Assembly: GCA_029560465.1 (NCBI GenBank)
Contig: JAKQKX010000073.1
Span: 15,411-79,410, forward strand
Length of the DNA: 64,000 nt
Direction: 5' to 3'
Source: Candidatus Omnitrophota bacterium
Lineage (GTDB): Bacteria > Omnitrophota > Gorgyraeia > Zapsychrales > JANLHA01
Translations under genes and position numbers: made by a program
In this document: positions 1-64,000 of the stretch, in pieces
Numbering within the stretch: the stretch's first letter is position 1
Layout: the number at the start of each line of letters is the position of its first letter
The notes under the pieces: generated by a model
What the model was told of the DNA's origin: nothing
What the model saw: the letters and a program-made list of their open reading frames with translations, nothing else
Database searches by the model: none

Positions 1-351
1 GTCCCCGCCCTGACAGGGCGACCCGGCCTTTCCCTCTTGGGGGATGAAAATTCGCTTTCCCTGCTCATCCCGTGCCCCCCAAACAGGTTATCCTTTAGCA
101 TTTTAATAATAATGTGCCTAACTGCAAATAACTATATAAAAATAAGTTATGATTTATTATAAACTCAATTTTAAATCTATAAATATAATTTAGTTTTTTT
201 TATTTATGCATTAGAATGCCGGGAGGAAAAACGGGGCATCTTCCAACAAACATCAAGCCCCGCTTAACGACAAAGGACTTGTTTCATGGTCGCTTTAGGA
301 GTAGCATAAAAATGGACTCGTCATTTTATAAATCTTAGCGAGGGAAGGCAC

Positions 352-2157
352 ATGGCCCGGCATGCCCACACGAAAAAAAACGACTTAAACGATACGCCTA
401 ATTTTCAAGAAATTATAGATGGCATTGTAGACCCTTTTTATATTATTAATATTCAGGATTACCGGATTGTCGGGGCGAACAAAGCGGCCCGCCAACTGAA
501 GATCAGCCCTGGTTGTCTTTGCTACTCGGCCCTGCATCACTCCGAAGGGCCCTGCCACGAGCAAAATCTGCCCTGCCCCCTTGCAGTCATTAAAGAAACC
601 CTCAAGCCCGCCACCATGGAACACGCCCATTTCGACCCAAAGGGCTCCGCACATTATTTTGAAATCAACGCCTATCCCGTCTTTGACCAAGACGGCCACG
701 TCAAGCAAATTTTAGAGCACGTCATCGACATCACAGACCGCAAACGCCATGAACAAGCTGTCCGGGAATCGGAAAAACGGTACCGGCAACTTTACGAAGC
801 CAGCCGGGATGGATACATTCTGGTCGACATGAACGGCCATATCCGGGAGTTCAATCACACTTTCCAGGAGATGCTGGGCTATAAAGCACCGGAGGTCAAG
901 GCCCTAAACTGCTGGGACATCACTCCGCCGCGCTGGCACGCGGCAGAGAAAAAAATACTGGAAGAACAGGTCCTTTCTCTAGGATATTCCGAGCTTTATG
1001 AAAAAGAATTTATCCGCAAAGACGGCACCCTGATCCCCGTCGAGCTCAGGACCTCCCTTTTGCACGACGACAACGGGAACCCCTCCTCCATATGGTCTTT
1101 TGTAAGAGACATCACCGAGCGCAAGGAAGCGGACGGCAAACGGGAAATTCTTCGCAAGCAAATTGAGACGGAAAAACGCAAGCTGGAACAAGTGCTGAGC
1201 ATCGACCAGACCATGTCGTCCATCAGCAACCTGAACCATCTTGTCGATTTTGTCATTGAAAAAGCCACGGAAATCCTGGAAGTCGAGCGCTGTTCCCTCA
1301 TGCTGCTGGATCATACCAGCAAGGAATTAACGATCCGCGGGGCCAAAGGGGTGGACGCAAATCATATCATGTCCACGCGCATCAAAATGGGGGAGCCGTT
1401 GGCCGGGATTGTCGCGCAAGAAGGCCGGCCGTTATTAGTGAACAACATCGAGGAGGAAAAAATGTTTAGCCGTCCCAACCGGCCGGGGTACAAAAACAAA
1501 TCCTTCATGATCGCCCCCATCACGCTCCAAAACAAACTGGTCGGCGTCGTCAACGTGGCGGATAAAAAATCCCCCGACGGCCCCTCTTTCGCGGAAATTG
1601 ACCTGCGCATCCTCTGCACGATTGTCCGGCAGGCCGCCACATCGATTGAAAACGCCACGAATTACCGCGAGCTGGAATACCTGTCTGTTTCCGACCCCCT
1701 GACCGGCATTTATAATTACCGTTACTTCATCCGCGCCCTGGATACGGAAATCGAGCGGGCCAACCGCTATCACGGAAACCTGTGCCTGTTGATGCTTGAC
1801 ATTGACAACTTTAAATCTTACAACGATGATTTTGGGCACCTGGAAGGAGACATCCTGCTCAAAAGGATCAGTACCGTGTTCAAAAACAATCTCAGGGCCG
1901 TTGACATTGTGTGCCGTTACGCCGGGGATGAATTCGTGGCGGTCCTGCCCCAAACGGATATTGATCAGGCGAGAATCGTGGCCAGCAAGGTGACCGAAAG
2001 CATCAAAAATCTCAAAGGCAAACGCCCGGTGTCCGTCAGCATCGGAGCAGGAGAATATTCAAAGCACAGTGACCGCCGGGACATGATTTTAAAAACGGAC
2101 CAGGCCCTGTATCAGGCCAAAAGAGAGGGAAAAGGCCGGATCTGCTGCTTTAGATAA
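352..2157 (+). CDS. Diguanylate cyclase-type sensor: two PAS domains (the first carries a Cys/His-rich CLCYSALHHSEGPCHEQNLPCP segment), a GAF domain and a C-terminal GGDEF domain with an A-site variant RYAGDEF and an intact RxxD I-site
   Basis: A 601-aa ORF. The GGDEF region reads LMLDIDNFKSYNDDFGHLEGDILL...CRYAGDEFVAVLP. PAS- and GAF-like blocks lie upstream of it. Confidence 0.8.
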   Translation: MARHAHTKKNDLNDTPNFQEIIDGIVDPFYIINIQDYRIVGANKAARQLKISPGCLCYSALHHSEGPCHEQNLPCPLAVIKETLKPATMEHAHFDPKGSAHYFEINAYPVFDQDGHVKQILEHVIDITDRKRHEQAVRESEKRYRQLYEASRDGYILVDMNGHIREFNHTFQEMLGYKAPEVKALNCWDITPPRWHAAEKKILEEQVLSLGYSELYEKEFIRKDGTLIPVELRTSLLHDDNGNPSSIWSFVRDITERKEADGKREILRKQIETEKRKLEQVLSIDQTMSSISNLNHLVDFVIEKATEILEVERCSLMLLDHTSKELTIRGAKGVDANHIMSTRIKMGEPLAGIVAQEGRPLLVNNIEEEKMFSRPNRPGYKNKSFMIAPITLQNKLVGVVNVADKKSPDGPSFAEIDLRILCTIVRQAATSIENATNYRELEYLSVSDPLTGIYNYRYFIRALDTEIERANRYHGNLCLLMLDIDNFKSYNDDFGHLEGDILLKRISTVFKNNLRAVDIVCRYAGDEFVAVLPQTDIDQARIVASKVTESIKNLKGKRPVSVSIGAGEYSKHSDRRDMILKTDQALYQAKREGKGRICCFR

Positions 2158-2164
2158 ACGGTTA

Positions 2165-2725
2165 TTAAGGATGTTTCTCGGATAAGTACTGCTCAAGATG
2201 CGTCAGGGTGTTGATCCCGATATTCCCATCCGCTTTGATCCCTTCCAGCTTCTGGAAATGCAGGATAGCCTTTTGGGTCTTTTTCCCCATCTTGCCGTCA
2301 ATCGGGCCAGGGTCAAGCCCCGCCTCTTTTAAAGCCGTCTGAATCGCCGCCGCGTTTAATTCGCCGTCCACAAGCAGCCCGAAACGCTCAAAGCGCGTCA
2401 ACGCATCCCATGTCTTAAAATCCACAAACCGAGACGCTTTCAGTCCCTGGTCTTTCTGAAAATCCTCAATGGCCTGCCTTGTATTGCCGCCGAGGACCCC
2501 GTCTACTTTGCCGATGCGGTATCCATACAGCTTTAACAATTTCTGGACTTCCTCAACCCGGGCGTTTGGTTCCAACGGCACGATTTCGCCCAAAATTTCT
2601 TTCTCTTCCGCGCCTTCTTTCTGCAATAAACGGTATACGGCGTCACACCCGGACATCAAAGCCACGCCCAAAAAAAGCAGCAACGCCAAACTCACCTGAT
2701 TGTCACGCAAAAACGATCTTGTCAT
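2165..2725 (-). CDS. Lipoprotein with three tandem peptidoglycan-binding (PG_binding_1-like) repeats
   Basis: It has a signal peptide with a lipobox (LMSGC). Three repeats follow the G..D...G..T..A...FQ...GL pattern, for example VDGVLGGNTRQAIEDFQKDQGL and IDGKMGKKTQKAILHFQKLEGI. Confidence 0.6.
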   Translation of the reverse strand: MTRSFLRDNQVSLALLLFLGVALMSGCDAVYRLLQKEGAEEKEILGEIVPLEPNARVEEVQKLLKLYGYRIGKVDGVLGGNTRQAIEDFQKDQGLKASRFVDFKTWDALTRFERFGLLVDGELNAAAIQTALKEAGLDPGPIDGKMGKKTQKAILHFQKLEGIKADGNIGINTLTHLEQYLSEKHP

Positions 2726-2748
2726 GAGCGTCCCTCAATGAAGGGTCC

Positions 2749-3690
2749 TTACTTTCTAAGGAAATCTTTTACTTTCAAATAAAAAGTAAAAGGGGAATAC
2801 AGCCCGATATATTTCGTGTACCCGATGCGGGCGCATTGCGCCAGGACATTATCCGTGTCGGCGACATCAGACGCGATCGCCGTCACTCCGCTGACCGCGT
2901 GATGCACTTTATAAATAATAATATCCGGAATCACCTGCGGATCATGGTGTTCGACATCCCGGCTCTGCAAAGCGGAATGAACGGCGGTCAAAACGCTTTC
3001 CAGGGGGATGGCCGCGTCCGGCTTCACTTCCAGGAAAATGATGTGCGGGTCGATCTTGCCGATCAGAAGCCCCAGCTGATGCACGTCATCCGCGATCGTG
3101 ATCAGGCAGCGCTTCTGTTCCAGCTGCTGGCTCATTTCCCTTAAGACGTTTTTTTCGTACCCATACAGCAAAATCCTTTTCCCTCCGGGAGAGGTCCCGC
3201 CAGACTGCGCCGAAAGGGTGGCCCCGGACGCGCTCTTTTGCTGCAAATCTTCAACCGTTTGAGGCGTGAGGTCCTGCGTGCTGATGTTATCCTTATCTTT
3301 GATAAAAACACTGAGCTCCCGGGCCACTTCCGTGAACAGTTTGTTCGCATCAATGGGCTTCACCAGGAACCCGTCAACGCCAATGGCCCGGAAAGAATCC
3401 TCCATTTTCGCCCTAGCCGTTATGATCAAGACGGGAATCCGCTCGGTAACAGGGTCTTTCCTGAGCTCTTTAAAAAAAAGATACCCGTCCATTTCCGGCA
3501 TCAACACGTCAGCGATGATCAACTGCGGCCTTTCCTCTTTCGCCTTGGCCAGCCCTTCAACCCCGTTGGTCGCCACAATCACCGCATAGCCCTGCCCTTC
3601 GAGCATCGCTTGCATGAGATCAAGGATCTCCCGGGCGTCATCGACCAATAAAATCTTTTGTTTCATAATATGCGCGCTTCCTTTATTCAA
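2749..3690 (-). CDS. Response regulator: an N-terminal CheY-like receiver plus a C-terminal degenerate second receiver-like domain
   Basis: The receiver reads KILLVDDAREILDLMQAMLEGQGYAVIVATNG...LIIADVLMPEMDGY. The C-terminal half (KRILLYGYEKNVLREM...) looks receiver-like but has no clear phospho-acceptor Asp. A likely start is M9 at about 3666. Confidence 0.65.
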   Translation of the reverse strand: MNKGSAHIMKQKILLVDDAREILDLMQAMLEGQGYAVIVATNGVEGLAKAKEERPQLIIADVLMPEMDGYLFFKELRKDPVTERIPVLIITARAKMEDSFRAIGVDGFLVKPIDANKLFTEVARELSVFIKDKDNISTQDLTPQTVEDLQQKSASGATLSAQSGGTSPGGKRILLYGYEKNVLREMSQQLEQKRCLITIADDVHQLGLLIGKIDPHIIFLEVKPDAAIPLESVLTAVHSALQSRDVEHHDPQVIPDIIIYKVHHAVSGVTAIASDVADTDNVLAQCARIGYTKYIGLYSPFTFYLKVKDFLRK

Positions 3691-3779
3691 CTGAAACCCT
3701 GCCCATTATACAAACGATCTCCCCAAAGATAAAGAAGAGATACGCTTATTTTGCCGAGGAGGGGCGCTCCACAACAATG

Positions 3780-4448
3780 TCAAAAAACGGGAAGAAAACG
3801 GCCCAACTCCTCCCGCAAAGCCGTTGTCCCAACAACCATTTTCCCGTTCACAAAAAAGGTTGGCGTCGCGGAGACCCCCCGAAACCGCGCTTCCGCGGTA
3901 TCCCTCGCGATAACGGCCTCAACCGTGTCGTCCTTCACGCAGGCATCCAAGCGCTCCAGGTCAACTTTGAGAGAATTGGCATAGGCCTTAAAATATGTTT
4001 CCGCGTCCGCGCCTCCCTGTCCCCATTGAGATTGCCCTGAAAACAAAAGGTCCTGAAAAGCCCAAAACTGCCCCTCGCGCGCCGCGCATTCCGCGTAAAT
4101 AGCGCTGCGGACAGCCTGAGGATGAATTTCCTCGATAGGAAAATACCGGAATTCCAGGAACGTCTTATCCGAAGCCTTGGTTAAAAACTCCTTCAGGATG
4201 CCGTGCCCCTTGGCGCATGCGGAGCACTGGAAATCAGAGTATTCAACAATTTTAACCGGGGCCCCAGGATCGCCGAGAATTTTTTTAACGGCCGGCGGGG
4301 CCTTCAGGGCCGGGACGCGCGTTGTCTTAACCCACCGGACAACGCCGATCACTCCAAAAAGCGCAAGAATAATGAAAACCGTTACAACCTCTTTTTGTCT
4401 TTTCATCTCAACCTCGCCATCTAGCCGCCCCCGCGGCATGCCGCGCAA
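3780..4448 (-). CDS. Membrane-anchored DsbA/BdbD-family thiol:disulfide oxidoreductase
   Basis: It has an N-terminal transmembrane helix and a thioredoxin-fold CxxC motif (YSDFQCSACAKGH). Confidence 0.7.
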   Translation of the reverse strand: MRGMPRGRLDGEVEMKRQKEVVTVFIILALFGVIGVVRWVKTTRVPALKAPPAVKKILGDPGAPVKIVEYSDFQCSACAKGHGILKEFLTKASDKTFLEFRYFPIEEIHPQAVRSAIYAECAAREGQFWAFQDLLFSGQSQWGQGGADAETYFKAYANSLKVDLERLDACVKDDTVEAVIARDTAEARFRGVSATPTFFVNGKMVVGTTALREELGRFLPVF

Positions 4449-4452
4449 AAGC

Positions 4453-6000
4453 TTATAAATATTTTTTCTCTATTTTATATAAAGCAAAACGGTGGACTTG
4501 TAACGTCATGGGGCCCAAATGCCAATCTTCATAAATATGCTGCCCCACCGGGATAAAACGAAATGCGGCCCCGAGGGCGCCCGAGAAATGCCTTTCTTTA
4601 TCATGGGAATACAAGGCCGGCGCCGTGATATAAACCGGCCGCCCTCCGGAAAGGACTTCCTCAACAATGTCCTGAAACGCCTCTATCTGGGCTTCGGGCA
4701 GGAACTCCAGGCTGCGCGGACGCACCAGGGTCTCGCGGCCCGAGTAAAAAATCATAAACAAGGCCTCATCGCCGGTAATGATCAGCGCCCCGGGTTCGGT
4801 GACGCGACCGACCCAGCGGCAATACTCCGGCAAAGCCGCCGTTGTATGCCGAAACCTTGCTTTAGGAAGCATGTATTGAACCATCAGGGAAAGGATGACG
4901 GCCAAAACAACAAACCCGGCGAACCGGAAGGCCTTCCCCTTGCGGACAAGGGCAGAAAAACAATACCCCAAAGCCAGGCAAAGCGGAGGCAACACCAGGA
5001 CAAAAAACCGCGATGTGGACGTGGTGTTGAGGTTGCCGTAAAAAAGCACAGGAACGGCCACCCACAAAAGGAAGAAAACAGCAACGCGCCACCGCCTCCG
5101 CGCGAGGGCGAGCAGGCCCAAAAAAGACAGCAGCGCGCCCACTTCAGTCATTGATTTTACAAGATAAACCCCGCTTAACAGCAGCTGGGAAGAAGCCACG
5201 CCACGATAATTGTCCGTGAGCCCCGCGGTCCAGAAACGATGAAGCTGGTTCAGGTAAACATCCCGGTTCTCCTGCAAAAGAAACGGAGCGTGGAACGCAA
5301 CGGCCACAGCCAAGCCCGTTCCAGCCCAAAACAAAAGCCGTGGAAAAACAGCGGGCGCCGGACGCTGCTCATCTGGGCGGGAAGTGCCCGGCGGCACCAG
5401 GAATAAAAACAGTAACGCGGCCGACATAAGACAGGCGTCCTGCAGGCGCGTGGCTCCCGCCAACCCCAAAAGCAACGCCGACAAAAAAAGAGACTTTCCC
5501 TGTCGCCCGGCATGGTCCCGGATTAAAAAACACATTCCGGCCATTAAAAAACATAAGCCCGGCGTCTGGCTTTGCCCATGAACCGAAAGCCCCAGGAAGA
5601 TCGGAGACACCGACAACACCAAAGCACTGACAACGCCGGCCAGCGTGTTAAAAAGCGCCCGCCCCAGACAATATGTGAGCATCACCGTGAGCGCGCCGAA
5701 CAACACGCTCATCGCGTTAACGGCCAAGACCGGATCCCCCGCCCCGGCCCTCTCCCCTATCCAAACAAACCCCGCGGCCAGAAGCACCGTGAACGGATAC
5801 CCAAAACCGAACAAAAAATGTAACTGGCGGTCTCTAAGTGTCTCCTGTGCCTGAATAACAAGATTCAACGTGTCAACGTGGTACGGCCCTTTACTGATCA
5901 AACTGGCAAAAAAGATCAGGCTCGACACAAAAAGCGCCAAAGGAAGGATCCATCGATCTGGCGGTTTTAAAAAAATTTTTAACGGACGGATCAATTTCAT
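4453..6000 (-). CDS. Polytopic membrane glycosyltransferase of the GT-C fold (GT39/ArnT/PMT-like) with a C-terminal soluble domain
   Basis: The 515-aa ORF has roughly 10–12 predicted transmembrane helices in its N-terminal 370 aa. Its N-terminal loop region is similar to PMT_2/ArnT-type dolichyl or undecaprenyl-phosphate sugar transferases. Confidence 0.55.
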   Translation of the reverse strand: MKLIRPLKIFLKPPDRWILPLALFVSSLIFFASLISKGPYHVDTLNLVIQAQETLRDRQLHFLFGFGYPFTVLLAAGFVWIGERAGAGDPVLAVNAMSVLFGALTVMLTYCLGRALFNTLAGVVSALVLSVSPIFLGLSVHGQSQTPGLCFLMAGMCFLIRDHAGRQGKSLFLSALLLGLAGATRLQDACLMSAALLFLFLVPPGTSRPDEQRPAPAVFPRLLFWAGTGLAVAVAFHAPFLLQENRDVYLNQLHRFWTAGLTDNYRGVASSQLLLSGVYLVKSMTEVGALLSFLGLLALARRRWRVAVFFLLWVAVPVLFYGNLNTTSTSRFFVLVLPPLCLALGYCFSALVRKGKAFRFAGFVVLAVILSLMVQYMLPKARFRHTTAALPEYCRWVGRVTEPGALIITGDEALFMIFYSGRETLVRPRSLEFLPEAQIEAFQDIVEEVLSGGRPVYITAPALYSHDKERHFSGALGAAFRFIPVGQHIYEDWHLGPMTLQVHRFALYKIEKKYL

Positions 6001-6024
6001 ACGCTTTGCCGGGGCGAAGGAACA

Positions 6025-6912
6025 CTACAAAGCCGGCTCGACATGGACAGAAACAAAGAGATCTTTACCAAACCGATGCCGGAGCGTTTCTTCCACCGAA
6101 GTTGAAATATTATGCGCTTCCTTGATATTCAGATCTTTGGAAACTTTAATATGAATATCAATGGCAATATTTCTGCCAATTTTCCGTGTCTTAAGATTAT
6201 GGGGGTATTTCACGCCGGGGATATTTCCGATAATCGCCAGGATTTCATCTTCCAATTCATCGTTGAGCGATGCTTCCATCAGTTCATTCAGGCTCTCTTT
6301 TAAAACTGAAAAGGCCGCGTGCATAATCAAAAGGCTCACACCCATGGCGGCCAACGGGTCAAGCACGCGCCAACTCTCCCCCAAAAAAATCGCCCCGGCA
6401 ATCCCTAAAAAAACAGCAACCGAAGAAAGGGCGTCCGAACGGTGATGCCAGGCATTGGCGATAACCGCCGGACTCTTAATGTCTTGCCCCACAGCGACCG
6501 TTTTCTGGAAAAGATATTCCTTCATAACAATGGAAACTCCGGCCGCAAGACACGCGAACCATTTCGGCGGCAGCATGCCCCCCCCCCGCAAGAAGGCCGC
6601 CACATCCCGAAGCCCCTGGACCAAAATTTTTCCCCCCACCAAAAACAGGATGACCCCAATAAATACGGCGACGAGCGTCTCTATTTTCCCGTGGCCGTAA
6701 TCATGGGTTTTATCAATCGGTTTTTCCGCCCCTTTAAACCCGATCAACACGGCGAAATCGGTTGTAAGATCCGACAAAGAATGCATCGCGTCCGCGATAA
6801 TCGCCCCGCTGTGGCCGAACACCCCGGCAAGGAGCTTGATCCCGGCTAAAAAAATATTAATCACGATCCCGATAAAGGTGATGCGGTATGCTTTTTGATT
6901 GGCTTTGTCCAT
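6025..6912 (-). CDS. Cation diffusion facilitator (CDF) family divalent metal efflux transporter
   Basis: It carries the CDF signature HSLSDLTTDF...HDYGHGKIE, six transmembrane helices and a C-terminal cytoplasmic domain. Confidence 0.85.
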   Translation of the reverse strand: MDKANQKAYRITFIGIVINIFLAGIKLLAGVFGHSGAIIADAMHSLSDLTTDFAVLIGFKGAEKPIDKTHDYGHGKIETLVAVFIGVILFLVGGKILVQGLRDVAAFLRGGGMLPPKWFACLAAGVSIVMKEYLFQKTVAVGQDIKSPAVIANAWHHRSDALSSVAVFLGIAGAIFLGESWRVLDPLAAMGVSLLIMHAAFSVLKESLNELMEASLNDELEDEILAIIGNIPGVKYPHNLKTRKIGRNIAIDIHIKVSKDLNIKEAHNISTSVEETLRHRFGKDLFVSVHVEPAL

Positions 6913-7002
6913 ATATCCCCAAAGACCATTCCGGGAAAAACATCCTTGACTGCCATATCTTTAAAAAGCCCGGCAGGGCGGGCAGGGCGGGAGAACCGGT
7001 GG

Positions 7003-7386
7003 TTATTTAATCAATTTCCGGATCGCGTCAAACAAAAGAGAAAAATCGGATGTTTTAGCGACATATTCATCCGCACCCGAGGCTCTGGCTTTGGCGGAAT
7101 TAATCGCCCCGATATCTCCCGTCATAACAATAATCGGGGGCGGATTGTCCCCCATCTTTGCTTTAATCGTTTGACAGGCATCAAACCCATTCATGCCGGG
7201 CAAAACCGTATCCATAATAACCAAATCCGGCCGTTCCAAAAGGGCTTTTTCAATTCCTGACTCCGCGTCTTCCGCAGTGATCGGCTGAAACCCGCTGGAT
7301 TCCAGCATGGCCGCCAACGCTTTGCTTATCGTTTTGCTGTCTTCTATTAATAAAATTTTTTTCATGGATCCCCTTTCTCCTCTCAC
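7003..7386 (-). CDS. Single-domain CheY-like response regulator
   Basis: The receiver reads KILLIEDSKTISKALAAMLES...LVIMDTVLPGMNGF. The likely start is the ATG at 7365, preceded by GGAGAAAGGGG. Confidence 0.8.
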   Translation of the reverse strand: MRGERGSMKKILLIEDSKTISKALAAMLESSGFQPITAEDAESGIEKALLERPDLVIMDTVLPGMNGFDACQTIKAKMGDNPPPIIVMTGDIGAINSAKARASGADEYVAKTSDFSLLFDAIRKLIK

Positions 7387-7410
7387 TGCGAAAACCGAAA
7401 TCCTTGGATA

Positions 7411-7977
7411 TTATTTCCCACGCCCAACCTCAAACGCTTTTCCCAGGCATTGCCGGACAGCATAATAGTGCCGGTCCCCAGGAGAAAACATAAAAGGCGC
7501 CACCTTTTCAACATCCGGGAACCCTTCGGGACCCAAACACGAATCCTCTATTTTAACGTCTTTGATCTCCCCGATAAACTGAGTGTGCCCACCGATTTTG
7601 ATTGTCTGAATCACTTGGCACTCTAAAACCACCGGAAACTCTTGAATATACGGGGCGTCCACAACAGTGCTGTTGACAACCGTCAAGGATAAGGCCTCGC
7701 ATTTGTTTTCATCCCGGCCGGAAACCATCCCCATATAATCGGCCTCTTTAAAATACTTCTGCGATGGGATGTTCACCGTAAACGCCTTGCGGGACACTAA
7801 ATTCCCGTAAGAATACGTCGCCTCCCGCAAAGAAACCGCGACGCAGGGCGGAGACGAACAGCAGACGCCTCCCCACGAAACTGTCATCATGTTCGGGGCG
7901 CCCTGTTGATCATACGTCCCAACGACAAAAACAGGTGTCGGATAAACAAGAGTCTTCGGGCCCAGAGATTTTTTCAT
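7411..7977 (-). CDS. Flavin reductase-like FMN-binding domain protein
   Basis: The 188-aa ORF has a split-barrel flavin reductase-like N-terminus (PVFVVGTYDQQGAPNMMTVSWGG). Confidence 0.75.
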   Translation of the reverse strand: MKKSLGPKTLVYPTPVFVVGTYDQQGAPNMMTVSWGGVCCSSPPCVAVSLREATYSYGNLVSRKAFTVNIPSQKYFKEADYMGMVSGRDENKCEALSLTVVNSTVVDAPYIQEFPVVLECQVIQTIKIGGHTQFIGEIKDVKIEDSCLGPEGFPDVEKVAPFMFSPGDRHYYAVRQCLGKAFEVGRGK

Positions 7978-8087
7978 TTTTTATCCCTAATTATATCAAA
8001 TCTTTTTCAACATGACATTGTGTTCCTGCATTTTTTCATCAAAGCCTGGAAATCCCTCAAACCCGCAGAAACGCGGCTTTAACAGGG

Positions 8088-9833
8088 CTAACCTTTTTGA
8101 GCCTTTTCAATTTTAGCCCAAACATCCCGAAGCGTGACCGTGCGGTTAAAAACAGGGCACTCCTGCGAAGAATCAACAGGGTCAACACAAAAATATCCCA
8201 GCCGTTCAAACTGATACGGGGCGCCCGCCTTGGCGTGGCGCAAACTCGCTTCCATTTTGCAATTTTGAAGGATTTCCAAAGAATTCGGATTAAGGTTCGA
8301 TTTATAATCCTGCCCTTCTTCCGTTTCAGACGGGTCGGGCTTTGAAAAAAGGTGGTCATAAAGCCGGACCTCGGCATCAAAAGCATGCTCCGCCGAAACC
8401 CAATGTAACGTCGCTTTCACTTTACGGCCATCCGGAGAGTCGCCCCCTTTAGAGGCCGGATCATAGGTGCACCGTAATTCCGTCACCTCGCCCTGCTCGT
8501 TTTTGATCACCTCTTGGCACGTGATAAAATACGCGTACCGCAGGCGAACTTCCTGTCCGGGGGAAAGGCGATAGAATTTCGGCGGAGGGTTTTCCCGGAA
8601 GTCGTCTTTCTCAATATAAAGGACCCGCGAGAATAAAACCCGGCGCGTTCCGGCCTCCGGGTCTTCCGGGTTATTGACCGCCTCCAGCTCTTCGGTTTGC
8701 CCTTCCGGATAATTCGTAATCACGACTTTCAAAGGGCGCAAAACCGCGAACACGCGCAAAGCCTTTTTATTCAAATCTTCCCGAAGGCAATGCTCCAGGA
8801 AGCTGACGTCTACGGTTCCTTCCATTTTCGCCACCCCGATGCGCTCACAAAAAGACCGGATCACCTCCGGAGGATATCCACGGCGGCGCAACCCGGACAA
8901 CGTCGGCATCCGCGGATCGTTCCACCCCTGAACATACCCCCCGGTCACAAGCTCGAGCAGCTTTCGTTTGCTCATAACGGTGTAGGTCAGATTCATCCGG
9001 GCGAACTCAATCTGCTGCGGATGGCAAGGCGTCTTCAGTTCATTTAAAAACCAGTCATACAACGGCCGGTGGTTTTCAAATTCCAGGGTGCAGATCGAAT
9101 GGGTGATCCCCTCGATGGCATCGGAAAGGCTATGCGCGAAATCATACATCGGGTAGACGCACCACCGCGTTCCCGTGCGGTGATGCGAGGCTTTCCGGAT
9201 ACGGAAAATCGTCGGGTCCCGCATGTTGATATTGGAAGACGCCATGTCTATTTTCGCCCGCAACACGTGCTGCCCTTCTTCAAATTCGCCGGCCCTCATT
9301 CTCTGAAACAAATCCAAATTTTCATCAACGGAACGGTTCCGGTACGGGCTCTCCTGTCCGGCCTCCGTCAACGTTCCACGGCGAATTCGGATCTCTTCCG
9401 CGCTCTGACTGTCCACATAAGCCCTGCCGGCTTTAATCAGCTGCACGGCGTATTCGTATAACGGCTCAAAATAATCAGACGCGAAAAAAAGCTTGTCCTT
9501 CCAGTCAAAACCCAGCCAGCGCACGTCGTCCTGGATAGACTGGACGTATTCTTCCTCTTCCTTGCACGGGTTCGTGTCATCGAAGCGCAGGTGACAAACC
9601 CCGGCGTTTTCCTTCGCGATGCCAAAATTCAGGCAAATCGATTTGGCATGCCCGATATGCAGGTACCCGTTGGGTTCCGGAGGGAAACGGGTTACGACTT
9701 TCCCGCCGTGTTTCCCGGAGGCGATATCCTCGGCCACAATGGCCCGGATAAAATCCTGGCAGATTTTTGCTTTGGTTAAATCCGGATGCGACTCTTCTCC
9801 AGATTTTTTCATAAAGTTTCCATCACAAGACAT
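8088..9833 (-). CDS. glnS: Glutaminyl-tRNA synthetase
   Basis: [41 protein letters not shown] closely matches the HIGH region of E. coli GlnRS. A VMSKR (KMSKS) motif and a C-terminal anticodon-binding barrel region are also present. Confidence 0.9.
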
Positions 9834-9964
9834 TCTTGAATCCCGGGTTTTTATGTTAATTTTTAAACAAACGGATTTTAATTATATCACAGCGCGGACA
9901 CAAAGCATATTTTTCCCTGAACACCCCAAAGGGGGCCTTGCCTTCAGGCGGGGCGGTCAAAGGC

Positions 9965-10438
9965 CTACACGCGGGCCAGAAGTTTCACCGCCAAGAAAGC
10001 GACCGACGCCCCAAAGACCGGCCCCAGAAAAAGGCCCAGGACAAAACCAAACGGCAGCGTCCCGGTTAACGCGGCATTAACCGTGCCGATCATCAATCCG
10101 GCGTAAACCCCATACCTCAAGCCGGCCTCCAGGGACGGGGACTGTTCCAGTTCGCGAAAAAGTTTTTCACCCCAAAACCAGCCGCAGAACCCGCCCCACA
10201 AAACACCCCACTCTCCCCATAAAAACAACGGCAGGGGCAGAACGGGGGAAAACAGTCCGCCCGCGCTGACGCGGACCCCGAGCAAAGTAAACACACCGCT
10301 CACCGCACCCGCGCACAAGGCGCTGACCGTTAAAACAAAATATTTAGTCCGCCCCAGGGTCATGTCCGCTCCTTTTAAAACACTACGTCCATCCCAGAGA
10401 CCGGTAAAAATCCGGAACCGGCCCTGACGGGCAGGCAT
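9965..10438 (-). CDS. Small Gly/Trp-rich polytopic membrane protein of unknown function; it is the last gene of the lar-like operon
   Basis: It has three to four hydrophobic helices. The likely start is M26 at 10363, which leaves a 20-nt gap after the radical SAM stop. I found no recognisable family motif. Confidence 0.4.
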   Translation of the reverse strand: MPARQGRFRIFTGLWDGRSVLKGADMTLGRTKYFVLTVSALCAGAVSGVFTLLGVRVSAGGLFSPVLPLPLFLWGEWGVLWGGFCGWFWGEKLFRELEQSPSLEAGLRYGVYAGLMIGTVNAALTGTLPFGFVLGLFLGPVFGASVAFLAVKLLARV

Positions 10439-11600
10439 GGCAAATCTGCAGGGCGTCCGGATACGATAACGGCAGCTGCCCTTTATAATAATCCCGAATG
10501 GATTCCTTCTGGCTCAACAGAAAACAGTGCCGGCTCGGGCGCGCGAACGCGGCCCGCAACCGCCCATAGGAAACATCGAAACCTTCCGAAGGAATATGGC
10601 CAAAAGACAACGGCGTAAAATCGCACGGGCACAGATGCCCGAAGGCGTCAATGTACAAATGCTGGATCCCCGCGCCGCAGCCATACTGGCGTCCGTCTTC
10701 AATATAAGCGAACGCCGCGACTTTAGGCCCGGACGATTTCTGGTTGGCCGTAACGTGCCATTTCTTAAGAATCAGCCGCATACGGTCATCCAGCAGGACA
10801 TCGTCTCTCCCCGAAAAAAGCTCCCCGGAGGGCATGGGCTCAACAATGCGGATTTCCGGGACTCCCAGCCCCGCCACAAAAGAAACAAACCGCGCCATGA
10901 TATCCTTCGCCAGCAGCTCCCGGCGGGCCATCACCTGAACAGCGGTATAAACCCCGGCGGACAAACACGCCTCGATCGCCTGCAAAGCCGTTGAAAAAGC
11001 GTCCGGATGGCCGCGCATCTGATTGTGCGGCAGCGGCTCATAATGATCAAGGCTGACCGCCACGTAATCCAGCCCCGCCGCCACCAACGACGTTAACCGC
11101 TCCCGGGTCAAGCCCTCCCCGCTTGTAAACAAAATACTGGCCGCCCGGTCCTTGCGGATCACGCGCAGGATATCCTCCAGGTCTTCCCTGTATAAAGGTT
11201 CACCGCCGGTCAACCCGATCAAGCTCACGCCCGCCTCCTGCAGGCGCCCTAGGATCGTCTGCCATGTTAAAGTGTCAAGCTCTTGTCCCGCCCTTTTGGT
11301 TTTACTGCAATGCCAGCAATGATACCCGCAACGGTTAGTCACCGCGCAATAAGCAGAATACGGGTACGGCTTCTTTTGATAAACCGCGATCGTACTTTTA
11401 ACCATTTCCCTGTAAGCCCCGGACCCCAGGGGAGGGAAAAAAGAATTGATAATATACTCCCCGTTCAGGCAAGTTATCTTTTCATTCTTCAGGGTACGGT
11501 GAAGCGCCCACTGCACGCGAAGCGGCAGCTGGCGGAACTCCGGGGTCCGGCCGTGGAAAAACAAAATTTTATCTTTATTAAACCCGGTGAACTGTTTCAT
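10383..11600 (-). CDS. Radical SAM enzyme with a C-terminal SPASM/twitch-like Cys-rich domain
   Basis: It has a CxxxCxxC motif (NRCGYHCWHC) about 90 aa from the N-terminus, a GGEPL glycine-rich SAM-binding motif, and a C-terminal cysteine cluster (CGAG...CPCDF...HC...CHACPSG). Its start overlaps the methyltransferase stop (11600/11597). Confidence 0.8.
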   Translation of the reverse strand: MKQFTGFNKDKILFFHGRTPEFRQLPLRVQWALHRTLKNEKITCLNGEYIINSFFPPLGSGAYREMVKSTIAVYQKKPYPYSAYCAVTNRCGYHCWHCSKTKRAGQELDTLTWQTILGRLQEAGVSLIGLTGGEPLYREDLEDILRVIRKDRAASILFTSGEGLTRERLTSLVAAGLDYVAVSLDHYEPLPHNQMRGHPDAFSTALQAIEACLSAGVYTAVQVMARRELLAKDIMARFVSFVAGLGVPEIRIVEPMPSGELFSGRDDVLLDDRMRLILKKWHVTANQKSSGPKVAAFAYIEDGRQYGCGAGIQHLYIDAFGHLCPCDFTPLSFGHIPSEGFDVSYGRLRAAFARPSRHCFLLSQKESIRDYYKGQLPLSYPDALQICHACPSGPVPDFYRSLGWT

Positions 11601-12478
11601 TTTTGAGCCACTCCAGCAACGAACCGGTGCGCTGTTGTGATTTGACCGTCGCGCATATAATCTTTTTCGATAATCTCAATAAAAGCGCGGTCACACAAAT
11701 ATTTAACGCCCGGGTCCATCATCCGGTCAAAACCGGCGCTGGCCCCGGTGTGCAGGACCCAGTTTAACACGTCCACGCCGCTCTTAAAACGGAATTCTAT
11801 CCGGCCGTCCCAGATTTCCATCGTCTTCAGTCCCGCGTTATGAAACCAGCGCCGGAGACATTCTTTGTTCTCCGGCAGGCGGAACATCAAGCTCATGATC
11901 TGGCGGATATGCTGGGGATAGCGCATCATGACTTTCATACCGGTGTTCCGGATTTCCCAAAGCGTGCTTTGCTGATTTTCTATAATGCCGACCGCGCCCC
12001 CAGGAGCCAAGACCCGGCGGATTTCTTTCATGAGCGTTTGCGGGTGGGTATACCCGATCGCCCAGCCCGCGGTCACGATATTATAAGACGCCTCCCGGGC
12101 CTGACGGATGAACGTCATCATGTCTTCCGCAACGAAGGTGCCCGGCCAGGGGGATTTCTTTTTCGCCTGCTCCAGCATCTTTTCCGAAAGGTCCACGGCG
12201 GTCAAAGAGCTGCCCGGCCCCAGGCGCCCACCGACGGCCCGGGTTAAAGTCCCGGTTCCGCAAGCCAGGTCCAGGGCTTTTAACGGCCCAGGCGGCAAAG
12301 GGATCTTTTGCGCCAAATGCAGGGCATGCGGCGCCATATATCCGGAAAAAAACTCATCATACGTCGCGGCAAGCTGATTATAATCATCGGTAATATCGCA
12401 GTCCGGCACCTTTTTCCGTGCCCCCCACAGCCAGCCGATTTTCAAAAAAAAGTAAATCCGGTGAAAAAACGAGTTCAT
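11597..12478 (-). CDS. Class I SAM-dependent methyltransferase
   Basis: Motif I is LDLACGTGTLTRAVG and the post-I acidic residue sits in VDLSEKM. The ORF is 293 aa. Confidence 0.8.
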   Translation of the reverse strand: MNSFFHRIYFFLKIGWLWGARKKVPDCDITDDYNQLAATYDEFFSGYMAPHALHLAQKIPLPPGPLKALDLACGTGTLTRAVGGRLGPGSSLTAVDLSEKMLEQAKKKSPWPGTFVAEDMMTFIRQAREASYNIVTAGWAIGYTHPQTLMKEIRRVLAPGGAVGIIENQQSTLWEIRNTGMKVMMRYPQHIRQIMSLMFRLPENKECLRRWFHNAGLKTMEIWDGRIEFRFKSGVDVLNWVLHTGASAGFDRMMDPGVKYLCDRAFIEIIEKDYMRDGQITTAHRFVAGVAQK

Positions 12479-12493
12479 GCTTGTCCTTCCCTG

Positions 12494-12886
12494 TCAGCCT
12501 GAAGAGTCCGCCACCGGGCTCACGACGTAAACGTAACGTAAAAGGCCCGGGCCTGAATTCCTGATGTTATGGGGGGTGTCCGGAGGGACGTAAACCAAAC
12601 TCACCGCGTCCGCGGAAAAAATATTCTTACCGTAACAAAACACGTCGGCCCGGCCCTCCAGGATCAAGACCGCTTCTTCCCGGCCGCTGGTGACATGCTC
12701 ACCAACGGCGTCCCCGGGAGACAGCGTCACGTAACCGGACTTCATGCCGGCCGTCGACGGTTGCCCGGCCAGGAGCCGGGTAAATTTTTCAGTCCCGCCG
12801 CAGCGGACACACAAAGGCCTAAGGGTTTCCATCGCAGCTCCTGTTAAAAAGGGCGGCGACAAACCCGGCGCCAAACCCGTTATCAA
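12494..12886 (-). CDS. Small cupin-fold protein
   Basis: The cupin beta-barrel motifs are G(D)AVGEHVTSGREEAVLILEG and VYVPPDTPHNIRN. The likely start is M19 at 12832, which overlaps the larB stop by 14 nt. Confidence 0.6.
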   Translation of the reverse strand: MITGLAPGLSPPFLTGAAMETLRPLCVRCGGTEKFTRLLAGQPSTAGMKSGYVTLSPGDAVGEHVTSGREEAVLILEGRADVFCYGKNIFSADAVSLVYVPPDTPHNIRNSGPGLLRYVYVVSPVADSSG

Positions 12887-13577
12887 TATTGACCACGGTC
12901 ACGTTGGACGCGCAACTGTTGAGCATGGTTAAAAGCGGGGCGATCCCGTTAAAATTCGAGCCATATCCAACAGATGTCGGCACGCCGACCACCGGGCACG
13001 ACACCAAGCCGCCGATCACCGAAGCCAAGGCCCCGTCCATGCCCGCCACCACAATAATACAACGGCTGGATGAGATCTGATCAAAACATCCCAGCAGCCG
13101 GTGGATCCCGGCCACACCCACGTCATAAACCCGCACCACGCGGCTGCCCATCATTTCCGCCGTGACCACCGCTTCCTCCGCCACGGGGATATCCGCCGTC
13201 CCGGCGCAAACAACGCTCACCTGCCCTTTGAGGGGGACGTCTTGATCGTTAACAACGATCGTTCTGGCCTGCCGATGATATTCCGCCTTGGGGTTAATCG
13301 CCTTAATCCGGGAATAAACGGCTTCCTCGGCCCGAGTTAACAACAGGCGTTTGTTGTGGGAGGACAAGGCTTTGAAAATTTCTTCTATCTGTTCCAATGT
13401 CTTCCCCGGGCAAAGGATCACCTCCGGGAAGCCGGCCCTGAGCGCCCGGTGATGATCAACCTTGGCAAACCCAAGGTCTTCATAGGGCAGTACACGCAAC
13501 CGCTCCACGGCCGCGTCAACGGATAACTCTCCGGCCTGGACCTGTCCCAGCATTTTCTTTATCAAAGATGTTTCCAT
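12819..13577 (-). CDS. larB: LarB: pyridinium-3,5-biscarboxylic acid mononucleotide synthase (PurE-like nickel-pincer cofactor biosynthesis)
   Basis: YEDLGFAKVDHHRALRAGFPEVILCPGKT, AGTADIPVAEEAVVTAEMMG, VVAGMDGAL...VGVPTSVGYG and NSC..VTVVNIDNGFGA match characterised LarB (Lactobacillus plantarum) throughout. Confidence 0.8.
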   Translation of the reverse strand: METSLIKKMLGQVQAGELSVDAAVERLRVLPYEDLGFAKVDHHRALRAGFPEVILCPGKTLEQIEEIFKALSSHNKRLLLTRAEEAVYSRIKAINPKAEYHRQARTIVVNDQDVPLKGQVSVVCAGTADIPVAEEAVVTAEMMGSRVVRVYDVGVAGIHRLLGCFDQISSSRCIIVVAGMDGALASVIGGLVSCPVVGVPTSVGYGSNFNGIAPLLTMLNSCASNVTVVNIDNGFGAGFVAALFNRSCDGNP

Positions 13578-14368
13578 CGACGCACCTCGTTCATAGACCC
13601 GCTGCGGTATCCCTCCAGATCAATGCAGACATACGTTACCGGTCGTTTTTTTAAACGCTTAATAATCCCAACGCGATTTTTTATAAGAATCGGAAGCCGC
13701 CGGGGATCCGCTTCCACCCGGGCCACCGAACCATGCACCCGGACACGCACCGATTCGAGCCCGAGCCCGCGTAAAAAAGACTCGGCTTGAGCGGCGTATT
13801 TCAATGTTCCGGGCTCAATCGCCTCGCCAAAAGGAACCCGGGTCGCCAAACACGGGGAAGACGGACGGGCCCATCCGCGCAAATTCATGGATTTCGATAA
13901 TCGGCGGACCTCTGCCTTCGTCAAACCAGCTTCCTCCAACGGGCTGCGCACCCTTAATTCTTTAAGCGCCTTTCTGCCGGGACGGTCCTCGTTTAAATCA
14001 TCTCGATGAGACCCCTCGATCAGGTAACGGTACCCTTTTTGATCCCGCAGCCGGCACAAACAAGAAAAAATATGCTTCTTACAAAGATAACAACGGTTTT
14101 GGGGATTCTGTAAAATCTCCCGGGAAAAGGTCAGGTGTTTAAAACTGTGCTTAAGATTTAATTGCCGCGCCACATCCTTCGCCCACAGTTGCTCCTCCCT
14201 GGAAATAAAAGGCGTGACCACCGTCACGGCCAACACGCTTTTCCCCAGCACCTCCTGCGCCACCGCCGCTAAAAAAGCACTGTCCACCCCTCCGGAAAAA
14301 GCCACGACCGCTGATTCCATCCCGGCAAGGACGCGACGAAGAATTTTTAGTTTGTTTCCGGTGTTCAT
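13562..14368 (-). CDS. larE: LarE: PP-loop ATP pyrophosphatase, the sacrificial sulfur transferase of nickel-pincer cofactor biosynthesis
   Basis: It carries the PP-loop VAFSGGVDSAFL and the conserved sulfur-donating cysteine context SPCLATRVPFGE. It is 268 aa, and its stop overlaps the larB start. Confidence 0.8.
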   Translation of the reverse strand: MNTGNKLKILRRVLAGMESAVVAFSGGVDSAFLAAVAQEVLGKSVLAVTVVTPFISREEQLWAKDVARQLNLKHSFKHLTFSREILQNPQNRCYLCKKHIFSCLCRLRDQKGYRYLIEGSHRDDLNEDRPGRKALKELRVRSPLEEAGLTKAEVRRLSKSMNLRGWARPSSPCLATRVPFGEAIEPGTLKYAAQAESFLRGLGLESVRVRVHGSVARVEADPRRLPILIKNRVGIIKRLKKRPVTYVCIDLEGYRSGSMNEVRRWKHL

Positions 14369-14455
14369 ATTCGGCTTCCGTGCTTGTTGATTTTACCATT
14401 GAATCCGTACGGCGCACAATTCAATATTTTCTTGCGGCGCGCGAGACCCGGTTCC

Positions 14456-14491
14456 GGCAAAAAAGCCCTTATACGACATAAGGGCTTTTTG
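14456..14491 (-). terminator. Rho-independent terminator closing the pho operon (it can act bidirectionally)
   Basis: The hairpin AAGCCCTTATACGACATAAGGGCTT is flanked by an A-run and a T-run. On the minus strand the stem is followed by TTTTTT. Confidence 0.6.
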
Positions 14492-14526
14492 ACTTCGCAG
14501 GCCAACCGTTACGGGTCATCCCAAAA

Positions 14527-15201
14527 TTATTTATCCTGAAGCCGTTCGGGGTGGTGCTTGACAACTTTCGCTTGAATCATATAAATAACATCCTCGGCGA
14601 TGTTGGTGACATGGTCGCAAATCCGCTCCAGGAACCGGGCAATAAGCAATAACTGCACTGCGCGGGGCGCCGTTGAACCGTCTTTAACCATGTAATCCTC
14701 AATCAGCTCTTTTTGAATAAGATTCCTCAACTGGTCCGCCTCCGTGTCAGAAAGCAAAACTTTCCGGGCCAACGCGATGTCGCCTTTCACAAAGGAATCA
14801 ATGGCGGCCTTAATCATATTCTGCGCGATAAAAGTGAGCTTCGGGATATCAACAAGAGGTTTTAACAACGGCTTGTCGACTATCTCTAAAGTCCGCTGGG
14901 CGATATCAACGGCGATATCGGCGATGCGCTCAAGCTCGTTGTTGATCTTCATCCCCGTTGTAATAAAACGAAGGTCTTTAGCCATCGGCTGGTAGCGGGC
15001 GATCAAATCAATGCATTTTTCGTCAATAGCCAATTCGAGCTGGTCGACATTCGTGTCGTTATTAATGACTGTTTGGGCCAGCTCCTTGTCGCGGGTTTTT
15101 AACGCTTCAACGGATTTATAAATAGCTTCTTCCGCAAAGGCCCCCATCCGTAAAATATCGTTATTTAATTCCTTTAATTCATGATCAAAATGTCGCTCCA
15201 T
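14527..15201 (-). CDS. phoU: Phosphate signalling complex protein PhoU
   Basis: The PhoU helical repeats read DKELAQTVINNDTNVDQLELAIDE and ELERIADIAVDIAQ. The ORF is 224 aa. Confidence 0.9.
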   Translation of the reverse strand: MERHFDHELKELNNDILRMGAFAEEAIYKSVEALKTRDKELAQTVINNDTNVDQLELAIDEKCIDLIARYQPMAKDLRFITTGMKINNELERIADIAVDIAQRTLEIVDKPLLKPLVDIPKLTFIAQNMIKAAIDSFVKGDIALARKVLLSDTEADQLRNLIQKELIEDYMVKDGSTAPRAVQLLLIARFLERICDHVTNIAEDVIYMIQAKVVKHHPERLQDK

Positions 15202-15216
15202 TCACTCCTCCTGTTT

Positions 15217-15972
15217 TTAACCATACCGCCCGGTTATATATTCTTCCGTGCGCCGGTCTTTCGGCGCGGTAAAAATCTCGGTGGTTTTGCCGAATTCTAT
15301 TAATTCCCCCAACAGCATAAAGCCGGTGTCATCTGAAACCCGTGCCGCCTGCTGCATGTTATGCGTCACGATAATAATCGAATAATCGCTCTTGAGTTCC
15401 CGCATCAGTTCTTCAATGCGGGCGGTGGCCTGCGGGTCCAGGGTGGAGCAGGGCTCGTCCATAAGCAACACCTCCGGCTTGACCGCAATCAGCCTGGCGA
15501 CACACAACCGCTGCTTTTGCTCAAGAGACAACGACAACGCCGATGAATTCAGCTTGTCTTTGAGTTCGTCCCACAACAAAACACTTTTTAAGCTTTGCTC
15601 CACGACGGCATCGAGGGCGCTCCTCGACATGGCCCCGCTGTGGATCCTTTCCCCGAAAACAATGTTTTCATAAACCGAAAGTGGAAAAGGATTGGGACGC
15701 TGAAAAACCATGCCGACCTTTTTGCGCAACGCCACCAGGTCCATGCGGCCGGTCAGGATGTTCGCCCCGTCAATGACCACCTCCCCCGTCATGCGCACCC
15801 CATCGACAAAGTCATTCATCCGATTAAAAACCCTCAAAAGCGTCGATTTGCCGCATCCCGAGGGGCCGATGATGGCGGTGATGCGGTGTTTCTCGAAGGA
15901 CGCGTTTACGTCTTTAAGCGCGTGAAACGGCCCGTACCATAAATTCAAATTTTTCGTTACGATTTCCGACAT
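15217..15972 (-). CDS. pstB: Phosphate ABC transporter ATP-binding protein
   Basis: The PstB N-terminus LNLWYGPFHALKDV, Walker A GPSGCGKST, the ABC signature LSLEQKQRL and Walker B LLMDEP are all present. Confidence 0.9.
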   Translation of the reverse strand: MSEIVTKNLNLWYGPFHALKDVNASFEKHRITAIIGPSGCGKSTLLRVFNRMNDFVDGVRMTGEVVIDGANILTGRMDLVALRKKVGMVFQRPNPFPLSVYENIVFGERIHSGAMSRSALDAVVEQSLKSVLLWDELKDKLNSSALSLSLEQKQRLCVARLIAVKPEVLLMDEPCSTLDPQATARIEELMRELKSDYSIIIVTHNMQQAARVSDDTGFMLLGELIEFGKTTEIFTAPKDRRTEEYITGRYG

Positions 15973-16718
15973 TAACCGAATTTCCCCCGGATATAATCAT
16001 CTGTGCGCTGGTCGCCAGGGGCCGTAAACATTTTCTCCGTCGCGTCCAGCTCGATCAATTCCCCGCCTAAAAAGAAAGCGGTCCGGTCGCCCACCCGGGC
16101 GGCCTGCTTAACGTTATTGGTCACAAGGACGATCGTGTAACGGCTTTTAAGCTTGAGCATCGCGTCCTCAACTTTGGCGGTTGAGATGGGGTCAAGGCCG
16201 GAACAGGGTTCATCAAATAAAATCACTTCCGGCTCGACCGCCAGGGTCCGGGCGATACACAACCGCTGCTGCTGCCCCCCCGACAACTTAAACGCCGATT
16301 CCCCAAGGCGGTCTTTGACTTCCTCCCAAAGGTAAGCCTCCTGAAGGGCCTTCTGCACTCTTTCATCAAGGCTCTTTTTCTTCTTTTCCCCGTGCATCCG
16401 CACCCCGTAAGCCACATTATCAAAAACCGAAAACGGCAACGGCAACGGCAAGGCAAACACCATCCCAACCCTTTTCCTTAACAATTCAACGTCGACCCGA
16501 AAAAGGCCGTCCTCTCCGATCCTTATCGCCCCTTCCATCCGGTATTTGACATGAAGCTCGTTGAGCCTATTCAACATCCGCAAAAATGTCGTTTTCCCGC
16601 TGTTCGAAGGCCCGATGATGCTTAAAATCTCGTTGGCGTGAATAGCCAAACTGACCTTCTTTAAAGCCCGAATGTGCCCGAACTGGACACTCAAATCTTT
16701 GATATCAAATGTCACCAT
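15972..16718 (-). CDS. pstB: Second tandem phosphate ABC transporter ATP-binding protein (PstB paralog)
   Basis: It has Walker A GPSNSGKTT, the signature LSGGQQQRL and Walker B ILFDEP. A tandem pstBA/pstBB arrangement is known in Bacillus. Confidence 0.85.
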   Translation of the reverse strand: MVTFDIKDLSVQFGHIRALKKVSLAIHANEILSIIGPSNSGKTTFLRMLNRLNELHVKYRMEGAIRIGEDGLFRVDVELLRKRVGMVFALPLPLPFSVFDNVAYGVRMHGEKKKKSLDERVQKALQEAYLWEEVKDRLGESAFKLSGGQQQRLCIARTLAVEPEVILFDEPCSGLDPISTAKVEDAMLKLKSRYTIVLVTNNVKQAARVGDRTAFFLGGELIELDATEKMFTAPGDQRTDDYIRGKFG

Positions 16719-17563
16719 TTCTTTTTCTTCCGGAATTTAGAACGGATCACGATCGCGATAAGATTCATGAACAAAACCAGCGCCAATAAAACAAAAGCCG
16801 TCCCGTAACGGATCTTTTCATCAACATTAGGAACCTGCGTCGAAATCACATACAGATGATAGGGTAAAGCCATGACCTGGTCAAAAACCGAACCCGGGAG
16901 CTGCGGCAGATAAAACGCCGCCACGGTAAAAAGAATCGGCGCCGTTTCTCCCGCGGCCCTCCCCAGGCCCAGGATCGTGCCGGTCAAGATCCCGGGGATC
17001 GCGTTTGGCAAAACGATATGCCGGATCGTCTGCCACTTGCTGACCCCCAAAGACAAACTGACCTCCCGGAAAGAGGCCGGGACGCTTTCAAGCGCTTCGC
17101 GCGAAGTCGTGATGATGATCGGCAAGATCATGATCCCCAGCGTCAAGGATCCGGACAGGATCGAGGCCCCGAATTTAAAAAACACGACGAAAAGCGCTAA
17201 CCCAAACAACCCGTAAACGACCGAAGGGACGCCGGCCAAGTTCACGATCGCCAGCTTAATGATCCGCGTCAGCAGGTTGTCCTTGGCGTATTCAGTCAAA
17301 TAAACCGCGGCCAAAAGGCCGATCGGCAACGCAAAAAGAATGGCGCCGCTGACCAGGTAAAACGTCCCGATAATGGCCGGGAAAATGCCCCCGGCGCGCA
17401 TACCCTGCCGCGGGATATCAGATAAAAAGGTCCAGTTGACGGCCGGGAGCCCTTTTTGAACGATGATAACCACCACGAGCCCGACAGGCACCACGATCAA
17501 CAACGTGGCCAACAGCAAGAAGAAAAACGCAACCGCCTGTGTGCGATAAGGGTTTCTCATCAT
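16712..17563 (-). CDS. pstA: Phosphate ABC transporter permease PstA
   Basis: It is a six-helix ABC permease with an EAA-like loop (REASLSLGASKWQTI) at its position within the pst operon. Confidence 0.85.
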   Translation of the reverse strand: MMRNPYRTQAVAFFFLLLATLLIVVPVGLVVVIIVQKGLPAVNWTFLSDIPRQGMRAGGIFPAIIGTFYLVSGAILFALPIGLLAAVYLTEYAKDNLLTRIIKLAIVNLAGVPSVVYGLFGLALFVVFFKFGASILSGSLTLGIMILPIIITTSREALESVPASFREVSLSLGVSKWQTIRHIVLPNAIPGILTGTILGLGRAAGETAPILFTVAAFYLPQLPGSVFDQVMALPYHLYVISTQVPNVDEKIRYGTAFVLLALVLFMNLIAIVIRSKFRKKKKW

Positions 17564-18423
17564 GGCCTCCTGTGAAGGAATAAGTCGGCTGTTACGTTAA
17601 TCATAAAACTGATCACGAACAACACAATTCCGATGGCAAAAAGCGCAAAGTAGTGCTCGCTGCCCACCACGGCTTCCCCCATCTCCGCCGCGACCGTCGC
17701 GGTCAAAGTCCGGACAGGGACTAAAATGCTTTTGGGAAGGATCGCGGCATTGCCGGTGATCATCATAACCGCCATGGTTTCGCCGATCACGCGGCCGATC
17801 CCCAGCATCACGGCGGCCACAATCCCGCTCGAAGCCGCCGGAAGCATGACGCGCCAAATGGTCTGCCAGTGAGTCGCCCCCAAAGCAAAGGCGCCCTCTT
17901 TATAATTCTTAGGAACCGAATACAGCGCGTCTTCCGCAATGGAAACGATCGTCGGCATCGCCATAAACGCCAGCATGACCGACCCGGACAACGCCGTCAA
18001 GCCTGTAGGCAAATGAAAAATATTCTTAACCAGAGGGACGAGCGTGACCATGCCGACAAAACCGAGAACCACGCTCGGAATCGCCGCCAACAATTCAATC
18101 CCCGCCTTGAGGATTTCCTTGACCCGCAACGGGGCAATTTCCGCGATATAAACGGCGCACCCCACGCCAATGGGAACCGAGATGACCGCAGCCCCAATAG
18201 TAACCAGAATCGATCCGAGGATCAGGGGAAGGATTCCCAGATGAGGAGGTTCGGAAATAGGATACCATTTGTGCCCGAACATGAAATGCGAAAAACTCAC
18301 AGACCTAAAAACAGCCAACCCCTCCTTAACCAAGAAAAGAAAAATCAAAACGACAAAGAATATCGAGGCCACACCGCACGCCAAGATAAGCTTCTCTATA
18401 ATAAATTCTTTAAATTTACGCAT
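17560..18423 (-). CDS. pstC: Phosphate ABC transporter permease PstC
   Basis: It is a permease with the loop EGAFALGATHWQTIWRVMLP and sits immediately downstream of pstS. Confidence 0.85.
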   Translation of the reverse strand: MRKFKEFIIEKLILACGVASIFFVVLIFLFLVKEGLAVFRSVSFSHFMFGHKWYPISEPPHLGILPLILGSILVTIGAAVISVPIGVGCAVYIAEIAPLRVKEILKAGIELLAAIPSVVLGFVGMVTLVPLVKNIFHLPTGLTALSGSVMLAFMAMPTIVSIAEDALYSVPKNYKEGAFALGATHWQTIWRVMLPAASSGIVAAVMLGIGRVIGETMAVMMITGNAAILPKSILVPVRTLTATVAAEMGEAVVGSEHYFALFAIGIVLFVISFMINVTADLFLHRRP

Positions 18424-18426
18424 AAG

Positions 18427-19281
18427 TTATTTCATGAGCGGGACAAAATCCATTGTCCGGACGATCTCCTGCCCTTCCGGGGAAAGCGCGAACTCAACAA
18501 ATTCCCCGACTAAGCTGGCGGGGACGCCGTTGGTGTACAAAAAAAGCGGACGGGATATCGGATATGTCCCATTCATAACGTTTTCAATCAAAGGAAGGAC
18601 ATACTCACCGCCATGCTCCTGGGCGACCGCAACCGGCTTTTGATTGGCGGAAATATAGCCCATGCCATAATACCCGATGGCGGCGGAATTCCCGGCGACC
18701 TCATCCGCGATAGCCTGGGACGATGAAAGCATCAAAGCGCCCGGGGCAAACTCCTCTTGAGAACCGGGATCATTCTTCCTTAACACATGCTCCTTAAAAT
18801 ACACATGCGTTCCAGAATTCACCTCCCGGGAGAGGATCACAATCTTCTCGTCTCTGCCGCCCAATTCTTTCCAGTTGACGATCCTTCCGGTAAAAACGGC
18901 GGCCAGCTCGTCAACGGTCAATCGGTCAACCGGGTTTTCAGGGTTAACCACAACGGCAAGTCCGTCCAAAGCCGCCTTGATCTCATTGGGATTGATTCCT
19001 CTTTTTTCGGCTAAGGCGACCTCGGTTACCTTGATATTGCGTGAACTCATGGCGATATCACACGTCCCGCTGATCAGGCTGGACAACCCCGTCCCCGACC
19101 CTCCTCCGGTAACGGCAACAAAGGAGCCGGGATTGTGTTCCATATATTTCTCCGCCCAAGCCTGGACGAGGTTCACCATCGTATCGGATCCCTTAACCTG
19201 AATCGAATTATTTCCTGACGCGGCGCAGGATACGGACAGAAACGCCAGCAGAACAACAGCCCAAAATCGTCTTTTAAACAT
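18427..19281 (-). CDS. pstS: Phosphate-binding periplasmic protein PstS
   Basis: It has a signal peptide. The PBP-like fold shows GSDTMVNL, SGGGSGTG and ISANQKPV. Confidence 0.85.
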   Translation of the reverse strand: MFKRRFWAVVLLAFLSVSCAASGNNSIQVKGSDTMVNLVQAWAEKYMEHNPGSFVAVTGGGSGTGLSSLISGTCDIAMSSRNIKVTEVALAEKRGINPNEIKAALDGLAVVVNPENPVDRLTVDELAAVFTGRIVNWKELGGRDEKIVILSREVNSGTHVYFKEHVLRKNDPGSQEEFAPGALMLSSSQAIADEVAGNSAAIGYYGMGYISANQKPVAVAQEHGGEYVLPLIENVMNGTYPISRPLFLYTNGVPASLVGEFVEFALSPEGQEIVRTMDFVPLMK

Positions 19282-19382
19282 ATCTCCTCCTTGAGGTTAA
19301 CACTTCGGGCGCGCCTTCAGTCTCAACGCGTTTGGCGAGGCCGCATCTTCCCGGACATCTTCCCCTATATAGAATAAAAGCA

Positions 19383-19399
19383 GGTTAAAGGAATGTTAA
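19383..19399 (-). promoter_or_regulatory. Putative Pho box: direct TTAACA/TTAACC repeats with 11-bp periodicity upstream of pstS
   Basis: The minus strand reads TTAACATTCCTTTAACC about 100 nt upstream of the pstS start. This resembles PhoB/PhoP-type direct-repeat binding sites. Confidence 0.3.
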
Positions 19400-19434
19400 G
19401 TTTTTGTAAAATTTTATGTGCGCGCCGGCAAAAG

Positions 19435-21246
19435 CTATGCCTTCGGAAGGGTAAACCAAAACCGGGAGCCGAAGTCTTCCGTGCTTTCCACCCCGACCCT
19501 TCCTTGGTGCTTTTCAACAATGTGCTTGACGATCGAAAGCCCCAGCCCCGTGCCCCCCAGCTGTCGGGACCGGGCTTTATCAACCCGGTAAAAACGTTCA
19601 AAAATCCGCGGGAGGTCCTTTTCGGGGATGCCTATGCCGGTGTCTTCCACGCACACCTTTACCTGGGAAGTCAAATCCTGACAAAAGATGATTACGGTCC
19701 CGTTGTCTCTGTTGAATTTAATGGCATTCTCAATGAGATTGCTGAAGACCTGATACAAATTATCCTTGTCGGCCAAGACAAAAAATTCAGGCGGAAGCTC
19801 GTTCTTGACGGTTAGACTTTTTTTCTGCCATTGAGGCCGCGCGTCGGCCAGGGCCGTGTCCGCCCAATAACGCAGGTTGTTTCTTTCCAGGCGGGAGGCA
19901 AATTCCTTGGACTCAAGGTGCGCCAGGGACAACAGATCATTCACCAGCGTGTGCAGTCGTTCCGCGTGGCTCTGAATAATCTTTAAAAAAGCGCGGTTAT
20001 TTTTCCGGTCTTCCAAAGCGCCGCCCAAGAGCGTCTCCACAAACCCCTTAATGGTGGTGAGCGGTGTTTTCAATTCATGGGAAACGTTCGCGACAAAATC
20101 CCTGCGCATGGTTTCCAGACGCTTGATTTCCGTAATATCATGGATCACGGCCAAGCACCCGTTAATAACCTCGCCCTCAAAAATGGGCGCCGCATTCATT
20201 TGGAACGTTTTTCGGACCGGCAAAACCAGACAAATTTCCCGGGACACGGATTCCCCTTCCCGCAAAACAGCGCCGATAATCTCGGCAATCTCATTATTGC
20301 GGATGGCCTCCAGAAAAGGCCGCCCCGCCACATCCCTGCCGGCGATCCCAAAAATCCTCTCAATCGCCGGGTTGATCGCAAGGATTCTCCCCGCCTTATC
20401 GGTGACCACAACGCCTTCGCCCATGCTGTTAAAAATAGCCGCCAACTGCTGATTGCGCGTGTTGAGCTCCTTTATTTTGTCTTCGATATGATGGGCCATC
20501 GTGTTTAAAGTCAGCGCCAGCTCGCTGATTTCGTCGTGGGAAACGGGAATGACACGGCAGCTAAAATCCCCCTCCGATAATCGTCGCGAAACCTGAATCA
20601 TGTGATTGATGGGCCGGATCGTCCTGGTAATAAAATATAATCCTAAAAAAAACACGAGGCCCAGTGCGATCAGCCCTCCGGAAACAACCGTCTTTCTGGT
20701 TATGTTTAAATTCCTTTCAACCTGTGTTAACGGGACAGCCAGCCTGACGGCCCCAAGGACCTGCTCCTGATCCTTAAGGGGAACGGCGACATAAAGCATG
20801 TTTTTTTTCAAAGTGAGCGAGTATCGGGCCTCAACGCCGATGGCCCCTGACAAGGCGGACCGGATCTCCGGGCGATCAAAATGGCTTTCCATTTCCGCAA
20901 TCTGTTTAACCCGTTTTTCTGAGTCAGCCAAAACCTTCCCCTGCTTTGAAACAACCGTAATCCGGCAACCGGCTTGAGCGCTTTGCTGAACCACGAAATC
21001 TTCCAACCGGCGGACGTCTTCATGAAGAAGGCTTCGCGGAAGGAGTTGATTCGCAAGCAGCCCGGCTTGGCTGACCAACAAAGTTTTTATTTCCTCCTGC
21101 ATATTTTCTTCGAGGTTCCTTTCCAGGAAAACAGCGACAAACCCAAATGAAATGAGAATAATGAAAAGACAGGATAAAACCAGCTTAAAAGTGAGGCTTC
21201 GAATGATTTTCATGGCGTGGAGGGAAAAATCACCCTTCGGAATCAA
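19435..21246 (-). CDS. phoR: Phosphate regulon sensor histidine kinase
   Basis: It has N-terminal transmembrane helices, a HAMP domain and a PAS domain. The HisKA H-box reads VSHELKTPLTTIKG, and the HATPase N/G boxes read NLIENAIKF and GGTGLGLSIV. It overlaps phoB by 17 nt. Confidence 0.8.
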   Translation of the reverse strand: MIPKGDFSLHAMKIIRSLTFKLVLSCLFIILISFGFVAVFLERNLEENMQEEIKTLLVSQAGLLANQLLPRSLLHEDVRRLEDFVVQQSAQAGCRITVVSKQGKVLADSEKRVKQIAEMESHFDRPEIRSALSGAIGVEARYSLTLKKNMLYVAVPLKDQEQVLGAVRLAVPLTQVERNLNITRKTVVSGGLIALGLVFFLGLYFITRTIRPINHMIQVSRRLSEGDFSCRVIPVSHDEISELALTLNTMAHHIEDKIKELNTRNQQLAAIFNSMGEGVVVTDKAGRILAINPAIERIFGIAGRDVAGRPFLEAIRNNEIAEIIGAVLREGESVSREICLVLPVRKTFQMNAAPIFEGEVINGCLAVIHDITEIKRLETMRRDFVANVSHELKTPLTTIKGFVETLLGGALEDRKNNRAFLKIIQSHAERLHTLVNDLLSLAHLESKEFASRLERNNLRYWADTALADARPQWQKKSLTVKNELPPEFFVLADKDNLYQVFSNLIENAIKFNRDNGTVIIFCQDLTSQVKVCVEDTGIGIPEKDLPRIFERFYRVDKARSRQLGGTGLGLSIVKHIVEKHQGRVGVESTEDFGSRFWFTLPKA

Positions 21247-21949
21247 ACCGATAACCGTAATTTTTTACCGTAATGATATGCCCGGCCGCGGCGCGGATTT
21301 TTTTGCGCAATGTCGTGACATGGACATCTACAGTGCGCGTCTGAATTTCGGTGGCGTGATCCAGGCCCCACACGGTATCCAGAAGATAATCCCGGGACAG
21401 GACCCGGCCCCGGGCCTGAATCAATGTTTTAAGTAGTTCAAACTCTTTAGCTGTCAGGTCAACAACCTTATCTTTAAAAGTAACCCTGATCCGGGAAAAA
21501 TCAATGGCCAAATCCCCGATCCTCAATATTTCCGGCGTCTGGCGCTGTCTTTGGCTGCGGCGTAAAACAGCCTTGATCCGGGCCGACAGCTCTCTCGGGC
21601 TAAATGGTTTAGTCACATAGTCGTCGGCCCCCAGCTCCAAGCCGACAATTTTATCCGCCTCCTGACTCTTGGCGGTCAGCATAATGATCGGAACAGCGGC
21701 CGTTTGGCCATGCTTACGAAGCTCCTGACAAACCGCAAACCCGTCCATGCCGGGAAGCATCAGGTCAAGGAGAATGAGGTCCGGCTGCCCCTGAACGGCA
21801 GCCCGGACCACCTCCTCGCCATTGGAAACCGCGACAGTACGGTAACCTTCCTTCTGAAGGTTATACTCCAACATTTTGACAATGTCTTTTTCGTCTTCAA
21901 CAATCAGAATGAGAACGTTCATTTTTGAAAGTTTGTGCCCACAGTTCAT
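21230..21949 (-). CDS. phoB: OmpR/PhoB-family response regulator
   Basis: The receiver reads LIVEDEKDIV...ILLDLMLPGMDG. The winged-helix region reads RVLSRDYLLDTVWG. The likely start is the ATG at 21922. Confidence 0.85.
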   Translation of the reverse strand: MNCGHKLSKMNVLILIVEDEKDIVKMLEYNLQKEGYRTVAVSNGEEVVRAAVQGQPDLILLDLMLPGMDGFAVCQELRKHGQTAAVPIIMLTAKSQEADKIVGLELGADDYVTKPFSPRELSARIKAVLRRSQRQRQTPEILRIGDLAIDFSRIRVTFKDKVVDLTAKEFELLKTLIQARGRVLSRDYLLDTVWGLDHATEIQTRTVDVHVTTLRKKIRAAAGHIITVKNYGYRFDSEG

Positions 21950-22078
21950 AATCCGGGTTTATTCTAACAGACATTTGCCGATCAACCAAACAATAGTCCC
22001 GGCCCGTTCGGCGCGAAAAACCAGCCCGATATCTTACCGAATGCTCGACCCTATCCCAATAGACGTGAACCAGCGCCG

Positions 22079-22864
22079 TCAAGGTTCTAAGGGCCTATTT
22101 GCTGTGCCTCCCGGATATCCCACCGACTGCGCCAAAAGGATCTTCTGATCATCCCGCAATTTCATCGCCGTGGCTAACGCCGGCTTATCAATGGCCCCGC
22201 GCACAACCGTCACCAATCCCGCAGAAGCACAATATAAATAGACGTTCTGCCCGATAAAACCCGCATCAGCCGCCGTATAAAAATCAACCTCACTTCCGGA
22301 AATCTTTCTGATTTTCGAAAAATCAGCCACATAAATCAGGTTGACCGGAACCTCTTTAACAAACGCCTGCCGGCCAGTTAAGCCTCTGATGTCCTCTCCG
22401 GAAACCGGCAGCAACACATTTTCTTCGGCGTCGAACAGATACACGCCGTCCGACTTGGCTACATAAATATCAATTTCCTGCATATTCATAACCGATGGCG
22501 CTGTCCGGCCCCCTGATTCCGGGCGGTTCATTCCGTTGGCCGCCCAAAGCAAATCTGAAAGAACCGGCAAAGGCAATTCTTTGGGGCTGAACGCCCGGGA
22601 ACTCCTTCGTTCCTTTAAGGCCTGCATCAAAGGCATGCCGCCGGTTGTCCGCGGGTTAAGAAGTTTTATCGGTTGAATTTCCTGCCCGGAAACCGGCGCG
22701 CCAGAAGCCAGCAGGGCAAAGGCAATCAAGGTGCTGACCAAACCGAATTCTGTCTTCATCATCCCTCCTTGTTTTTGGCCGCTTATACCGGTCACGCTCT
22801 TCCCAGGGGCGTTAGGAGCCCTTCTTTTATGGCTTTCTCTGCCGCCGCATATCCTGAATCCCAT
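22079..22864 (-). CDS. Nitroreductase-family (SagB-type dehydrogenase-like) protein with an N-terminal signal-peptide-like segment
   Basis: The fold shows ERRSSRAF...LLWAANG...GxxG. A probable start at 22762 (MMKTEF...) gives a hydrophobic leader ALLASGAPVSG. Confidence 0.65.
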   Translation of the reverse strand: MGFRICGGRESHKRRAPNAPGKSVTGISGQKQGGMMKTEFGLVSTLIAFALLASGAPVSGQEIQPIKLLNPRTTGGMPLMQALKERRSSRAFSPKELPLPVLSDLLWAANGMNRPESGGRTAPSVMNMQEIDIYVAKSDGVYLFDAEENVLLPVSGEDIRGLTGRQAFVKEVPVNLIYVADFSKIRKISGSEVDFYTAADAGFIGQNVYLYCASAGLVTVVRGAIDKPALATAMKLRDDQKILLAQSVGYPGGTANRPLEP

Positions 22865-23790
22865 AAAAACGTCTTATCCGTTTCTGCAAGGTCAAAATCA
22901 ATGGTTGATATTTTACCCGTCGGAATGGGGATGGTCCTGGCCCACTTCGCTTCTTGCACATGCACCCTTTCGTGAGCGACCTGCATGGTTTCAAAAATGC
23001 GCAATAAATAGGCAAAAATATTGGCGGGGACTTTGGGCGCGAGGGTCTGTTCTTCCGAAATAAGCTTAAGCCCGATCGTGGTCGCGAGCCCTCCCTGATC
23101 ATTAAACGTGTCGATAGGGTAGTTCGCCAGGATACCGCCGTCGACGATAAAAGAGCCTTTATTAAAAAACCTCCCCCGAAAAAACAAAGGAAGGCTCATG
23201 GACTGGCGGACCGCTTCGGCGACTTCCATGTCCGGAGTGGCGTCTTTATCATACCGCACGAGGGTTTGATGAACGATATCCACAGCAAAAACACGGAGGT
23301 ACGTCTTAACAGACCGGAAATCGGTAACGCCTTTCTCTTTTAACAACCCCTTCATCCAGGCGTAAAAGGCCTCTGTCGAAAATAAACCATACCCGCCCCA
23401 ACGGCAAAAAACGGACCAGAGCCGGAACGCATTCTTGCTCAAAAAAAATCTACCCAGGCCCTGCCTGAACAACGACCGCATATCCGCGAAATCATTAAAA
23501 TCCTTATTCCAAACGATGTCTTTTAATTCGCCAACCAAATAACCCGCCGCCACCAGAGACGCGGTGATCGCACCGGCGGATGTCCCGGCCACGCGCCCCA
23601 ACACAACGCCCTCCTCCTCCAGCCGCTTTAAAGCGCCGACCAAGGCGATCCCTTTCACCCCGCCGCCTTCAAAGACCCCGTCAAAAAGCATGTTGGGCAT
23701 AAAGGCCTCCTTTTGATTCCCAACCAACATCCATTTTAAACGGCAAGGATCAAGGAGCCTGTTTGCTGCCTCGCCGCCACGCGCACTCAA
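22792..23790 (-). CDS. Patatin-like phospholipase
   Basis: It has the oxyanion motif GGGVKG, the lipase motif GTSAG (GxSxG) and a catalytic DGG (IVDGGIL). The probable start is at 23700. Confidence 0.8.
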   Translation of the reverse strand: MSARGGEAANRLLDPCRLKWMLVGNQKEAFMPNMLFDGVFEGGGVKGIALVGALKRLEEEGVVLGRVAGTSAGAITASLVAAGYLVGELKDIVWNKDFNDFADMRSLFRQGLGRFFLSKNAFRLWSVFCRWGGYGLFSTEAFYAWMKGLLKEKGVTDFRSVKTYLRVFAVDIVHQTLVRYDKDATPDMEVAEAVRQSMSLPLFFRGRFFNKGSFIVDGGILANYPIDTFNDQGGLATTIGLKLISEEQTLAPKVPANIFAYLLRIFETMQVAHERVHVQEAKWARTIPIPTGKISTIDFDLAETDKTFLWDSGYAAAEKAIKEGLLTPLGRA

Positions 23791-24061
23791 GGAAAATCAA
23801 TTTCAGTTTATATCATACGGCCCCTTTTAACAACCCTAAATCATCCGCCTCTTTATAGACGCCTAAACAGCTTCAGGGGTTTCCCCGCGGCCCGCGGCCA
23901 TATCGCCAAACGTGGGAGACAACACCCGACATAAAAAATCCTGATTCTCAACGAGAACCAGGGTCTATTCCGGGCCCCGACCACTCCGATTTTATGCGAA
24001 AGGCTTTATCGCCCCTTCCTAGAAAGGAGCGGGAAAAATCCTTTTATTTCCATAAAAAGCG

Positions 24062-25402
24062 TTAACCAAAATTCGCCGGTTGGCCGGTCGAAGATAAAAC
24101 GCTGCGCCACATATCGCTGTCCAGGGAAATCCTCTGGCGCGAGGCTGTCGCCATCTCCATCGGGACATGGACAAACTGCCGCCTCAGGCTAACAATCATG
24201 TCCGTCCTGCCGGACATGGCCGCATGCACGGCATGACGCGCATACAAATCACAAAGTTTGCTGTCATCGGTGTTGGCGGCAACGCTGCGTATATAATAGC
24301 TGGGGTCAATATATTTCAGGCTGATCGGGATATTCTCACCGGAAAAATACACCGCAATTCTTTCTTTTAAAAACAGTCCGATATCCTTGTGCAAAACATT
24401 GCCCGAGGCATCCACCTCCCGGTTTCCGACTAAAAGATCCTGTCCCGCCCCCTCCGCAACCACGATAAGGGCGTGTCGCCTTTTTAAAATGCGTTCCTTC
24501 AGGAACACCAGAAACCCCCCTTCCCCGTCGACCTTGAACGGCAATTCCGGGATCAGGACGAAATTGACCTGTTGGCTGGCCAGCGTAGCCCCGGCGGCGA
24601 TGAACCCCGCGTCCCGGCCCATCAGCTTGACCAGGGCCACCCCATTGGGATAGCTTCTCGCCTCCGCATGCGCCGCGTCGAGGACGCCCCGCGCCCGGTC
24701 AATAGCCGTGGTCACGCCAAAAGAGCGGTCGACATAAAGGACATCATTATCGATCGTTTTTGGAACACCGACCACCCCTATCTTTAACCCCCTGCGGCGC
24801 GCCTCCCGGGAAATCTCTAACGCGCCCCGCTGTGTCCCATCACCGCCAATTGTAAATAAAACATCTATCTTCTGCCCTGACAAAAAATCAACGATACGCT
24901 CCACGGAGGGGGTGCCCCTGGAACACCCCAGAACTGAACCGCCCTGACGGTCAATCCCGTCGACATTTTGCGGAGTAAGCGCGGTCCAGGGCTTTAGCGG
25001 GCTCTCTCCCATCCCCTGATAACCGTAAGGAATCCCACAGATATCCCGCACGCCGTAATTATGGTAAAGCTCCAGCACCAGCGACCGGATCACATTATTC
25101 AAACCCGGACAAAGCCCGCCGCAGGTTACAATAGCCACGCGCATCTCGGCCGGGTTAAAAAAAATCTTCTCTCTGGGCCCCGCCTTTTCAAAGGCCAGGT
25201 CCTCATCCGCGCACTCCGCCCCGACTTCGATACGGTTCAAAACTCTCGAGCTCTCGCTGGTAAAATTTGGCAAAGCGTCACCCCTCACGTGATTAAGAAG
25301 GAGGGGCGAATCCACCATCCCTTCCCCGAGTTTCATAATCATGACATTTTTCACAGGGCTCCTCCTTATCGTTCGCCTAGCCCCGGAGGTTGTTTGTACC
25401 AA
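24062..25402 (-). CDS. pfk: 6-phosphofructokinase (long PfkA family form, possibly PPi-dependent)
   Basis: RVAIVTCGGLCPGLNNVIR, TIGGDGT and PKTIDNDV are present. The Lys in PKTIDND is typical of PPi-PFKs, while the GGDG motif is typical of ATP-PFKs. Confidence 0.85.
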   Translation of the reverse strand: MVQTTSGARRTIRRSPVKNVMIMKLGEGMVDSPLLLNHVRGDALPNFTSESSRVLNRIEVGAECADEDLAFEKAGPREKIFFNPAEMRVAIVTCGGLCPGLNNVIRSLVLELYHNYGVRDICGIPYGYQGMGESPLKPWTALTPQNVDGIDRQGGSVLGCSRGTPSVERIVDFLSGQKIDVLFTIGGDGTQRGALEISREARRRGLKIGVVGVPKTIDNDVLYVDRSFGVTTAIDRARGVLDAAHAEARSYPNGVALVKLMGRDAGFIAAGATLASQQVNFVLIPELPFKVDGEGGFLVFLKERILKRRHALIVVAEGAGQDLLVGNREVDASGNVLHKDIGLFLKERIAVYFSGENIPISLKYIDPSYYIRSVAANTDDSKLCDLYARHAVHAAMSGRTDMIVSLRRQFVHVPMEMATASRQRISLDSDMWRSVLSSTGQPANFG

Positions 25403-25898
25403 ACATAACCCTCCACGGCTTCTTTAAATCCCAAATCAAAAAACTTTCTCATCTCAACCAGGCCAAAAAACTCTTTGGGTTTCGACGCCGGGGCCTCTGG
25501 AATATACGCGAGATTAATCTCCCCGCTGCCGTTTTAGTAAAAACTTGTATTTAACACACGCCCGGGGCGTTGACCGTTGCGTCAATCGTGCGGTGGTCAG
25601 GGGCCTCCTTATAGAAAAGATCAACAGAACCGTTTCTTTATGACACAATTTTTGTATTGAATCTTAAAGGCGTCAAGCCCTTTTTCTTTAATAGCGTTCT
25701 CAAAGCCCCATAAAACATCACACAAAAAAGCAGTTATTTCATTATCCCGCCGCGCCTCGCTCGTGTTCTCCTCGAAAAACGCCACCCCGCGTTTTCCTGC
25801 CCTGACAACCGGATACAATCCTTTTCAAAAGAATCACCCGGAACGCCATTGACCGCGCGGATATCCTCCATGCCGTAAACCCGGGCGCTTCTGGATAT

Positions 25899-28800
25899 TT
25901 AATTAGCCATCCGGATGTTCCGCTTCAAGCACGCAGACAGTTTTTTTCGAAAAAGGTCAACAGCCCAGTAAGCCACCGGGGTGAAGATAAAAGTAAAAAA
26001 TATAGACGCAAGCAGGCCCCCCATCATGACCATGCCCATCGATGATTTGTGGGGCATGCCCGACCCCAACTGCGGCAAGACTCCCAGGACGATCGCCAGC
26101 GAAGTCATAATAATGGCGCGGAACTTGGTGGAAGCCCCCAGCCACAACGCCTCAACCACCGGCACGCCTTCCTTCATTTTTAATTCCGTATAGTCTAAAA
26201 GCAAAATCGAGTTATTAACCACCAACCCGACCACCATGACCATCCCCAGCATGGAGGCGATATTGATCGAACCGTCCAGGAAAAACAGGGTCAAAAAAAT
26301 CCCGATAAACGACGTGGCAACGGAAGAAAGGATAACGAGTGGGGTTGAAAAAGAATTCGACAAAGCGCACAGCAGCATGTACGTCAGGATCACGGCGAGG
26401 ATAAAGGCCTTGCCGATCTCCTGGCTGGATTCCGCCCCGCGCTCGGCCATCTCAACGTATTTATACGAATAACCCTTCTCAAACGGGATATCCTTAAAGA
26501 TCTCCTTATCCAGGAGGTTCATGACATACCCGGTGTTCGACTTGGCCAGATAACCCTCGAGGCGGATGGCCCGTTGCTTGTCCCGGTGGCGGATCATCGG
26601 GATGGACTTGTCATGTTGCAGCGTGCCAAGCTCGACCACAGGAACCATGCCTTTTTTTGTGATCACGTCGATCTGGCTGATGTCGTCCATGTCTTCGGCG
26701 TACCGATCATCCAGTTCGACGTTTATATCGTACTCTTCGCCGCCTTCCTTATAAACGTTATCGTCATTTCCGTAAACAGATGACCGGATGATGTCCCCGA
26801 TCACAATGTCCTGGATCCCGTGCTCAATCAGCTGTTTTTGGTCAGGGATGAACCTGACCTCGTTTTTAGGCGTTCGATAGGACGATTTAACTCCTCGGAA
26901 ATACCCGCTCTCCTCCATCCCCTGTTTCATCGCGTTGGACAGGGCGATCATCTTCTCATAATCCAGGCCGTAGACATCGATCGAGATGTCTCCCGCCATC
27001 ATACCCCGCGACTCACCCCGTTCGAGCATGATTTCCGCGTCGGGAATCTGCGCCACAAAAGGAATCAGTTCATTGATAATATCGGCATCACTGCGGGTCC
27101 TTTTTGAGGAAGGGACCAGGTTGATGACGATAGCGGAATTCTCAACGCCCTCTTCACCAATAGAAGTCAAATAAGACTCTTTTTCAGGGATATCCTGGAT
27201 GCGTTTCTCAACAATTTTCGTCACTTCCAGCGTACGGTCAATCGTTGATCCTTGAGGCATTTCGATCTTAACGGTAATTATATCTTCATCCCATATAGGC
27301 ATAAAATCGTTCGCAATATACGGAAGGATATGTTGCATGGAAAGGATCATGAGGGCGATCAGCCCGACCGTCGCTTTTGGAAACCGAAAAACAAGGGTGA
27401 ATATTTTCTGATATTCCTCTTTCAAAAAATCCATGGCCTTATTCGTCTGCGCGAACATCCAGAAGAAAGGATTCCTCGGACGCTTCTTCGCCGTGGCCGG
27501 GGCTCTTTTCCTCAACATCAGGCTGCACAACATCGGCGTAAGGGAAAAAGAAGCAAGGATGGAAAAGAGCGTAGCGAAGACAACGGTCAATCCGAAAGAC
27601 TGAAAAAATTGTCCGATCATCCCGCTCATGAACGCAATCGGCGTGAAAACGACAAGGTTCGTTCCGGCTGACGCCCAGATGGCCGTGGTGACCTCTTGGG
27701 TGCCGTTGATCGAGGCCTGGACATGGTCGTCGCCTTTGTCGAGATGCACCAGGACATTCTCAACGATAATGATGGCATTCGAGATCAAAGTCCCCAAGAC
27801 CGTCGCGATGCCCAAAAGTGTCATCATGTTGATGGTAAAACCGGAAATATCCATAAGAAAAAGCGTTGAAACAATCGACGTCGGGATGGCGATCGAAGTG
27901 ATGACCGTCAGGCTTGCGCGGCCGGTAAACAGATAAAGGATAACGACAGTTAAAAGGATCCCTGTCAAAATATTAAGATAGGTATCATTGGTCTCGGCGA
28001 TAATGAAATCCGTCGTGTCGGTCGCGATCTCAAGGGTGACGCCTTCCGGAAGCAGCCCCCGGAATTCATCAAGGAAGCGCCGGACCTGTTTGGCAATGTC
28101 AATGGCGTTCCCATCTGAGACCTTCTTGAGCGAAAGGCCCACGACATCCTTGCCGTTGAACCTTGCCATGGTCTCGACTTTCTTGAAGCTATCCTCAACC
28201 CGGGCGATTTCCTTTAAAGGAAAGCTTCGGCCGTCCTGCGAGATGACCGTCATTTCCGCAAGCTCCTGCGGGTTCTTGAATTCCCCTAAAAATCGCAGGC
28301 TCACGGCGGTGTTCCCTTTTTCAAGAAGCCCCCCCGGAACGTTTTTATTTTTAGCGGCGATACTATTGATGACATCGCGGATCGTGATATAACGCTGTTT
28401 CATCAGCATGGGATCCAGGATGACGTTGATCTGCCTTTTCTTCCCGCCGTAAATATCGACATTGGCAACGCCCTCGATGGATGAAAAACGGTCCTTCAGC
28501 TTTTTGTCAGCGAATTCATAAAGATCCCGGCCATCCAGCCTGTCGCTCGAAAGGACCAAATCCAGAACAGGGACCATCAGCGGATCATATTTGGCGATGA
28601 CGGGCTTCTCCATATCATCGGGCAGGTTGTTAAGGATCGCCTCCACCTTGTCTTTAACCTCGATGAGCTTGATATTAACGTCGGAGGACATTAAAAATTC
28701 CACAAAAACATAGCCGAAATTGTCATAAGACTGGCTCCTGACCTGCTTGATATCGGAGAGCTCGGCAACCGCGTCCTCAATCTTGTTGACGACCAGGGTC

Positions 28801-28973
28801 TCGATCTCCAGGGGTGTTGCCCCGGGGTACGTGGCCGTGACGGTCACGATCGGGAAATCGATCTCCGGCGTTTCTTCAACCCTAAGATTAAAAAAAGAAA
28901 CGAGCCCCAGCACAATAAACACGGAAACGAACATGATCGTCGTCACCGGTCGCCGGACAAAAAACTCTATCAT
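25899..28973 (-). CDS. RND family (HAE1/AcrB-like) efflux transporter permease
   Basis: The 1024-aa ORF has 12 transmembrane helices in two halves and large periplasmic loops. The N-terminus MIEFFVRRPVTTIMFVS is typical of the family. Confidence 0.9.
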   Translation of the reverse strand: MIEFFVRRPVTTIMFVSVFIVLGLVSFFNLRVEETPEIDFPIVTVTATYPGATPLEIETLVVNKIEDAVAELSDIKQVRSQSYDNFGYVFVEFLMSSDVNIKLIEVKDKVEAILNNLPDDMEKPVIAKYDPLMVPVLDLVLSSDRLDGRDLYEFADKKLKDRFSSIEGVANVDIYGGKKRQINVILDPMLMKQRYITIRDVINSIAAKNKNVPGGLLEKGNTAVSLRFLGEFKNPQELAEMTVISQDGRSFPLKEIARVEDSFKKVETMARFNGKDVVGLSLKKVSDGNAIDIAKQVRRFLDEFRGLLPEGVTLEIATDTTDFIIAETNDTYLNILTGILLTVVILYLFTGRASLTVITSIAIPTSIVSTLFLMDISGFTINMMTLLGIATVLGTLISNAIIIVENVLVHLDKGDDHVQASINGTQEVTTAIWASAGTNLVVFTPIAFMSGMIGQFFQSFGLTVVFATLFSILASFSLTPMLCSLMLRKRAPATAKKRPRNPFFWMFAQTNKAMDFLKEEYQKIFTLVFRFPKATVGLIALMILSMQHILPYIANDFMPIWDEDIITVKIEMPQGSTIDRTLEVTKIVEKRIQDIPEKESYLTSIGEEGVENSAIVINLVPSSKRTRSDADIINELIPFVAQIPDAEIMLERGESRGMMAGDISIDVYGLDYEKMIALSNAMKQGMEESGYFRGVKSSYRTPKNEVRFIPDQKQLIEHGIQDIVIGDIIRSSVYGNDDNVYKEGGEEYDINVELDDRYAEDMDDISQIDVITKKGMVPVVELGTLQHDKSIPMIRHRDKQRAIRLEGYLAKSNTGYVMNLLDKEIFKDIPFEKGYSYKYVEMAERGAESSQEIGKAFILAVILTYMLLCALSNSFSTPLVILSSVATSFIGIFLTLFFLDGSINIASMLGMVMVVGLVVNNSILLLDYTELKMKEGVPVVEALWLGASTKFRAIIMTSLAIVLGVLPQLGSGMPHKSSMGMVMMGGLLASIFFTFIFTPVAYWAVDLFRKKLSACLKRNIRMAN

Positions 28974-29000
28974 TTCAGGACTCCTTCATCTTAACGCTCT

Positions 29001-29675
29001 TTATAAGGCCCCAGCTACCTCTAAAATATTTAATTTATCATTTTCCCGCAGCGGCGTGATCCCCCGCAGAATAACGATGTCCCCTTCCTGCAATCCTTGA
29101 TCGATAATGGCGCCATAGCCATTGCGCTGCTTGATGACAACGCGCCTCTTGTAAGCGCGATCATTTTTCGCGATCCACAAAACATTTTGATCCCCCTGCC
29201 GGTCAACGGCTGAGTTCGGCACGCAGATAACCCCGGAGACGAAACCCGTCTTGATATACGCGATAACAGGCTGCTGAGTTGCCTTGCTCCGGTTTTTAAA
29301 GGAAAGCGTGACTCGAAACATGCCCGAGTTTATGTCCAACCCTTCGTCCACGGCGGCAACCGTCCCCTGGATTTTTTCACCACCTTCCATAATATAAAAA
29401 GGCTGGCCCGGCTGCAATTTCACGCGGATCGACCGGGGAACATACGCTTCATAGGTATTTCCGGAATGTTGGACAACGGATATCTTCGTATACAAATCAA
29501 CCGTGCTTTTTACGGCTTTAGCAACAACAACCGGTTTCCCTTTTTCCTGCCACTCGGAGAAAGTGCTGATCGTCTTGAGGCTTCGCCGGGCCTTGATAGC
29601 GCTCTGTTTCATCACCGTTGCACAAACAAACACAATGACGCCGGCAAGACAAACTAAGAGCATTCTTTTACTCAT
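29001..29675 (-). CDS. Short periplasmic adaptor (membrane fusion) subunit of the RND system
   Basis: The 224-aa ORF has a signal anchor and beta-barrel/lipoyl-like segments. It is about 150 aa shorter than a typical AcrA and lacks an evident alpha-hairpin. Confidence 0.65.
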   Translation of the reverse strand: MSKRMLLVCLAGVIVFVCATVMKQSAIKARRSLKTISTFSEWQEKGKPVVVAKAVKSTVDLYTKISVVQHSGNTYEAYVPRSIRVKLQPGQPFYIMEGGEKIQGTVAAVDEGLDINSGMFRVTLSFKNRSKATQQPVIAYIKTGFVSGVICVPNSAVDRQGDQNVLWIAKNDRAYKRRVVIKQRNGYGAIIDQGLQEGDIVILRGITPLRENDKLNILEVAGAL

Positions 29676-30993
29676 GGGGCGACTCCTTTAAAGCCAGCCT
29701 TTCAACAAGGGCTACTGTCATGTTCAGATTGAACAGTGTTATTTCCTTGTTTATTTTCGCGTTCGTCAACTGGAGTTCGGAATCGTTCAAGTCCGTCAAA
29801 GACACTTGCCCGGAGCCAAACAGTTCCTGGCTATACAAAAACGCCTCTTCGGCCAGGCGCACGGCGTCCTCATTCGCTTCCAAAGTTTTTAAATATTCTC
29901 TGTATTCGGAAATAGCCTTGTCTAATAATAACAGGTATTTTTCTCGGCCTTTCGCGTATTGCAGCTCCGCATCCTCTTTATCTAATTTTGCCTGACGCAA
30001 TTTTTCTCGATCCATTCCTCCCACCCAAACAGGAACAGTCACTTTAAGGCCGGCCACCCCGTAATCATCCAAATTATCCTTACCAATATAACAATCATCC
30101 CCGTCCCCTTTATGATTCCAGGTGGCAAAAGCGGATATCTCCGGGAAGAGGGTTGCCTTTTTAGACTTGATCGAAGCTTCTTTTTCTTTGATCATTTCAA
30201 CCAAGGCCTTGATGGCGGGCTGATTCTTGTACAAAGCCAAGGCCAAGTCCTCCCTGTCGAATTCTTGGAACTCCTGAAGAAAGCCATCAACAAGCTCAAC
30301 GTTATCCCCTGCCGCAGCGCCGATCGCCACTTTCAACGTCTCGAGTGTTGAAATAAAATTAGCGCGGGCGTTGTTTACCGTGGGCAGACGCGAGGAAATA
30401 TCCGCTGATATTTTAATATTGTCGTATTTTGAAACCCGCCCTTGCGCGCTGCGGTCTTCTAATATGTTTTTGTTCTGTTTGGCATTCTCATAAGACTCCT
30501 CTGAAATCTCCAAAATCTTCTTCGCAAGCAATGTGTTAAAATAACAAAACTTTGTATTATAAACGATGTCCTGTCTCGTGCTTTCTTTATTAAAACGGCT
30601 GGCGTCAACCGCTTTTTTAGCGGCGGAAACCGCGTTCGAAATCCTGCCAAAGGTAAAAAGCGTCTGCGATAAAGTCAGCCCGGAATCCACATAATATTCC
30701 CTGGTCGCAGCCGTGGTCGCGATATCAGGGTATTCAAAATTGTTAGACCACACCACCTGCCCGATGACTGTCGGCCGGGCATAGGAGCGCTCTTCTTGTT
30801 GTTTGGATATATTTCTTAAAATTTCATTTTCGCTTATCTTGAGGTCTTCACTGGCTTCAAAAGCCATGGAAATCGCGGTCGGGATGGTTAGCTTAATCGT
30901 TTTTCCCGCTGTGGCTGTCGGCACAAAAACAAGGACAAAAACCCATAACAGAAATGCGCTCTTTAAAAAAATTAATCCTTTCATCATTCTCAT
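29668..30993 (-). CDS. TolC-like outer membrane efflux protein
   Basis: The 441-aa ORF has a signal peptide and two OEP repeats with coiled-coil and beta-strand alternation. Confidence 0.8.
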   Translation of the reverse strand: MRMMKGLIFLKSAFLLWVFVLVFVPTATAGKTIKLTIPTAISMAFEASEDLKISENEILRNISKQQEERSYARPTVIGQVVWSNNFEYPDIATTAATREYYVDSGLTLSQTLFTFGRISNAVSAAKKAVDASRFNKESTRQDIVYNTKFCYFNTLLAKKILEISEESYENAKQNKNILEDRSAQGRVSKYDNIKISADISSRLPTVNNARANFISTLETLKVAIGAAAGDNVELVDGFLQEFQEFDREDLALALYKNQPAIKALVEMIKEKEASIKSKKATLFPEISAFATWNHKGDGDDCYIGKDNLDDYGVAGLKVTVPVWVGGMDREKLRQAKLDKEDAELQYAKGREKYLLLLDKAISEYREYLKTLEANEDAVRLAEEAFLYSQELFGSGQVSLTDLNDSELQLTNAKINKEITLFNLNMTVALVERLALKESPHE

Positions 30994-30994
30994 T

Positions 30995-31699
30995 TTAAGG
31001 GGCTCCTACGGCCTTCCATAATAAGGAAAGCTGGGATCGATAAAATTGTTTAATCCTGCCAAAATTTTCAATATCAATGGCTAACGGAATGCCTACCAAA
31101 ATCGCCAAGAGCGTCAACGCGACATCTTCTGCCTTTATATCATTTTTGATTTCCTTTTTTTTCTTCGCTTCCTTAACCAAGGACAAAAACAGGTCTTCCA
31201 AAGATTGAACAGGAACGCCCTCGATCCCCTCACATGCAGGGTGGGCATAAAACTTCTCCGCGGGGGTAATCATTATTTCTTTCGGCTTTTTTCTCTCGGC
31301 AGTAAAAAGGGATATGATTTCAAAAAACAAATAAGGCTGTTCTATTTCTTTCGCGATGCTATCAAAAGTGAATTCTATGAGCTTTTGCGGACTCATGCCT
31401 GCGGAATTCTCCCGGATTTCATAGGATATTTTAAGGCTGACGATTTGCTGATAATAAGAAACGACATCCGCTTTTTGCGGGAAATAATTAAAGAAGGTCG
31501 CTTCTGAAACCTCAACGCTTTCGCAAACCTCTTTAATAGATATCTCGTTGAAACGCACTTTCTTAAGCCGCTCAATAAAGGCGTTGGTTAAAGCGATCTT
31601 GGTTTTCGCGTATTTTTTTTCCCGAAGAGAGTACTTTTTATTAAAAGCGTCCATGGCCCGGTCCTTTGTCCTATAAAATATAGCACTCTTTATTTCCAT
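30995..31699 (-). CDS. TetR/AcrR family transcriptional regulator
   Basis: The N-terminal HTH reads KTKIALTNAFIERLKKVRFNEISIKEVCESVEVSEATFFNYFPQKADVV. Confidence 0.85.
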   Translation of the reverse strand: MEIKSAIFYRTKDRAMDAFNKKYSLREKKYAKTKIALTNAFIERLKKVRFNEISIKEVCESVEVSEATFFNYFPQKADVVSYYQQIVSLKISYEIRENSAGMSPQKLIEFTFDSIAKEIEQPYLFFEIISLFTAERKKPKEIMITPAEKFYAHPACEGIEGVPVQSLEDLFLSLVKEAKKKKEIKNDIKAEDVALTLLAILVGIPLAIDIENFGRIKQFYRSQLSLLWKAVGAP

Positions 31700-31827
31700 G
31701 TCAAGCTATATTTTTTTAGTACACTATAAAAATATTTCAAGAGGGGCTGGCTGGCCGTACCAGGAACGTCGCCAACTATATGTGCGGGAATGGAGAAAAA
31801 ACTTTTGGTCAAATAAGAAAAGGTCTC

Positions 31828-33210
31828 TCAATCATTTTTGATAAAGGTGCGCCTCAAGGAATCTTTTAACCGGCCTCTGCGGTGTTCCCGGACAAGAACG
31901 CTGGCGATCAAACGCGGCCCGGCCAAGAGGAGCGAAAGCCCCTCTTTCAAGGTAAAAAACTTGACGATAAAAAGATTCTTCCAGAGAATCCTCGCATATC
32001 GGCCTGGGGTATAAAAAGCATACTTGATCTTTTTGCCGATCTTTTTCAATGCCGCCGAACTATACTTATCAGAATAAAGTTCCCCCCGCTCCGTCACATG
32101 ATAACCCGGCGTTTTTTCAGCAAGTGTTCTTAGTGAAGAAAATTTCTCGATCCGCAGTTTATTGCAGGAAATCGCATCCACCCCGATTTCCCTGGCGAAC
32201 GGAGCGATGAACAACATTTCTTCTTCTGTTTCTCCGATATTTCCATAAATAAAATAGCCGTTGGAAAGGATCGGATATGTCCTAAGGACGGAAAAAGCCT
32301 TTCTGATCGTGGCCTGATCAAACCCTTTGTCCAATTGCTTAAGAATCCTGTCGTGCGGAGATTCGATCCCGATGAGAAGCGCTTTAAATCCCGCGTTAAC
32401 CATTTTCTCCAATAACTGCGGGTGTTTCGCGATATCGAGTCTGGACTGGGCAATAAAACGCTTCTTGATTTTCCGTTTGATAAGCAAATCACAAATCTCC
32501 TCCGTCCGCTTTGGATTGGTAAAAAGATTGTCGTCACTCAACATAATCACCTTGGCGGTTAATCCCGCGATCTCATCAACGACCGAGGCGACGTCGCGCT
32601 CAGCATAAGTTCTTTTTTGTCCCAAAGGGTTCAAACTGAACGTGCAAAATTTGCAATTAAAGGGGCACCCTCGGGCGCTTAAAACAGTATCAAAGGAGAG
32701 CCCCGCAATTGGGATGCCGTTAACCAGAAGGCGATAATCATTGCGCCTGAGCGCGCGGTCCGGGGGAACCAACTCATTGACATCCGCAAGGGGCCGGATG
32801 GAATTATGCCTGATCCGATCATCTTCCCGGTAAGATATTCCAAGAACATCCTTTAAGGCGGTCCCTTTTAAAATTTCCTGGGTAGTTCTTTCGCCCTCGC
32901 CCCGGACGATGATATCGATGCGCGGGCAAGCCGTGAAGAACTCTTCGACTTTCTCGGTGGCGGTATACCCTCCAACAATCAGGGGGATATTCTCCGGCAG
33001 ATGGTTCAGCAATTGAAAAATTTCATCGAGTTGGCGGTCCCAGCCAACGGTCACGAAAACGATATCAACCTGGTTTTCAATAAAACGCATCAAGGGCCCA
33101 GGCTCGGACAACTCTTTTTCATACCTCAAGTCAAGAAGCGTAATCTTTTCAACAAGTCCTTTAGCGCTGGTGGCGACATATTCGAGACCCGTCGGCGGGA
33201 AGAGCATCAT
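31828..33210 (-). CDS. B12-binding-domain radical SAM protein (class B rSAM)
   Basis: It has an N-terminal cobalamin-binding Rossmann-like region and a radical SAM CxxxCxxC motif (ARGCPFNCKFC). The ORF is 460 aa. Confidence 0.8.
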   Translation of the reverse strand: MMLFPPTGLEYVATSAKGLVEKITLLDLRYEKELSEPGPLMRFIENQVDIVFVTVGWDRQLDEIFQLLNHLPENIPLIVGGYTATEKVEEFFTACPRIDIIVRGEGERTTQEILKGTALKDVLGISYREDDRIRHNSIRPLADVNELVPPDRALRRNDYRLLVNGIPIAGLSFDTVLSARGCPFNCKFCTFSLNPLGQKRTYAERDVASVVDEIAGLTAKVIMLSDDNLFTNPKRTEEICDLLIKRKIKKRFIAQSRLDIAKHPQLLEKMVNAGFKALLIGIESPHDRILKQLDKGFDQATIRKAFSVLRTYPILSNGYFIYGNIGETEEEMLFIAPFAREIGVDAISCNKLRIEKFSSLRTLAEKTPGYHVTERGELYSDKYSSAALKKIGKKIKYAFYTPGRYARILWKNLFIVKFFTLKEGLSLLLAGPRLIASVLVREHRRGRLKDSLRRTFIKND

Positions 33211-33735
33211 TGTGCTGGTGGCACTGCTCTCGACATAAGGATTTAGGAATAAGGCGTGCTGATATTTAATAATTGGCTCTCTTTTTGTTACGGAAAAAAT
33301 CTCTTTCGTTTCCCCGTTTTACGGCTCTATGTCTGTGTGGACATTTTATCATCAATAATAAATATATCCAATAAAAATGCTTCGATCTGTCGGGAGATTT
33401 TTGAAAATATTCATCCCTCCTTTGACGCGCCAAACAATAAAAACGCCTAAGGGGGCACCCTCTCCAAGGTTTTTCATGTCCGGACAAGACAAACACTTGC
33501 GTGATGATAAATTAAAAATCAACTTCTTTATAATCAACCTAGCAGCATGAAAGGGAAGGAGGCTATCTCTTCCCCCTCCGTATACGCAAAGACCGATTTT
33601 ATAGCTCGCGCTTTTAAAATTAGGCCTACCAATTCTTCGATCCCGGCAATACGCTACCCGCCGCCTTCATACGGACCAGCTTGAAATCAAAATGTTTATA
33701 GCTAAGGATTCTACTTCGCCGCTATCAGGTAAAAA

Positions 33736-33763
33736 AAAGCCCTTCTGATTAAGAAGGGCTCTG
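33736..33763 (-). terminator. Rho-independent terminator after tRNA-Gln
   Basis: The minus strand reads AGCCCTTCTTAATCAGAAGGGCTTTTTTTT. Confidence 0.7.
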
Positions 33764-33804
33764 CCTTGCCGGTCGCGGGCGATGGTTCGCCTTACCGTCA
33801 ACTA

Positions 33805-33879
33805 TGGCTGCCCCGTCTGGACTCGAACCAGAAATGCTTGATCCAGAGTCAAGTGTGTTACCAATTACACCACAGGGCA
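33805..33879 (-). tRNA. tRNA-Gln (anticodon CUG), with the CCA end encoded
   Basis: My manual fold gives a 7-bp acceptor stem (TGCCCTG/CGGGGCA), a D-arm, an anticodon stem CTTGA/TCAAG with loop CTCTGGA, a T-arm GGTTCGAGTCC and a terminal GCCA. Confidence 0.85.
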
Positions 33880-34066
33880 AAAGCGCGTTTTCGCTGCCAT
33901 GTTCAAAAACGCTCACTACATATGTTTGTGAAGCTCTTCATCCATCCATTTATCCGTCTTGTCGACTGAATCGCTCGCCGTCTGGCATCCGCTCAACGCC
34001 ATGCCTAGACAGGCGATAAAAACGAAAAAGACAATCGTTTTCTTTCCGGACATACTCACCTCTTTG

Positions 34067-35344
34067 TCAAATGTGAACCTTTTGTGTCAACCGCTGCACG
34101 GTCTTTTCTCGGCCGATCAGGGCCATTGTCTCGAAAAGACCTGGGCCGACCGTTTTGCCCGTGAGAAGAATCCTCACCGGATGAACAAGGTCAGATGCGG
34201 GAATCCCAATATCCGCTACCACTTCGCGAAAGGCGCGCTCCACCGTTTCCACCGAAAACTCAGAAAGAGCCGCTAATCTCCCCGCCAAAGCGGCAATATT
34301 GCCGTCCTGCCTGCTCTCCTTCAAGCGGCTCAACGCTTCCTCTTCAAAAGAAACAGGGTCTTTAAACAAAAAGTCCGCACGGGCTAAAAAATCACACAAA
34401 GTCGGCATGCGGCTTTGATACAATTCTACACTAGTTTCTAATTTTTTCCTATCATATTTCTCGCCTAAATAACCCTTCTCCTCAAGAAAAGGGATTAACA
34501 GGTCTGTTATCTTTTCGGGGGCGGACTGCTTGATATATTGCGCATTAAGCCACGTCAGCTTTTCCAAAGAAAATATCGCCGGGGATTTCTGAACCTGCTT
34601 GATGGAAAATTTCTTTACCGCCGCGTCCAGGCCGATCTTTTCCTGGTTATTGCCCGGCGACCAGCCTAGCAGCAGCAAATAATTCACCAACGCTTCCGGA
34701 AGGAAGCCCTGCCTTTTATAATCCGTGACCGCGACCGCCCCGGTCCGTTTAGACAAACGGCCGCCGTCTTCTCCCATGATCAGCGGCAGGTGCGCAAACT
34801 TTGGCGGCTTCAAGCCCAAGGCCTGATACATGACCAGCTGCTTGGGAGTGTTGGAAATATGGTCGTCCCCCCGGATAACATGGGTAATGCCCATGAGGGC
34901 GTCATCAACAACACAGGCAAAGCTGTATGTCGGGGACCCGTCGGATTTCAGGAGGACTTCGTCCTTCATCAGCGCGGCGTCAAAAACAATCTCCCCCCGG
35001 ATGAGGTCAAACAATTTAATTTCCTGCTGCGGCATGGTTAAAATAACCGCTGGCCCCTCTTCATAAGCCTTGCCCTCTTGTACAAGTTTGCGGGCCTGTT
35101 CCCGGTAAATATCGAACCGGTCCGACTGCTTGTACAGCTCATCCCATTGAAGCCCCAGCCATGTCATGCTTTGAAGAATTTCTTCTAAATAAATATCCCG
35201 CGACCGCTCCCGGTCCGTGTCTTCGATGCGCAAGACAAAAATCCCGCCCTGGGCTTTGGCATAAAGCCAGTTAAAAAGCGCCGTGCGGGCGCCTCCGATA
35301 TGAAGGTATCCCGTGGGGCTGGGGGCAAACCGAACTTTCACCAT
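34067..35344 (-). CDS. gltX: Glutamyl-tRNA synthetase (short form, 425 aa)
   Basis: The N-terminus MVKVRFAPSPTGYLHIGGARTALFNWLYA carries the HIGH motif. The KMSKS-like motif is RLSKRTG. Confidence 0.9.
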   Translation of the reverse strand: MVKVRFAPSPTGYLHIGGARTALFNWLYAKAQGGIFVLRIEDTDRERSRDIYLEEILQSMTWLGLQWDELYKQSDRFDIYREQARKLVQEGKAYEEGPAVILTMPQQEIKLFDLIRGEIVFDAALMKDEVLLKSDGSPTYSFACVVDDALMGITHVIRGDDHISNTPKQLVMYQALGLKPPKFAHLPLIMGEDGGRLSKRTGAVAVTDYKRQGFLPEALVNYLLLLGWSPGNNQEKIGLDAAVKKFSIKQVQKSPAIFSLEKLTWLNAQYIKQSAPEKITDLLIPFLEEKGYLGEKYDRKKLETSVELYQSRMPTLCDFLARADFLFKDPVSFEEEALSRLKESRQDGNIAALAGRLAALSEFSVETVERAFREVVADIGIPASDLVHPVRILLTGKTVGPGLFETMALIGREKTVQRLTQKVHI

Positions 35345-35415
35345 AATAATTCCTTAATAAAAAATTTTCTCCCCGAAGGGAGAAAAAGCTTTAAAAAGAC
35401 AGCAAGCCGCAAACC

Positions 35416-35796
35416 CTATACGGTCATCTTTTGCGCAACTAATCTTTTCACAATAGCGTTTATACGCTCATACTGATCCGTGGGCAAATCGACAAACTCG
35501 ATGCCAAGGTCATAAAAAGAAGGCTTCTCCTGTTCAAAGTCTTTCCTTCGGACCGACCACACAACCTTCCCTTTACACACAAGATGTTCATTCAAATCCA
35601 GCATGTCCAGCTCTACCTCAACCGGCGCAAACATCTTGATATTATTTTTTAAAATAACACAAATCCCCCCAATTCCGATGTTTTCCGTGTGCGTTAAAAA
35701 GACTTCCCTTTCTCCTTTATCATGACGGATCGTCACCAAACAAGGATACATAACCCGGGGGAATTTTCGCCGATTAATTCCATCCCAAGCGCTCAT
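35416..35796 (-). CDS. Stand-alone PilZ-domain (c-di-GMP-binding) protein
   Basis: It has an RxxxR motif (RRKFPR) and a (D/N)xSxxG-like motif (ENIGIGG). The ORF is 126 aa. Confidence 0.55.
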   Translation of the reverse strand: MSAWDGINRRKFPRVMYPCLVTIRHDKGEREVFLTHTENIGIGGICVILKNNIKMFAPVEVELDMLDLNEHLVCKGKVVWSVRRKDFEQEKPSFYDLGIEFVDLPTDQYERINAIVKRLVAQKMTV

Positions 35797-36587
35797 GGAA
35801 GGCTCCTTTGTAAACGTGTAATGTCTGTGGCTTTACCGCTTTGGACATCTATTTCGACCAAAACACCGGACAACCACGGGTTGCCCTTGGCAACTTCAAA
35901 CCGCTCCGGGATTCCTGTTAAAAACCTTCGAATAATTTTCTGCGTATCCTGCCCAATCACCGAATCATACGGCCCGGTCATGCCCAGATCCGTAATATAC
36001 GCGGTGCCTTGAGGAAGAATCGTGTCGTCCGCAGTTTGAATGTGCGTGTGCGTCCCAAAAACCAGGGAAGCTTTCCCTTCCGCAAACTTTCCAAAAGCAA
36101 CTTTCTCGCTGGTCGCTTCCGCATGAAAATCAACGATCACAACCGAAGTCTCTTCCTGAATCGAACCCAGCAGACGTTCAAAAGCGCGAAACGGGCAGTC
36201 CACATTATAACGCATAAAAACCCGCCCTAAAAGATTTATTATAGCCGCCTTTTCTCCCGAGGTGGTCTGAACAACACACCAACCTTTTCCCGGAACGCCT
36301 TCCGGAAGATTGGCCGGACGGAGAATTTTGGGGTTCTCCTTCAGGTATTCCATGAGTTCAACCCGGTCCCAGACATGGTCGCCGAGGGTCAGAACGTCAC
36401 ACCCGTAAGAAAACAGCTGCGACGCAATTTTAGGTGTCAGGCCCGAGCCTCCCGCCGCATTTTCCGCGTTCACGACCACCAAATCGAGAGCGAACTCTTC
36501 TTTCAATTTCGGAAGCAATTCATGCAGCAGGGTTCGGCCGGCTTTCCCAACGACATCTCCCACACATAGAATTTTCATAATCCCCAC
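35793..36587 (-). CDS. ymdB: YmdB-like (TIGR00282) metallophosphoesterase, a 2',3'-cyclic-nucleotide phosphodiesterase
   Basis: It starts MKILCVGDVVGKAGR...VVVNAENAAGGSG. It sits downstream of rny, as in Bacillus. Confidence 0.85.
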   Translation of the reverse strand: MGIMKILCVGDVVGKAGRTLLHELLPKLKEEFALDLVVVNAENAAGGSGLTPKIASQLFSYGCDVLTLGDHVWDRVELMEYLKENPKILRPANLPEGVPGKGWCVVQTTSGEKAAIINLLGRVFMRYNVDCPFRAFERLLGSIQEETSVVIVDFHAEATSEKVAFGKFAEGKASLVFGTHTHIQTADDTILPQGTAYITDLGMTGPYDSVIGQDTQKIIRRFLTGIPERFEVAKGNPWLSGVLVEIDVQSGKATDITRLQRSLP

Positions 36588-36637
36588 ACCGATTCCGCCC
36601 GGTCGTGACGACCGTTCTTTCCTTGCCGGCCGTTATT

Positions 36638-38209
36638 TTATTTGGCGTACTCAACCGCCCGGGTTTCCCGGACAACGATCACTTTAATTTGCCCCGGATA
36701 CTCCAGCTCCTGTTCAATGCGCTTACGGATATCCCGTGCAAGGACAATGGCTTCGTCATCGTTGATCTTCTCCGGGCTGACCATAATACGGATCTCGCGT
36801 CCCGCCTGCAAGGCGTACGCCTTATCAACGCCTTTAAATATATTCGCGATCTTTTCCAGGCTTTCCAGCCGTTTGACGTACGTTTCCAGCGTTTCCGCCC
36901 TGGCTCCCGGACGCGCTGCGCTAATGGCGTCGGCCGCGCAGAGAAGAACGCCGAAAAGGCTTTCGCTTTCGACCTCATCATGATGAGAGGCGATGGCGTT
37001 AACAATAATCTCGTTTTCACCGTATTTCCGGGCTAAATTCGCGCCAACAGTCGCGTGCGTCCCTTCTTCCACTTCCTGGGAAACAACTTTCCCGATATCA
37101 TGCAAAAGCCCAACCCGCACGGCAATCTTGACATCAATGTTCAGTTGCACCGCGATCAACCCCATCAGCCGGGCAACTTCCTTGGTATGAACAAGAGCGT
37201 TTTGGCCAAAACTGGTCCGGTATTTCAGCCGACCGACGAGCTTTAGCAGTTCCGGGTGCATTTCGTGAATCCCCAAATCAAAGGCAGCCTTGTCCCCCTC
37301 CTCTTTAATATGCTCTTCAATTTCCTTCTTGGCCTTTTCTACAACCTCCTCAATGCGTCCCGGATGAATGCGTCCGTCTGCGATTAATTTTTCCAACGCG
37401 ATACGGGCGATTTCCCGCCGCACCATATCAAATCCGGAAATCGTCACCGCCTCCGGAGTGTCATCAATAATAATATCCACCCCGGTCGCCATTTCTAACG
37501 TCCGGATATTGCGGCCTTCCCGCCCTATAATACGGCCTTTCATTTCATCGCTGGGCAGGGGGACAACACTGATCGTCGTTTCTGCCGTGTGATCCGAAGC
37601 GCACCGTTGGATCGCGGTGCCCACAATCTGCCGGGCTGTTTTTTCACAGGTGCTTTTTACCTCTTCTTCGGCCCTTCGGATCCTCGTCGCCTTTTCTTGG
37701 ACCAGCTCCTCATCCAACCGCGCTAACAATATTTGTTTGGCGTCCTCTTCGGTTAACGAAGAAATCTCCTGCAGCCGTTTCTTTTCCTCTTCAATAAGTT
37801 TAGCCAATTCTTCTCTTTTGTTCTTAATCGCGTCTTCTTCCTGCCTTAATGCGGCCACGCGGTTATTAATGTCCTTTTCTTTCTTTTCCAAAAGATCGAC
37901 CCGTTTATCTAAATTCTCTTCTTTCTGCAAAATCCTCTTTTCCGCCGAGGAAATTTCTTCCCGCCTTTCCTTGGTTTCCTTCTCAAAATCCTGCCTCAAC
38001 TTTAACATGAGGTCTTTACCCGCAAGTTCCGCCTCTTTTTTCCGGCTCTCGGCCTCCCTCTCCGCAAAAACAGTCAAATCCTTGGCCCGTTGTTCCGCTT
38101 GTTTTAACGTCTTGCTGGCAAAAAACGCTCTTAACAAATAACCGATAGCCAGCCCTACCAGAAAAAGCGTGGATAAAACCAAACTCTGCATTGTGACACT
38201 GTCAAACAT
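36638..38209 (-). CDS. rny: Ribonuclease Y
   Basis: It has an N-terminal transmembrane helix and a long coiled coil. The KH domain reads [15 protein letters not shown] and the HD domain reads [10 protein letters not shown]...LLHDIGK. Confidence 0.9.
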
Positions 38210-38292
38210 AGCACGTCTCCTTCTATTCCAGAGACAAGAAAAATCACTTGTCTCGCTAATTAGATACTGGGATTATTAGGCACAGCTTGGAT

Positions 38293-38865
38293 TCAATCGT
38301 AAATAAGATGAGAAACGGGAACATCATGGTCTTGAGTCGGCAGGCAATCAAAGACTTGAAATTGAAAAGCAAGGCCTATCGTATGCGTTCGCGGAGGTAA
38401 AGTCGGCAAAAACCGGTCATAATACCCGGCTCCCCGGCCCAAACGATGCCGGGCGCGATCAAAAGCCACTCCTGGAACCACGCAGAGATCAATCTCCTCC
38501 GGAACTAAACACAACTCCGGATCATAAGAAGGCTGTTTAATACCGTAAAGGCCCACTTCCAGATTTTCTAAATTTCCGATAAGCACGGGAATGAGCTGTT
38601 TTGTTTTTTTAAAAATATACGGCAGCCCTATCGTCTTTCCAATATTCTTAGCCTGCTTCATCATGTCTGACGTTTCCACTTCTCCATCAAAGGATACATA
38701 AAAAAGTATTGTCTTAGAATTAAAAAACTCAGGAAGAGCAAAAAGCCTCTCCTGAATCACCAAGCTTTTTCTAAGCCTTTCTTCCTCCTTTTGGTTTCTT
38801 AAATCGTTCAGGACCTGCTTGCGAATCTCCTTTTTTAAACGCTCTGTCACTTCAATAATACCCAC
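38293..38865 (-). CDS. 5-formyltetrahydrofolate cyclo-ligase family protein
   Basis: The 190-aa ORF reads ERLFALPEFFNSKTILFYVSFDGEVETSDMM...GVAFDRARHRLGRGAGYYDRFL. Confidence 0.8.
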   Translation of the reverse strand: MGIIEVTERLKKEIRKQVLNDLRNQKEEERLRKSLVIQERLFALPEFFNSKTILFYVSFDGEVETSDMMKQAKNIGKTIGLPYIFKKTKQLIPVLIGNLENLEVGLYGIKQPSYDPELCLVPEEIDLCVVPGVAFDRARHRLGRGAGYYDRFLPTLPPRTHTIGLAFQFQVFDCLPTQDHDVPVSHLIYD

Positions 38866-39018
38866 ATGGCAGGTTGTTTGTTTTCCTAATGTCTTCTCTT
38901 ACACACACATACAATCCATATCTTGTGGACTTTTCATAGTATCACTTTTTACTTAAATATACAACTTTAATTTCCCCCAGGCAAGTCAAAATTGCCCCAA
39001 AAGCCTTCGCCACGGAGA

Positions 39019-40395
39019 TTAGTTTTTTTCGTCTTTTTTTACTTTTTCAAGACGGGCCAGCCAGTCCTTAATCTTCCTTTCAACACCCATTTCAGTCGGG
39101 AAATAATACTGTTTCTTTAAATAAACGTACTCTTGATCAACAAAATGATTAGCATAATTATGAGCATACTGATAGCCTTCTCCCCGGCCTAATTTTTGTG
39201 CCCCGGGATAGGAGGAATCCTTCAAATGTAACGGAACTTCTTGTGTCCTATGGGTTTTAATATCTTTTAAAGCGTTTTCCAGCCCCATATAGCTGGCATT
39301 GGATTTAGGCGCGCACGCGACATAAACAGCGGCTTGCGCCAAGGGGATTCTGGCTTCCGGCATGCCAATAAATTCCGAAACCTGCATAGCTGCGCTAGCC
39401 ACTATAAGCGCATGCGGATCCGCGTTTCCAACATCTTCCGCCGCGCAAATACAGATTCTCCGGGCTATAAACCGCGGGTCCTCCCCGGCAACGATCATTT
39501 TTGCCAGCCAGTACAAGGTCGCGTCCGGGTCAGTCCCCCGCATGGATTTGATAAACGCAGAGGCGGTGTCATAATGCGCATCCCCATCCCGGTCATACAC
39601 AAATTTCTTCTGAACAGACTCCCGGGCGACATCAACGGGAAAAAGAACCTCCCCAGAAGGGGACGAAGGAGTCGTTAAGACTCCGATTTCCAGGGCGTTA
39701 AGCGCCTTACGCGCGTCCCCGTCACTCATCTTCGCCAAAAACAGCAGCGCATCCTCATCGGCCTTCACGCGCAGCGCTCCCAAGCCTTTTTCTTTATCAG
39801 TCAGCGCCCGTTTTAAAATTAACACAATCTCCTCATTTCTCAATGCTTTAAGTTCAAAAACAAGGGAGCGGGAAATCAACGGGCCCACCAGGGAAAAATA
39901 GGGATTAAAAACCGTGGCCCCGATTAAAACAATGAGCCCTTCTTCCAGGTCCGGCAAGAGCACTTCCTGCTGGCTTTTATTAAACCGGTGAATTTCATCA
40001 ATGAACAAAATGGTCTTCCTGCCGCTGCTGTGCCAGCGATGCTGACCTGCGGCAAGAATTTTTCTCAACTCCTCGACATTGGACGTAACGGCATTAATCC
40101 GTACAAATGGACACGTGGTGGTGTGGCTAATACAGGCGGCGAGGGTTGTCTTCCCGACCCCCGGGGGGCCGTAGAGGATCAGGGAGCTTAAGCGATCGGC
40201 TTCAATAACGCGGGTCAGCAATTTCCCCGGGCCAAGGATATGTTGTTGGCCCACAATGTCCTTGAGCCGGGACGGCCGCATCCGATAACTTAACGGGGAC
40301 GCTTGTGGAGGAAAGTCATTCGGTCGCTCAACAAAAAGATCGCCGGCGTTTTCGTTCAGGGCCTTTTCTCTCATGATCAAACATGTTCGTTTCAA
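39019..40395 (-). CDS. rarA: Replication-associated recombination protein A (AAA+ ATPase)
   Basis: The Walker A is GPPGVGKTTLA and the Walker B is ILFIDEIHRFNKSQQ. The MgsA C-terminal domain is present. Confidence 0.9.
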   Translation of the reverse strand: MKRTCLIMREKALNENAGDLFVERPNDFPPQASPLSYRMRPSRLKDIVGQQHILGPGKLLTRVIEADRLSSLILYGPPGVGKTTLAACISHTTTCPFVRINAVTSNVEELRKILAAGQHRWHSSGRKTILFIDEIHRFNKSQQEVLLPDLEEGLIVLIGATVFNPYFSLVGPLISRSLVFELKALRNEEIVLILKRALTDKEKGLGALRVKADEDALLFLAKMSDGDARKALNALEIGVLTTPSSPSGEVLFPVDVARESVQKKFVYDRDGDAHYDTASAFIKSMRGTDPDATLYWLAKMIVAGEDPRFIARRICICAAEDVGNADPHALIVASAAMQVSEFIGMPEARIPLAQAAVYVACAPKSNASYMGLENALKDIKTHRTQEVPLHLKDSSYPGAQKLGRGEGYQYAHNYANHFVDQEYVYLKKQYYFPTEMGVERKIKDWLARLEKVKKDEKN

Positions 40396-40608
40396 TAAAA
40401 AACCCCACCATGCCGTCGGGCTTTAGAAACGGTGAACCCATTCCCTAAGTGGGAACCTCTCCGGAAAATCCAAGGACTTCCCAGAAGTTTAGCGTCCCGT
40501 CCTAAATGTGTTGGTTCAATTTATAGAGCCACTAACGTACACAGCAGGGCAAAAGTTATTATACCATCATTAGGTCTCTTGTAAAACAAAAGCTAAGAAG
40601 GCAGGGTA

Positions 40609-42639
40609 TTAACGCATGACGACACCCAATTGGTCGATCAAGGCTTGCGCGATATCCCCGTGGGCGATGGAAATATCCTCTTCGGTTAAAGTTTTAAGAG
40701 AGGATCTGTAGACGATGGAAAAAATAAACCCTTTATACCCCGGCTGAATTTTTTCACCGCGGTATTCTTCCAGGAAAGCAACGTCTTCCAAAAGCGCTCC
40801 TCCCTGTTTTAGAATAACCTCTTTCACTTTCTGAAAAGAAACATCCTCTTTGACGGCGAGGCTGATGTCTCGCGTTACGCCCGGGAATTCCGAAAACTTC
40901 TTAAAAGAGGGCTTCTTGCTTGCCAGCTTATATAGGGCTTCAAAATCACATTGAGCATAAAACACCGCCCGATGCTTAATGTCCCATTGCTGCAACAGGC
41001 CCCTGTCCACCTCTCCGACGCGGCCCAGAGCCGTTTTCCCGGCCCGGATACTGGCGCCCGTCCCCTTTTTAAAAAACGGGTCTTCGCATGCCTCATAGAC
41101 AACGGCCGTCAGGCCAAGGCGCGCAAACATTTGATCCAACGCCCCCTTAAGATCATAAAAATCCCACGCCCGATTGTGCAGGGCCCTCCAGTCCTTGTCC
41201 CTCGTTCCGCTGCCCATAACAGCCAGCATCTTGTACTCGGCTTGCCCTAAATAAATTTTTCCGATTTCGAAAATTTTATTGTCTTTCTGTCCGCGATGGA
41301 TATTGCTCCGGACAATCCCTAATAAACTCGGAAAGAGAGACGGGCGCATAACCTCCTGATCCAAAGACAAAGGATTTTTGACCCGGACAACCGGGAGCCC
41401 GGAAAGCCCGCTCTTATCCAAAGAACCCTGGCTGAGCAAAGAATAAGAAACTGTTTCGTTATATCCCTGTCCGATAAAAATATCCCGCAGCTTATGCGCA
41501 AAAGGATATTCCGGCTGTGGCGGGACATTCTGCGCCCGGACCAACGGGAGCGTGAGGGGCAGATTGTCATACCCCACGACCCGAGCGATTTCTTCAATCA
41601 CATCAACGGGGTCTTTAATGTCCGCACGCACGGACGGGGCAACGACCTTTAAAACCCCCGGCCCGCCGGCAGAAACCCGAAAATTCAACTTTTTTAAAAT
41701 AGTGCGGCATTTCGCAACGGTCAATTCGGAGCCTAACAACTCATTGATTTCCATCAAGCTAACAGTCACGCTTTTCCCCTGGGCCCGCACCCGGCCAGGA
41801 TTAACGTCCCTCCGGGCGACAACGCCCCCGCCGGCTTCAGTCAAGATCAAAGAAACGGCCCGGGCGGCCCCGGCTTCGACGGTGGCAAAATCCACGCCGC
41901 GCTCAAAACGATACGAGGAGTCGCTCTTAAGGCCGAGCAGCCTCGACGCCCTCCGGATTAAAACCGGATCAAAATAAGCGCTCTCCAGAAGAATCTTCCG
42001 GGTCTGGTTGGTCACTTCCGTGGCCAGCCCCCCCATAATTCCGGCAATGGCCACCGGGCGCTGTGCGTCAGCGATCACCAAAACCGACGGGTCCAACGCG
42101 CGCTCCACTCCATCCAAGGTCACAATCTTTTCTCCAGCTTTCGCCCGGCGCACAACAATCTTTCCCCCAATCAATTTGTCGTAATCAAAAGCGTGCAACG
42201 GCTGCCCGGTTTCCAGGAGGCAAAAATTAGTAATATCCACGACGTTATTAATTAACCGGCCACCCAAAGCAGACAAACGGGTTCCTATCCAGTCCGGGGA
42301 GGCTTTCACCTGCACAGGCTCAAGGACCGTTCCAATATACCGGCCGCAGTCTTTCTGATCGGCGATTTCAATATCGCATCTCGTCTTAGGATAAAGCAAT
42401 TTTTTAACTTTAGGAAGCTTTAAAGGCTTGTCTAAAACCGCCGAGAGTTCCCGGGCAATCCCCTGAAAATTCAAACAATCCGGGCGGTTGGGCGTGACCT
42501 CCATCTCCAAAATAACATCATCCCCGGCGTCTTCAATTTTTTCCACTTCCAGGCCGGCCATCGTTAATTTGTGCGCCAATTTTTCCGCCGGGAGCTGAAA
42601 GGACACATAATCTTTAAGCCATTTGATGCTGATCTTCAT
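40609..42639 (-). CDS. pheT: Phenylalanyl-tRNA synthetase beta subunit (short form, 676 aa)
   Basis: The N-terminus MKISIKWLKDYV, the B3/B4 and B5 domains, and a C-terminal ferredoxin-fold anticodon-binding domain are present. The ORF is about 110 aa shorter than typical bacterial PheT. Confidence 0.9.
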   Translation of the reverse strand: MKISIKWLKDYVSFQLPAEKLAHKLTMAGLEVEKIEDAGDDVILEMEVTPNRPDCLNFQGIARELSAVLDKPLKLPKVKKLLYPKTRCDIEIADQKDCGRYIGTVLEPVQVKASPDWIGTRLSALGGRLINNVVDITNFCLLETGQPLHAFDYDKLIGGKIVVRRAKAGEKIVTLDGVERALDPSVLVIADAQRPVAIAGIMGGLATEVTNQTRKILLESAYFDPVLIRRASRLLGLKSDSSYRFERGVDFATVEAGAARAVSLILTEAGGGVVARRDVNPGRVRAQGKSVTVSLMEINELLGSELTVAKCRTILKKLNFRVSAGGPGVLKVVAPSVRADIKDPVDVIEEIARVVGYDNLPLTLPLVRAQNVPPQPEYPFAHKLRDIFIGQGYNETVSYSLLSQGSLDKSGLSGLPVVRVKNPLSLDQEVMRPSLFPSLLGIVRSNIHRGQKDNKIFEIGKIYLGQAEYKMLAVMGSGTRDKDWRALHNRAWDFYDLKGALDQMFARLGLTAVVYEACEDPFFKKGTGASIRAGKTALGRVGEVDRGLLQQWDIKHRAVFYAQCDFEALYKLASKKPSFKKFSEFPGVTRDISLAVKEDVSFQKVKEVILKQGGALLEDVAFLEEYRGEKIQPGYKGFIFSIVYRSSLKTLTEEDISIAHGDIAQALIDQLGVVMR

Positions 42640-42654
42640 GGGAATGTCTTCTCG

Positions 42655-43686
42655 CTAAAATTGATTTAAAAACCGGTTGTCGTTTTCAAAAAAGATTCGG
42701 ATATCGTGAATGCCATATTTAAGCATCGCCATCCGTTCAACCCCCAGCCCGAAAGCCAGTCCCGTGTATTTCCCTTTTGGATAGTTGACGGCGGAAAACA
42801 CCTTAGGGTTCACCATGCCGCAACCCAAAATTTCCAGCCACCCTTTGCGCCCGCAAACGGAACAGCCTTTTCCTTTGCAGATATAACAGGAGATGTCCAC
42901 TTCGGCGGAGGGTTCGGTAAACGGAAAAAAATGGGGACGAAACCGCATGATGATTTCTTCACCGAAAAACCGCTTGCAAAAAACCGTTAAAAGCCCTTTA
43001 AGGTCAGAAAATTTCACGTGCTCATCTACCAACAACCCTTCTATCTGATAAAACATGAAGGAATGGCTAGCATCGACCGCGTCAGGCCGATATACTTTTC
43101 CAGGAATCACCACCGCCAGGGGGGGCGCGTATTTTTCCATAATACAAATCTGCCCCGGAGAGGTGTGAGACCGCAACAACAGGTGCCGGCCCGGGTTCCC
43201 GGGATCCTTAGATTCCAAATAAAACGTATCAAAGGCGTCGCGCGAGGGATGGTCCACCGGAATATTAAGGGCGGAAAAATTATGAAACTCCGTTTCCATT
43301 TCCGGCCCTTCCTGGACAACAAAACCCAACCCGACAAAAATCTGGCAAATATCGTCAATGATCTGGGTTAAAATATGTTTGTGCCCCAAAACAGGCGCGA
43401 CCCCAGGCAAAGTCACGTCAATCCGTTGTGTCGGATCGAAAGTTTCCTCCTGCACCCGCTTTTTAATGCCCTCGAGCGCTTCGGTTATCCGAGCACGCAA
43501 CTGATTGGCCCCTTTGCCGATCAACGGTTTTTCTTCAGGAGAGGCTTGCGAGAGGCTGGCAAAAATTTCCGGCAACAGTCCTTTTCGCCCCAAGTACTTG
43601 ACCCGGAGGGCTTCCGCCTCATCCAAATCCCGGCAAGCGTCTATTTCCTGCAAAGCCTTTTGCTGAATATCGTCGAAATTCCACAT
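42655..43686 (-). CDS. pheS: Phenylalanyl-tRNA synthetase alpha subunit
   Basis: It has the class II aaRS motifs and the region HPSRDAFDTFYL...FRPHFFPFTEPSAEVD. Confidence 0.9.
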   Translation of the reverse strand: MWNFDDIQQKALQEIDACRDLDEAEALRVKYLGRKGLLPEIFASLSQASPEEKPLIGKGANQLRARITEALEGIKKRVQEETFDPTQRIDVTLPGVAPVLGHKHILTQIIDDICQIFVGLGFVVQEGPEMETEFHNFSALNIPVDHPSRDAFDTFYLESKDPGNPGRHLLLRSHTSPGQICIMEKYAPPLAVVIPGKVYRPDAVDASHSFMFYQIEGLLVDEHVKFSDLKGLLTVFCKRFFGEEIIMRFRPHFFPFTEPSAEVDISCYICKGKGCSVCGRKGWLEILGCGMVNPKVFSAVNYPKGKYTGLAFGLGVERMAMLKYGIHDIRIFFENDNRFLNQF

Positions 43687-43775
43687 CTTTTTGGTTCCTC
43701 AACAAAAAATAATGGTCCATTATACCATCTTTTTATTTGTCCGAAAAGCCCTTTCCTGCGCCACTGACAGTTCCA

Positions 43776-45227
43776 TCATTTTCTCCATGCCGCGGGGACC
43801 AGTAAAATCAAAATGGAATACAGCTCTAATCGTCCGGCCAGCATGAGGAGCATCAGCATCCATTTGCCCGGCACGGAAATCCAGGCATAATTATGCGCGG
43901 CTCCGACTTTGGCCAACCCCGGGCCGACGTTGCTCAAGCTCGACAAAGAGGCGGAAAACGCAGTCTCAAGATCACATTGGTCTGTTATCGTCAACATCAG
44001 TCCGCCCAGGAAAAACAAAAAAACAAAAATAAAAAAATGCGCCAAAATACCGGAAGTCAAATGAGGAAGAACCGGCTTGCCGTCTATCTTCACGGGAAGC
44101 ACCGCGTTGGGAAAAAGAGCCTGTGTCAAGGACCCCCAGGCCATTTTGGCCGCCAGGACGACACGCCCCATTTTAAAGCCACCGCCCATAGAACCACTGC
44201 AAGCGCCGAAAAACATAAGGAGCAGGAGGCTAAACTTCACAAATACAGGCCACCGGTCAAAATCCGCCGTCGTAAATCCCGTCGTTGTTAATAAAGACAC
44301 CACCTGAAAAACCGTGTCCCGAACTGGATATGCGGCCCCGCCCGCAAAGCCCAAAACAACAAAGGTCAAAATTGCGACCAACGTCACCCCAGCGTAAACC
44401 CGGAATTCCTCACATTTCAAATACGCTTTAAACTCCCCTCTAAAAGCGCAAAAATGCAACATAAAATTTGTCCCTGCTAAAAACATAAACACAAGGATAA
44501 CCCATTGCACATAAGATCCGAAGGCGCCGATCCCCGCGTTCCGGGTAGAAAACGCGCCGGTCGCTACGGTGCCGAACGTGTGGCAGAGCGCGTCAAAAAA
44601 GGACATCCTCCCTAGCATCAACAGGCCGATTTCCGCCAAGGAAAGAACGCAATAGACCGCCCCGAAGATTTTTGCCGTTTCCTTGACGCTCGGCTGGATA
44701 CGCTCGGCTGTGCCGCCGAAAAATTCCGCTTTAAATAATCGAAAAGAGCTTTGTCCATAAGCCGGAAGAACCGCCAGATCAAGAACAATAATACCCATTC
44801 CTCCCAACCACTGCGTCAGGCTTCTCCAAAAAAGCACGCCGCGCGGCAAGCGTTCGACATTTGTGATAATCGTGGCTCCCGTTGTCGTGAATCCGCTGAC
44901 AGCCTCAAAGAAAGCGTCTGTAAATCCCTCAACGCTGCCGCTGAAGTACAGCGGCAACGCCCCAAAAAACGAAAGCCCAATCCACGAAAGCCCGACAATC
45001 GCCAGTCCGTCTTTCGCGTTAAGTTTCTGGTATTCCTCTTTTTTAAACCGAAATAAACGCCGGGACAGAAAGGATATGACCAGCCCGACGATAATCGTTA
45101 AAAGAAACGCTCGAACTTCCAGGCTGGATGGATCATCGCTCCAGGCCCATGCGAGCGGGGCCAGGAGGAACAGAGAAACAATTAAGAACATCCGGGAAAT
45201 CGTTGAGAAAACAAGGCGTTTGTGCAC
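43776..45227 (-). CDS. trkH: TrkH/KtrB family potassium uptake membrane subunit
   Basis: The 483-aa ORF has repeated M-P-M motifs with selectivity-filter-like glycines (TTTGFTT, TTTGAT, GGMGG). Confidence 0.85.
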   Translation of the reverse strand: MHKRLVFSTISRMFLIVSLFLLAPLAWAWSDDPSSLEVRAFLLTIIVGLVISFLSRRLFRFKKEEYQKLNAKDGLAIVGLSWIGLSFFGALPLYFSGSVEGFTDAFFEAVSGFTTTGATIITNVERLPRGVLFWRSLTQWLGGMGIIVLDLAVLPAYGQSSFRLFKAEFFGGTAERIQPSVKETAKIFGAVYCVLSLAEIGLLMLGRMSFFDALCHTFGTVATGAFSTRNAGIGAFGSYVQWVILVFMFLAGTNFMLHFCAFRGEFKAYLKCEEFRVYAGVTLVAILTFVVLGFAGGAAYPVRDTVFQVVSLLTTTGFTTADFDRWPVFVKFSLLLLMFFGACSGSMGGGFKMGRVVLAAKMAWGSLTQALFPNAVLPVKIDGKPVLPHLTSGILAHFFIFVFLFFLGGLMLTITDQCDLETAFSASLSSLSNVGPGLAKVGAAHNYAWISVPGKWMLMLLMLAGRLELYSILILLVPAAWRK

Positions 45228-45232
45228 GGCGA

Positions 45233-46588
45233 TTATGCCTTTTGTTTGACAAATAATTTCGTCAATTTTTGAACGGCATTATCCTGACAAAAAACAATCA
45301 CGCGTTCGCCGGCTTTAATTTGCGTTTCTCCGTTGGCTAAAAAAGCCTCCCCTCCAACAGTGATCGCACCAACAATAGAATTTTTTGGGAAAGAGATGTT
45401 TTTAATCAGGGCCCTTGTCACCGGAGAACCCGCGTCCGGGACAAACTCCAGGACCTCAGCCTTGCAATCCAAAAGCTTGATCATAGAACGAACGCCCTTC
45501 CCACGAACAAAGCGCAATATTTGCTGAACGGCCAGAAGACGCGGGGTAATAATCACATCGATATTCAACGCATCAATAATCGACAGGTAGGCCGGCTGCT
45601 GGCTGACGATAATGGTGGTTTTCGCGCCCATTCTTTTCGCCAGCACAGAGCTGATCAGATTTGAATGATCCTGGGAAGAAGCCGCGACAAAGACGTCTGC
45701 CGCTTCAATGCCGGCTTCCTTCAGCATATCGGGTTCCGCGGCAGAGCCATTGATAATCTGGGTCTCTTCCAAGAGGCTGGCGGCATTCTCAGCTAAAGCG
45801 CCATTTTCGTCGAGCAAAACAATATCCCTGATGATCGGGGTCAAACCTTGAGCAACGCGTATGCCAATATCAGACGCGCCGTAGATCACCGCTTTCTTGG
45901 GCTTTCGGATCGTCGGATCCACAAACGTAAGAAATTCGCCTAAAGAACCTGCCGGAAGCAGAACATAAATCCGATCGCCGACTTTAAGCGTATTGGCTCC
46001 TTTGGGAATGATCACCGTCCCGTCCCTGATGACAAAAACAATCAAAAACGGCCAAGGAAAATCGTTTGGATTAACTTCCTCTAATTTAATATTGCATAAC
46101 GGAGAGCTCTCCGGAAGCTCAAAGGCTCTCAATAATATCCGTCCATCGACAAAATCAGCGACTTCCCGCGCTCCGGGTGTCTCAATTGTTCTCACGATAG
46201 ACCGGGACGCGACCTCTTCCGGATTAATAATTTCATCGAGATGAAAAAGAGAGAGGCCCGACCGTAACAGCTCTTTACTCAAAGAACTGTTCCTCACCCG
46301 GGCAATCCTCCGTTTGGCGCCCAAAGAAGAAGCCAAGACACACACAGTTAAATTAACTTCATCTGACGTCGTGACCGCAACAACCAGATCCGCGCCCCCA
46401 GTCAGCACCTGTTTGAGTATTTCGGGATCCGCCCCGCTTCCGGTCACAATTTTAACATCCATTTTTTCCTGGATCTTCCGGACCGTCTCTTCATTCTGCT
46501 CGATTAAAAAAACTTCGTGATTCTCTTCCGTGAGAAAGCGTGCCAAATTAGAGCCGATTTCGCCTGCCCCGACGACAATAATTTTCAT
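45233..46588 (-). CDS. trkA: TrkA potassium uptake regulatory subunit (two NAD-binding RCK_N plus RCK_C repeats)
   Basis: MKIIVVGAGEIGSNLA recurs as KAVIYGASDIGIRVA in the second half. Confidence 0.85.
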   Translation of the reverse strand: MKIIVVGAGEIGSNLARFLTEENHEVFLIEQNEETVRKIQEKMDVKIVTGSGADPEILKQVLTGGADLVVAVTTSDEVNLTVCVLASSLGAKRRIARVRNSSLSKELLRSGLSLFHLDEIINPEEVASRSIVRTIETPGAREVADFVDGRILLRAFELPESSPLCNIKLEEVNPNDFPWPFLIVFVIRDGTVIIPKGANTLKVGDRIYVLLPAGSLGEFLTFVDPTIRKPKKAVIYGASDIGIRVAQGLTPIIRDIVLLDENGALAENAASLLEETQIINGSAAEPDMLKEAGIEAADVFVAASSQDHSNLISSVLAKRMGAKTTIIVSQQPAYLSIIDALNIDVIITPRLLAVQQILRFVRGKGVRSMIKLLDCKAEVLEFVPDAGSPVTRALIKNISFPKNSIVGAITVGGEAFLANGETQIKAGERVIVFCQDNAVQKLTKLFVKQKA

Positions 46589-46646
46589 TATTCGCTCTTC
46601 CTGCGTTATGCTGGCTAACGCCTGATTGTATTATCCTTCCTCTCAT

Positions 46647-46685
46647 AAAAAGACAGGACCCTATATTCTAGGGCCCTGAAAAAAA
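46647..46685 (-). terminator. Rho-independent terminator downstream of rplT
   Basis: The hairpin CAGGGCCCTAGAATATAGGGTCCTG is followed by a T-run on the minus strand. Confidence 0.55.
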
Positions 46686-46753
46686 TCATGTCTGTTGGTT
46701 CGACATAAACAAAAAATCGTGTTAAGGTTTCTCCCCGCAAGACGCAAATTGTT

Positions 46754-47125
46754 TTATGCCCCGGCTTTATTCACCACCGCATTCCGGGCGACAGCCACAA
46801 GCTCCTTAAAAGTATCAGGAGAATGAACCGCCAAGTCCGCAAGTATTTTCCGATTAATATCAACACCGGCAACGCTCAGCCCGTTCATAAACCGGCTGTA
46901 CATGATCCCGTTTTCCTGACAGGCCGCGTTAATACGAATGATCCACAATCCTCTAAACTCCCGTTTTTTAACTTTACGGTCCCGGTATGAATACGCCATA
47001 CCTTTAATGATCGACCGCTTCGCCTGCGAAAAATGCTTACTCCGGTGGCCAAATTGCCCCTTCGCAGCCTTCAACACCCGTTTTTTTCTCTTTCTCGACG
47101 GAACCGCCGTTCGCACTCTAACCAT
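46754..47125 (-). CDS. rplT: 50S ribosomal protein L20
   Basis: The sequence reads MVRVRTAVPSRKRKKRVLKAAKGQFGHRSKHF. Confidence 0.9.
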   Translation of the reverse strand: MVRVRTAVPSRKRKKRVLKAAKGQFGHRSKHFSQAKRSIIKGMAYSYRDRKVKKREFRGLWIIRINAACQENGIMYSRFMNGLSVAGVDINRKILADLAVHSPDTFKELVAVARNAVVNKAGA

Positions 47126-47315
47126 AAGGCAACAACCTCCTTATCTTCTTCTCATTCGCAGCAGATAAATACCCGCTTTTTCTCAACGCTCGTTTTCTCT
47201 TCCGTGTCTTTTTGCCAAGAATATGCTTTCTTCCGGCAGCAACTTTTTTAACCTTACCGCTTTTGGTTATTTTAAACCTTTTGGCGGCAGACCTGTTTGT
47301 CTTCAGTTTTGGCAT
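47118..47315 (-). CDS. rpmI: 50S ribosomal protein L35
   Basis: The protein reads MPKLKTNRSAAKRFKITKSGKVKKVAAGRKHILGKK from an ATG at 47315. The longer track ORF carries a spurious N-terminal extension. Confidence 0.85.
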   Translation of the reverse strand: MPKLKTNRSAAKRFKITKSGKVKKVAAGRKHILGKKTRKRKRALRKSGYLSAANEKKIRRLLPYG

Positions 47316-47438
47316 TCCTTTATCCCTCCTCACCCTCACCGCTAAGAGGCGACGCGCGCCAACCTCTTGCTGAACTTTCTTCTTTCGCAAATATCAAACA
47401 TTCTCTCCGCCATACAGGACACCCCACAGGATGATGGC

Positions 47439-47966
47439 TTATTTCTTATCTGACTTTGGAGAAAAAACAACCGACATAATCCTGCCTTCCATGATCGGGG
47501 ACTTCTCCGGCAGGCCATGCTCAGCGGTATCAGCGATAAAACGTTCCAGAATTTGCCGGCCCTGCTCCTTAAACGAAAGCTCCCGGCCCCGGAACATGAG
47601 ATTTACTTTTACTTTATCTTTTTTTTCTAAAAATGTTTTAACCTGTTTCAATTTTATTTGATAATCCCCTTCATCAATATGGGGCTTGACTCGAATTTGC
47701 TTAAGATGCGTGATTTTCTGATTCTTTTTAACACGCCGTTCTTTCTTTTCCTGATCATATTTGTACTTGCTAAAATCCATGATCCGGCACACCGGCGGTT
47801 TCGCTGTTGGAGCCACCTCGACAAGATCCAATTCATTGGCCTCTGCCAACTCGAGGGCTCGTTTAATCATCACAACACCTAACTGCTCGGAATTCGGGCC
47901 AATCACCCTGACTTCCGGGACCCTAATGCGATCATTGACACGGATGTTCTTTTGAATAACAATCAC
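47439..47966 (-). CDS. infC: Translation initiation factor IF-3
   Basis: The sequence reads RVPEVRVIGPNSEQLGVVMIKRALELAEANELDLVEVAP...KQVKTFLEKKDKVKVNLMFRGRE. Confidence 0.9.
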   Translation of the reverse strand: MIVIQKNIRVNDRIRVPEVRVIGPNSEQLGVVMIKRALELAEANELDLVEVAPTAKPPVCRIMDFSKYKYDQEKKERRVKKNQKITHLKQIRVKPHIDEGDYQIKLKQVKTFLEKKDKVKVNLMFRGRELSFKEQGRQILERFIADTAEHGLPEKSPIMEGRIMSVVFSPKSDKK

Positions 47967-47994
47967 CTCCTAACATCTTTTTCGTTAATAAAAC

Positions 47995-49725
47995 TTATTC
48001 TTTTAAAGCAATCTCCCGCTGCAACTGGGAAGAAAGGTCCTCAATTGTTTTGTTGCCCTGGTCTCCCGCCTGCCTCTTGCGGACAGATACCTGGCCTGAA
48101 GAAACCTCCCGGTCTCCCACAACAAGAAGATACGGTATTTTTTGCAGGGTTCCTTCTCGGATACGTTTATTTAAACTCTCGTTTCTCGCGTCAATTATAA
48201 CGCGCAGCCCCTGGCCTTGCAAATTCTCTTTTACCTTCTGTGCATATGCCTGATGACTATCTTTGATGGGAATAATCATTACCTGAACAGGTGCCAGCCA
48301 AAGAGGAAACGCCCCCGCATAGTGCTCTATCAAGGTGCCGATAAAACGCTCCACGCTCCCCAAAATAGCCCGATGGATCATGATCGGACGCTGGTTCTCC
48401 CCTTGCTCATTAACATACGTTAAATCAAACCGCTCCGGAAGGGCAAAATCACACTGAATCGTCGCGCATTGCCAAGACCGGCCTAAAGCATCTTTTAATT
48501 TAATATCAATTTTCGGTCCGTAAAAAGCCCCGTCTCCTTCATTAATATGAAAGGACACGTTTTTATTCTTCATAGAATTCTGAAGGACCTCTGTAGCGCA
48601 TTCCCAGTTTTCCACCGTACCGATAAATTTTTCCGGACGGGTGCTGAGCTCAATTTCATATTCCGTGAACCCGAAATCTTTCATCATCGAAAAAACAAAA
48701 TCAAGAACGCCCATCACTTCGGCCTGTAATTGATCCTGCCGGCAAAAGATATGCGCATCATCCTGCGTAAACCCTCTCACGCGCAACAGCCCGTGCAAGA
48801 CACCAGCTTTCTCCTGACGATAAACAGTCCCAAGCTCAAAAAACCGGATCGGCAGGTCACGATACGAGCGCATTTTGGATTTATATATCAGCATATGGCC
48901 CGGACAATTCATGGGCTTAACCGCATATTCTTCCTGATCTACCGAGAAATAATACATATTTTCACGGTAATACCCCGCGTGGCCGCTCATTTCCCAAAGT
49001 TTGCCCTTTAAAATATTCGGGGTCATGACAAAATCATACCCGCGTTTCATGTGCTGAGCTCGGACATAATCCTCAATATTTTTTCGTAACATCGCCCCGG
49101 CTGGATGATAAAAAACCAACCCCGCCCCGGCAGCTTCATGATAAATATTAAACAAATCTAATTGGGTGCCTAGCTTGCGGTGGTCCCTTTTCTGTGTTTC
49201 TTCAAGATTCTGCAGATGCTGCGCCAACTCTTCCCTGCTGGCAAAGCACGTTCCATAAATTCTCTGCAGCATGGCATTGTTTTCATCCCCGTGCCAATAG
49301 GCCCCGGCTAAAGACAATAATTTAAACGCTTTAATTTGCCCGGTGCTTTCCGCGTGAGGGCCTTTACAAAGATCCACAAAACCATCACCGGTTTTATATA
49401 TAGAAATTTTTTCGTCCGGAAGATTTTCGATCAGCTCTAATTTATAATCTTCCTTTAATTCCTTAAACAGCGCAATCGCCTCATTTTTGGGCAGCACGCT
49501 TTGCCGCAAGGGTAAATCTTGATTGATGATGCGCTGCATTCGCTGTTCGATTTTTTCCAGGTCTTCCGTTGAAAAGGGCTCTCTCTTGTCAAAATCATAA
49601 TAAAAACCGTTTTCAATGGCCGGGCCAATAGCTAGCTTTACGTCTGGCCAAAGCTCTTTAACCGCTTGCGCCATGACATGCGAACAGGTGTGCCTCAATG
49701 GTTCTATAGACGAATTTTTACACAT
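47995..49725 (-). CDS. thrS: Threonyl-tRNA synthetase lacking the N-terminal TGS (N1) domain
   Basis: The class II catalytic core, an N2 editing-like region ([16 protein letters not shown]) and a C-terminal anticodon-binding domain are present. The ATG at 49725 is the likely start. The upstream TTG at 49749 lies inside tRNA-Val. Confidence 0.85.
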
Positions 49726-49734
49726 GATTAAAAA

Positions 49735-49811
49735 TGGTGGGCGGTACAAGACTCGAACTTGTGACCTTCACGATGTCAACGTGACGCTCTAACCAACTGA
49801 GCTAACCGCCC
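49735..49811 (-). tRNA. tRNA-Val (anticodon GAC), with the CCA end encoded
   Basis: My manual fold gives acceptor GGGCGGT/ACCGCCC, D-arm GCTCAGTTGGTTAGAGC, anticodon stem TCACG/CGTGA with loop TTGACAT, and T-arm ACAAGTTCGAGTCTTGT. Confidence 0.85.
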
Positions 49812-49867
49812 ACAAAAATTTTATGCCTTTGTTTTATATTTATGCCCGCAAAGAATGCTCACGTACA

Positions 49868-49950
49868 TGGGCAAGGTGGGAGTCGAACCCACACGACCTT
49901 GCGGTCACAGGATTTTAAGTCCTGCGTGTATGCCATTCCACCACTTGCCC
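49868..49950 (-). tRNA. tRNA-Leu (anticodon UAA), type II with a long variable arm
   Basis: My manual fold gives acceptor GGGCAAG/CTTGCCC, anticodon stem CAGGA/TCCTG with loop CTTAAAA, variable arm TGACCGCAAGGTCGT, and T-arm GTGGGTTCGACTCCCAC. No CCA is encoded. Confidence 0.85.
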
Positions 49951-50036
49951 AAATTCACGCAATGACGCCCGCCCCAAAAAGCCAATTCCTTAAAACCCAT
50001 CGCAACAACTTTTTCGAAATCCGGATTCCAACGAAT

Positions 50037-50111
50037 TGGAGGCGTGGACCGGACTCGAACCGGTGAATAATGGTTTTGCAGACCACTGCCTTACCACTTG
50101 GCTACCACGCC
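50037..50111 (-). tRNA. tRNA-Cys (anticodon GCA), with the CCA end encoded
   Basis: My manual fold gives acceptor GGCGTGG/CCACGCC, discriminator U73, anticodon stem GTGGT/ACCAT with loop CTGCAAA, and T-arm CCGGTTCGAGTCCGG. Confidence 0.85.
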
Positions 50112-50116
50112 ATAAA

Positions 50117-50671
50117 TCATTTTAAAATAGCGTTAACGGCTTCCACAATGGTCATAACATCGGCCAAATGACCAAGACCAGTTGTTCCACAGGCCAACCG
50201 GCCTTCCGTGGGACCTATAAAATGATATCCTATCTCTTTCAATCGTTTTATATTTGCCTGAGTCACCGGGTGCCCATACATATTCGTATTCATAGCCGGA
50301 GCGATCAGTTTGGGTGCCAAAGAGGCCAAGGCCGTTGAACAAATCAAATCATCCGCCAATCCATTCGCCAGTTTAGCCAAAATGTGTGCTGTGGCCGGAG
50401 CAATCAACACAAGATCGGCCTGCTCTGCCAATCCAATGTGTTCTATTTCCCACGAGTCCGCCGCCCCCTTAAACATCTCCCTGGAAACCCTCTGCCCTGA
50501 AAGCGTTTCCAACGTTAACGGGGAAATAAACGCCTCCGCCTCTTTCGTCATCACAACAGCAACAGAATATCCCGCCTCTTGCAACCGCCGGATAAGGTCA
50601 CACGACTTATACGCCGCAATGCTTCCCGTGACTCCCAAAACAATATTTGATCCAGAACGCCGCACCGCCAT
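50117..50671 (-). CDS. coaC: Phosphopantothenoylcysteine decarboxylase-type flavoprotein (CoaC domain only, no fused CoaB)
   Basis: The HFCD flavoprotein reads IVLGVTGSIAAYKSCDLIRRL...PAMNTNMY. The ORF is 184 aa. Confidence 0.75.
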   Translation of the reverse strand: MAVRRSGSNIVLGVTGSIAAYKSCDLIRRLQEAGYSVAVVMTKEAEAFISPLTLETLSGQRVSREMFKGAADSWEIEHIGLAEQADLVLIAPATAHILAKLANGLADDLICSTALASLAPKLIAPAMNTNMYGHPVTQANIKRLKEIGYHFIGPTEGRLACGTTGLGHLADVMTIVEAVNAILK

Positions 50672-50676
50672 AATAA

Positions 50677-50937
50677 TTAGGCCTCAGCGGGTTCCCCGCC
50701 TGTTTTCTTCCCATGCGTTTGATCTGGCAAAAATCTCTCGGCCACATCTTTCAAAACAACTTTTGCATTCTGAATTTCTTCCAGAGCAATCGTCGTCGTT
50801 TTCATCAAAGACGGCGTTTCAATTAAACGGGGTTTGCCGTCTGCTAATTCAACAGCTCTGTTAGAGGCCATGCGAACCAACTTATAAATACTATAATCTG
50901 TTTTAGGCAATAAATCTTCCAACGGCGGATATCCCAT
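50677..50937 (-). CDS. rpoZ: DNA-directed RNA polymerase subunit omega
   Basis: The sequence reads SIYKLVRMASNRAVELADG and lies in gmk-rpoZ synteny. Confidence 0.85.
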   Translation of the reverse strand: MGYPPLEDLLPKTDYSIYKLVRMASNRAVELADGKPRLIETPSLMKTTTIALEEIQNAKVVLKDVAERFLPDQTHGKKTGGEPAEA

Positions 50938-51028
50938 CTTTAATCCCTCCCAAAACCTTCTCTGTTTTAATATGCTAAGTTATTCCATCATATCATCTTA
51001 TTAAGAAACAGATGAAATGTTACTTATA

Positions 51029-51679
51029 TCACATTCCCACGGCCTTGTCAAAATGATTCTTCGCGCCCCAACGTCCGGTGCGACTCCCCTTTGACACAGA
51101 TCCATCTCTGTCGTTAATTTTACAGCGAATAAACTCTACTAAAAATTGGTACGCGGCACTTAAATCATCATTAATTACAACGAGATCATAAAAACGGGTT
51201 TCTTTCATTTCAACCCGCGCCGCTTTTAATCTCAGGGTCATCTCCTTGGACGACTCGCTTTTCCTGTTTTCTAATCTCTTTTTTAAAATAGCCATCGATG
51301 GTGGCTGAATAAAAATCCGGCACGCTTTTGGAAACTTGCGGGCGACCGTTTTGGCTCCTTTAACATCGATGCATAAAATCACGGATTTCCCACGACGGAG
51401 ATTCAAAAAAAGATTTTTCCGCGGCGTCCCATAATAGGAATGAAAAACGTTTTCCCACTCCAAAAAATGTCCTGCCCGTATTTTATAACGGAACATTTTT
51501 TCGCTGATATAAAAATAATCCTGCCCGTGCCGCTCTCCAGGTCGTGGCCCGCGGGTTGTCGCAGAAACGGATTTAACCAACACCCCCTGCAATTCGCGGC
51601 TCTCCAACAATTTTTTCGTAAGAGTGGTTTTCCCTGATCCTGAGGGCCCGGAGAGGATAAAAAGTATTCCTTGTTTCAT
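51029..51679 (-). CDS. gmk: Guanylate kinase
   Basis: The P-loop is LSGPSGSGKTTL. The region TTRGPRPGERHGQDYFYIS is also present. Confidence 0.9.
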   Translation of the reverse strand: MKQGILFILSGPSGSGKTTLTKKLLESRELQGVLVKSVSATTRGPRPGERHGQDYFYISEKMFRYKIRAGHFLEWENVFHSYYGTPRKNLFLNLRRGKSVILCIDVKGAKTVARKFPKACRIFIQPPSMAILKKRLENRKSESSKEMTLRLKAARVEMKETRFYDLVVINDDLSAAYQFLVEFIRCKINDRDGSVSKGSRTGRWGAKNHFDKAVGM

Positions 51680-51688
51680 TCTGGTCGC

Positions 51689-52543
51689 TTATTCAATATT
51701 TTGTGCCTGCTCCCGCAACCTTTCTATTTTGCTTTTTAAAGCAATAACCGAATTTGAAACAATTTGATCCTGCAGTTTTGATCCTATTGTGTTGGTTTCC
51801 CTCTGCATTTCCTGGGCGATAAAGTCCATTTTCTTCCCAACGGGAACCTGGGCTTTTAACAGCAGCTTGTATTCTTCAACATAATGTTTCAAGCGCGTAA
51901 TTTCCTCATTAATTTCACATCCCTTTTGAAAAGACGGAAATTCTTCCGGGCTTAAAATTTTTTTGTTTTCACGCAAAATTGTTTTCGTCCGAGATTCAAT
52001 ATTGTTGACCTGTGCGCTCATTCTTTTTAAAATATGTGCAATATCCTTTTCTAGGCTTTTCCCCTCACTTCTGCGCATAGACATTAAACTTTTCATTGCT
52101 TTTTGAAGACACATGTTAAGACTACTTGTCCAAAATTTATCAACATCTAAAATAGCCTCTTTCGTTTCCACAACTCCCGGGAGAACAACAAGGCTTGCTA
52201 TTGTTAAAGTATTGTCCAAACTAAAGTCTTTCTGTAACTTTTTGGCTTCTTTAAGATATTCTTGAACAACCCGTTGGTTAAATTGGACATTTTGGGCAGA
52301 TTTTTCAGTAATTTTAACAGACACCGTCACTCGGCCACGAGAAATTTCTTTTTGGACAATATTTTTAATTTTATTCTCTACCGCCCCAAACCCAACAGGC
52401 AGATAACAAACAAAATCCAAATAACGATGATTTTGGCTTTTTATTTCCAAAAAGCCTTTCATTTGTCCAAAAGAAAACGGCACGTTTCCATACCCAGTCA
52501 TACCTACAAGCATATCTTTCCTCTTTCTTGTCGAACTAAACAA
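51689..52543 (-). CDS. yicC: YicC/YloC family stress-induced protein
   Basis: The YicC_N region reads MTGYGN...EIKSQNHRYLD and a DUF1732-like C-terminus follows. The likely start is at about 52513. Confidence 0.8.
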   Translation of the reverse strand: MFSSTRKRKDMLVGMTGYGNVPFSFGQMKGFLEIKSQNHRYLDFVCYLPVGFGAVENKIKNIVQKEISRGRVTVSVKITEKSAQNVQFNQRVVQEYLKEAKKLQKDFSLDNTLTIASLVVLPGVVETKEAILDVDKFWTSSLNMCLQKAMKSLMSMRRSEGKSLEKDIAHILKRMSAQVNNIESRTKTILRENKKILSPEEFPSFQKGCEINEEITRLKHYVEEYKLLLKAQVPVGKKMDFIAQEMQRETNTIGSKLQDQIVSNSVIALKSKIERLREQAQNIE

Positions 52544-52618
52544 AGTTCTCTTCTTTGAAATTGCCCTCTAAACACAAAAAATCCAACAAAATCACGCAAC
52601 TCATTTAATTGCAAACAA

Positions 52619-53497
52619 TTAAGATGCGTTGTTTATATTATTTCTAATTATTTTTAAAATTCTGTCCAAGTCATCTACAGAATAATATTCAATAATTAGT
52701 TTCCCTCGCTTTTTATGCGACTGAATATTAACCTTCGTCCCTAATAATTTCTGCAGCTCCTCTTCTAAATAAACAATCTCGTGGTCTTTGTGCGTATCTT
52801 TTTTGCTTTTCTTAACCGTAGCCGCATTTCTAATTAAAGCTTCTAATTCTCTTACAGAAATTTTTTTATTTAGAACTAAAAGAAATAATTCCTTTTGCAC
52901 CTGAGCATTGTCTACGCCAACAAGCGCCCTAGCATGGCCCATGCTGACTTCCCCGGAAACAACTTTTTCCCGAATGTCATCAGGAAGTTTTAATAAGCGA
53001 ATCATGTTGCTTACAGTAGAAATATCTTTGCTAACGGATTGCGCTACCTGTTCGTATGTCAAATGATGCTCGTCCAACAACTTTTTATACGCAAGTCCTT
53101 CCTCAATAGCATTCAATTCTTCTCTCTGAATATTCTCGATAAGCGCCAAAATCAGGGCTTCGTCATTCGTAACGTTCTTTATAACAACGGGGACGTCCTT
53201 CAGATTCAATGCACGAGCTGCCCGCAACCGCCTCTCTCCTGCAATAACCTCATATCCTCCCCCGTCAACGGGCCTGACTAGCAATGGTTGCAACAAGCCT
53301 TTTTCTTTAATGGAGGACTTTAATTCCTCCATTGTTGTTGTATCATAATTTGTTCTTGGCTGCTGGCTATTGTCCCGGATGACATCCACATTTAAAAAAG
53401 CTATTTCTTCTTTACGTTTCTCCTCATTCCCAGAATATATTTTCTCAGGAATTAGCGCCGACAATCCTTTTCCAAGAACTTTTTTTTCCATAATCAA
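52619..53497 (-). CDS. parB: Chromosome partitioning protein ParB/Spo0J
   Basis: The ParB box reads LLQPLLVRPVDGGGYEVIAGERRLRAA and an HTH follows. Confidence 0.9.
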   Translation of the reverse strand: MIMEKKVLGKGLSALIPEKIYSGNEEKRKEEIAFLNVDVIRDNSQQPRTNYDTTTMEELKSSIKEKGLLQPLLVRPVDGGGYEVIAGERRLRAARALNLKDVPVVIKNVTNDEALILALIENIQREELNAIEEGLAYKKLLDEHHLTYEQVAQSVSKDISTVSNMIRLLKLPDDIREKVVSGEVSMGHARALVGVDNAQVQKELFLLVLNKKISVRELEALIRNAATVKKSKKDTHKDHEIVYLEEELQKLLGTKVNIQSHKKRGKLIIEYYSVDDLDRILKIIRNNINNAS

Positions 53498-53521
53498 AAC
53501 TCCTTAAAAATCGGGAAGCTT

Positions 53522-54598
53522 TTAGAAATCCCGATTATCTTCTAAATAGCTCGACCCTTCTTCCACTTCTTGCTTAATACTTGCCTCCCCTGTCATCCAT
53601 GTCCCCGAGTCGCCTTCTTCTAAATGTAGATCTTCTGTCGTGCTGTCGACTTCGCTAACCGTTGGCCAGGCATCTGCTACTCCATCGCTATTAAAATCGT
53701 TTTTATCAACGATTTTTTTATCTTCATCGGAAACAACATCCAAGCCTTTCTCGCGGTCCTCTGCGAATGTTCCAATTTCCTGCTTAATTATCGCATGCGT
53801 GTTTTCTCTGGGGTCAGCTCCAACCAAATCTGCGTATTTTTCAGGACCAATTAATTCTATCGATAATTCTTTGTACTTTTCCGCCCCTATACAATGCGGA
53901 TCATACAACATAATCGGCTTCCCAAAGCTCGGAGCCTCACTCAACTTAACATTCCTTGGGATAACAGAAGAATAAACTTTATTAGAAAAATAACCATTAA
54001 TCTCATCAATAACCTCATGGGTTAAATTCGTTCTAAAATCCGCCATCGTTAAAACAACACCCTCCACTTCGAGCTTTGGATTTAAATTGTCACGAATCAA
54101 ATTAATCGTATTTAATAATTGTGAAACTCCCTCTAAAGCATAAAATTCACATTGAATGGGAATAAGCACCGAATTACAGGCAACCAAGGCATTCAGGGTT
54201 AACAACCCTAACGACGGAGGTGAATCCACAAAAATATAATCATATTCTTTTTCTACTTTTTCTAAAGCTTTTCTCAACCGTGTTTCTCTGGACAAAATAC
54301 CCACGAGCTCAATTTCTGCGCCAGTAAGATTAATATTGCACGGCATTAAATCTAAACATGGAAAAACATCCTTCACAATGGACTGTTCCGGGTTCGCTTT
54401 TCCCAACAAGACTTCATAGACAGTATTTTCTAAAGCAATTTTGTTAACGCCTACCCCACTTGTCGAGTTTCCTTGAGGATCCATATCAACCAACAAAACT
54501 TTTATACCATAAGAAGCCAAAGCATATGCGAGATTCACGCTAGTCGTTGTTTTTCCGGTACCACCCTTTTGATTACAGACAGATATTATTTTAGCCAT
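53522..54598 (-). CDS. parA: ParA/Soj partition ATPase with a ~100-aa acidic C-terminal extension
   Basis: The deviant Walker A is CNQKGGTGKTTTSVNLA. The ParA core ends near residue 255 and a D/E-rich tail follows. Confidence 0.85.
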   Translation of the reverse strand: MAKIISVCNQKGGTGKTTTSVNLAYALASYGIKVLLVDMDPQGNSTSGVGVNKIALENTVYEVLLGKANPEQSIVKDVFPCLDLMPCNINLTGAEIELVGILSRETRLRKALEKVEKEYDYIFVDSPPSLGLLTLNALVACNSVLIPIQCEFYALEGVSQLLNTINLIRDNLNPKLEVEGVVLTMADFRTNLTHEVIDEINGYFSNKVYSSVIPRNVKLSEAPSFGKPIMLYDPHCIGAEKYKELSIELIGPEKYADLVGADPRENTHAIIKQEIGTFAEDREKGLDVVSDEDKKIVDKNDFNSDGVADAWPTVSEVDSTTEDLHLEEGDSGTWMTGEASIKQEVEEGSSYLEDNRDF

Positions 54599-54656
54599 TT
54601 TTAATTCTCGCTGTTTTCACGTGAAAATTCTATAATATTTTATACCTGAAGCTCCT

Positions 54657-54842
54657 CTATTTTAAAGACACCTTTATTTTGGCCGGCTTAGCACCTTCCA
54701 TTCCAAACAACCCTTTTTGTTCTTCGCAAACAATTTTAATATTAACTTCCTCTCGGCTTACATTTAAAATGTCTAAAGCCTTTTTAATGGCATCCTCTAC
54801 GGTGGCCCCTTCCACATCAATGCTTTTTGAAAAATTATTCAT
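54657..54842 (-). CDS. Jag/KhpB N-terminal-domain-only protein
   Basis: MNNFSKSIDVEGATVEDAIKKALDILNVSREEVNIKIVCEEQKGLFGMEGAKPAKIKV matches the Jag_N domain. No KH or R3H domains follow it. The likely start is the ATG at 54842. Confidence 0.6.
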   Translation of the reverse strand: MNNFSKSIDVEGATVEDAIKKALDILNVSREEVNIKIVCEEQKGLFGMEGAKPAKIKVSLK

Positions 54843-54846
54843 ATTT

Positions 54847-56412
54847 TTAAGTAATTCTCGAAATTTTCCATTGAGTAAAGCTAGACAAAAAATAAAATGT
54901 AGTAAAATACAAAGCCAGTCCGCTGGCAACATTATAAAACACAAAACCTATCATCAAAGGAAAGAAAAACATCATAATTTTCTGACTAGATTCTTGAGCC
55001 GGATCAGAAACGACCATGTTTTTAATAGAAAATTTCTGTTGTACAATCATAATAATTATCATTAAAATTGGTAAAATATTAAAATATTCCCCAACAAAAG
55101 GTAATGCCGTCGGAAAAGCGAAAAGATGGTCGGGCTGAGACAAATCTTTTATCCAAAGGAATTTGGCATTTTTAAACGCAACGGATCTCCATAATACCTG
55201 ATAAACACCTATAAAAAAAGGCATTTGTAGCAACAACGGCAAACATCCACCAAAAGGATTAACCTGATGCTTTTTATATAATTCCATTGTTTCCTTTTGG
55301 AGTTTTTGTGGGTTATTTTTATGCTGTTCCTTTATTTTTAAAATTTCGGGTTGCAATGCCTGAATCTTTTTCATAGATTTCATGCCGCTTATAGATAATG
55401 GATACATCATAAGATAAATAAAAATTGCGGTTAAAATTATGCAAACGCCCCAAGTCGGGATTATTTTATAAAGAAAATGTAAGAATTTATATACTATTTT
55501 AGAAATCTCATTCAAAATTCCAAAATTTGAAAATCTTACAATCTTTTTAAAATCATAAGGATAGGAAGATAAAAGCGTTAGATCTTGTGGTCCAAAAAAC
55601 AAAACAGAATCAAAAGTTGAAAAATCGCTGCTATCAGAAATATTTTCGCCCTTAATTATAAACTCTAATTTATTATTTTGAAATTTTGTATAATATCCTT
55701 TATTTTTATATAATGGTTTATATATAGCGCAAAAATATCGGTCCCGAAAACCAATCCAGGCCACCTCTTCCGTAAAATCAACCTCGTCTTTATTAGATAA
55801 TTTATACGCATTGGCCTTTCGCGCCACCGATTGCGTTGAGGCCACAGAATATTCTAATAAAGCTTTATCCTGTGCTTTAATCACATTTTTGTCCAAACTG
55901 CCAACGTCCAAACTGAATCCTTTAATATTAATATTACTATTATTTTTAATATTAATACTATTTTCTATTAAATAATCATTATTAGATAGTAAATATTTTT
56001 TTATAATTTGACGTCCTTCTTTTTCCAGAGAATATTTGACAAAAGAATCTGTTTTTTCCAAAACCCGATAACAGCTATTACTATAAAAATCTTCCTGATT
56101 AATATCTGTTATTGGCAAAGAAACATTGTACTCTTTAAGCTCAATGTGTTTAATCCGGGCCCCCATGTTGGAAAAAATAACCGTCAATTTGTTATTATCT
56201 AAAATAACTAATTCTTCACACTGCTGGCTCTCGGCAGAAGGGACATCCGGAGCCGAAGACAAGGAACTCGATAAATTATCTTGAGTTTCTTTAGATTTTA
56301 AAGAAAGGTCTTGTCTTTTATTTTGGGAGGGGGTAGAAGAAGGATTAACTAGGGCCCAAAAAAATAATACAAAAAAGGATAAACTTATAGCAAGTAATAG
56401 TCTTTTTTCCAT
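54847..56412 (-). CDS. yidC: Membrane protein insertase YidC
   Basis: The 521-aa ORF has an N-terminal transmembrane helix, a periplasmic domain, and the conserved C-terminal five-helix core (GGCLPLLLQMPFFIGVYQVL). Confidence 0.9.
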   Translation of the reverse strand: MEKRLLLAISLSFFVLFFWALVNPSSTPSQNKRQDLSLKSKETQDNLSSSLSSAPDVPSAESQQCEELVILDNNKLTVIFSNMGARIKHIELKEYNVSLPITDINQEDFYSNSCYRVLEKTDSFVKYSLEKEGRQIIKKYLLSNNDYLIENSINIKNNSNINIKGFSLDVGSLDKNVIKAQDKALLEYSVASTQSVARKANAYKLSNKDEVDFTEEVAWIGFRDRYFCAIYKPLYKNKGYYTKFQNNKLEFIIKGENISDSSDFSTFDSVLFFGPQDLTLLSSYPYDFKKIVRFSNFGILNEISKIVYKFLHFLYKIIPTWGVCIILTAIFIYLMMYPLSISGMKSMKKIQALQPEILKIKEQHKNNPQKLQKETMELYKKHQVNPFGGCLPLLLQMPFFIGVYQVLWRSVAFKNAKFLWIKDLSQPDHLFAFPTALPFVGEYFNILPILMIIIMIVQQKFSIKNMVVSDPAQESSQKIMMFFFPLMIGFVFYNVASGLALYFTTFYFLSSFTQWKISRIT

Positions 56413-56416
56413 AAAA

Positions 56417-56626
56417 TTACCTTACAGGATCGTAGCCGCCTTTAGAAAAAGGTGTACAACGCATTATACGCCATACAGACAGAACCATTCCTCGGAAAAA
56501 TCCATGACGGCGAATGGCTTCAAGGGCATAATTTGAACATGAAGGATAATAACGGCAAGTACTTGGGAAAAAAATACGGCTTACCTTTTGATAAGATTTT
56601 ATCAATACCGATAACAATCTAATCAT
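56417..56626 (-). CDS. yidD: Membrane protein insertion efficiency factor YidD
   Basis: LIKSYQKVSRIFFPSTCRYYPSCSNYALEAIRRHGFFRGMVLSVWRIMRCTPFSKGGYDPV matches YidD. The start is the ATG at 56626. The track ORF extends upstream over the rpmH 3' end. Confidence 0.8.
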   Translation of the reverse strand: MIRLLSVLIKSYQKVSRIFFPSTCRYYPSCSNYALEAIRRHGFFRGMVLSVWRIMRCTPFSKGGYDPVR

Positions 56627-56648
56627 TAGAAAATGCCCTACCGAAAAA

Positions 56649-56786
56649 TTACTTGGAGAGACGAATTCTGCCTTTTGCGCGACGTCGACGGAGAACATCT
56701 TGGCCGTCGGCAGTTGACATCCTTTTTCGAAAGCCGTGAGTTCTTTTTCCTTTTAATATTGTAGGGGTTGTGAGTCCTTTTTTCAT
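56649..56786 (-). CDS. rpmH: 50S ribosomal protein L34
   Basis: I translated this 45-aa ORF by hand (it is not in the ORF track): [45 protein letters not shown]. Confidence 0.8.
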
Positions 56787-57097
56787 AATTGGACAATTAT
56801 AACATAGGGTTAAGCTTAGTCAAGTTTTTTCATTTTTATTTAGAATAAAAAAGCCGTATTTTAATAGTGTTATAATTTTTTTCTTTGCTTTCTCGAGGAG
56901 AAAAGAATATAATTAAAATTTGATTTTAATAAAGCTGTAAGTTTTTCTCTTGTATTCACCTTCTGCTGAATTAAAAGTTGCATTCACATTTTTGTTTGCT
57001 ATAATATATAAACTTTATGTTTCTTTTTATTCGAAAAATCAACTCCAAATAAGTTTTCGAAGATATCTTCATTCATATTTCAAAGGGCTTCTTTTTA

Positions 57098-57117
57098 AAA
57101 ATCCACAGTTGTGGAAA
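57098..57117. promoter_or_regulatory. Inverted pair of DnaA boxes (AAATCCACA gt TGTGGAAAA)
   Basis: The TCCACA core faces its reverse complement. The right-hand box equals TTTTCCACA, matching TTWTNCACA. Confidence 0.6.
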
Positions 57118-57184
57118 ACCTGTTAATTATTTTTGTTTTTCCAGTTAACTTATTCAAAATTAATCATTTACAAAACGTTTAGCT

Positions 57185-57193
57185 TGTGTAAAA
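57185..57193 (-). promoter_or_regulatory. DnaA box (TTTTACACA on the minus strand) just upstream of dnaA
   Basis: The plus strand reads TGTGTAAAA, 39 nt upstream of the dnaA ATG. Confidence 0.5.
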
Positions 57194-57231
57194 ACATTCT
57201 TTTTCGCAACTAAAAACACCCATCCTCGGCC

Positions 57232-58572
57232 ATGAACCTATTGCTCCTGTGGGAAAAAATTCAGCCCCAAATTCGCGAACAGTTAGGGGCAACAACTTAC
57301 GACACGTGGTTTTCTTCCATTCAAATACAATCTCCCAATTCAGACAATCTTATTATTAACACTCCTGATGAATTTTTCCAAAACTGGTTTATAGAACACT
57401 ACCTTCCAATTATTAAACACCATCTTGGTTCTCTCATAAACCATCAAATTCATTACGAAGTCGCCATAAACCCATTAGAGGTTCCAAACAAGCCGGCAAC
57501 ACAACAAATCATCCACAACGAAAACCTCGCTCCTAAAAAAGAAGACCAGCTACCCATTCATCTCAACCCACGATTTTCTTTTGATAATTTCGTTGTCGGG
57601 CCATCGAACAGGTTTGCTTATTCGGCCTGCATGGCTGTCGCAGAATCCCCGGCGAAGGCGTATAACCCTCTATTTATATATGGTCATGTTGGGCTTGGGA
57701 AAACCCACCTCATGCAGGCGATCACACATCAAATTCAAAAAAACTCTCCAAACAGCACCTGTTGTTATCTTTCTTCTGAACGATTCACAAATGAATTAAT
57801 CGACGCTATCCGGCATCGATCTACCGCTAATTTCAGAAAAAAATACCGGCATATCGATGTTTTACTTATAGATGATATCCACTTCCTGGCAGGCAAAGAG
57901 TCCACGCAGGAAGAATTCTTCCATACATTTAACACGCTTCATAATAATCACAAACAAATCATCATATCTTCTGATCGTCCTCCAAAAGAAATATCCAATT
58001 TAGAAGAACGCTTAAGTTCCCGTTTTGCTTGGGGCTTAATCACTGATATTCAACCGCCGGATTTTGAAACGCGGGTCGCAATATTAAGAAAAAAAGTTGA
58101 AAAAGAGCCCGTTAGGGTTCCTGAAGAAGTAATTACATTTATCGCTGAACAAATTAAAACTAATATTCGAGAGCTAGAGGGTGCGCTCATCAGAGTTTTA
58201 GCTTATTCTTTGCTAGAAGAACATCCCATCACTTTGGATATGACAAAAATTGTCCTCCGAGATATGGTTAAAGAAACGGTTAAAATTATCAGCATCGAAA
58301 TGATTCAAAAAACCGTTGCTGAGTTTTTTAATATCTCTTGTTCTGATTTAAAAGCCAAAAAAAGAACTCAAAATATTTTAAAACCAAGACAAGTTGCAAT
58401 GTATTTATCAAGACGTTTAACGAATCTTTCGCTACCGGAGATAGGAAATTCTTTCGGTGGGAAAGATCACACAACGGTATTGCATTCATTAAGAAAAATA
58501 GAGGAGAATTTAAAGGAAGATTTTCAATTAAAAAATGAAATAGAAAAATTACTAACAACATTAAAACAATAA
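57232..58572 (+). CDS. dnaA: Chromosomal replication initiator protein DnaA
   Basis: The AAA+ Walker A is GHVGLGKTHLMQAI and the Walker B is LLIDDIHFLAGKE. Domain IV carries the DNA-binding HTH. Confidence 0.95.
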   Translation: MNLLLLWEKIQPQIREQLGATTYDTWFSSIQIQSPNSDNLIINTPDEFFQNWFIEHYLPIIKHHLGSLINHQIHYEVAINPLEVPNKPATQQIIHNENLAPKKEDQLPIHLNPRFSFDNFVVGPSNRFAYSACMAVAESPAKAYNPLFIYGHVGLGKTHLMQAITHQIQKNSPNSTCCYLSSERFTNELIDAIRHRSTANFRKKYRHIDVLLIDDIHFLAGKESTQEEFFHTFNTLHNNHKQIIISSDRPPKEISNLEERLSSRFAWGLITDIQPPDFETRVAILRKKVEKEPVRVPEEVITFIAEQIKTNIRELEGALIRVLAYSLLEEHPITLDMTKIVLRDMVKETVKIISIEMIQKTVAEFFNISCSDLKAKKRTQNILKPRQVAMYLSRRLTNLSLPEIGNSFGGKDHTTVLHSLRKIEENLKEDFQLKNEIEKLLTTLKQ

Positions 58573-58651
58573 TCCTCCAAATACACACGGCTTTTCAACA
58601 AAAATTATTTATTTAACTTGTTATATTTCAACGTGTTTTAACCTTATTCAA

Positions 58652-58660
58652 TTTTTCACA
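58652..58660 (+). promoter_or_regulatory. DnaA box (TTTTTCACA) in the dnaA–dnaN spacer
   Basis: The spacer is AT-rich, and the 9-mer matches TTWTNCACA. Confidence 0.45.
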
Positions 58661-58728
58661 AGCTCTACTATTATGACTACGGTCTATTATAAATAATTAA
58701 TCGAATTAGTAGCAAAAGTGGGGATTTT

Positions 58729-59817
58729 ATGAAAATCAAAATTAGTAAAGAAAAATTATTAGAAAGCATCCAAATCGTACAAAATATCGTTTCATCCAAA
58801 ACAACACTTCCTATCCTTTCTAATATATTATTAGAAACAAAAGGAAAAGAATTAAAAGTAAACACAACCGATTTGGATATTGGTATTTCCTGTGGAATAC
58901 CTGTAGATATTATTGAAGAAGGGTCAATAACAATTCCAGCAAAAAGATTTAGCGATATTGTCAAAGAATTACCCTCTGGGGATATTTCTATTCATGTGAA
59001 AAAAAATAATCAGGTTGACATTGATGGAGAAAAATGCCGTTTTAAATTATTGGGGTTGCCTCGGGAAGAATTTCCAAAATTTCCGGAATTTAAAGACAGG
59101 GAAGTGATTAAAATAGAGCAGGCTGTTTTAAAGGAAATGATCCGCTTGACATCTTTCGCTGTTTCTCATGAAGAAACCCGATATATTTTAAATGGTATTT
59201 TAATAGAAATTAATGATAGTAACATAAAAATGGTTGCCACGGATGGAAAAAGGTTGGCAAAGGCTGACGATAAAATTTTAACACCAACTAAAAAAGAAAT
59301 TTCGGTCATTGTTCCTATAAAAGCAATACAAGAAATCTTTCGGAATTTACATGATGAAGGGGAAGTTTCCTTTGTTGTTGGAAATAATCAAGTTTTGTTT
59401 GATATTGACGGAATTTTAATAGCAACCCGGATTATAGAAGGGGATTTCCCAAATTATAATCAAGTTATTCCAAGCCCAATGACAACAAAAATAAAAATTC
59501 ATACACAACAATTTTTAAGCGCTATTCGTCGGGCTAATTTGCTTTCTACTCCGGATTTTCAGGCGATTAAGTTCGAAGTTTTTTCTGACAAGATCGTTGT
59601 TTCTAAAATTACTCCCGATGTCGGGGAATCCCGGGAAGAGGTCCCTATTCAGTATAGCGGAAAAGAGTTGGTAGTCGGGTTTAATCCGCAGTTTTTTATA
59701 GATGTTTTAAAAAATATTAACAGTAATAATATTGATTTAGAATTGTTGGGTCCGGATAAAGCCGCGGTGATTCGGCAGGAAAACTATTTGTATTTGGCTT
59801 TACCTATGCGCATATGA
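58729..59817 (+). CDS. dnaN: DNA polymerase III beta sliding clamp
   Basis: The 362-aa ORF reads MKIKISKEKLLESIQIVQNIVSSKTTLPILSNILLE and has a three-domain clamp architecture. Confidence 0.9.
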   Translation: MKIKISKEKLLESIQIVQNIVSSKTTLPILSNILLETKGKELKVNTTDLDIGISCGIPVDIIEEGSITIPAKRFSDIVKELPSGDISIHVKKNNQVDIDGEKCRFKLLGLPREEFPKFPEFKDREVIKIEQAVLKEMIRLTSFAVSHEETRYILNGILIEINDSNIKMVATDGKRLAKADDKILTPTKKEISVIVPIKAIQEIFRNLHDEGEVSFVVGNNQVLFDIDGILIATRIIEGDFPNYNQVIPSPMTTKIKIHTQQFLSAIRRANLLSTPDFQAIKFEVFSDKIVVSKITPDVGESREEVPIQYSGKELVVGFNPQFFIDVLKNINSNNIDLELLGPDKAAVIRQENYLYLALPMRI

Positions 59818-59829
59818 AAAATTGACAGC

Positions 59830-62573
<2,744 letters not shown>

Positions 62574-62640
62574 GCAATGTTTTTGTGCCAGAGCGAGAAC
62601 AGAGACACAAGAGCCCTATAAAAGAAAGGTGTTTATTTAG

Positions 62641-64000
62641 ATGGACAGCGCACCCATAAAAGAAAAAATAATTCCTGTTTATATAGAAGAAGAAATGAAA
62701 AGCTCGTATCTTTCTTACTCCATGAGCGTTATTGTGGGGCGAGCTTTGCCCGATGTTCGCGACGGCCTTAAGCCGGTGCACCGGCGGATCCTTTATGCCA
62801 TGAAAAGCCTGGGCTTGGATTCCGGCAAGCCTTTTAAAAAGAGCGCAACCATTGTCGGGGAGGTTTTAGGTAAATATCATCCTCATGGAGATGCGGCGGT
62901 TTATGAGACGATGGTTCGCATGGTGCAAGATTTTTCTCTGCGTTACCCGTTGATAAACGGACAAGGGAATTATGGATCTATCGACGGGGACAGTGCGGCA
63001 GCTTATCGATACACGGAAGCGCGTTTGGCGTCCATCTCCGAAGAGATGTTGAAAGACATTGATAAAAACACGGTGGATTTTTCTCCGAATTTTGATGGGA
63101 GCACGAAAGAGCCGGAGGTTCTGCCTTCAGGTATTCCCAACTTACTTGTGAATGGCTCTAGCGGGATTGCCGTTGGGATGGCGACGAACATGGCTCCGCA
63201 CAATTTAAGCGAAGTCATAGACGGGCTGATTTTTTTTATTGACAATCCAGAAGCTAAAGTTAAAGAGCTTCTGAAATATATTAAAGGCCCGGATTTCCCG
63301 ACGGGGGGCATTATTTGCGGCAAGGAGGGCATCCGGGACGCTTATGAAACCGGCAGGGGGAAGCTTTTGGTGCGGGCGAAAGCCGCGGTGGAACGGCAGA
63401 AGGGAAGCAAAGACACCATTATTATAACGGAATTGCCCTATCAGGTTAACAAGGCCAATCTTGTTAAAGCCATCGCGGATCACATTTCGAATAAAAGTGT
63501 CGACGGCATTGTCGACATCAGAGACGAATCAGACAAGGACGGGATTCGGGTTGTTATCGAGCTGCGTCGAGATGTTCAGCCACAGCTGATTTTGAATTAT
63601 TTATATAAGCACACACAGCTGGAAACGACATTTGGGATCATCAACCTGGCCCTGGTGAACAATAGCCCCAAGGTCTTGTCTTTGAGGCAACTTCTGAGCC
63701 AGTATATTAATCATCGCAGGATTGTTGTGCGCCGAAGAACACAGTTTGATCTTGAAAAGGCCTTGAAGAGGGCCCATATTTTAGAAGGGTTGCGCATAGC
63801 GGTTAAATTTATTGACGAAATCATCCAGCTCATCCGCTCGTCTAAAAGTACACCGGAAGCCAAGATAAAGCTCATGAAGCGGTTTAGCCTTTCCGAGATT
63901 CAGGCGCAAGCCATTTTGGAAATGCAATTGCAGCGATTAACGGCTTTGGAACGCAATAAAATAGAAGAAGAGTATAAAGAGTTGTTGAAAGATATTGAGC
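62641..64000 (+). CDS. gyrA: DNA gyrase subunit A (5' partial, continues beyond the window)
   Basis: I translated this from the ATG at 62641 by hand. It reads [23 protein letters not shown]...[18 protein letters not shown]...[11 protein letters not shown] with no stop before 64000. Confidence 0.9.

Follow-up and report, generated by a model that had tools for sequence, protein, structure and literature searches.

Biosynthesis of the nickel-pincer nucleotide (NPN) begins with LarB, which turns nicotinic acid adenine dinucleotide (NaAD) into P2CMN by carboxylation and hydrolysis; from P2CMN, LarE makes the dithiocarboxylate P2TMN. LarC, a large hexamer, then carries out CTP-dependent CMPylation and C-Ni bond formation (PMC13510736). 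LarE enzymes are of two types: a CXXC-C signature marks the [4Fe-4S]-dependent, catalytic LarE, as in Thermotoga maritima, in contrast to the sacrificial single-Cys type (PMC9283937), to which the Lactobacillus plantarum enzyme with its Cys176 belongs. About 15% of genomes harbor larBCE without larA, and users of the cofactor beyond those identified are expected (PMC11796402). A variant pincer cofactor, the nickel-pincer adenine dinucleotide (NPAD), is known (PMC13524815). Two non-LarA users, NphT with an aldo-keto reductase (AKR) fold and an NPAD-dependent ornithine cyclodeaminase, were recently found via their adjacency to Lar genes (PMC13524815 and its ref. 22).

In the window, the 64,000-nucleotide stretch of Omnitrophota DNA analysed here, LarE and LarB are orthologous to the proteins of the L. 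plantarum larA-larB-larC1C2-larE operon by curated equivalog models, so the first two steps (NaAD to P2CMN to P2TMN) would be expected to be the same. The window has neither larC nor larA, and a cupin gene follows larB. LarE (13562-14368, minus strand), an ATP-dependent PP-loop-family sulfur insertase, matches TIGR00268 with 277 bits (cut-off 150); LarB (12819-13577, minus strand), the pyridinium carboxylase/hydrolase for the step from NaAD to P2CMN, matches NF033503 with 288 bits (cut-off 175). They share 32% and 54% identity with L. plantarum LarE and LarB, respectively, and both assignments of the sequence-only reading proved canonical. LarE has an SGGVDS PP-loop and a cysteine triad, NRCYLCKK ... 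SPCLATR, which aligns with that of Clostridium butyricum LarE and is missing from L. plantarum LarE. The cysteine of SPCLATR, which had been taken for the sulfur donor, is indeed present, but it is the third member of this CXXC-C triad rather than a single sacrificial Cys. T. maritima LarE likewise combines an SGGXDS PP-loop with CXXC-C, and its C92, C95 and C172 have equivalents in the window protein, where the cluster is predicted from sequence; its operon context is unlike that of the window. Because it falls in the [4Fe-4S] CXXC-C class by these motifs, window LarE is predicted to be catalytic.

As had been read from the sequence, larE and larB open a string of six co-oriented minus-strand genes (9965-14368) with overlapping or near-abutting junctions. 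They are followed by the cupin (12494-12832), a 112-aa Lar-associated monocupin and candidate dedicated partner of LarB/LarE, whose start is the ATG at 12832 (the mechanical open reading frame extends to 12886), a class I SAM methyltransferase (MT; 11597-12478), a radical SAM protein (rSAM; 10383-11600) and a small polytopic membrane protein of 132 aa (9965-10363; mechanical frame to 10438). The junction spacings from larE to the membrane protein are -16, -14, +15, -4 and +19 nt, so that larE and larB overlap by 16 nt, larB and the cupin by 14 nt, and MT and rSAM by 4 nt (ATGA); MT has its own Shine-Dalgarno sequence (GGAAGGA) inside the 15-nt gap behind the cupin. Upstream of larE, the minus strand shows the expected pho-operon terminator, a GC-rich hairpin followed by a T-run at about 14460-14491 (AAAAAGCCCTTAT-GTCG-ATAAGGGCTTTTTT). 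This intrinsic terminator of the pst-phoU operon, as read from the sequence, forms the upstream boundary of the six-gene unit. A scan of 9700-14700 found five weak terminator-like hairpins where shuffled sequence would give 8.2, and no gene junction has one. With just 15 nt and no terminator between cupin and MT, all six genes are probably on one transcript in this genome.

The tight junctions and the lack of an internal terminator fit a single pathway, in which rSAM and MT would turn what LarB and LarE make into a modified pincer nucleotide, for example a methylated or differently metallated one. The existence of NPAD makes such cofactor diversity plausible (PMC13524815). The six-gene order also recurs in relatives: L004 and L005 share it with the window, and in L001 a non-coding stretch of about 0.5 kb separates cupin and MT. 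These three close relatives, 77-82% identical, are the only other loci in which LarE, LarB and the cupin lie beside MT-rSAM; the order does not recur in the other sampled loci with the larE-larB-cupin trio, MT-rSAM being missing from 9 of the 13 trio loci. The syntenic Omnitrophota locus L084 keeps the window's gene order on both flanks and through LarE-LarB-cupin, but has no counterpart of window segment 9965-12478, the cupin being followed directly by glnS. This clean presence or absence of the cassette, together with the spacer in L001, speaks against one pathway. So do about 80 MT-rSAM loci of other lineages that are free of Lar genes, and MT and rSAM proteins conserved at 36-50% identity in Lar-free archaea and bacteria. 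In 80 metagenomic LarB loci, MT-rSAM was never found beside LarB; one contig end (L159) has a weak, distant match to the rSAM superfamily (E 6e-07). Thus, the proposal that rSAM, MT and the membrane protein work in one pathway with LarE/LarB does not hold up, and we consider it very improbable, although a lineage-specific functional co-option of MT-rSAM with the Lar genes may have occurred. In relatives, rSAM and MT do not keep company with larBE, whereas the cupin does.

We therefore regard it as highly probable that the string combines two independent modules, adjacent and probably co-transcribed only in one Omnitrophota sublineage, and that the cupin is a partner of the Lar pathway. Module 1 would be larE-larB-cupin, with LarB and LarE making P2CMN and P2TMN. 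Module 2, MT-rSAM-membrane protein, would be a mobile orphan cassette of many anaerobic bacterial and archaeal phyla, typically Lar-free, that came to lie between glnS and the cupin gene by insertion in the sublineage of the window. No link of the MT/rSAM cassette to the nickel-pincer cofactor was detectable in the best 80 reference-genome rSAM loci plus 3 others, or in the 80 LarB loci.

The cassette itself is only distantly related to described enzymes. The rSAM matches Radical_SAM (66.8 bits) and reaches the cut-off of no NCBIfam model, the best being PqqE (86 against 381 bits). It shares the CX3CX2C core (C91/C95/C98) and a C-terminal auxiliary-cluster domain with SkfB, PqqE, BlsE and MoaA. 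The auxiliary domain proposed in the sequence-only reading is there, not as a full seven-Cys SPASM domain but with four conserved cysteines (C308, C324, C326 and C359) that fit a twitch or partial SPASM domain. The AF2 model (pLDDT 93) has SkfB, BlsE and PqqE as its nearest folds, with a TM-score of about 0.55. Its distinct, conserved N-terminal domain of ~80 aa does not have the topology of a peptide-binding RRE (RiPP precursor-recognition element), a feature for which the model was to be checked. The MT (Methyltransf_25/11 domains, UbiE-like) is a Rossmann-fold SAM methyltransferase like the BioC/UbiE-type class I enzymes, with BioC as best NCBIfam match (61 bits, cut-off 185). For both proteins, however, the matches to these families lie far below the cut-offs, and an obligate pairing with an MT, as this rSAM has, is found in none of SkfB, PqqE, BlsE and MoaA. 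The rSAM family occurs in at least 295 reference species of many phyla, archaea included. MT lies directly upstream of rSAM (gap of 50 nt or less) in 60 of 81 unique loci, and an MT-rSAM gene fusion exists (P0050). The high conservation of the pair without Lar context implies a shared substrate outside the Lar pathway. The membrane protein has no Pfam, NCBIfam or PADLOC match; its homologs (cluster 6) adjoin MT-rSAM in seven Omnitrophota loci, and the accessory appears in Omnitrophota only, its place in other phyla being taken by unrelated small multi-TM proteins. An esterase/lipase-like hydrolase accompanies MT-rSAM in some phyla. Our best guess, weakly supported, is that module 2 might tailor a membrane-associated small molecule or lipid by a radical step and methyl transfer. 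Lipid-related neighbours were seen in only a few loci of the Planctomycetota-Verrucomicrobiota-Chlamydiota (PVC) superphylum.

The tie of LarE/LarB to the cupin, which the sequence-only reading had also proposed, gained support. In 13 of 13 sampled loci, from 9 distinct neighbourhoods, larE-larB is followed by the cupin, with LarB/cupin junctions that overlap or lie at most 7 nt apart, and with cupin identities down to 47%. All relatives sampled throughout the candidate phylum have the trio (for example, ERZ21869602 ctg94842l and ERZ21862645 ctg38531l); as they may go back to one ancestral event, the 13 loci should not be counted as independent. The cupin family has 543 profile matches, and its source-named members are all from Omnitrophota. 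With its HMM, no further members turned up in 1.4 Mb of rSAM loci or among the 80 LarB loci. In one lineage, LarB and the cupin are naturally fused (P0244; five variants on about nine contigs), with LarE on one side of the fusion and the nickel regulator NikR on the other. The cupin is thus genetically coupled to LarB/LarE. The fold alone would allow an unrelated passenger of the larEB operon, such as a sugar isomerase or a small regulator-like cupin: the protein matches Cupin_2 (34.7 bits, cut-off 27.2), and its AF2 model (pLDDT 88), a minimal cupin barrel, finds generic TM1287/TM1459-type matches (E about 1e-5) and no specific functional one. With gene order and overlap kept across nine contexts, the family confined to the larE-larB context and the fusion to LarB, we disfavour a passenger as improbable.

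What the cupin does can be approached through LarC. As the sequence-only reading had stated, LarC and LarA are absent from the window: tblastn with L. plantarum LarA, LarC1 and LarC2 and C. butyricum LarC (E<=1) gave no meaningful match over its whole length, and Pfam scans of 20 further large open reading frames found neither. No larC or larA lies within 10 kb on either side of any trio locus. In related larE-larB-larC operons of uncultured bacteria (L107, L134, L167), the first two genes are in the same order as in the window, but the third encodes LarC (about 400 aa, DUF111) in place of the 110-aa cupin, whose family is absent there. Trio L087 is closer to L167, with which its LarE and LarB share 54/61% identity, than to the window group, so that the third slot is the variable one. 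By locus, the two proteins are mutually exclusive (LarC in 0 of 13 trio loci, the cupin in 0 of 26 LarC loci). The cupin could then replace LarC by delivering or inserting metal into P2TMN to give NPN or a non-cyclometallated variant, consistent with the NikR neighbour of the fusion and with the fusion itself, which suggests that the cupin takes part in biosynthesis and is not a consumer. It retains, as judged from 50 sequences in which H46, T48, E52, E53, H88 and N92 are invariant, the canonical 2-His-1-Glu metal site (His46/Glu52/His88). However, LarC chemistry is hard to picture in a cupin of 110 aa. Moreover, most of the 80 LarB loci lack an adjacent larC, and because lar genes are often dispersed, LarC may sit elsewhere in the genome. 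We consider replacement of LarC unlikely.

Alternatively, the pathway may be canonical, with LarC elsewhere, and the cupin a new non-LarA binder or user of the nickel-pincer nucleotide, either enzyme or carrier; this is a realistic possibility, though less likely than not. The genomes with larBCE and no larA (PMC11796402), the lack of LarA in 274 kb surrounding the trio loci and the invariant histidines, available as candidate Ni ligands, agree with it. NphT and ornithine cyclodeaminase (PMC13524815) set a precedent of proteins of other folds genetically tied to pincer biosynthesis. Unlike these, the window protein has a cupin fold, is much smaller, is fused to LarB in one lineage and is known from genes alone. 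Because its partners at the locus are LarB and LarE and no LarC is there, a search anchored on LarC would also miss it. Against a consumer role, one would not normally expect a cofactor consumer to be fused to the enzyme that opens the biosynthesis, and the cupin is much smaller than expected of an enzyme with a nucleotide cofactor. In addition, Lys31, near-invariant in the family, is Arg in the fusion, which argues against a Lys tether like that of LarA or NphT.

Taking the cupin as a Lar-pathway partner, we infer that it would act with, or right after, LarB/LarE, most likely handling the metal step or binding the finished or near-finished pincer nucleotide. Nickel handling, a final-step enzyme and a cofactor binder are thus the candidate roles, and it is gene context rather than specific residues that suggests the tie to nickel or the pincer nucleotide. 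In the literature searched, no link between a cupin and LarB, LarC or LarE was found. The larE-larB-cupin trio suggests a new partner, a small protein, in the biosynthesis of the nickel-pincer cofactor.

Six genes on the minus strand form a tightly packed string at 9965-14368. They encode, in order, LarE (13562-14368; TIGR00268, SGGVDS), LarB (12819-13577; NF033503, AIRC domain), a 112-aa cupin (12494-12832; Pfam Cupin_2), a 293-aa class I SAM methyltransferase (MT) of the generic UbiE/BioC-like Rossmann type (11597-12478), a 405-aa radical SAM (rSAM) protein recognized by a superfamily model only (10383-11600), and a 132-aa polytopic membrane protein of no family (9965-10363). The successive junctions measure -16, -14, +15, -4, and +19 nt, and the terminator of the pst-phoU operon is visible upstream of larE at ~14460-14491. 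The ORF coordinates and junction lengths thus agree with the sequence-only reading, which described six co-oriented genes with overlapping or near-abutting junctions after the pho-operon terminator. The 15-nt gap between cupin and MT contains a Shine-Dalgarno sequence, GGAAGGA, and is too short for a promoter or terminator. A scan of 9700-14700 placed no terminator-like hairpin at the gene junctions, and weak hairpins of this type were fewer than expected from shuffles (5 versus 8.2). Given the tight junctions, the lack of room for a promoter or terminator, and the lack of a junction hairpin, the six genes probably form one transcript in the window genome. No riboswitch or regulatory RNA was found near the larE-larB-cupin trio; Rfam gave only tRNAs, 6S RNA, and an unrelated TPP element.

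LarB is the carboxylase/hydrolase of nickel-pincer cofactor biosynthesis, and LarE is a PP-loop sulfur insertase. The window LarB, with its PurE-like fold, scores 288.5 bits on NF033503 (cut-off 175) and is 54% identical to L. plantarum LarB. LarE scores 276.7 bits on TIGR00268 (cut-off 150) and carries the PP-loop motif SGGVDS (SGGXDS). Both exceed curated equivalog cut-offs, which bears out the initial assignments. The Cys in SPCLATR, first taken as the sulfur donor of LarE, is present, but a single sacrificial role for it did not hold up, as it is part of a CXXC-C triad. The segments NRCYLCKK and SPCLATR align with the Cys triad of C. butyricum LarE, whereas L. plantarum LarE lacks the triad. 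These residues (C92, C95, and C172 in T. maritima LarE) mark the [4Fe-4S]-dependent catalytic LarE class (PMC9283937). Because the SPCLATR Cys belongs to the triad, the window LarE is predicted to be of this catalytic subclass and not a sacrificial single-Cys enzyme.

LarC (DUF111) is a CTP-dependent cyclometallase and, to our knowledge, the only known nickel insertase of the pincer cofactor. With LarA, LarC1/C2, and LarC queries taken from plasmid annotations of L. plantarum and C. butyricum, tblastn gave no meaningful match to LarA, LarC1, LarC2, or LarC in the whole 64-kb window (E≤1) and no LarC or LarA in a total of 274 kb around 13 trio loci (E≤1e-3). Pfam scans of 20 further large window ORFs returned housekeeping genes only, including PFK, RND efflux, PhoR/PhoB, tRNA synthetases, and DnaA/DnaN, and no LarC or LarA. 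The earlier statement that the window contains neither gene is therefore confirmed. Neither the full LarB, LarE, and LarC set of the canonical nickel-pincer nucleotide (NPN) pathway nor a lactate racemase-type system with a Lar_N/LarA_C user occurs in the window or around the trio loci.

The cupin occupies the slot of LarC in larE-larB operons. Its family profile has 543 matches, the best 120 of which are 46-80% identical, and where the source names an organism it is Omnitrophota only. Every cupin with inspectable context comes after larE-larB (13 loci in 9 neighbourhoods, the most divergent cupin being 47% identical), and the LarB/cupin junctions in these loci overlap or leave a gap of ≤7 nt. 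The cupin family HMM found no member in other rSAM loci or in 80 metagenomic loci with LarB relatives (50-62% identity). Among those 80, LarC is adjacent to LarB in 26 and LarE in 13, and several show the order larE-larB-larC. At the locus level, cupin and LarC are mutually exclusive in the sample examined. In a neighbour-joining tree of LarB, the LarC-type operons nest within the smallest clade containing all trio LarBs. In addition, the LarE/LarB of one larE-larB-larC locus (L167) are 54/61% identical to those of the trio L087, and those of L087 are only 42-47/53-56% identical to the window-group trios. L087 thus resembles L167 more than it does the window-group trios, which makes the third operon position the variable one. 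A weak cupin match after LarB in L092 is an XRE-HTH/cupin regulator unrelated to the trio cupin. Other proteins adjoin LarB without an adjacent LarC in the metagenomic loci: a ~316-aa membrane protein, UbiA-prenyltransferase-like by eye, in nine (L113, L123, L137, L138, L145, L146, L150, L157, L169), and a ~227-aa protein, UbiX-like by eye, in L095, L150, L162, and L163.

An exhaustive profile search found a natural LarB::cupin fusion, P0244, of 363 aa. Its LarB part spans residues 40-246 (274 bits, cut-off 175), and residues 259-362 match the trio cupin family at 129 bits. The gene (L175:3945-5036 and L176:892-1983) follows that for LarE (295 bits) and precedes one for NikR (L176:2057-2473; 185 bits, cut-off 105). 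The 90% cluster of P0244 has five near-identical members with point differences on ~9 contigs from NCBI and Logan assemblies; therefore, the fusion gene is genuine rather than the product of a frameshift, and it comes from one lineage. NikR is a nickel-responsive regulator, and its place beside the fusion keeps nickel in the picture. In the same lineage, a 197-aa class I methyltransferase gene (L175:2565-3158) overlaps the start of larE. The protein has no significant similarity to the window MT and only 27% identity to short MT paralogs of Clostridia/CPR modules, so this adjacency is coincidental or independent.

The cupin scores 34.7 bits on Cupin_2 (cut-off 27.2) and is a metal-binding monocupin by this domain and its motif-1/motif-2 metal ligands. 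Its invariant motif, G-x5-H46-x-T48-x3-E52 ... P83-x4-H88-x3-N92, places H46, E52, and H88 at canonical metal-ligand positions, with T48 in place of the usual second His. A family-specific N-terminal segment, R-L-L-x-G-x-P-x-T-x-G-M-K-S-G-Y, is also invariant. The model is a minimal beta-barrel (pLDDT 88), and structure searches returned generic matches only, the nearest being TM1287, TM1459, and similar metal-binding monocupins. An N-terminal CxxC was discarded as a metal site, since it is present in the window protein but conserved no further than close relatives. LarA/NphT-type NPN enzymes use an active-site His as Ni ligand and a Lys as thioamide tether. In the cupin alignment, His46 and His88 are invariant and Lys31 is ≥90% conserved, but Lys31 is replaced by Arg in the LarB::cupin fusion, which argues against a lysine tether of the LarA/NphT style. 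We infer that the cupin has a dedicated role with LarB and LarE: it may deliver or insert the metal, carry out a different late step of biosynthesis, or bind the cofactor.

The six-gene string is a lineage-specific juxtaposition. L084, a 3.36-Mb Omnitrophota contig, is collinear with the window by tblastx from MgsA to GluRS (40089-34025), over LarE-LarB-cupin (14368-12512), and from GlnRS onward (9755-2165). It has no tblastx counterpart of 9965-12478, so that the cupin gene there abuts glnS directly. This comparison is direct evidence of an indel of the MT-rSAM-membrane protein block. In the close relative L001, ~0.5 kb of AT-rich non-coding DNA separates cupin and MT; even in close relatives, then, the trio and MT-rSAM are not always one transcription unit. 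Beyond the window, the only rSAM loci of the sample with LarE, LarB, and cupin are L001, L004, and L005 (rSAM 77-82% identical). Outside the window clade, MT and rSAM are absent from the 274 kb around the trios, and five Omnitrophota loci with rSAM at ~50% identity (L006-L010) keep MT-rSAM-membrane protein with Lar genes absent. Close homologs of rSAM and cupin are all labelled Candidatus Omnitrophota. The sequence-only reading had suggested that the six genes may specify a variant pincer-type cofactor, for example a methylated one, or couple the cofactor to an unrecognised user enzyme. With Lar genes beside MT-rSAM only in the window and three relatives, a pincer cofactor tailored by rSAM and MT was not upheld, and we regard such tailoring as very improbable. 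Separating MT-rSAM from Lar averts a misleading "methylated pincer cofactor" annotation. Downstream of the cupin, L087 carries genes for a 163-aa unknown protein, an alpha/beta-hydrolase, glycerol kinase, and a GlpA/B/C-like anaerobic glycerol-3-phosphate dehydrogenase (L087:5231-10797); the 163-aa protein and the hydrolase were considered as relatives of MT-rSAM accessory proteins and show no homology to them.

The rSAM family profile covers at least 295 species in the reference-genome collection, in bacteria (Omnitrophota, Kiritimatiellia, Lentisphaerota, Verrucomicrobiota, Planctomycetota, Elusimicrobiota, Clostridia, Thermotogaceae, Spirochaetes, and CPR) and archaea (Asgard archaea and Bathyarchaeia). 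MT lies directly upstream of rSAM (gap ≤50 nt) in 60 of 81 unique loci and within 172 nt in 4 more, and an MT-rSAM fusion protein exists (P0050). Neighbour clustering gave no other universal partner. An alpha/beta-hydrolase follows directly in eight Clostridia/CPR/Spirochaete loci and is fused to rSAM in P0054, in some loci of the PVC (Planctomycetota-Verrucomicrobiota-Chlamydiota) superphylum LplT-Aas and PlsY accompany a lipase/thioesterase-like hydrolase of unrelated type, and the small polytopic membrane proteins beside MT-rSAM belong to several unrelated families. The presence of membrane proteins and lipid enzymes nearby is a weak hint that the substrate is a small molecule or lipid associated with the membrane. 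A BioC/BioH-like methyl-ester logic for MT and hydrolase was set aside (BioH 50-57 bits, cut-off 207); the hydrolases are generic, and the parallel is therefore an analogy only. MT itself stays below the equivalog cut-offs of BioC (61.5 versus 185) and UbiE (56.7 versus 216).

In rSAM, the CX3CX2C motif (C91-x3-C95-x2-C98) is invariant and PF04055 matches at 66.8 bits. The SPASM/twitch domain first assigned to it stands as a twitch or partial SPASM, but not as a full SPASM, which is defined by a seven-Cys CX9-15GX4C...CX2CX5CX3C...C motif with two auxiliary clusters; only four C-terminal Cys are conserved (C308, C324, C326, and C359). The Pfam SPASM model picks up most rSAM homologs; the window protein itself gives no match to it at E<0.01. 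Against specific NCBIfam models, including those for PqqE, NirJ, MoaA, AhbD, and SkfB, all 47 matches fall far below cut-offs (best 85.8 bits, PqqE, cut-off 381). Among known rSAM folds, SkfB, BlsE, and PqqE are about equally distant from the predicted structure (pLDDT 93; TM ~0.55), and the protein has no equivalog-level match to SkfB or PqqE. A peptide-binding (RRE) domain was not seen on modelling: the first 75 residues have the predicted order beta-alpha3-beta2-alpha, unlike that of the PqqD-like winged helix, and Pfam found no PqqD/RRE match in rSAM. With no precursor-like conserved neighbour either, a role as RiPP maturase was rejected. An anti-phage role of MT and rSAM was also rejected, as PADLOC gave only generic MT and viperin-core similarities. 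MT-rSAM is a widespread cross-domain orphan pair without a characterised relative and is worth separate study.

Several other features of the window were recorded. A second, unrelated rSAM (31828-33210, minus strand) is of class B, has a B12-binding domain at its N terminus, and adjoins an outer-membrane efflux gene cluster. It lies in a ~19-kb block (~14.5-33.8 kb) with pst-phoU, phoR/phoB, nitroreductase, patatin, PFK, and an RND efflux system. The block is absent in the syntenic genome L084, and for this reason it may have been inserted at the tRNA gene on its edge, which directly follows GluRS at 33808-33879 (minus strand) and at L084:6280-6351. The pst operon contains two tandem PstB-like ABC ATPase genes (15217-16718, minus strand; 251 and 248 aa) with a common start/stop junction at 15972. 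A 6S RNA (40398-40553, minus strand; Rfam RF00013, 55 bits) sits between two genes, directly after that for PheT (40609-42639) and ahead of that for MgsA (39019-40395). The chromosomal replication origin appears to lie within the window, which carries dnaA and dnaN at 57232-59817 (plus strand), a GC-skew sign flip at ~58 kb, and a drop in G+C to 33-36% at 54-60 kb.

The nickel-pincer cofactor field is growing fast, and more users are expected. In 2025-2026, the variant cofactor NPAD (nickel-pincer adenine dinucleotide) and two non-LarA user folds were reportedly found purely from lar-adjacent genes. About 15% of genomes carry larBCE without larA, and further users are anticipated (PMC11796402). 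NphT, of aldo-keto reductase fold, and an NPAD-using ornithine cyclodeaminase were found recently via Lar adjacency (PMC13524815). The NphT search pipeline was anchored on LarC and would therefore miss a trio without it; LarC-anchored mining would overlook larE-larB-cupin. Our literature search found no paper that names a cupin alongside LarB, LarC, and LarE.

In the Omnitrophota larE-larB-cupin operon the nickel-pincer system takes a new form, with the cupin as its putative third component. Locked to larE-larB in all sampled Omnitrophota loci, placed in the slot of LarC, and in one lineage fused to LarB and neighboured by NikR, the cupin is a concrete, cheaply testable candidate; it could add a component to the pathway or represent a cofactor-binding fold not seen before. 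We think it rather unlikely that trio-bearing Omnitrophota are without LarC and that the 2-His-1-Glu cupin does or enables the final metallation. If true, this would mean a LarC-independent route to the nickel-pincer cofactor or a non-cyclometallated variant of it.

Follow-up and report, generated by a model that had tools for sequence, protein, structure and literature searches.

The 64,000-nucleotide stretch of DNA analysed here (the window) comes from an uncultivated Candidatus Omnitrophota bacterium of anaerobic-digester and wastewater metagenomes, i.e. of mesophilic habitats, and belongs to a genome of about 3.3 Mb that is not a reduced symbiont genome. The genes and features around rpmH are arranged as follows:

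54657..54842, minus strand: gene for a 61-aa protein consisting of a Jag_N domain only (Pfam Jag_N, 6e-19), the last cistron
54847..56412, minus strand: yidC, membrane insertase of 521 aa (Pfam 60KD_IMP, PF02096, and YidC_periplas, PF14849; NCBI HPN55272.1)
56417..56626, minus strand: yidD, membrane protein insertion efficiency factor of 69 aa (Pfam PF01809, 1.9e-28, profile positions 2–67)
56627..56648, minus strand: rpmH–yidD spacer of 22 nt, the usual site of rnpA
56649..56786, minus strand: rpmH, ribosomal protein L34 of 45 aa (open reading frame; Pfam PF00468 Ribosomal_L34, 1.9e-15), the first cistron
56796..56823, minus strand: near-consensus sigma-70 promoter, TTGACT-16-TATAAT with TG in front (11 of 12 matches)
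56787..57231, no strand: divergent rpmH–dnaA intergenic region, 26% GC, with short open reading frames only and no rnpA remnant
57232..58572, plus strand: dnaA (Pfam DnaA_N, Bac_DnaA and Bac_DnaA_C), divergent from rpmH

The rpmH gene ends with its TAA stop codon at 56649 and yidD opens with an ATG at 56626, which leaves a gap of exactly 22 nt and thus no room for a gene of 110–135 aa. The original prediction had read rpmH from 56786 to 56649 and yidD from 56626 after 22 nt, and both the open reading frames and the Pfam matches bear this out. The rpmH product is also called L34 in independent assemblies, and the yidD product is identical to NCBI HPN55271.1. The yidC gene starts 4 nt past the yidD stop and the Jag_N-only gene follows 4 nt beyond yidC, giving gaps of 22, 4 and 4 nt. 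As a near-consensus promoter is located upstream, the four genes rpmH, yidD, yidC and the Jag_N-only gene look like one operon. The -10 hexamer of this promoter ends 9 nt upstream of the rpmH start codon and rpmH has no recognisable Shine-Dalgarno sequence, which suggests that the rpmH mRNA is probably leaderless or nearly so. Several public gene calls (L081, L084, L085 and L097) omit yidD and place a 56-aa antisense open reading frame there, so automated annotation of the rpmH–yidD locus is unreliable.

On the other side of the intergenic region, which contains a single DnaA-box-like palindrome (57102–57118), the genes dnaA–dnaN–dciA–gyrB–gyrA run divergently from the rpmH operon from 57232 onwards. 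The sign of the GC skew flips at dnaA, anchoring the locus at the replication origin. The dciA gene (59830-60114, plus strand), between dnaN and gyrB, is kept in both rnpA-less and rnpA-retaining Omnitrophota. A GC trough of about 8.5 kb (51700-60100) spans yicC, parB, parA, jagN, yidC, yidD, dnaA, dnaN and dciA, with a GC content of 30–39% (26% in the intergenic region) against 45–54% in the rest of the window. The trough is also found in the relatives L090 and L087, and is therefore a lineage trait of the origin region rather than the mark of a chimera. The ParA protein (53522-54598, minus strand) has 358 aa, of which about 100 form an acidic tail at the C-terminus; the tail is missing in more distant relatives (271–277 aa in L091 and L006), while the ParA of L090 comprises 347 aa.

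The gene pair rpmH–rnpA is among the most conserved in bacteria. In the window, rnpA is not present at the rpmH–yidD locus. A crude RnpA profile of three sequences (E. coli, B. subtilis and T. maritima) gave no match better than E = 0.37 against the six-frame translation of the window, and a second profile, built from Omnitrophota RnpA sequences, gave no match against the same translation. With RnpA profiles negative in all frames, the original prediction that this origin-proximal locus is canonical except for the lack of rnpA is upheld. As a control, 80 dnaA-anchored loci from GTDB species genomes were used, in 57 of which L34 was detected. The three-sequence profile found an RnpA open reading frame adjoining L34 in 54 of these 57, covering Bacillota, Acidobacteriota, Nitrospirota, Actinomycetota, Proteobacteria and others, and is thus sensitive enough. 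The three exceptions are the two Omnitrophota loci L001 and L002 and a short fragment of an Edaphobacter metagenome-assembled genome (L067, 1-1503). The latter is the sole control outside the Omnitrophota that has L34 but in which RnpA was undetected downstream, which may be due to the fragmentary contig or to a diverged gene.

One explanation for the missing gene is that rnpA is hidden at the locus, either overlapping rpmH as in Thermus, or as an N-terminal extension of yidD, or behind an assembly or annotation artefact. The yidD frame is indeed open upstream to 56752, overlapping rpmH, and a second open reading frame of 52 codons overlaps rpmH in a different frame. However, neither of these two scores with either RnpA profile, and the yidD extension amounts to merely 42 codons and is not conserved in L002 (in-frame extension to 56698). 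An overlapping rnpA of the Thermus kind and an RnpA–YidD fusion were rejected for these reasons. The locus sequence is, moreover, identical in JGI, ENA, NCBI and Logan assemblies (at least six independent ones, from different samples), and thus not an assembly or frameshift artefact, and the NCBI (PGAP) accessions are consecutive (DnaA HPN55269, YidD HPN55271, YidC HPN55272). The GC trough (35%) had raised the possibility of a chimeric assembly, which was likewise discarded, given the identical assemblies and the conservation of the trough in relatives. A hidden rnpA is therefore exceedingly improbable, and artefacts and other trivial explanations taken together carry a very small probability.

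The locus without rnpA is not confined to the window. The order parB–parA–jagN–yidC–(yidD)–rpmH followed by dnaA–dnaN–dciA–gyrB was found, with no rnpA, in seven lineages including that of the window; a YidC-based metagenome scan yielded only three loci. The relatives lacking rnpA are L087 (71% YidC identity to the window), L090 (61% YidC identity, on a contig of 3.36 Mb), L001 and L002 (both about 58% DnaA identity), L093 (44% YidC identity) and L091 (43% YidC identity; Ca. Zapsychrus). In Seymour et al. 2023, L002 (RIFCSPLOWO2_12_FULL_51_8) is placed in the Gygaellales and Zapsychrus in the Zapsychrales, both orders of the class Velamenicoccia (GTDB c__Koll11). The rnpA-less locus thus extends to a whole Omnitrophota clade of at least two orders. 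In the Zapsychrus-type relatives L091 (4815-5086) and L093 (9735-10001), yidD was also undetected at the locus, where the distance from rpmH to yidC is 127 and 74 nt, respectively, so that the operon is reduced further.

Other Omnitrophota, as labelled at NCBI, show the canonical order gyrA–gyrB–dciA–dnaN–dnaA followed by rpmH–rnpA–(yidD)–yidC–mnmG–parA–parB, with an RnpA of the PF00825 family. These are L006, L100 (GCA_043718225.1), L102 (GCA_020632475.1; RnpA MCB9799842.1), L106, L107, L104/105 and one further contig. Given this order in the other Omnitrophota, rnpA (together with mnmG) was lost from the operon in the clade of the window, and the rnpA-less rpmH operon is a derived state that arose by precise excision from an ancestrally canonical operon. 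The slot after yidC is occupied by the Jag_N-only gene here and by mnmG in the rnpA-retaining Omnitrophota. This gene, a Jag/KhpB homologue cut down to the Jag_N domain with neither KH nor R3H, is kept across the rnpA-less clade (L001, L002, L087, L090, L091 and L093).

The RNA features of the window are the following:

33805-33879, minus strand: tRNA-Gln, which encodes the 3'-CCA
40398-40553, minus strand: 6S RNA gene (Rfam RF00013, 55 bits), between an MgsA-like ATPase gene and pheT
49735..50111, minus strand: cluster of tRNA-Cys, tRNA-Leu and tRNA-Val, with spacers of 85 and 55 nt

This tRNA cluster recurs throughout the clade and is even tighter in relatives, where the spacers measure 19 and 8 nt (L001) or 9 and 4 nt (L091), and tRNA-Cys begins 5 nt past the stop codon of an upstream flavoprotein (CoaBC-like) gene. 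Since individual promoters cannot fit into such tight spacing, the tRNAs must be excised from a polycistronic precursor, and an endonucleolytic 5' maturation of tRNA, i.e. an RNase P-type activity, is still required. A life without any RNase P on leaderless tRNAs, of the kind seen in Nanoarchaeum equitans, has nothing in its favour except that rnpA and rnpB are lacking in the window, and it is contradicted by the spacers and by the short distance between tRNA-Cys and the coding gene. As a separate promoter for each tRNA, starting at +1, is impossible given this spacing, the idea was dropped and has next to no chance of being correct.

The 3'-CCA is encoded in three of the four tRNA genes of the window (Gln, Val and Cys, not Leu). 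RNA-based RNase P makes use of the CCA, whereas for the Hydrogenobacter HARP a CCA on the substrate lowers the rate of cleavage in vitro about 10-fold (PMC12153264), and the encoded CCA therefore fits an RNA-based RNase P better than HARP, a weak hint in favour of the RNA-based enzyme.

In order to find parts of an RNase P near the locus, the window was searched together with flanks of about 18 kb (some 10 kb on the left side, 8.5 kb on the right), and neither rnpA nor rnpB was found in this region. The Rfam matches in the window consist of the four tRNAs and the 6S RNA; RNase P RNA (RF00010/RF00011) gave no match there even at E ≤ 1, nor was it found by Rfam in related loci and flanks totalling about 190 kb, the part of the genome covered being less than 3%. 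None of the 55 open reading frames of the window, which represent nearly all its likely genes, has a PIN_5, NYN or Ribonuclease_P domain in Pfam, and the two likely real genes devoid of a Pfam match encode membrane or periplasmic proteins. As each of the 55 either has an ordinary match or encodes a membrane protein, the idea that unannotated reading frames of the window conceal an RnpA, a HARP or a PIN/NYN nuclease was discarded.

An RNase P consisting of protein only, of the HARP type (Aq_880, PIN_5) as in Aquifex, was put forward in the original prediction as one way to account for the gap. While the absence of rnpA from the locus stands and now applies to the whole clade, this part of the interpretation fared poorly, as no HARP turned up in the window or its flanks and no Omnitrophota were listed in a published HARP survey. 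With Aq_880 as query (a sequence 100% identical to PDB 7F3E), no homologue was found in the window, the flanks of about 18 kb or the related loci, nor was a match to the HARP family PF08745 in the same sequences. Against 5.8 billion proteins, the best 120 matches of Aq_880 were all of the Aquifex type, nearly all the named ones being labelled Aquificota; these 120 score far above HARPs from outside the Aquificota and are uninformative for Omnitrophota. In favour of a HARP, Aquifex shares the reduced gene order, and two related phyla, Verrucomicrobia and Planctomycetes, have sporadic HARPs. Bacteria with HARP as their only RNase P comprise Aquificae, some Nitrospirae and some genomes reported as 'unclassified bacteria' (PMC6380272), a category that speaks for this possibility. 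However, the 2025 survey of more than one million genomes lists 178 bacterial HARPs from five orders, with no 'Omnitroph' entry in those of its supplementary tables that are readable as text (PMC12153264), and the mesophilic habitats and the many tRNA genes encoding CCA also argue against it. A HARP in the clade of the window is unlikely, and an Aquifex-like solution built on it highly so.

A search seeded with the RnpA of L006 retrieved 14 close relatives only, while a profile of the L006-type RnpA gave 6578 matches at E ≤ 0.001 among 1.84 billion representative proteins, with an Omnitrophota-labelled RnpA (P0291) as a high-ranking representative. The genomic context was checked for seven of about 150 RnpA representatives from the Omnitrophota-seeded searches, including P0254 (from the search seeded with L006), P0291 and four of the representatives most similar to P0291. 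All seven are in the canonical, rpmH-linked context, none is relocated, and none of these checked RnpA proteins is from the clade of the window. These contexts argue, if weakly, against an rnpA conserved at a relocated site. In the readable part of the source data of Seymour et al., K03536, PF00825 or TIGR00188 is recorded in three Omnitrophota genomes: 58 (order B26-G9), 104 (SKK-01, class Gorgyraia) and 194 (class Omnitrophia), none of the three belonging to the Velamenicoccia. None of the papers searched connects RNase P or its genes rnpA and rnpB with Omnitrophota or Velamenicoccus.

These results bear on a second explanation, in which RnpA has been lost from the genomes of the class altogether and the enzyme consists of RNA alone, of RNA with a non-homologous protein, or of a new protein-only enzyme other than HARP. 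Such a loss is a possible but less probable reading. It would be consistent with the precise excision of a single cistron from a conserved operon, as in Aquifex where the loss is real, with the conservation of this state across at least two orders, with the lack of any relocated gene among the seven RnpA proteins checked, and with RnpA annotations that, as far as the published data are readable, come from other classes only. On the other hand, the scans covered the window, its flanks and related loci rather than a whole genome, and context was checked for just seven of the approximately 150 RnpA representatives. Nearly all bacteria have RnpA and model species cannot live without it, no candidate replacement nuclease is present in the window, and the encoded CCA ends fit the classical RNA enzyme. 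In its full form, in which the Velamenicoccia (Zapsychrales, Gygaellales, the lineage of the window and probably Velamenicoccus archaeovorus) would be free of RnpA across genomes of 1–3 Mb and mature their polycistronic pre-tRNAs by neither RNA plus RnpA nor HARP, this scenario is again a tentative one.

A classical RNA-based RNase P encoded by rnpA and rnpB elsewhere in the genome is the reading we somewhat favour. In an ancestor of the clade, the rnpA cistron would have been removed precisely, leaving rpmH–yidD–yidC, while the 5' ends of the tRNAs would still be matured by the classical enzyme. The rnpB gene and a relocated, possibly diverged, rnpA would then lie beyond the window, in the remaining 98% or so of the 3.3-Mb genome, and the outcome would be an ancient rearrangement of an operon, not a change of enzyme. 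The points counted in support, which together make this reading slightly better than even, are the polycistronic tRNA genes, the CCA encoded in three of four of them, the large genome and the lack of an Omnitrophota HARP in the survey. The near-universal occurrence of RnpA in bacteria (PMC6380272) and its record in the three Omnitrophota genomes of other classes were also counted in its favour. Omnitrophota core markers can escape detection by HMMs, e.g. the SRP54 M domain (PMC10066038), and a diverged RnpA is therefore plausible. Against a classical enzyme encoded elsewhere, no rnpA or RNase P RNA of the clade was found in the window and its flanks of about 18 kb, the RnpA-positive genomes in the readable part of the published Omnitrophota data are all outside the Velamenicoccia, and the seven checked RnpA genes are all in the canonical context. 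The linkage of rpmH and rnpA in 54 of the 57 control loci makes a relocation of rnpA alone unusual in itself. Also, Aquifex, the sole well-studied precedent for rpmH–yidD–yidC, truly lacks rnpA and rnpB, an analogy that may point the other way.

Taken together, the rpmH operon of a major uncultivated class is reduced in the manner of Aquifex, a derived state shared across the clade. To our knowledge, the Aquificaceae are the only free-living bacteria with rpmH–yidD–yidC in place of the rnpA-containing order, and it was this anomaly that led to the discovery of HARP, an RNA-free RNase P. Here, an equally precise deletion has become fixed throughout a large class of uncultivated mesophiles whose genomes are of normal size, which points either to a rare relocation of an essential gene, the ordinary outcome, or to another lineage having abandoned the classical RNase P independently of the first. 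If true, the latter would be important for the evolution of RNase P and for the question why RNA catalysis is retained; the loss from the locus matters only if rnpA is also absent from the rest of the genome. Between a change of synteny alone and a genuine change of RNase P, a classical enzyme encoded elsewhere is considered modestly probable and a loss not involving HARP less so.

Compared to the canonical operon of E. coli, B. subtilis and the Omnitrophota genome GCA_020632475.1, the window shares rpmH, yidD and yidC, a dnaA–dnaN pair that runs divergently and parA–parB further downstream, all in the usual order and orientation. It differs in the lack of rnpA, in the lack of mnmG at the locus and in a Jag protein restricted to its N-terminal domain. 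In Thermus, the rnpA frame reportedly covers rpmH out of frame. Short open frames also extend over rpmH on the same strand in the window, but these comprise 52 and 42 codons and have no similarity to RnpA. The closest match in gene order is Aquifex (A. aeolicus and A. pyrophilus), where rpmH–yidD–yidC without rnpA is identical to the arrangement in the window (PMC10941002), and where clustered tRNA genes, as in the window, imply that an RNase P-type activity is required. While the absence of rnpA and rnpB has been shown genome-wide in Aquifex, which uses HARP, the corresponding result here is that none was found within the window and flanks scanned. Unlike Aquifex, the organism of the window is a mesophile of another phylum with a genome of about 3.3 Mb, and its relatives L091 and L093 are without a detected yidD as well. 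Like the window, the tiny genomes of endosymbionts such as Carsonella, Tremblaya, Zinderia and others have no rnpA in the expected arrangement (PMC7191817). These genomes, however, are of 0.14–0.26 Mb and have lost rnpA/rnpB, rpmH and yidD (PMC7191817), whereas the genome to which the window belongs is of about 3.3 Mb and retains rpmH, yidD and yidC intact.
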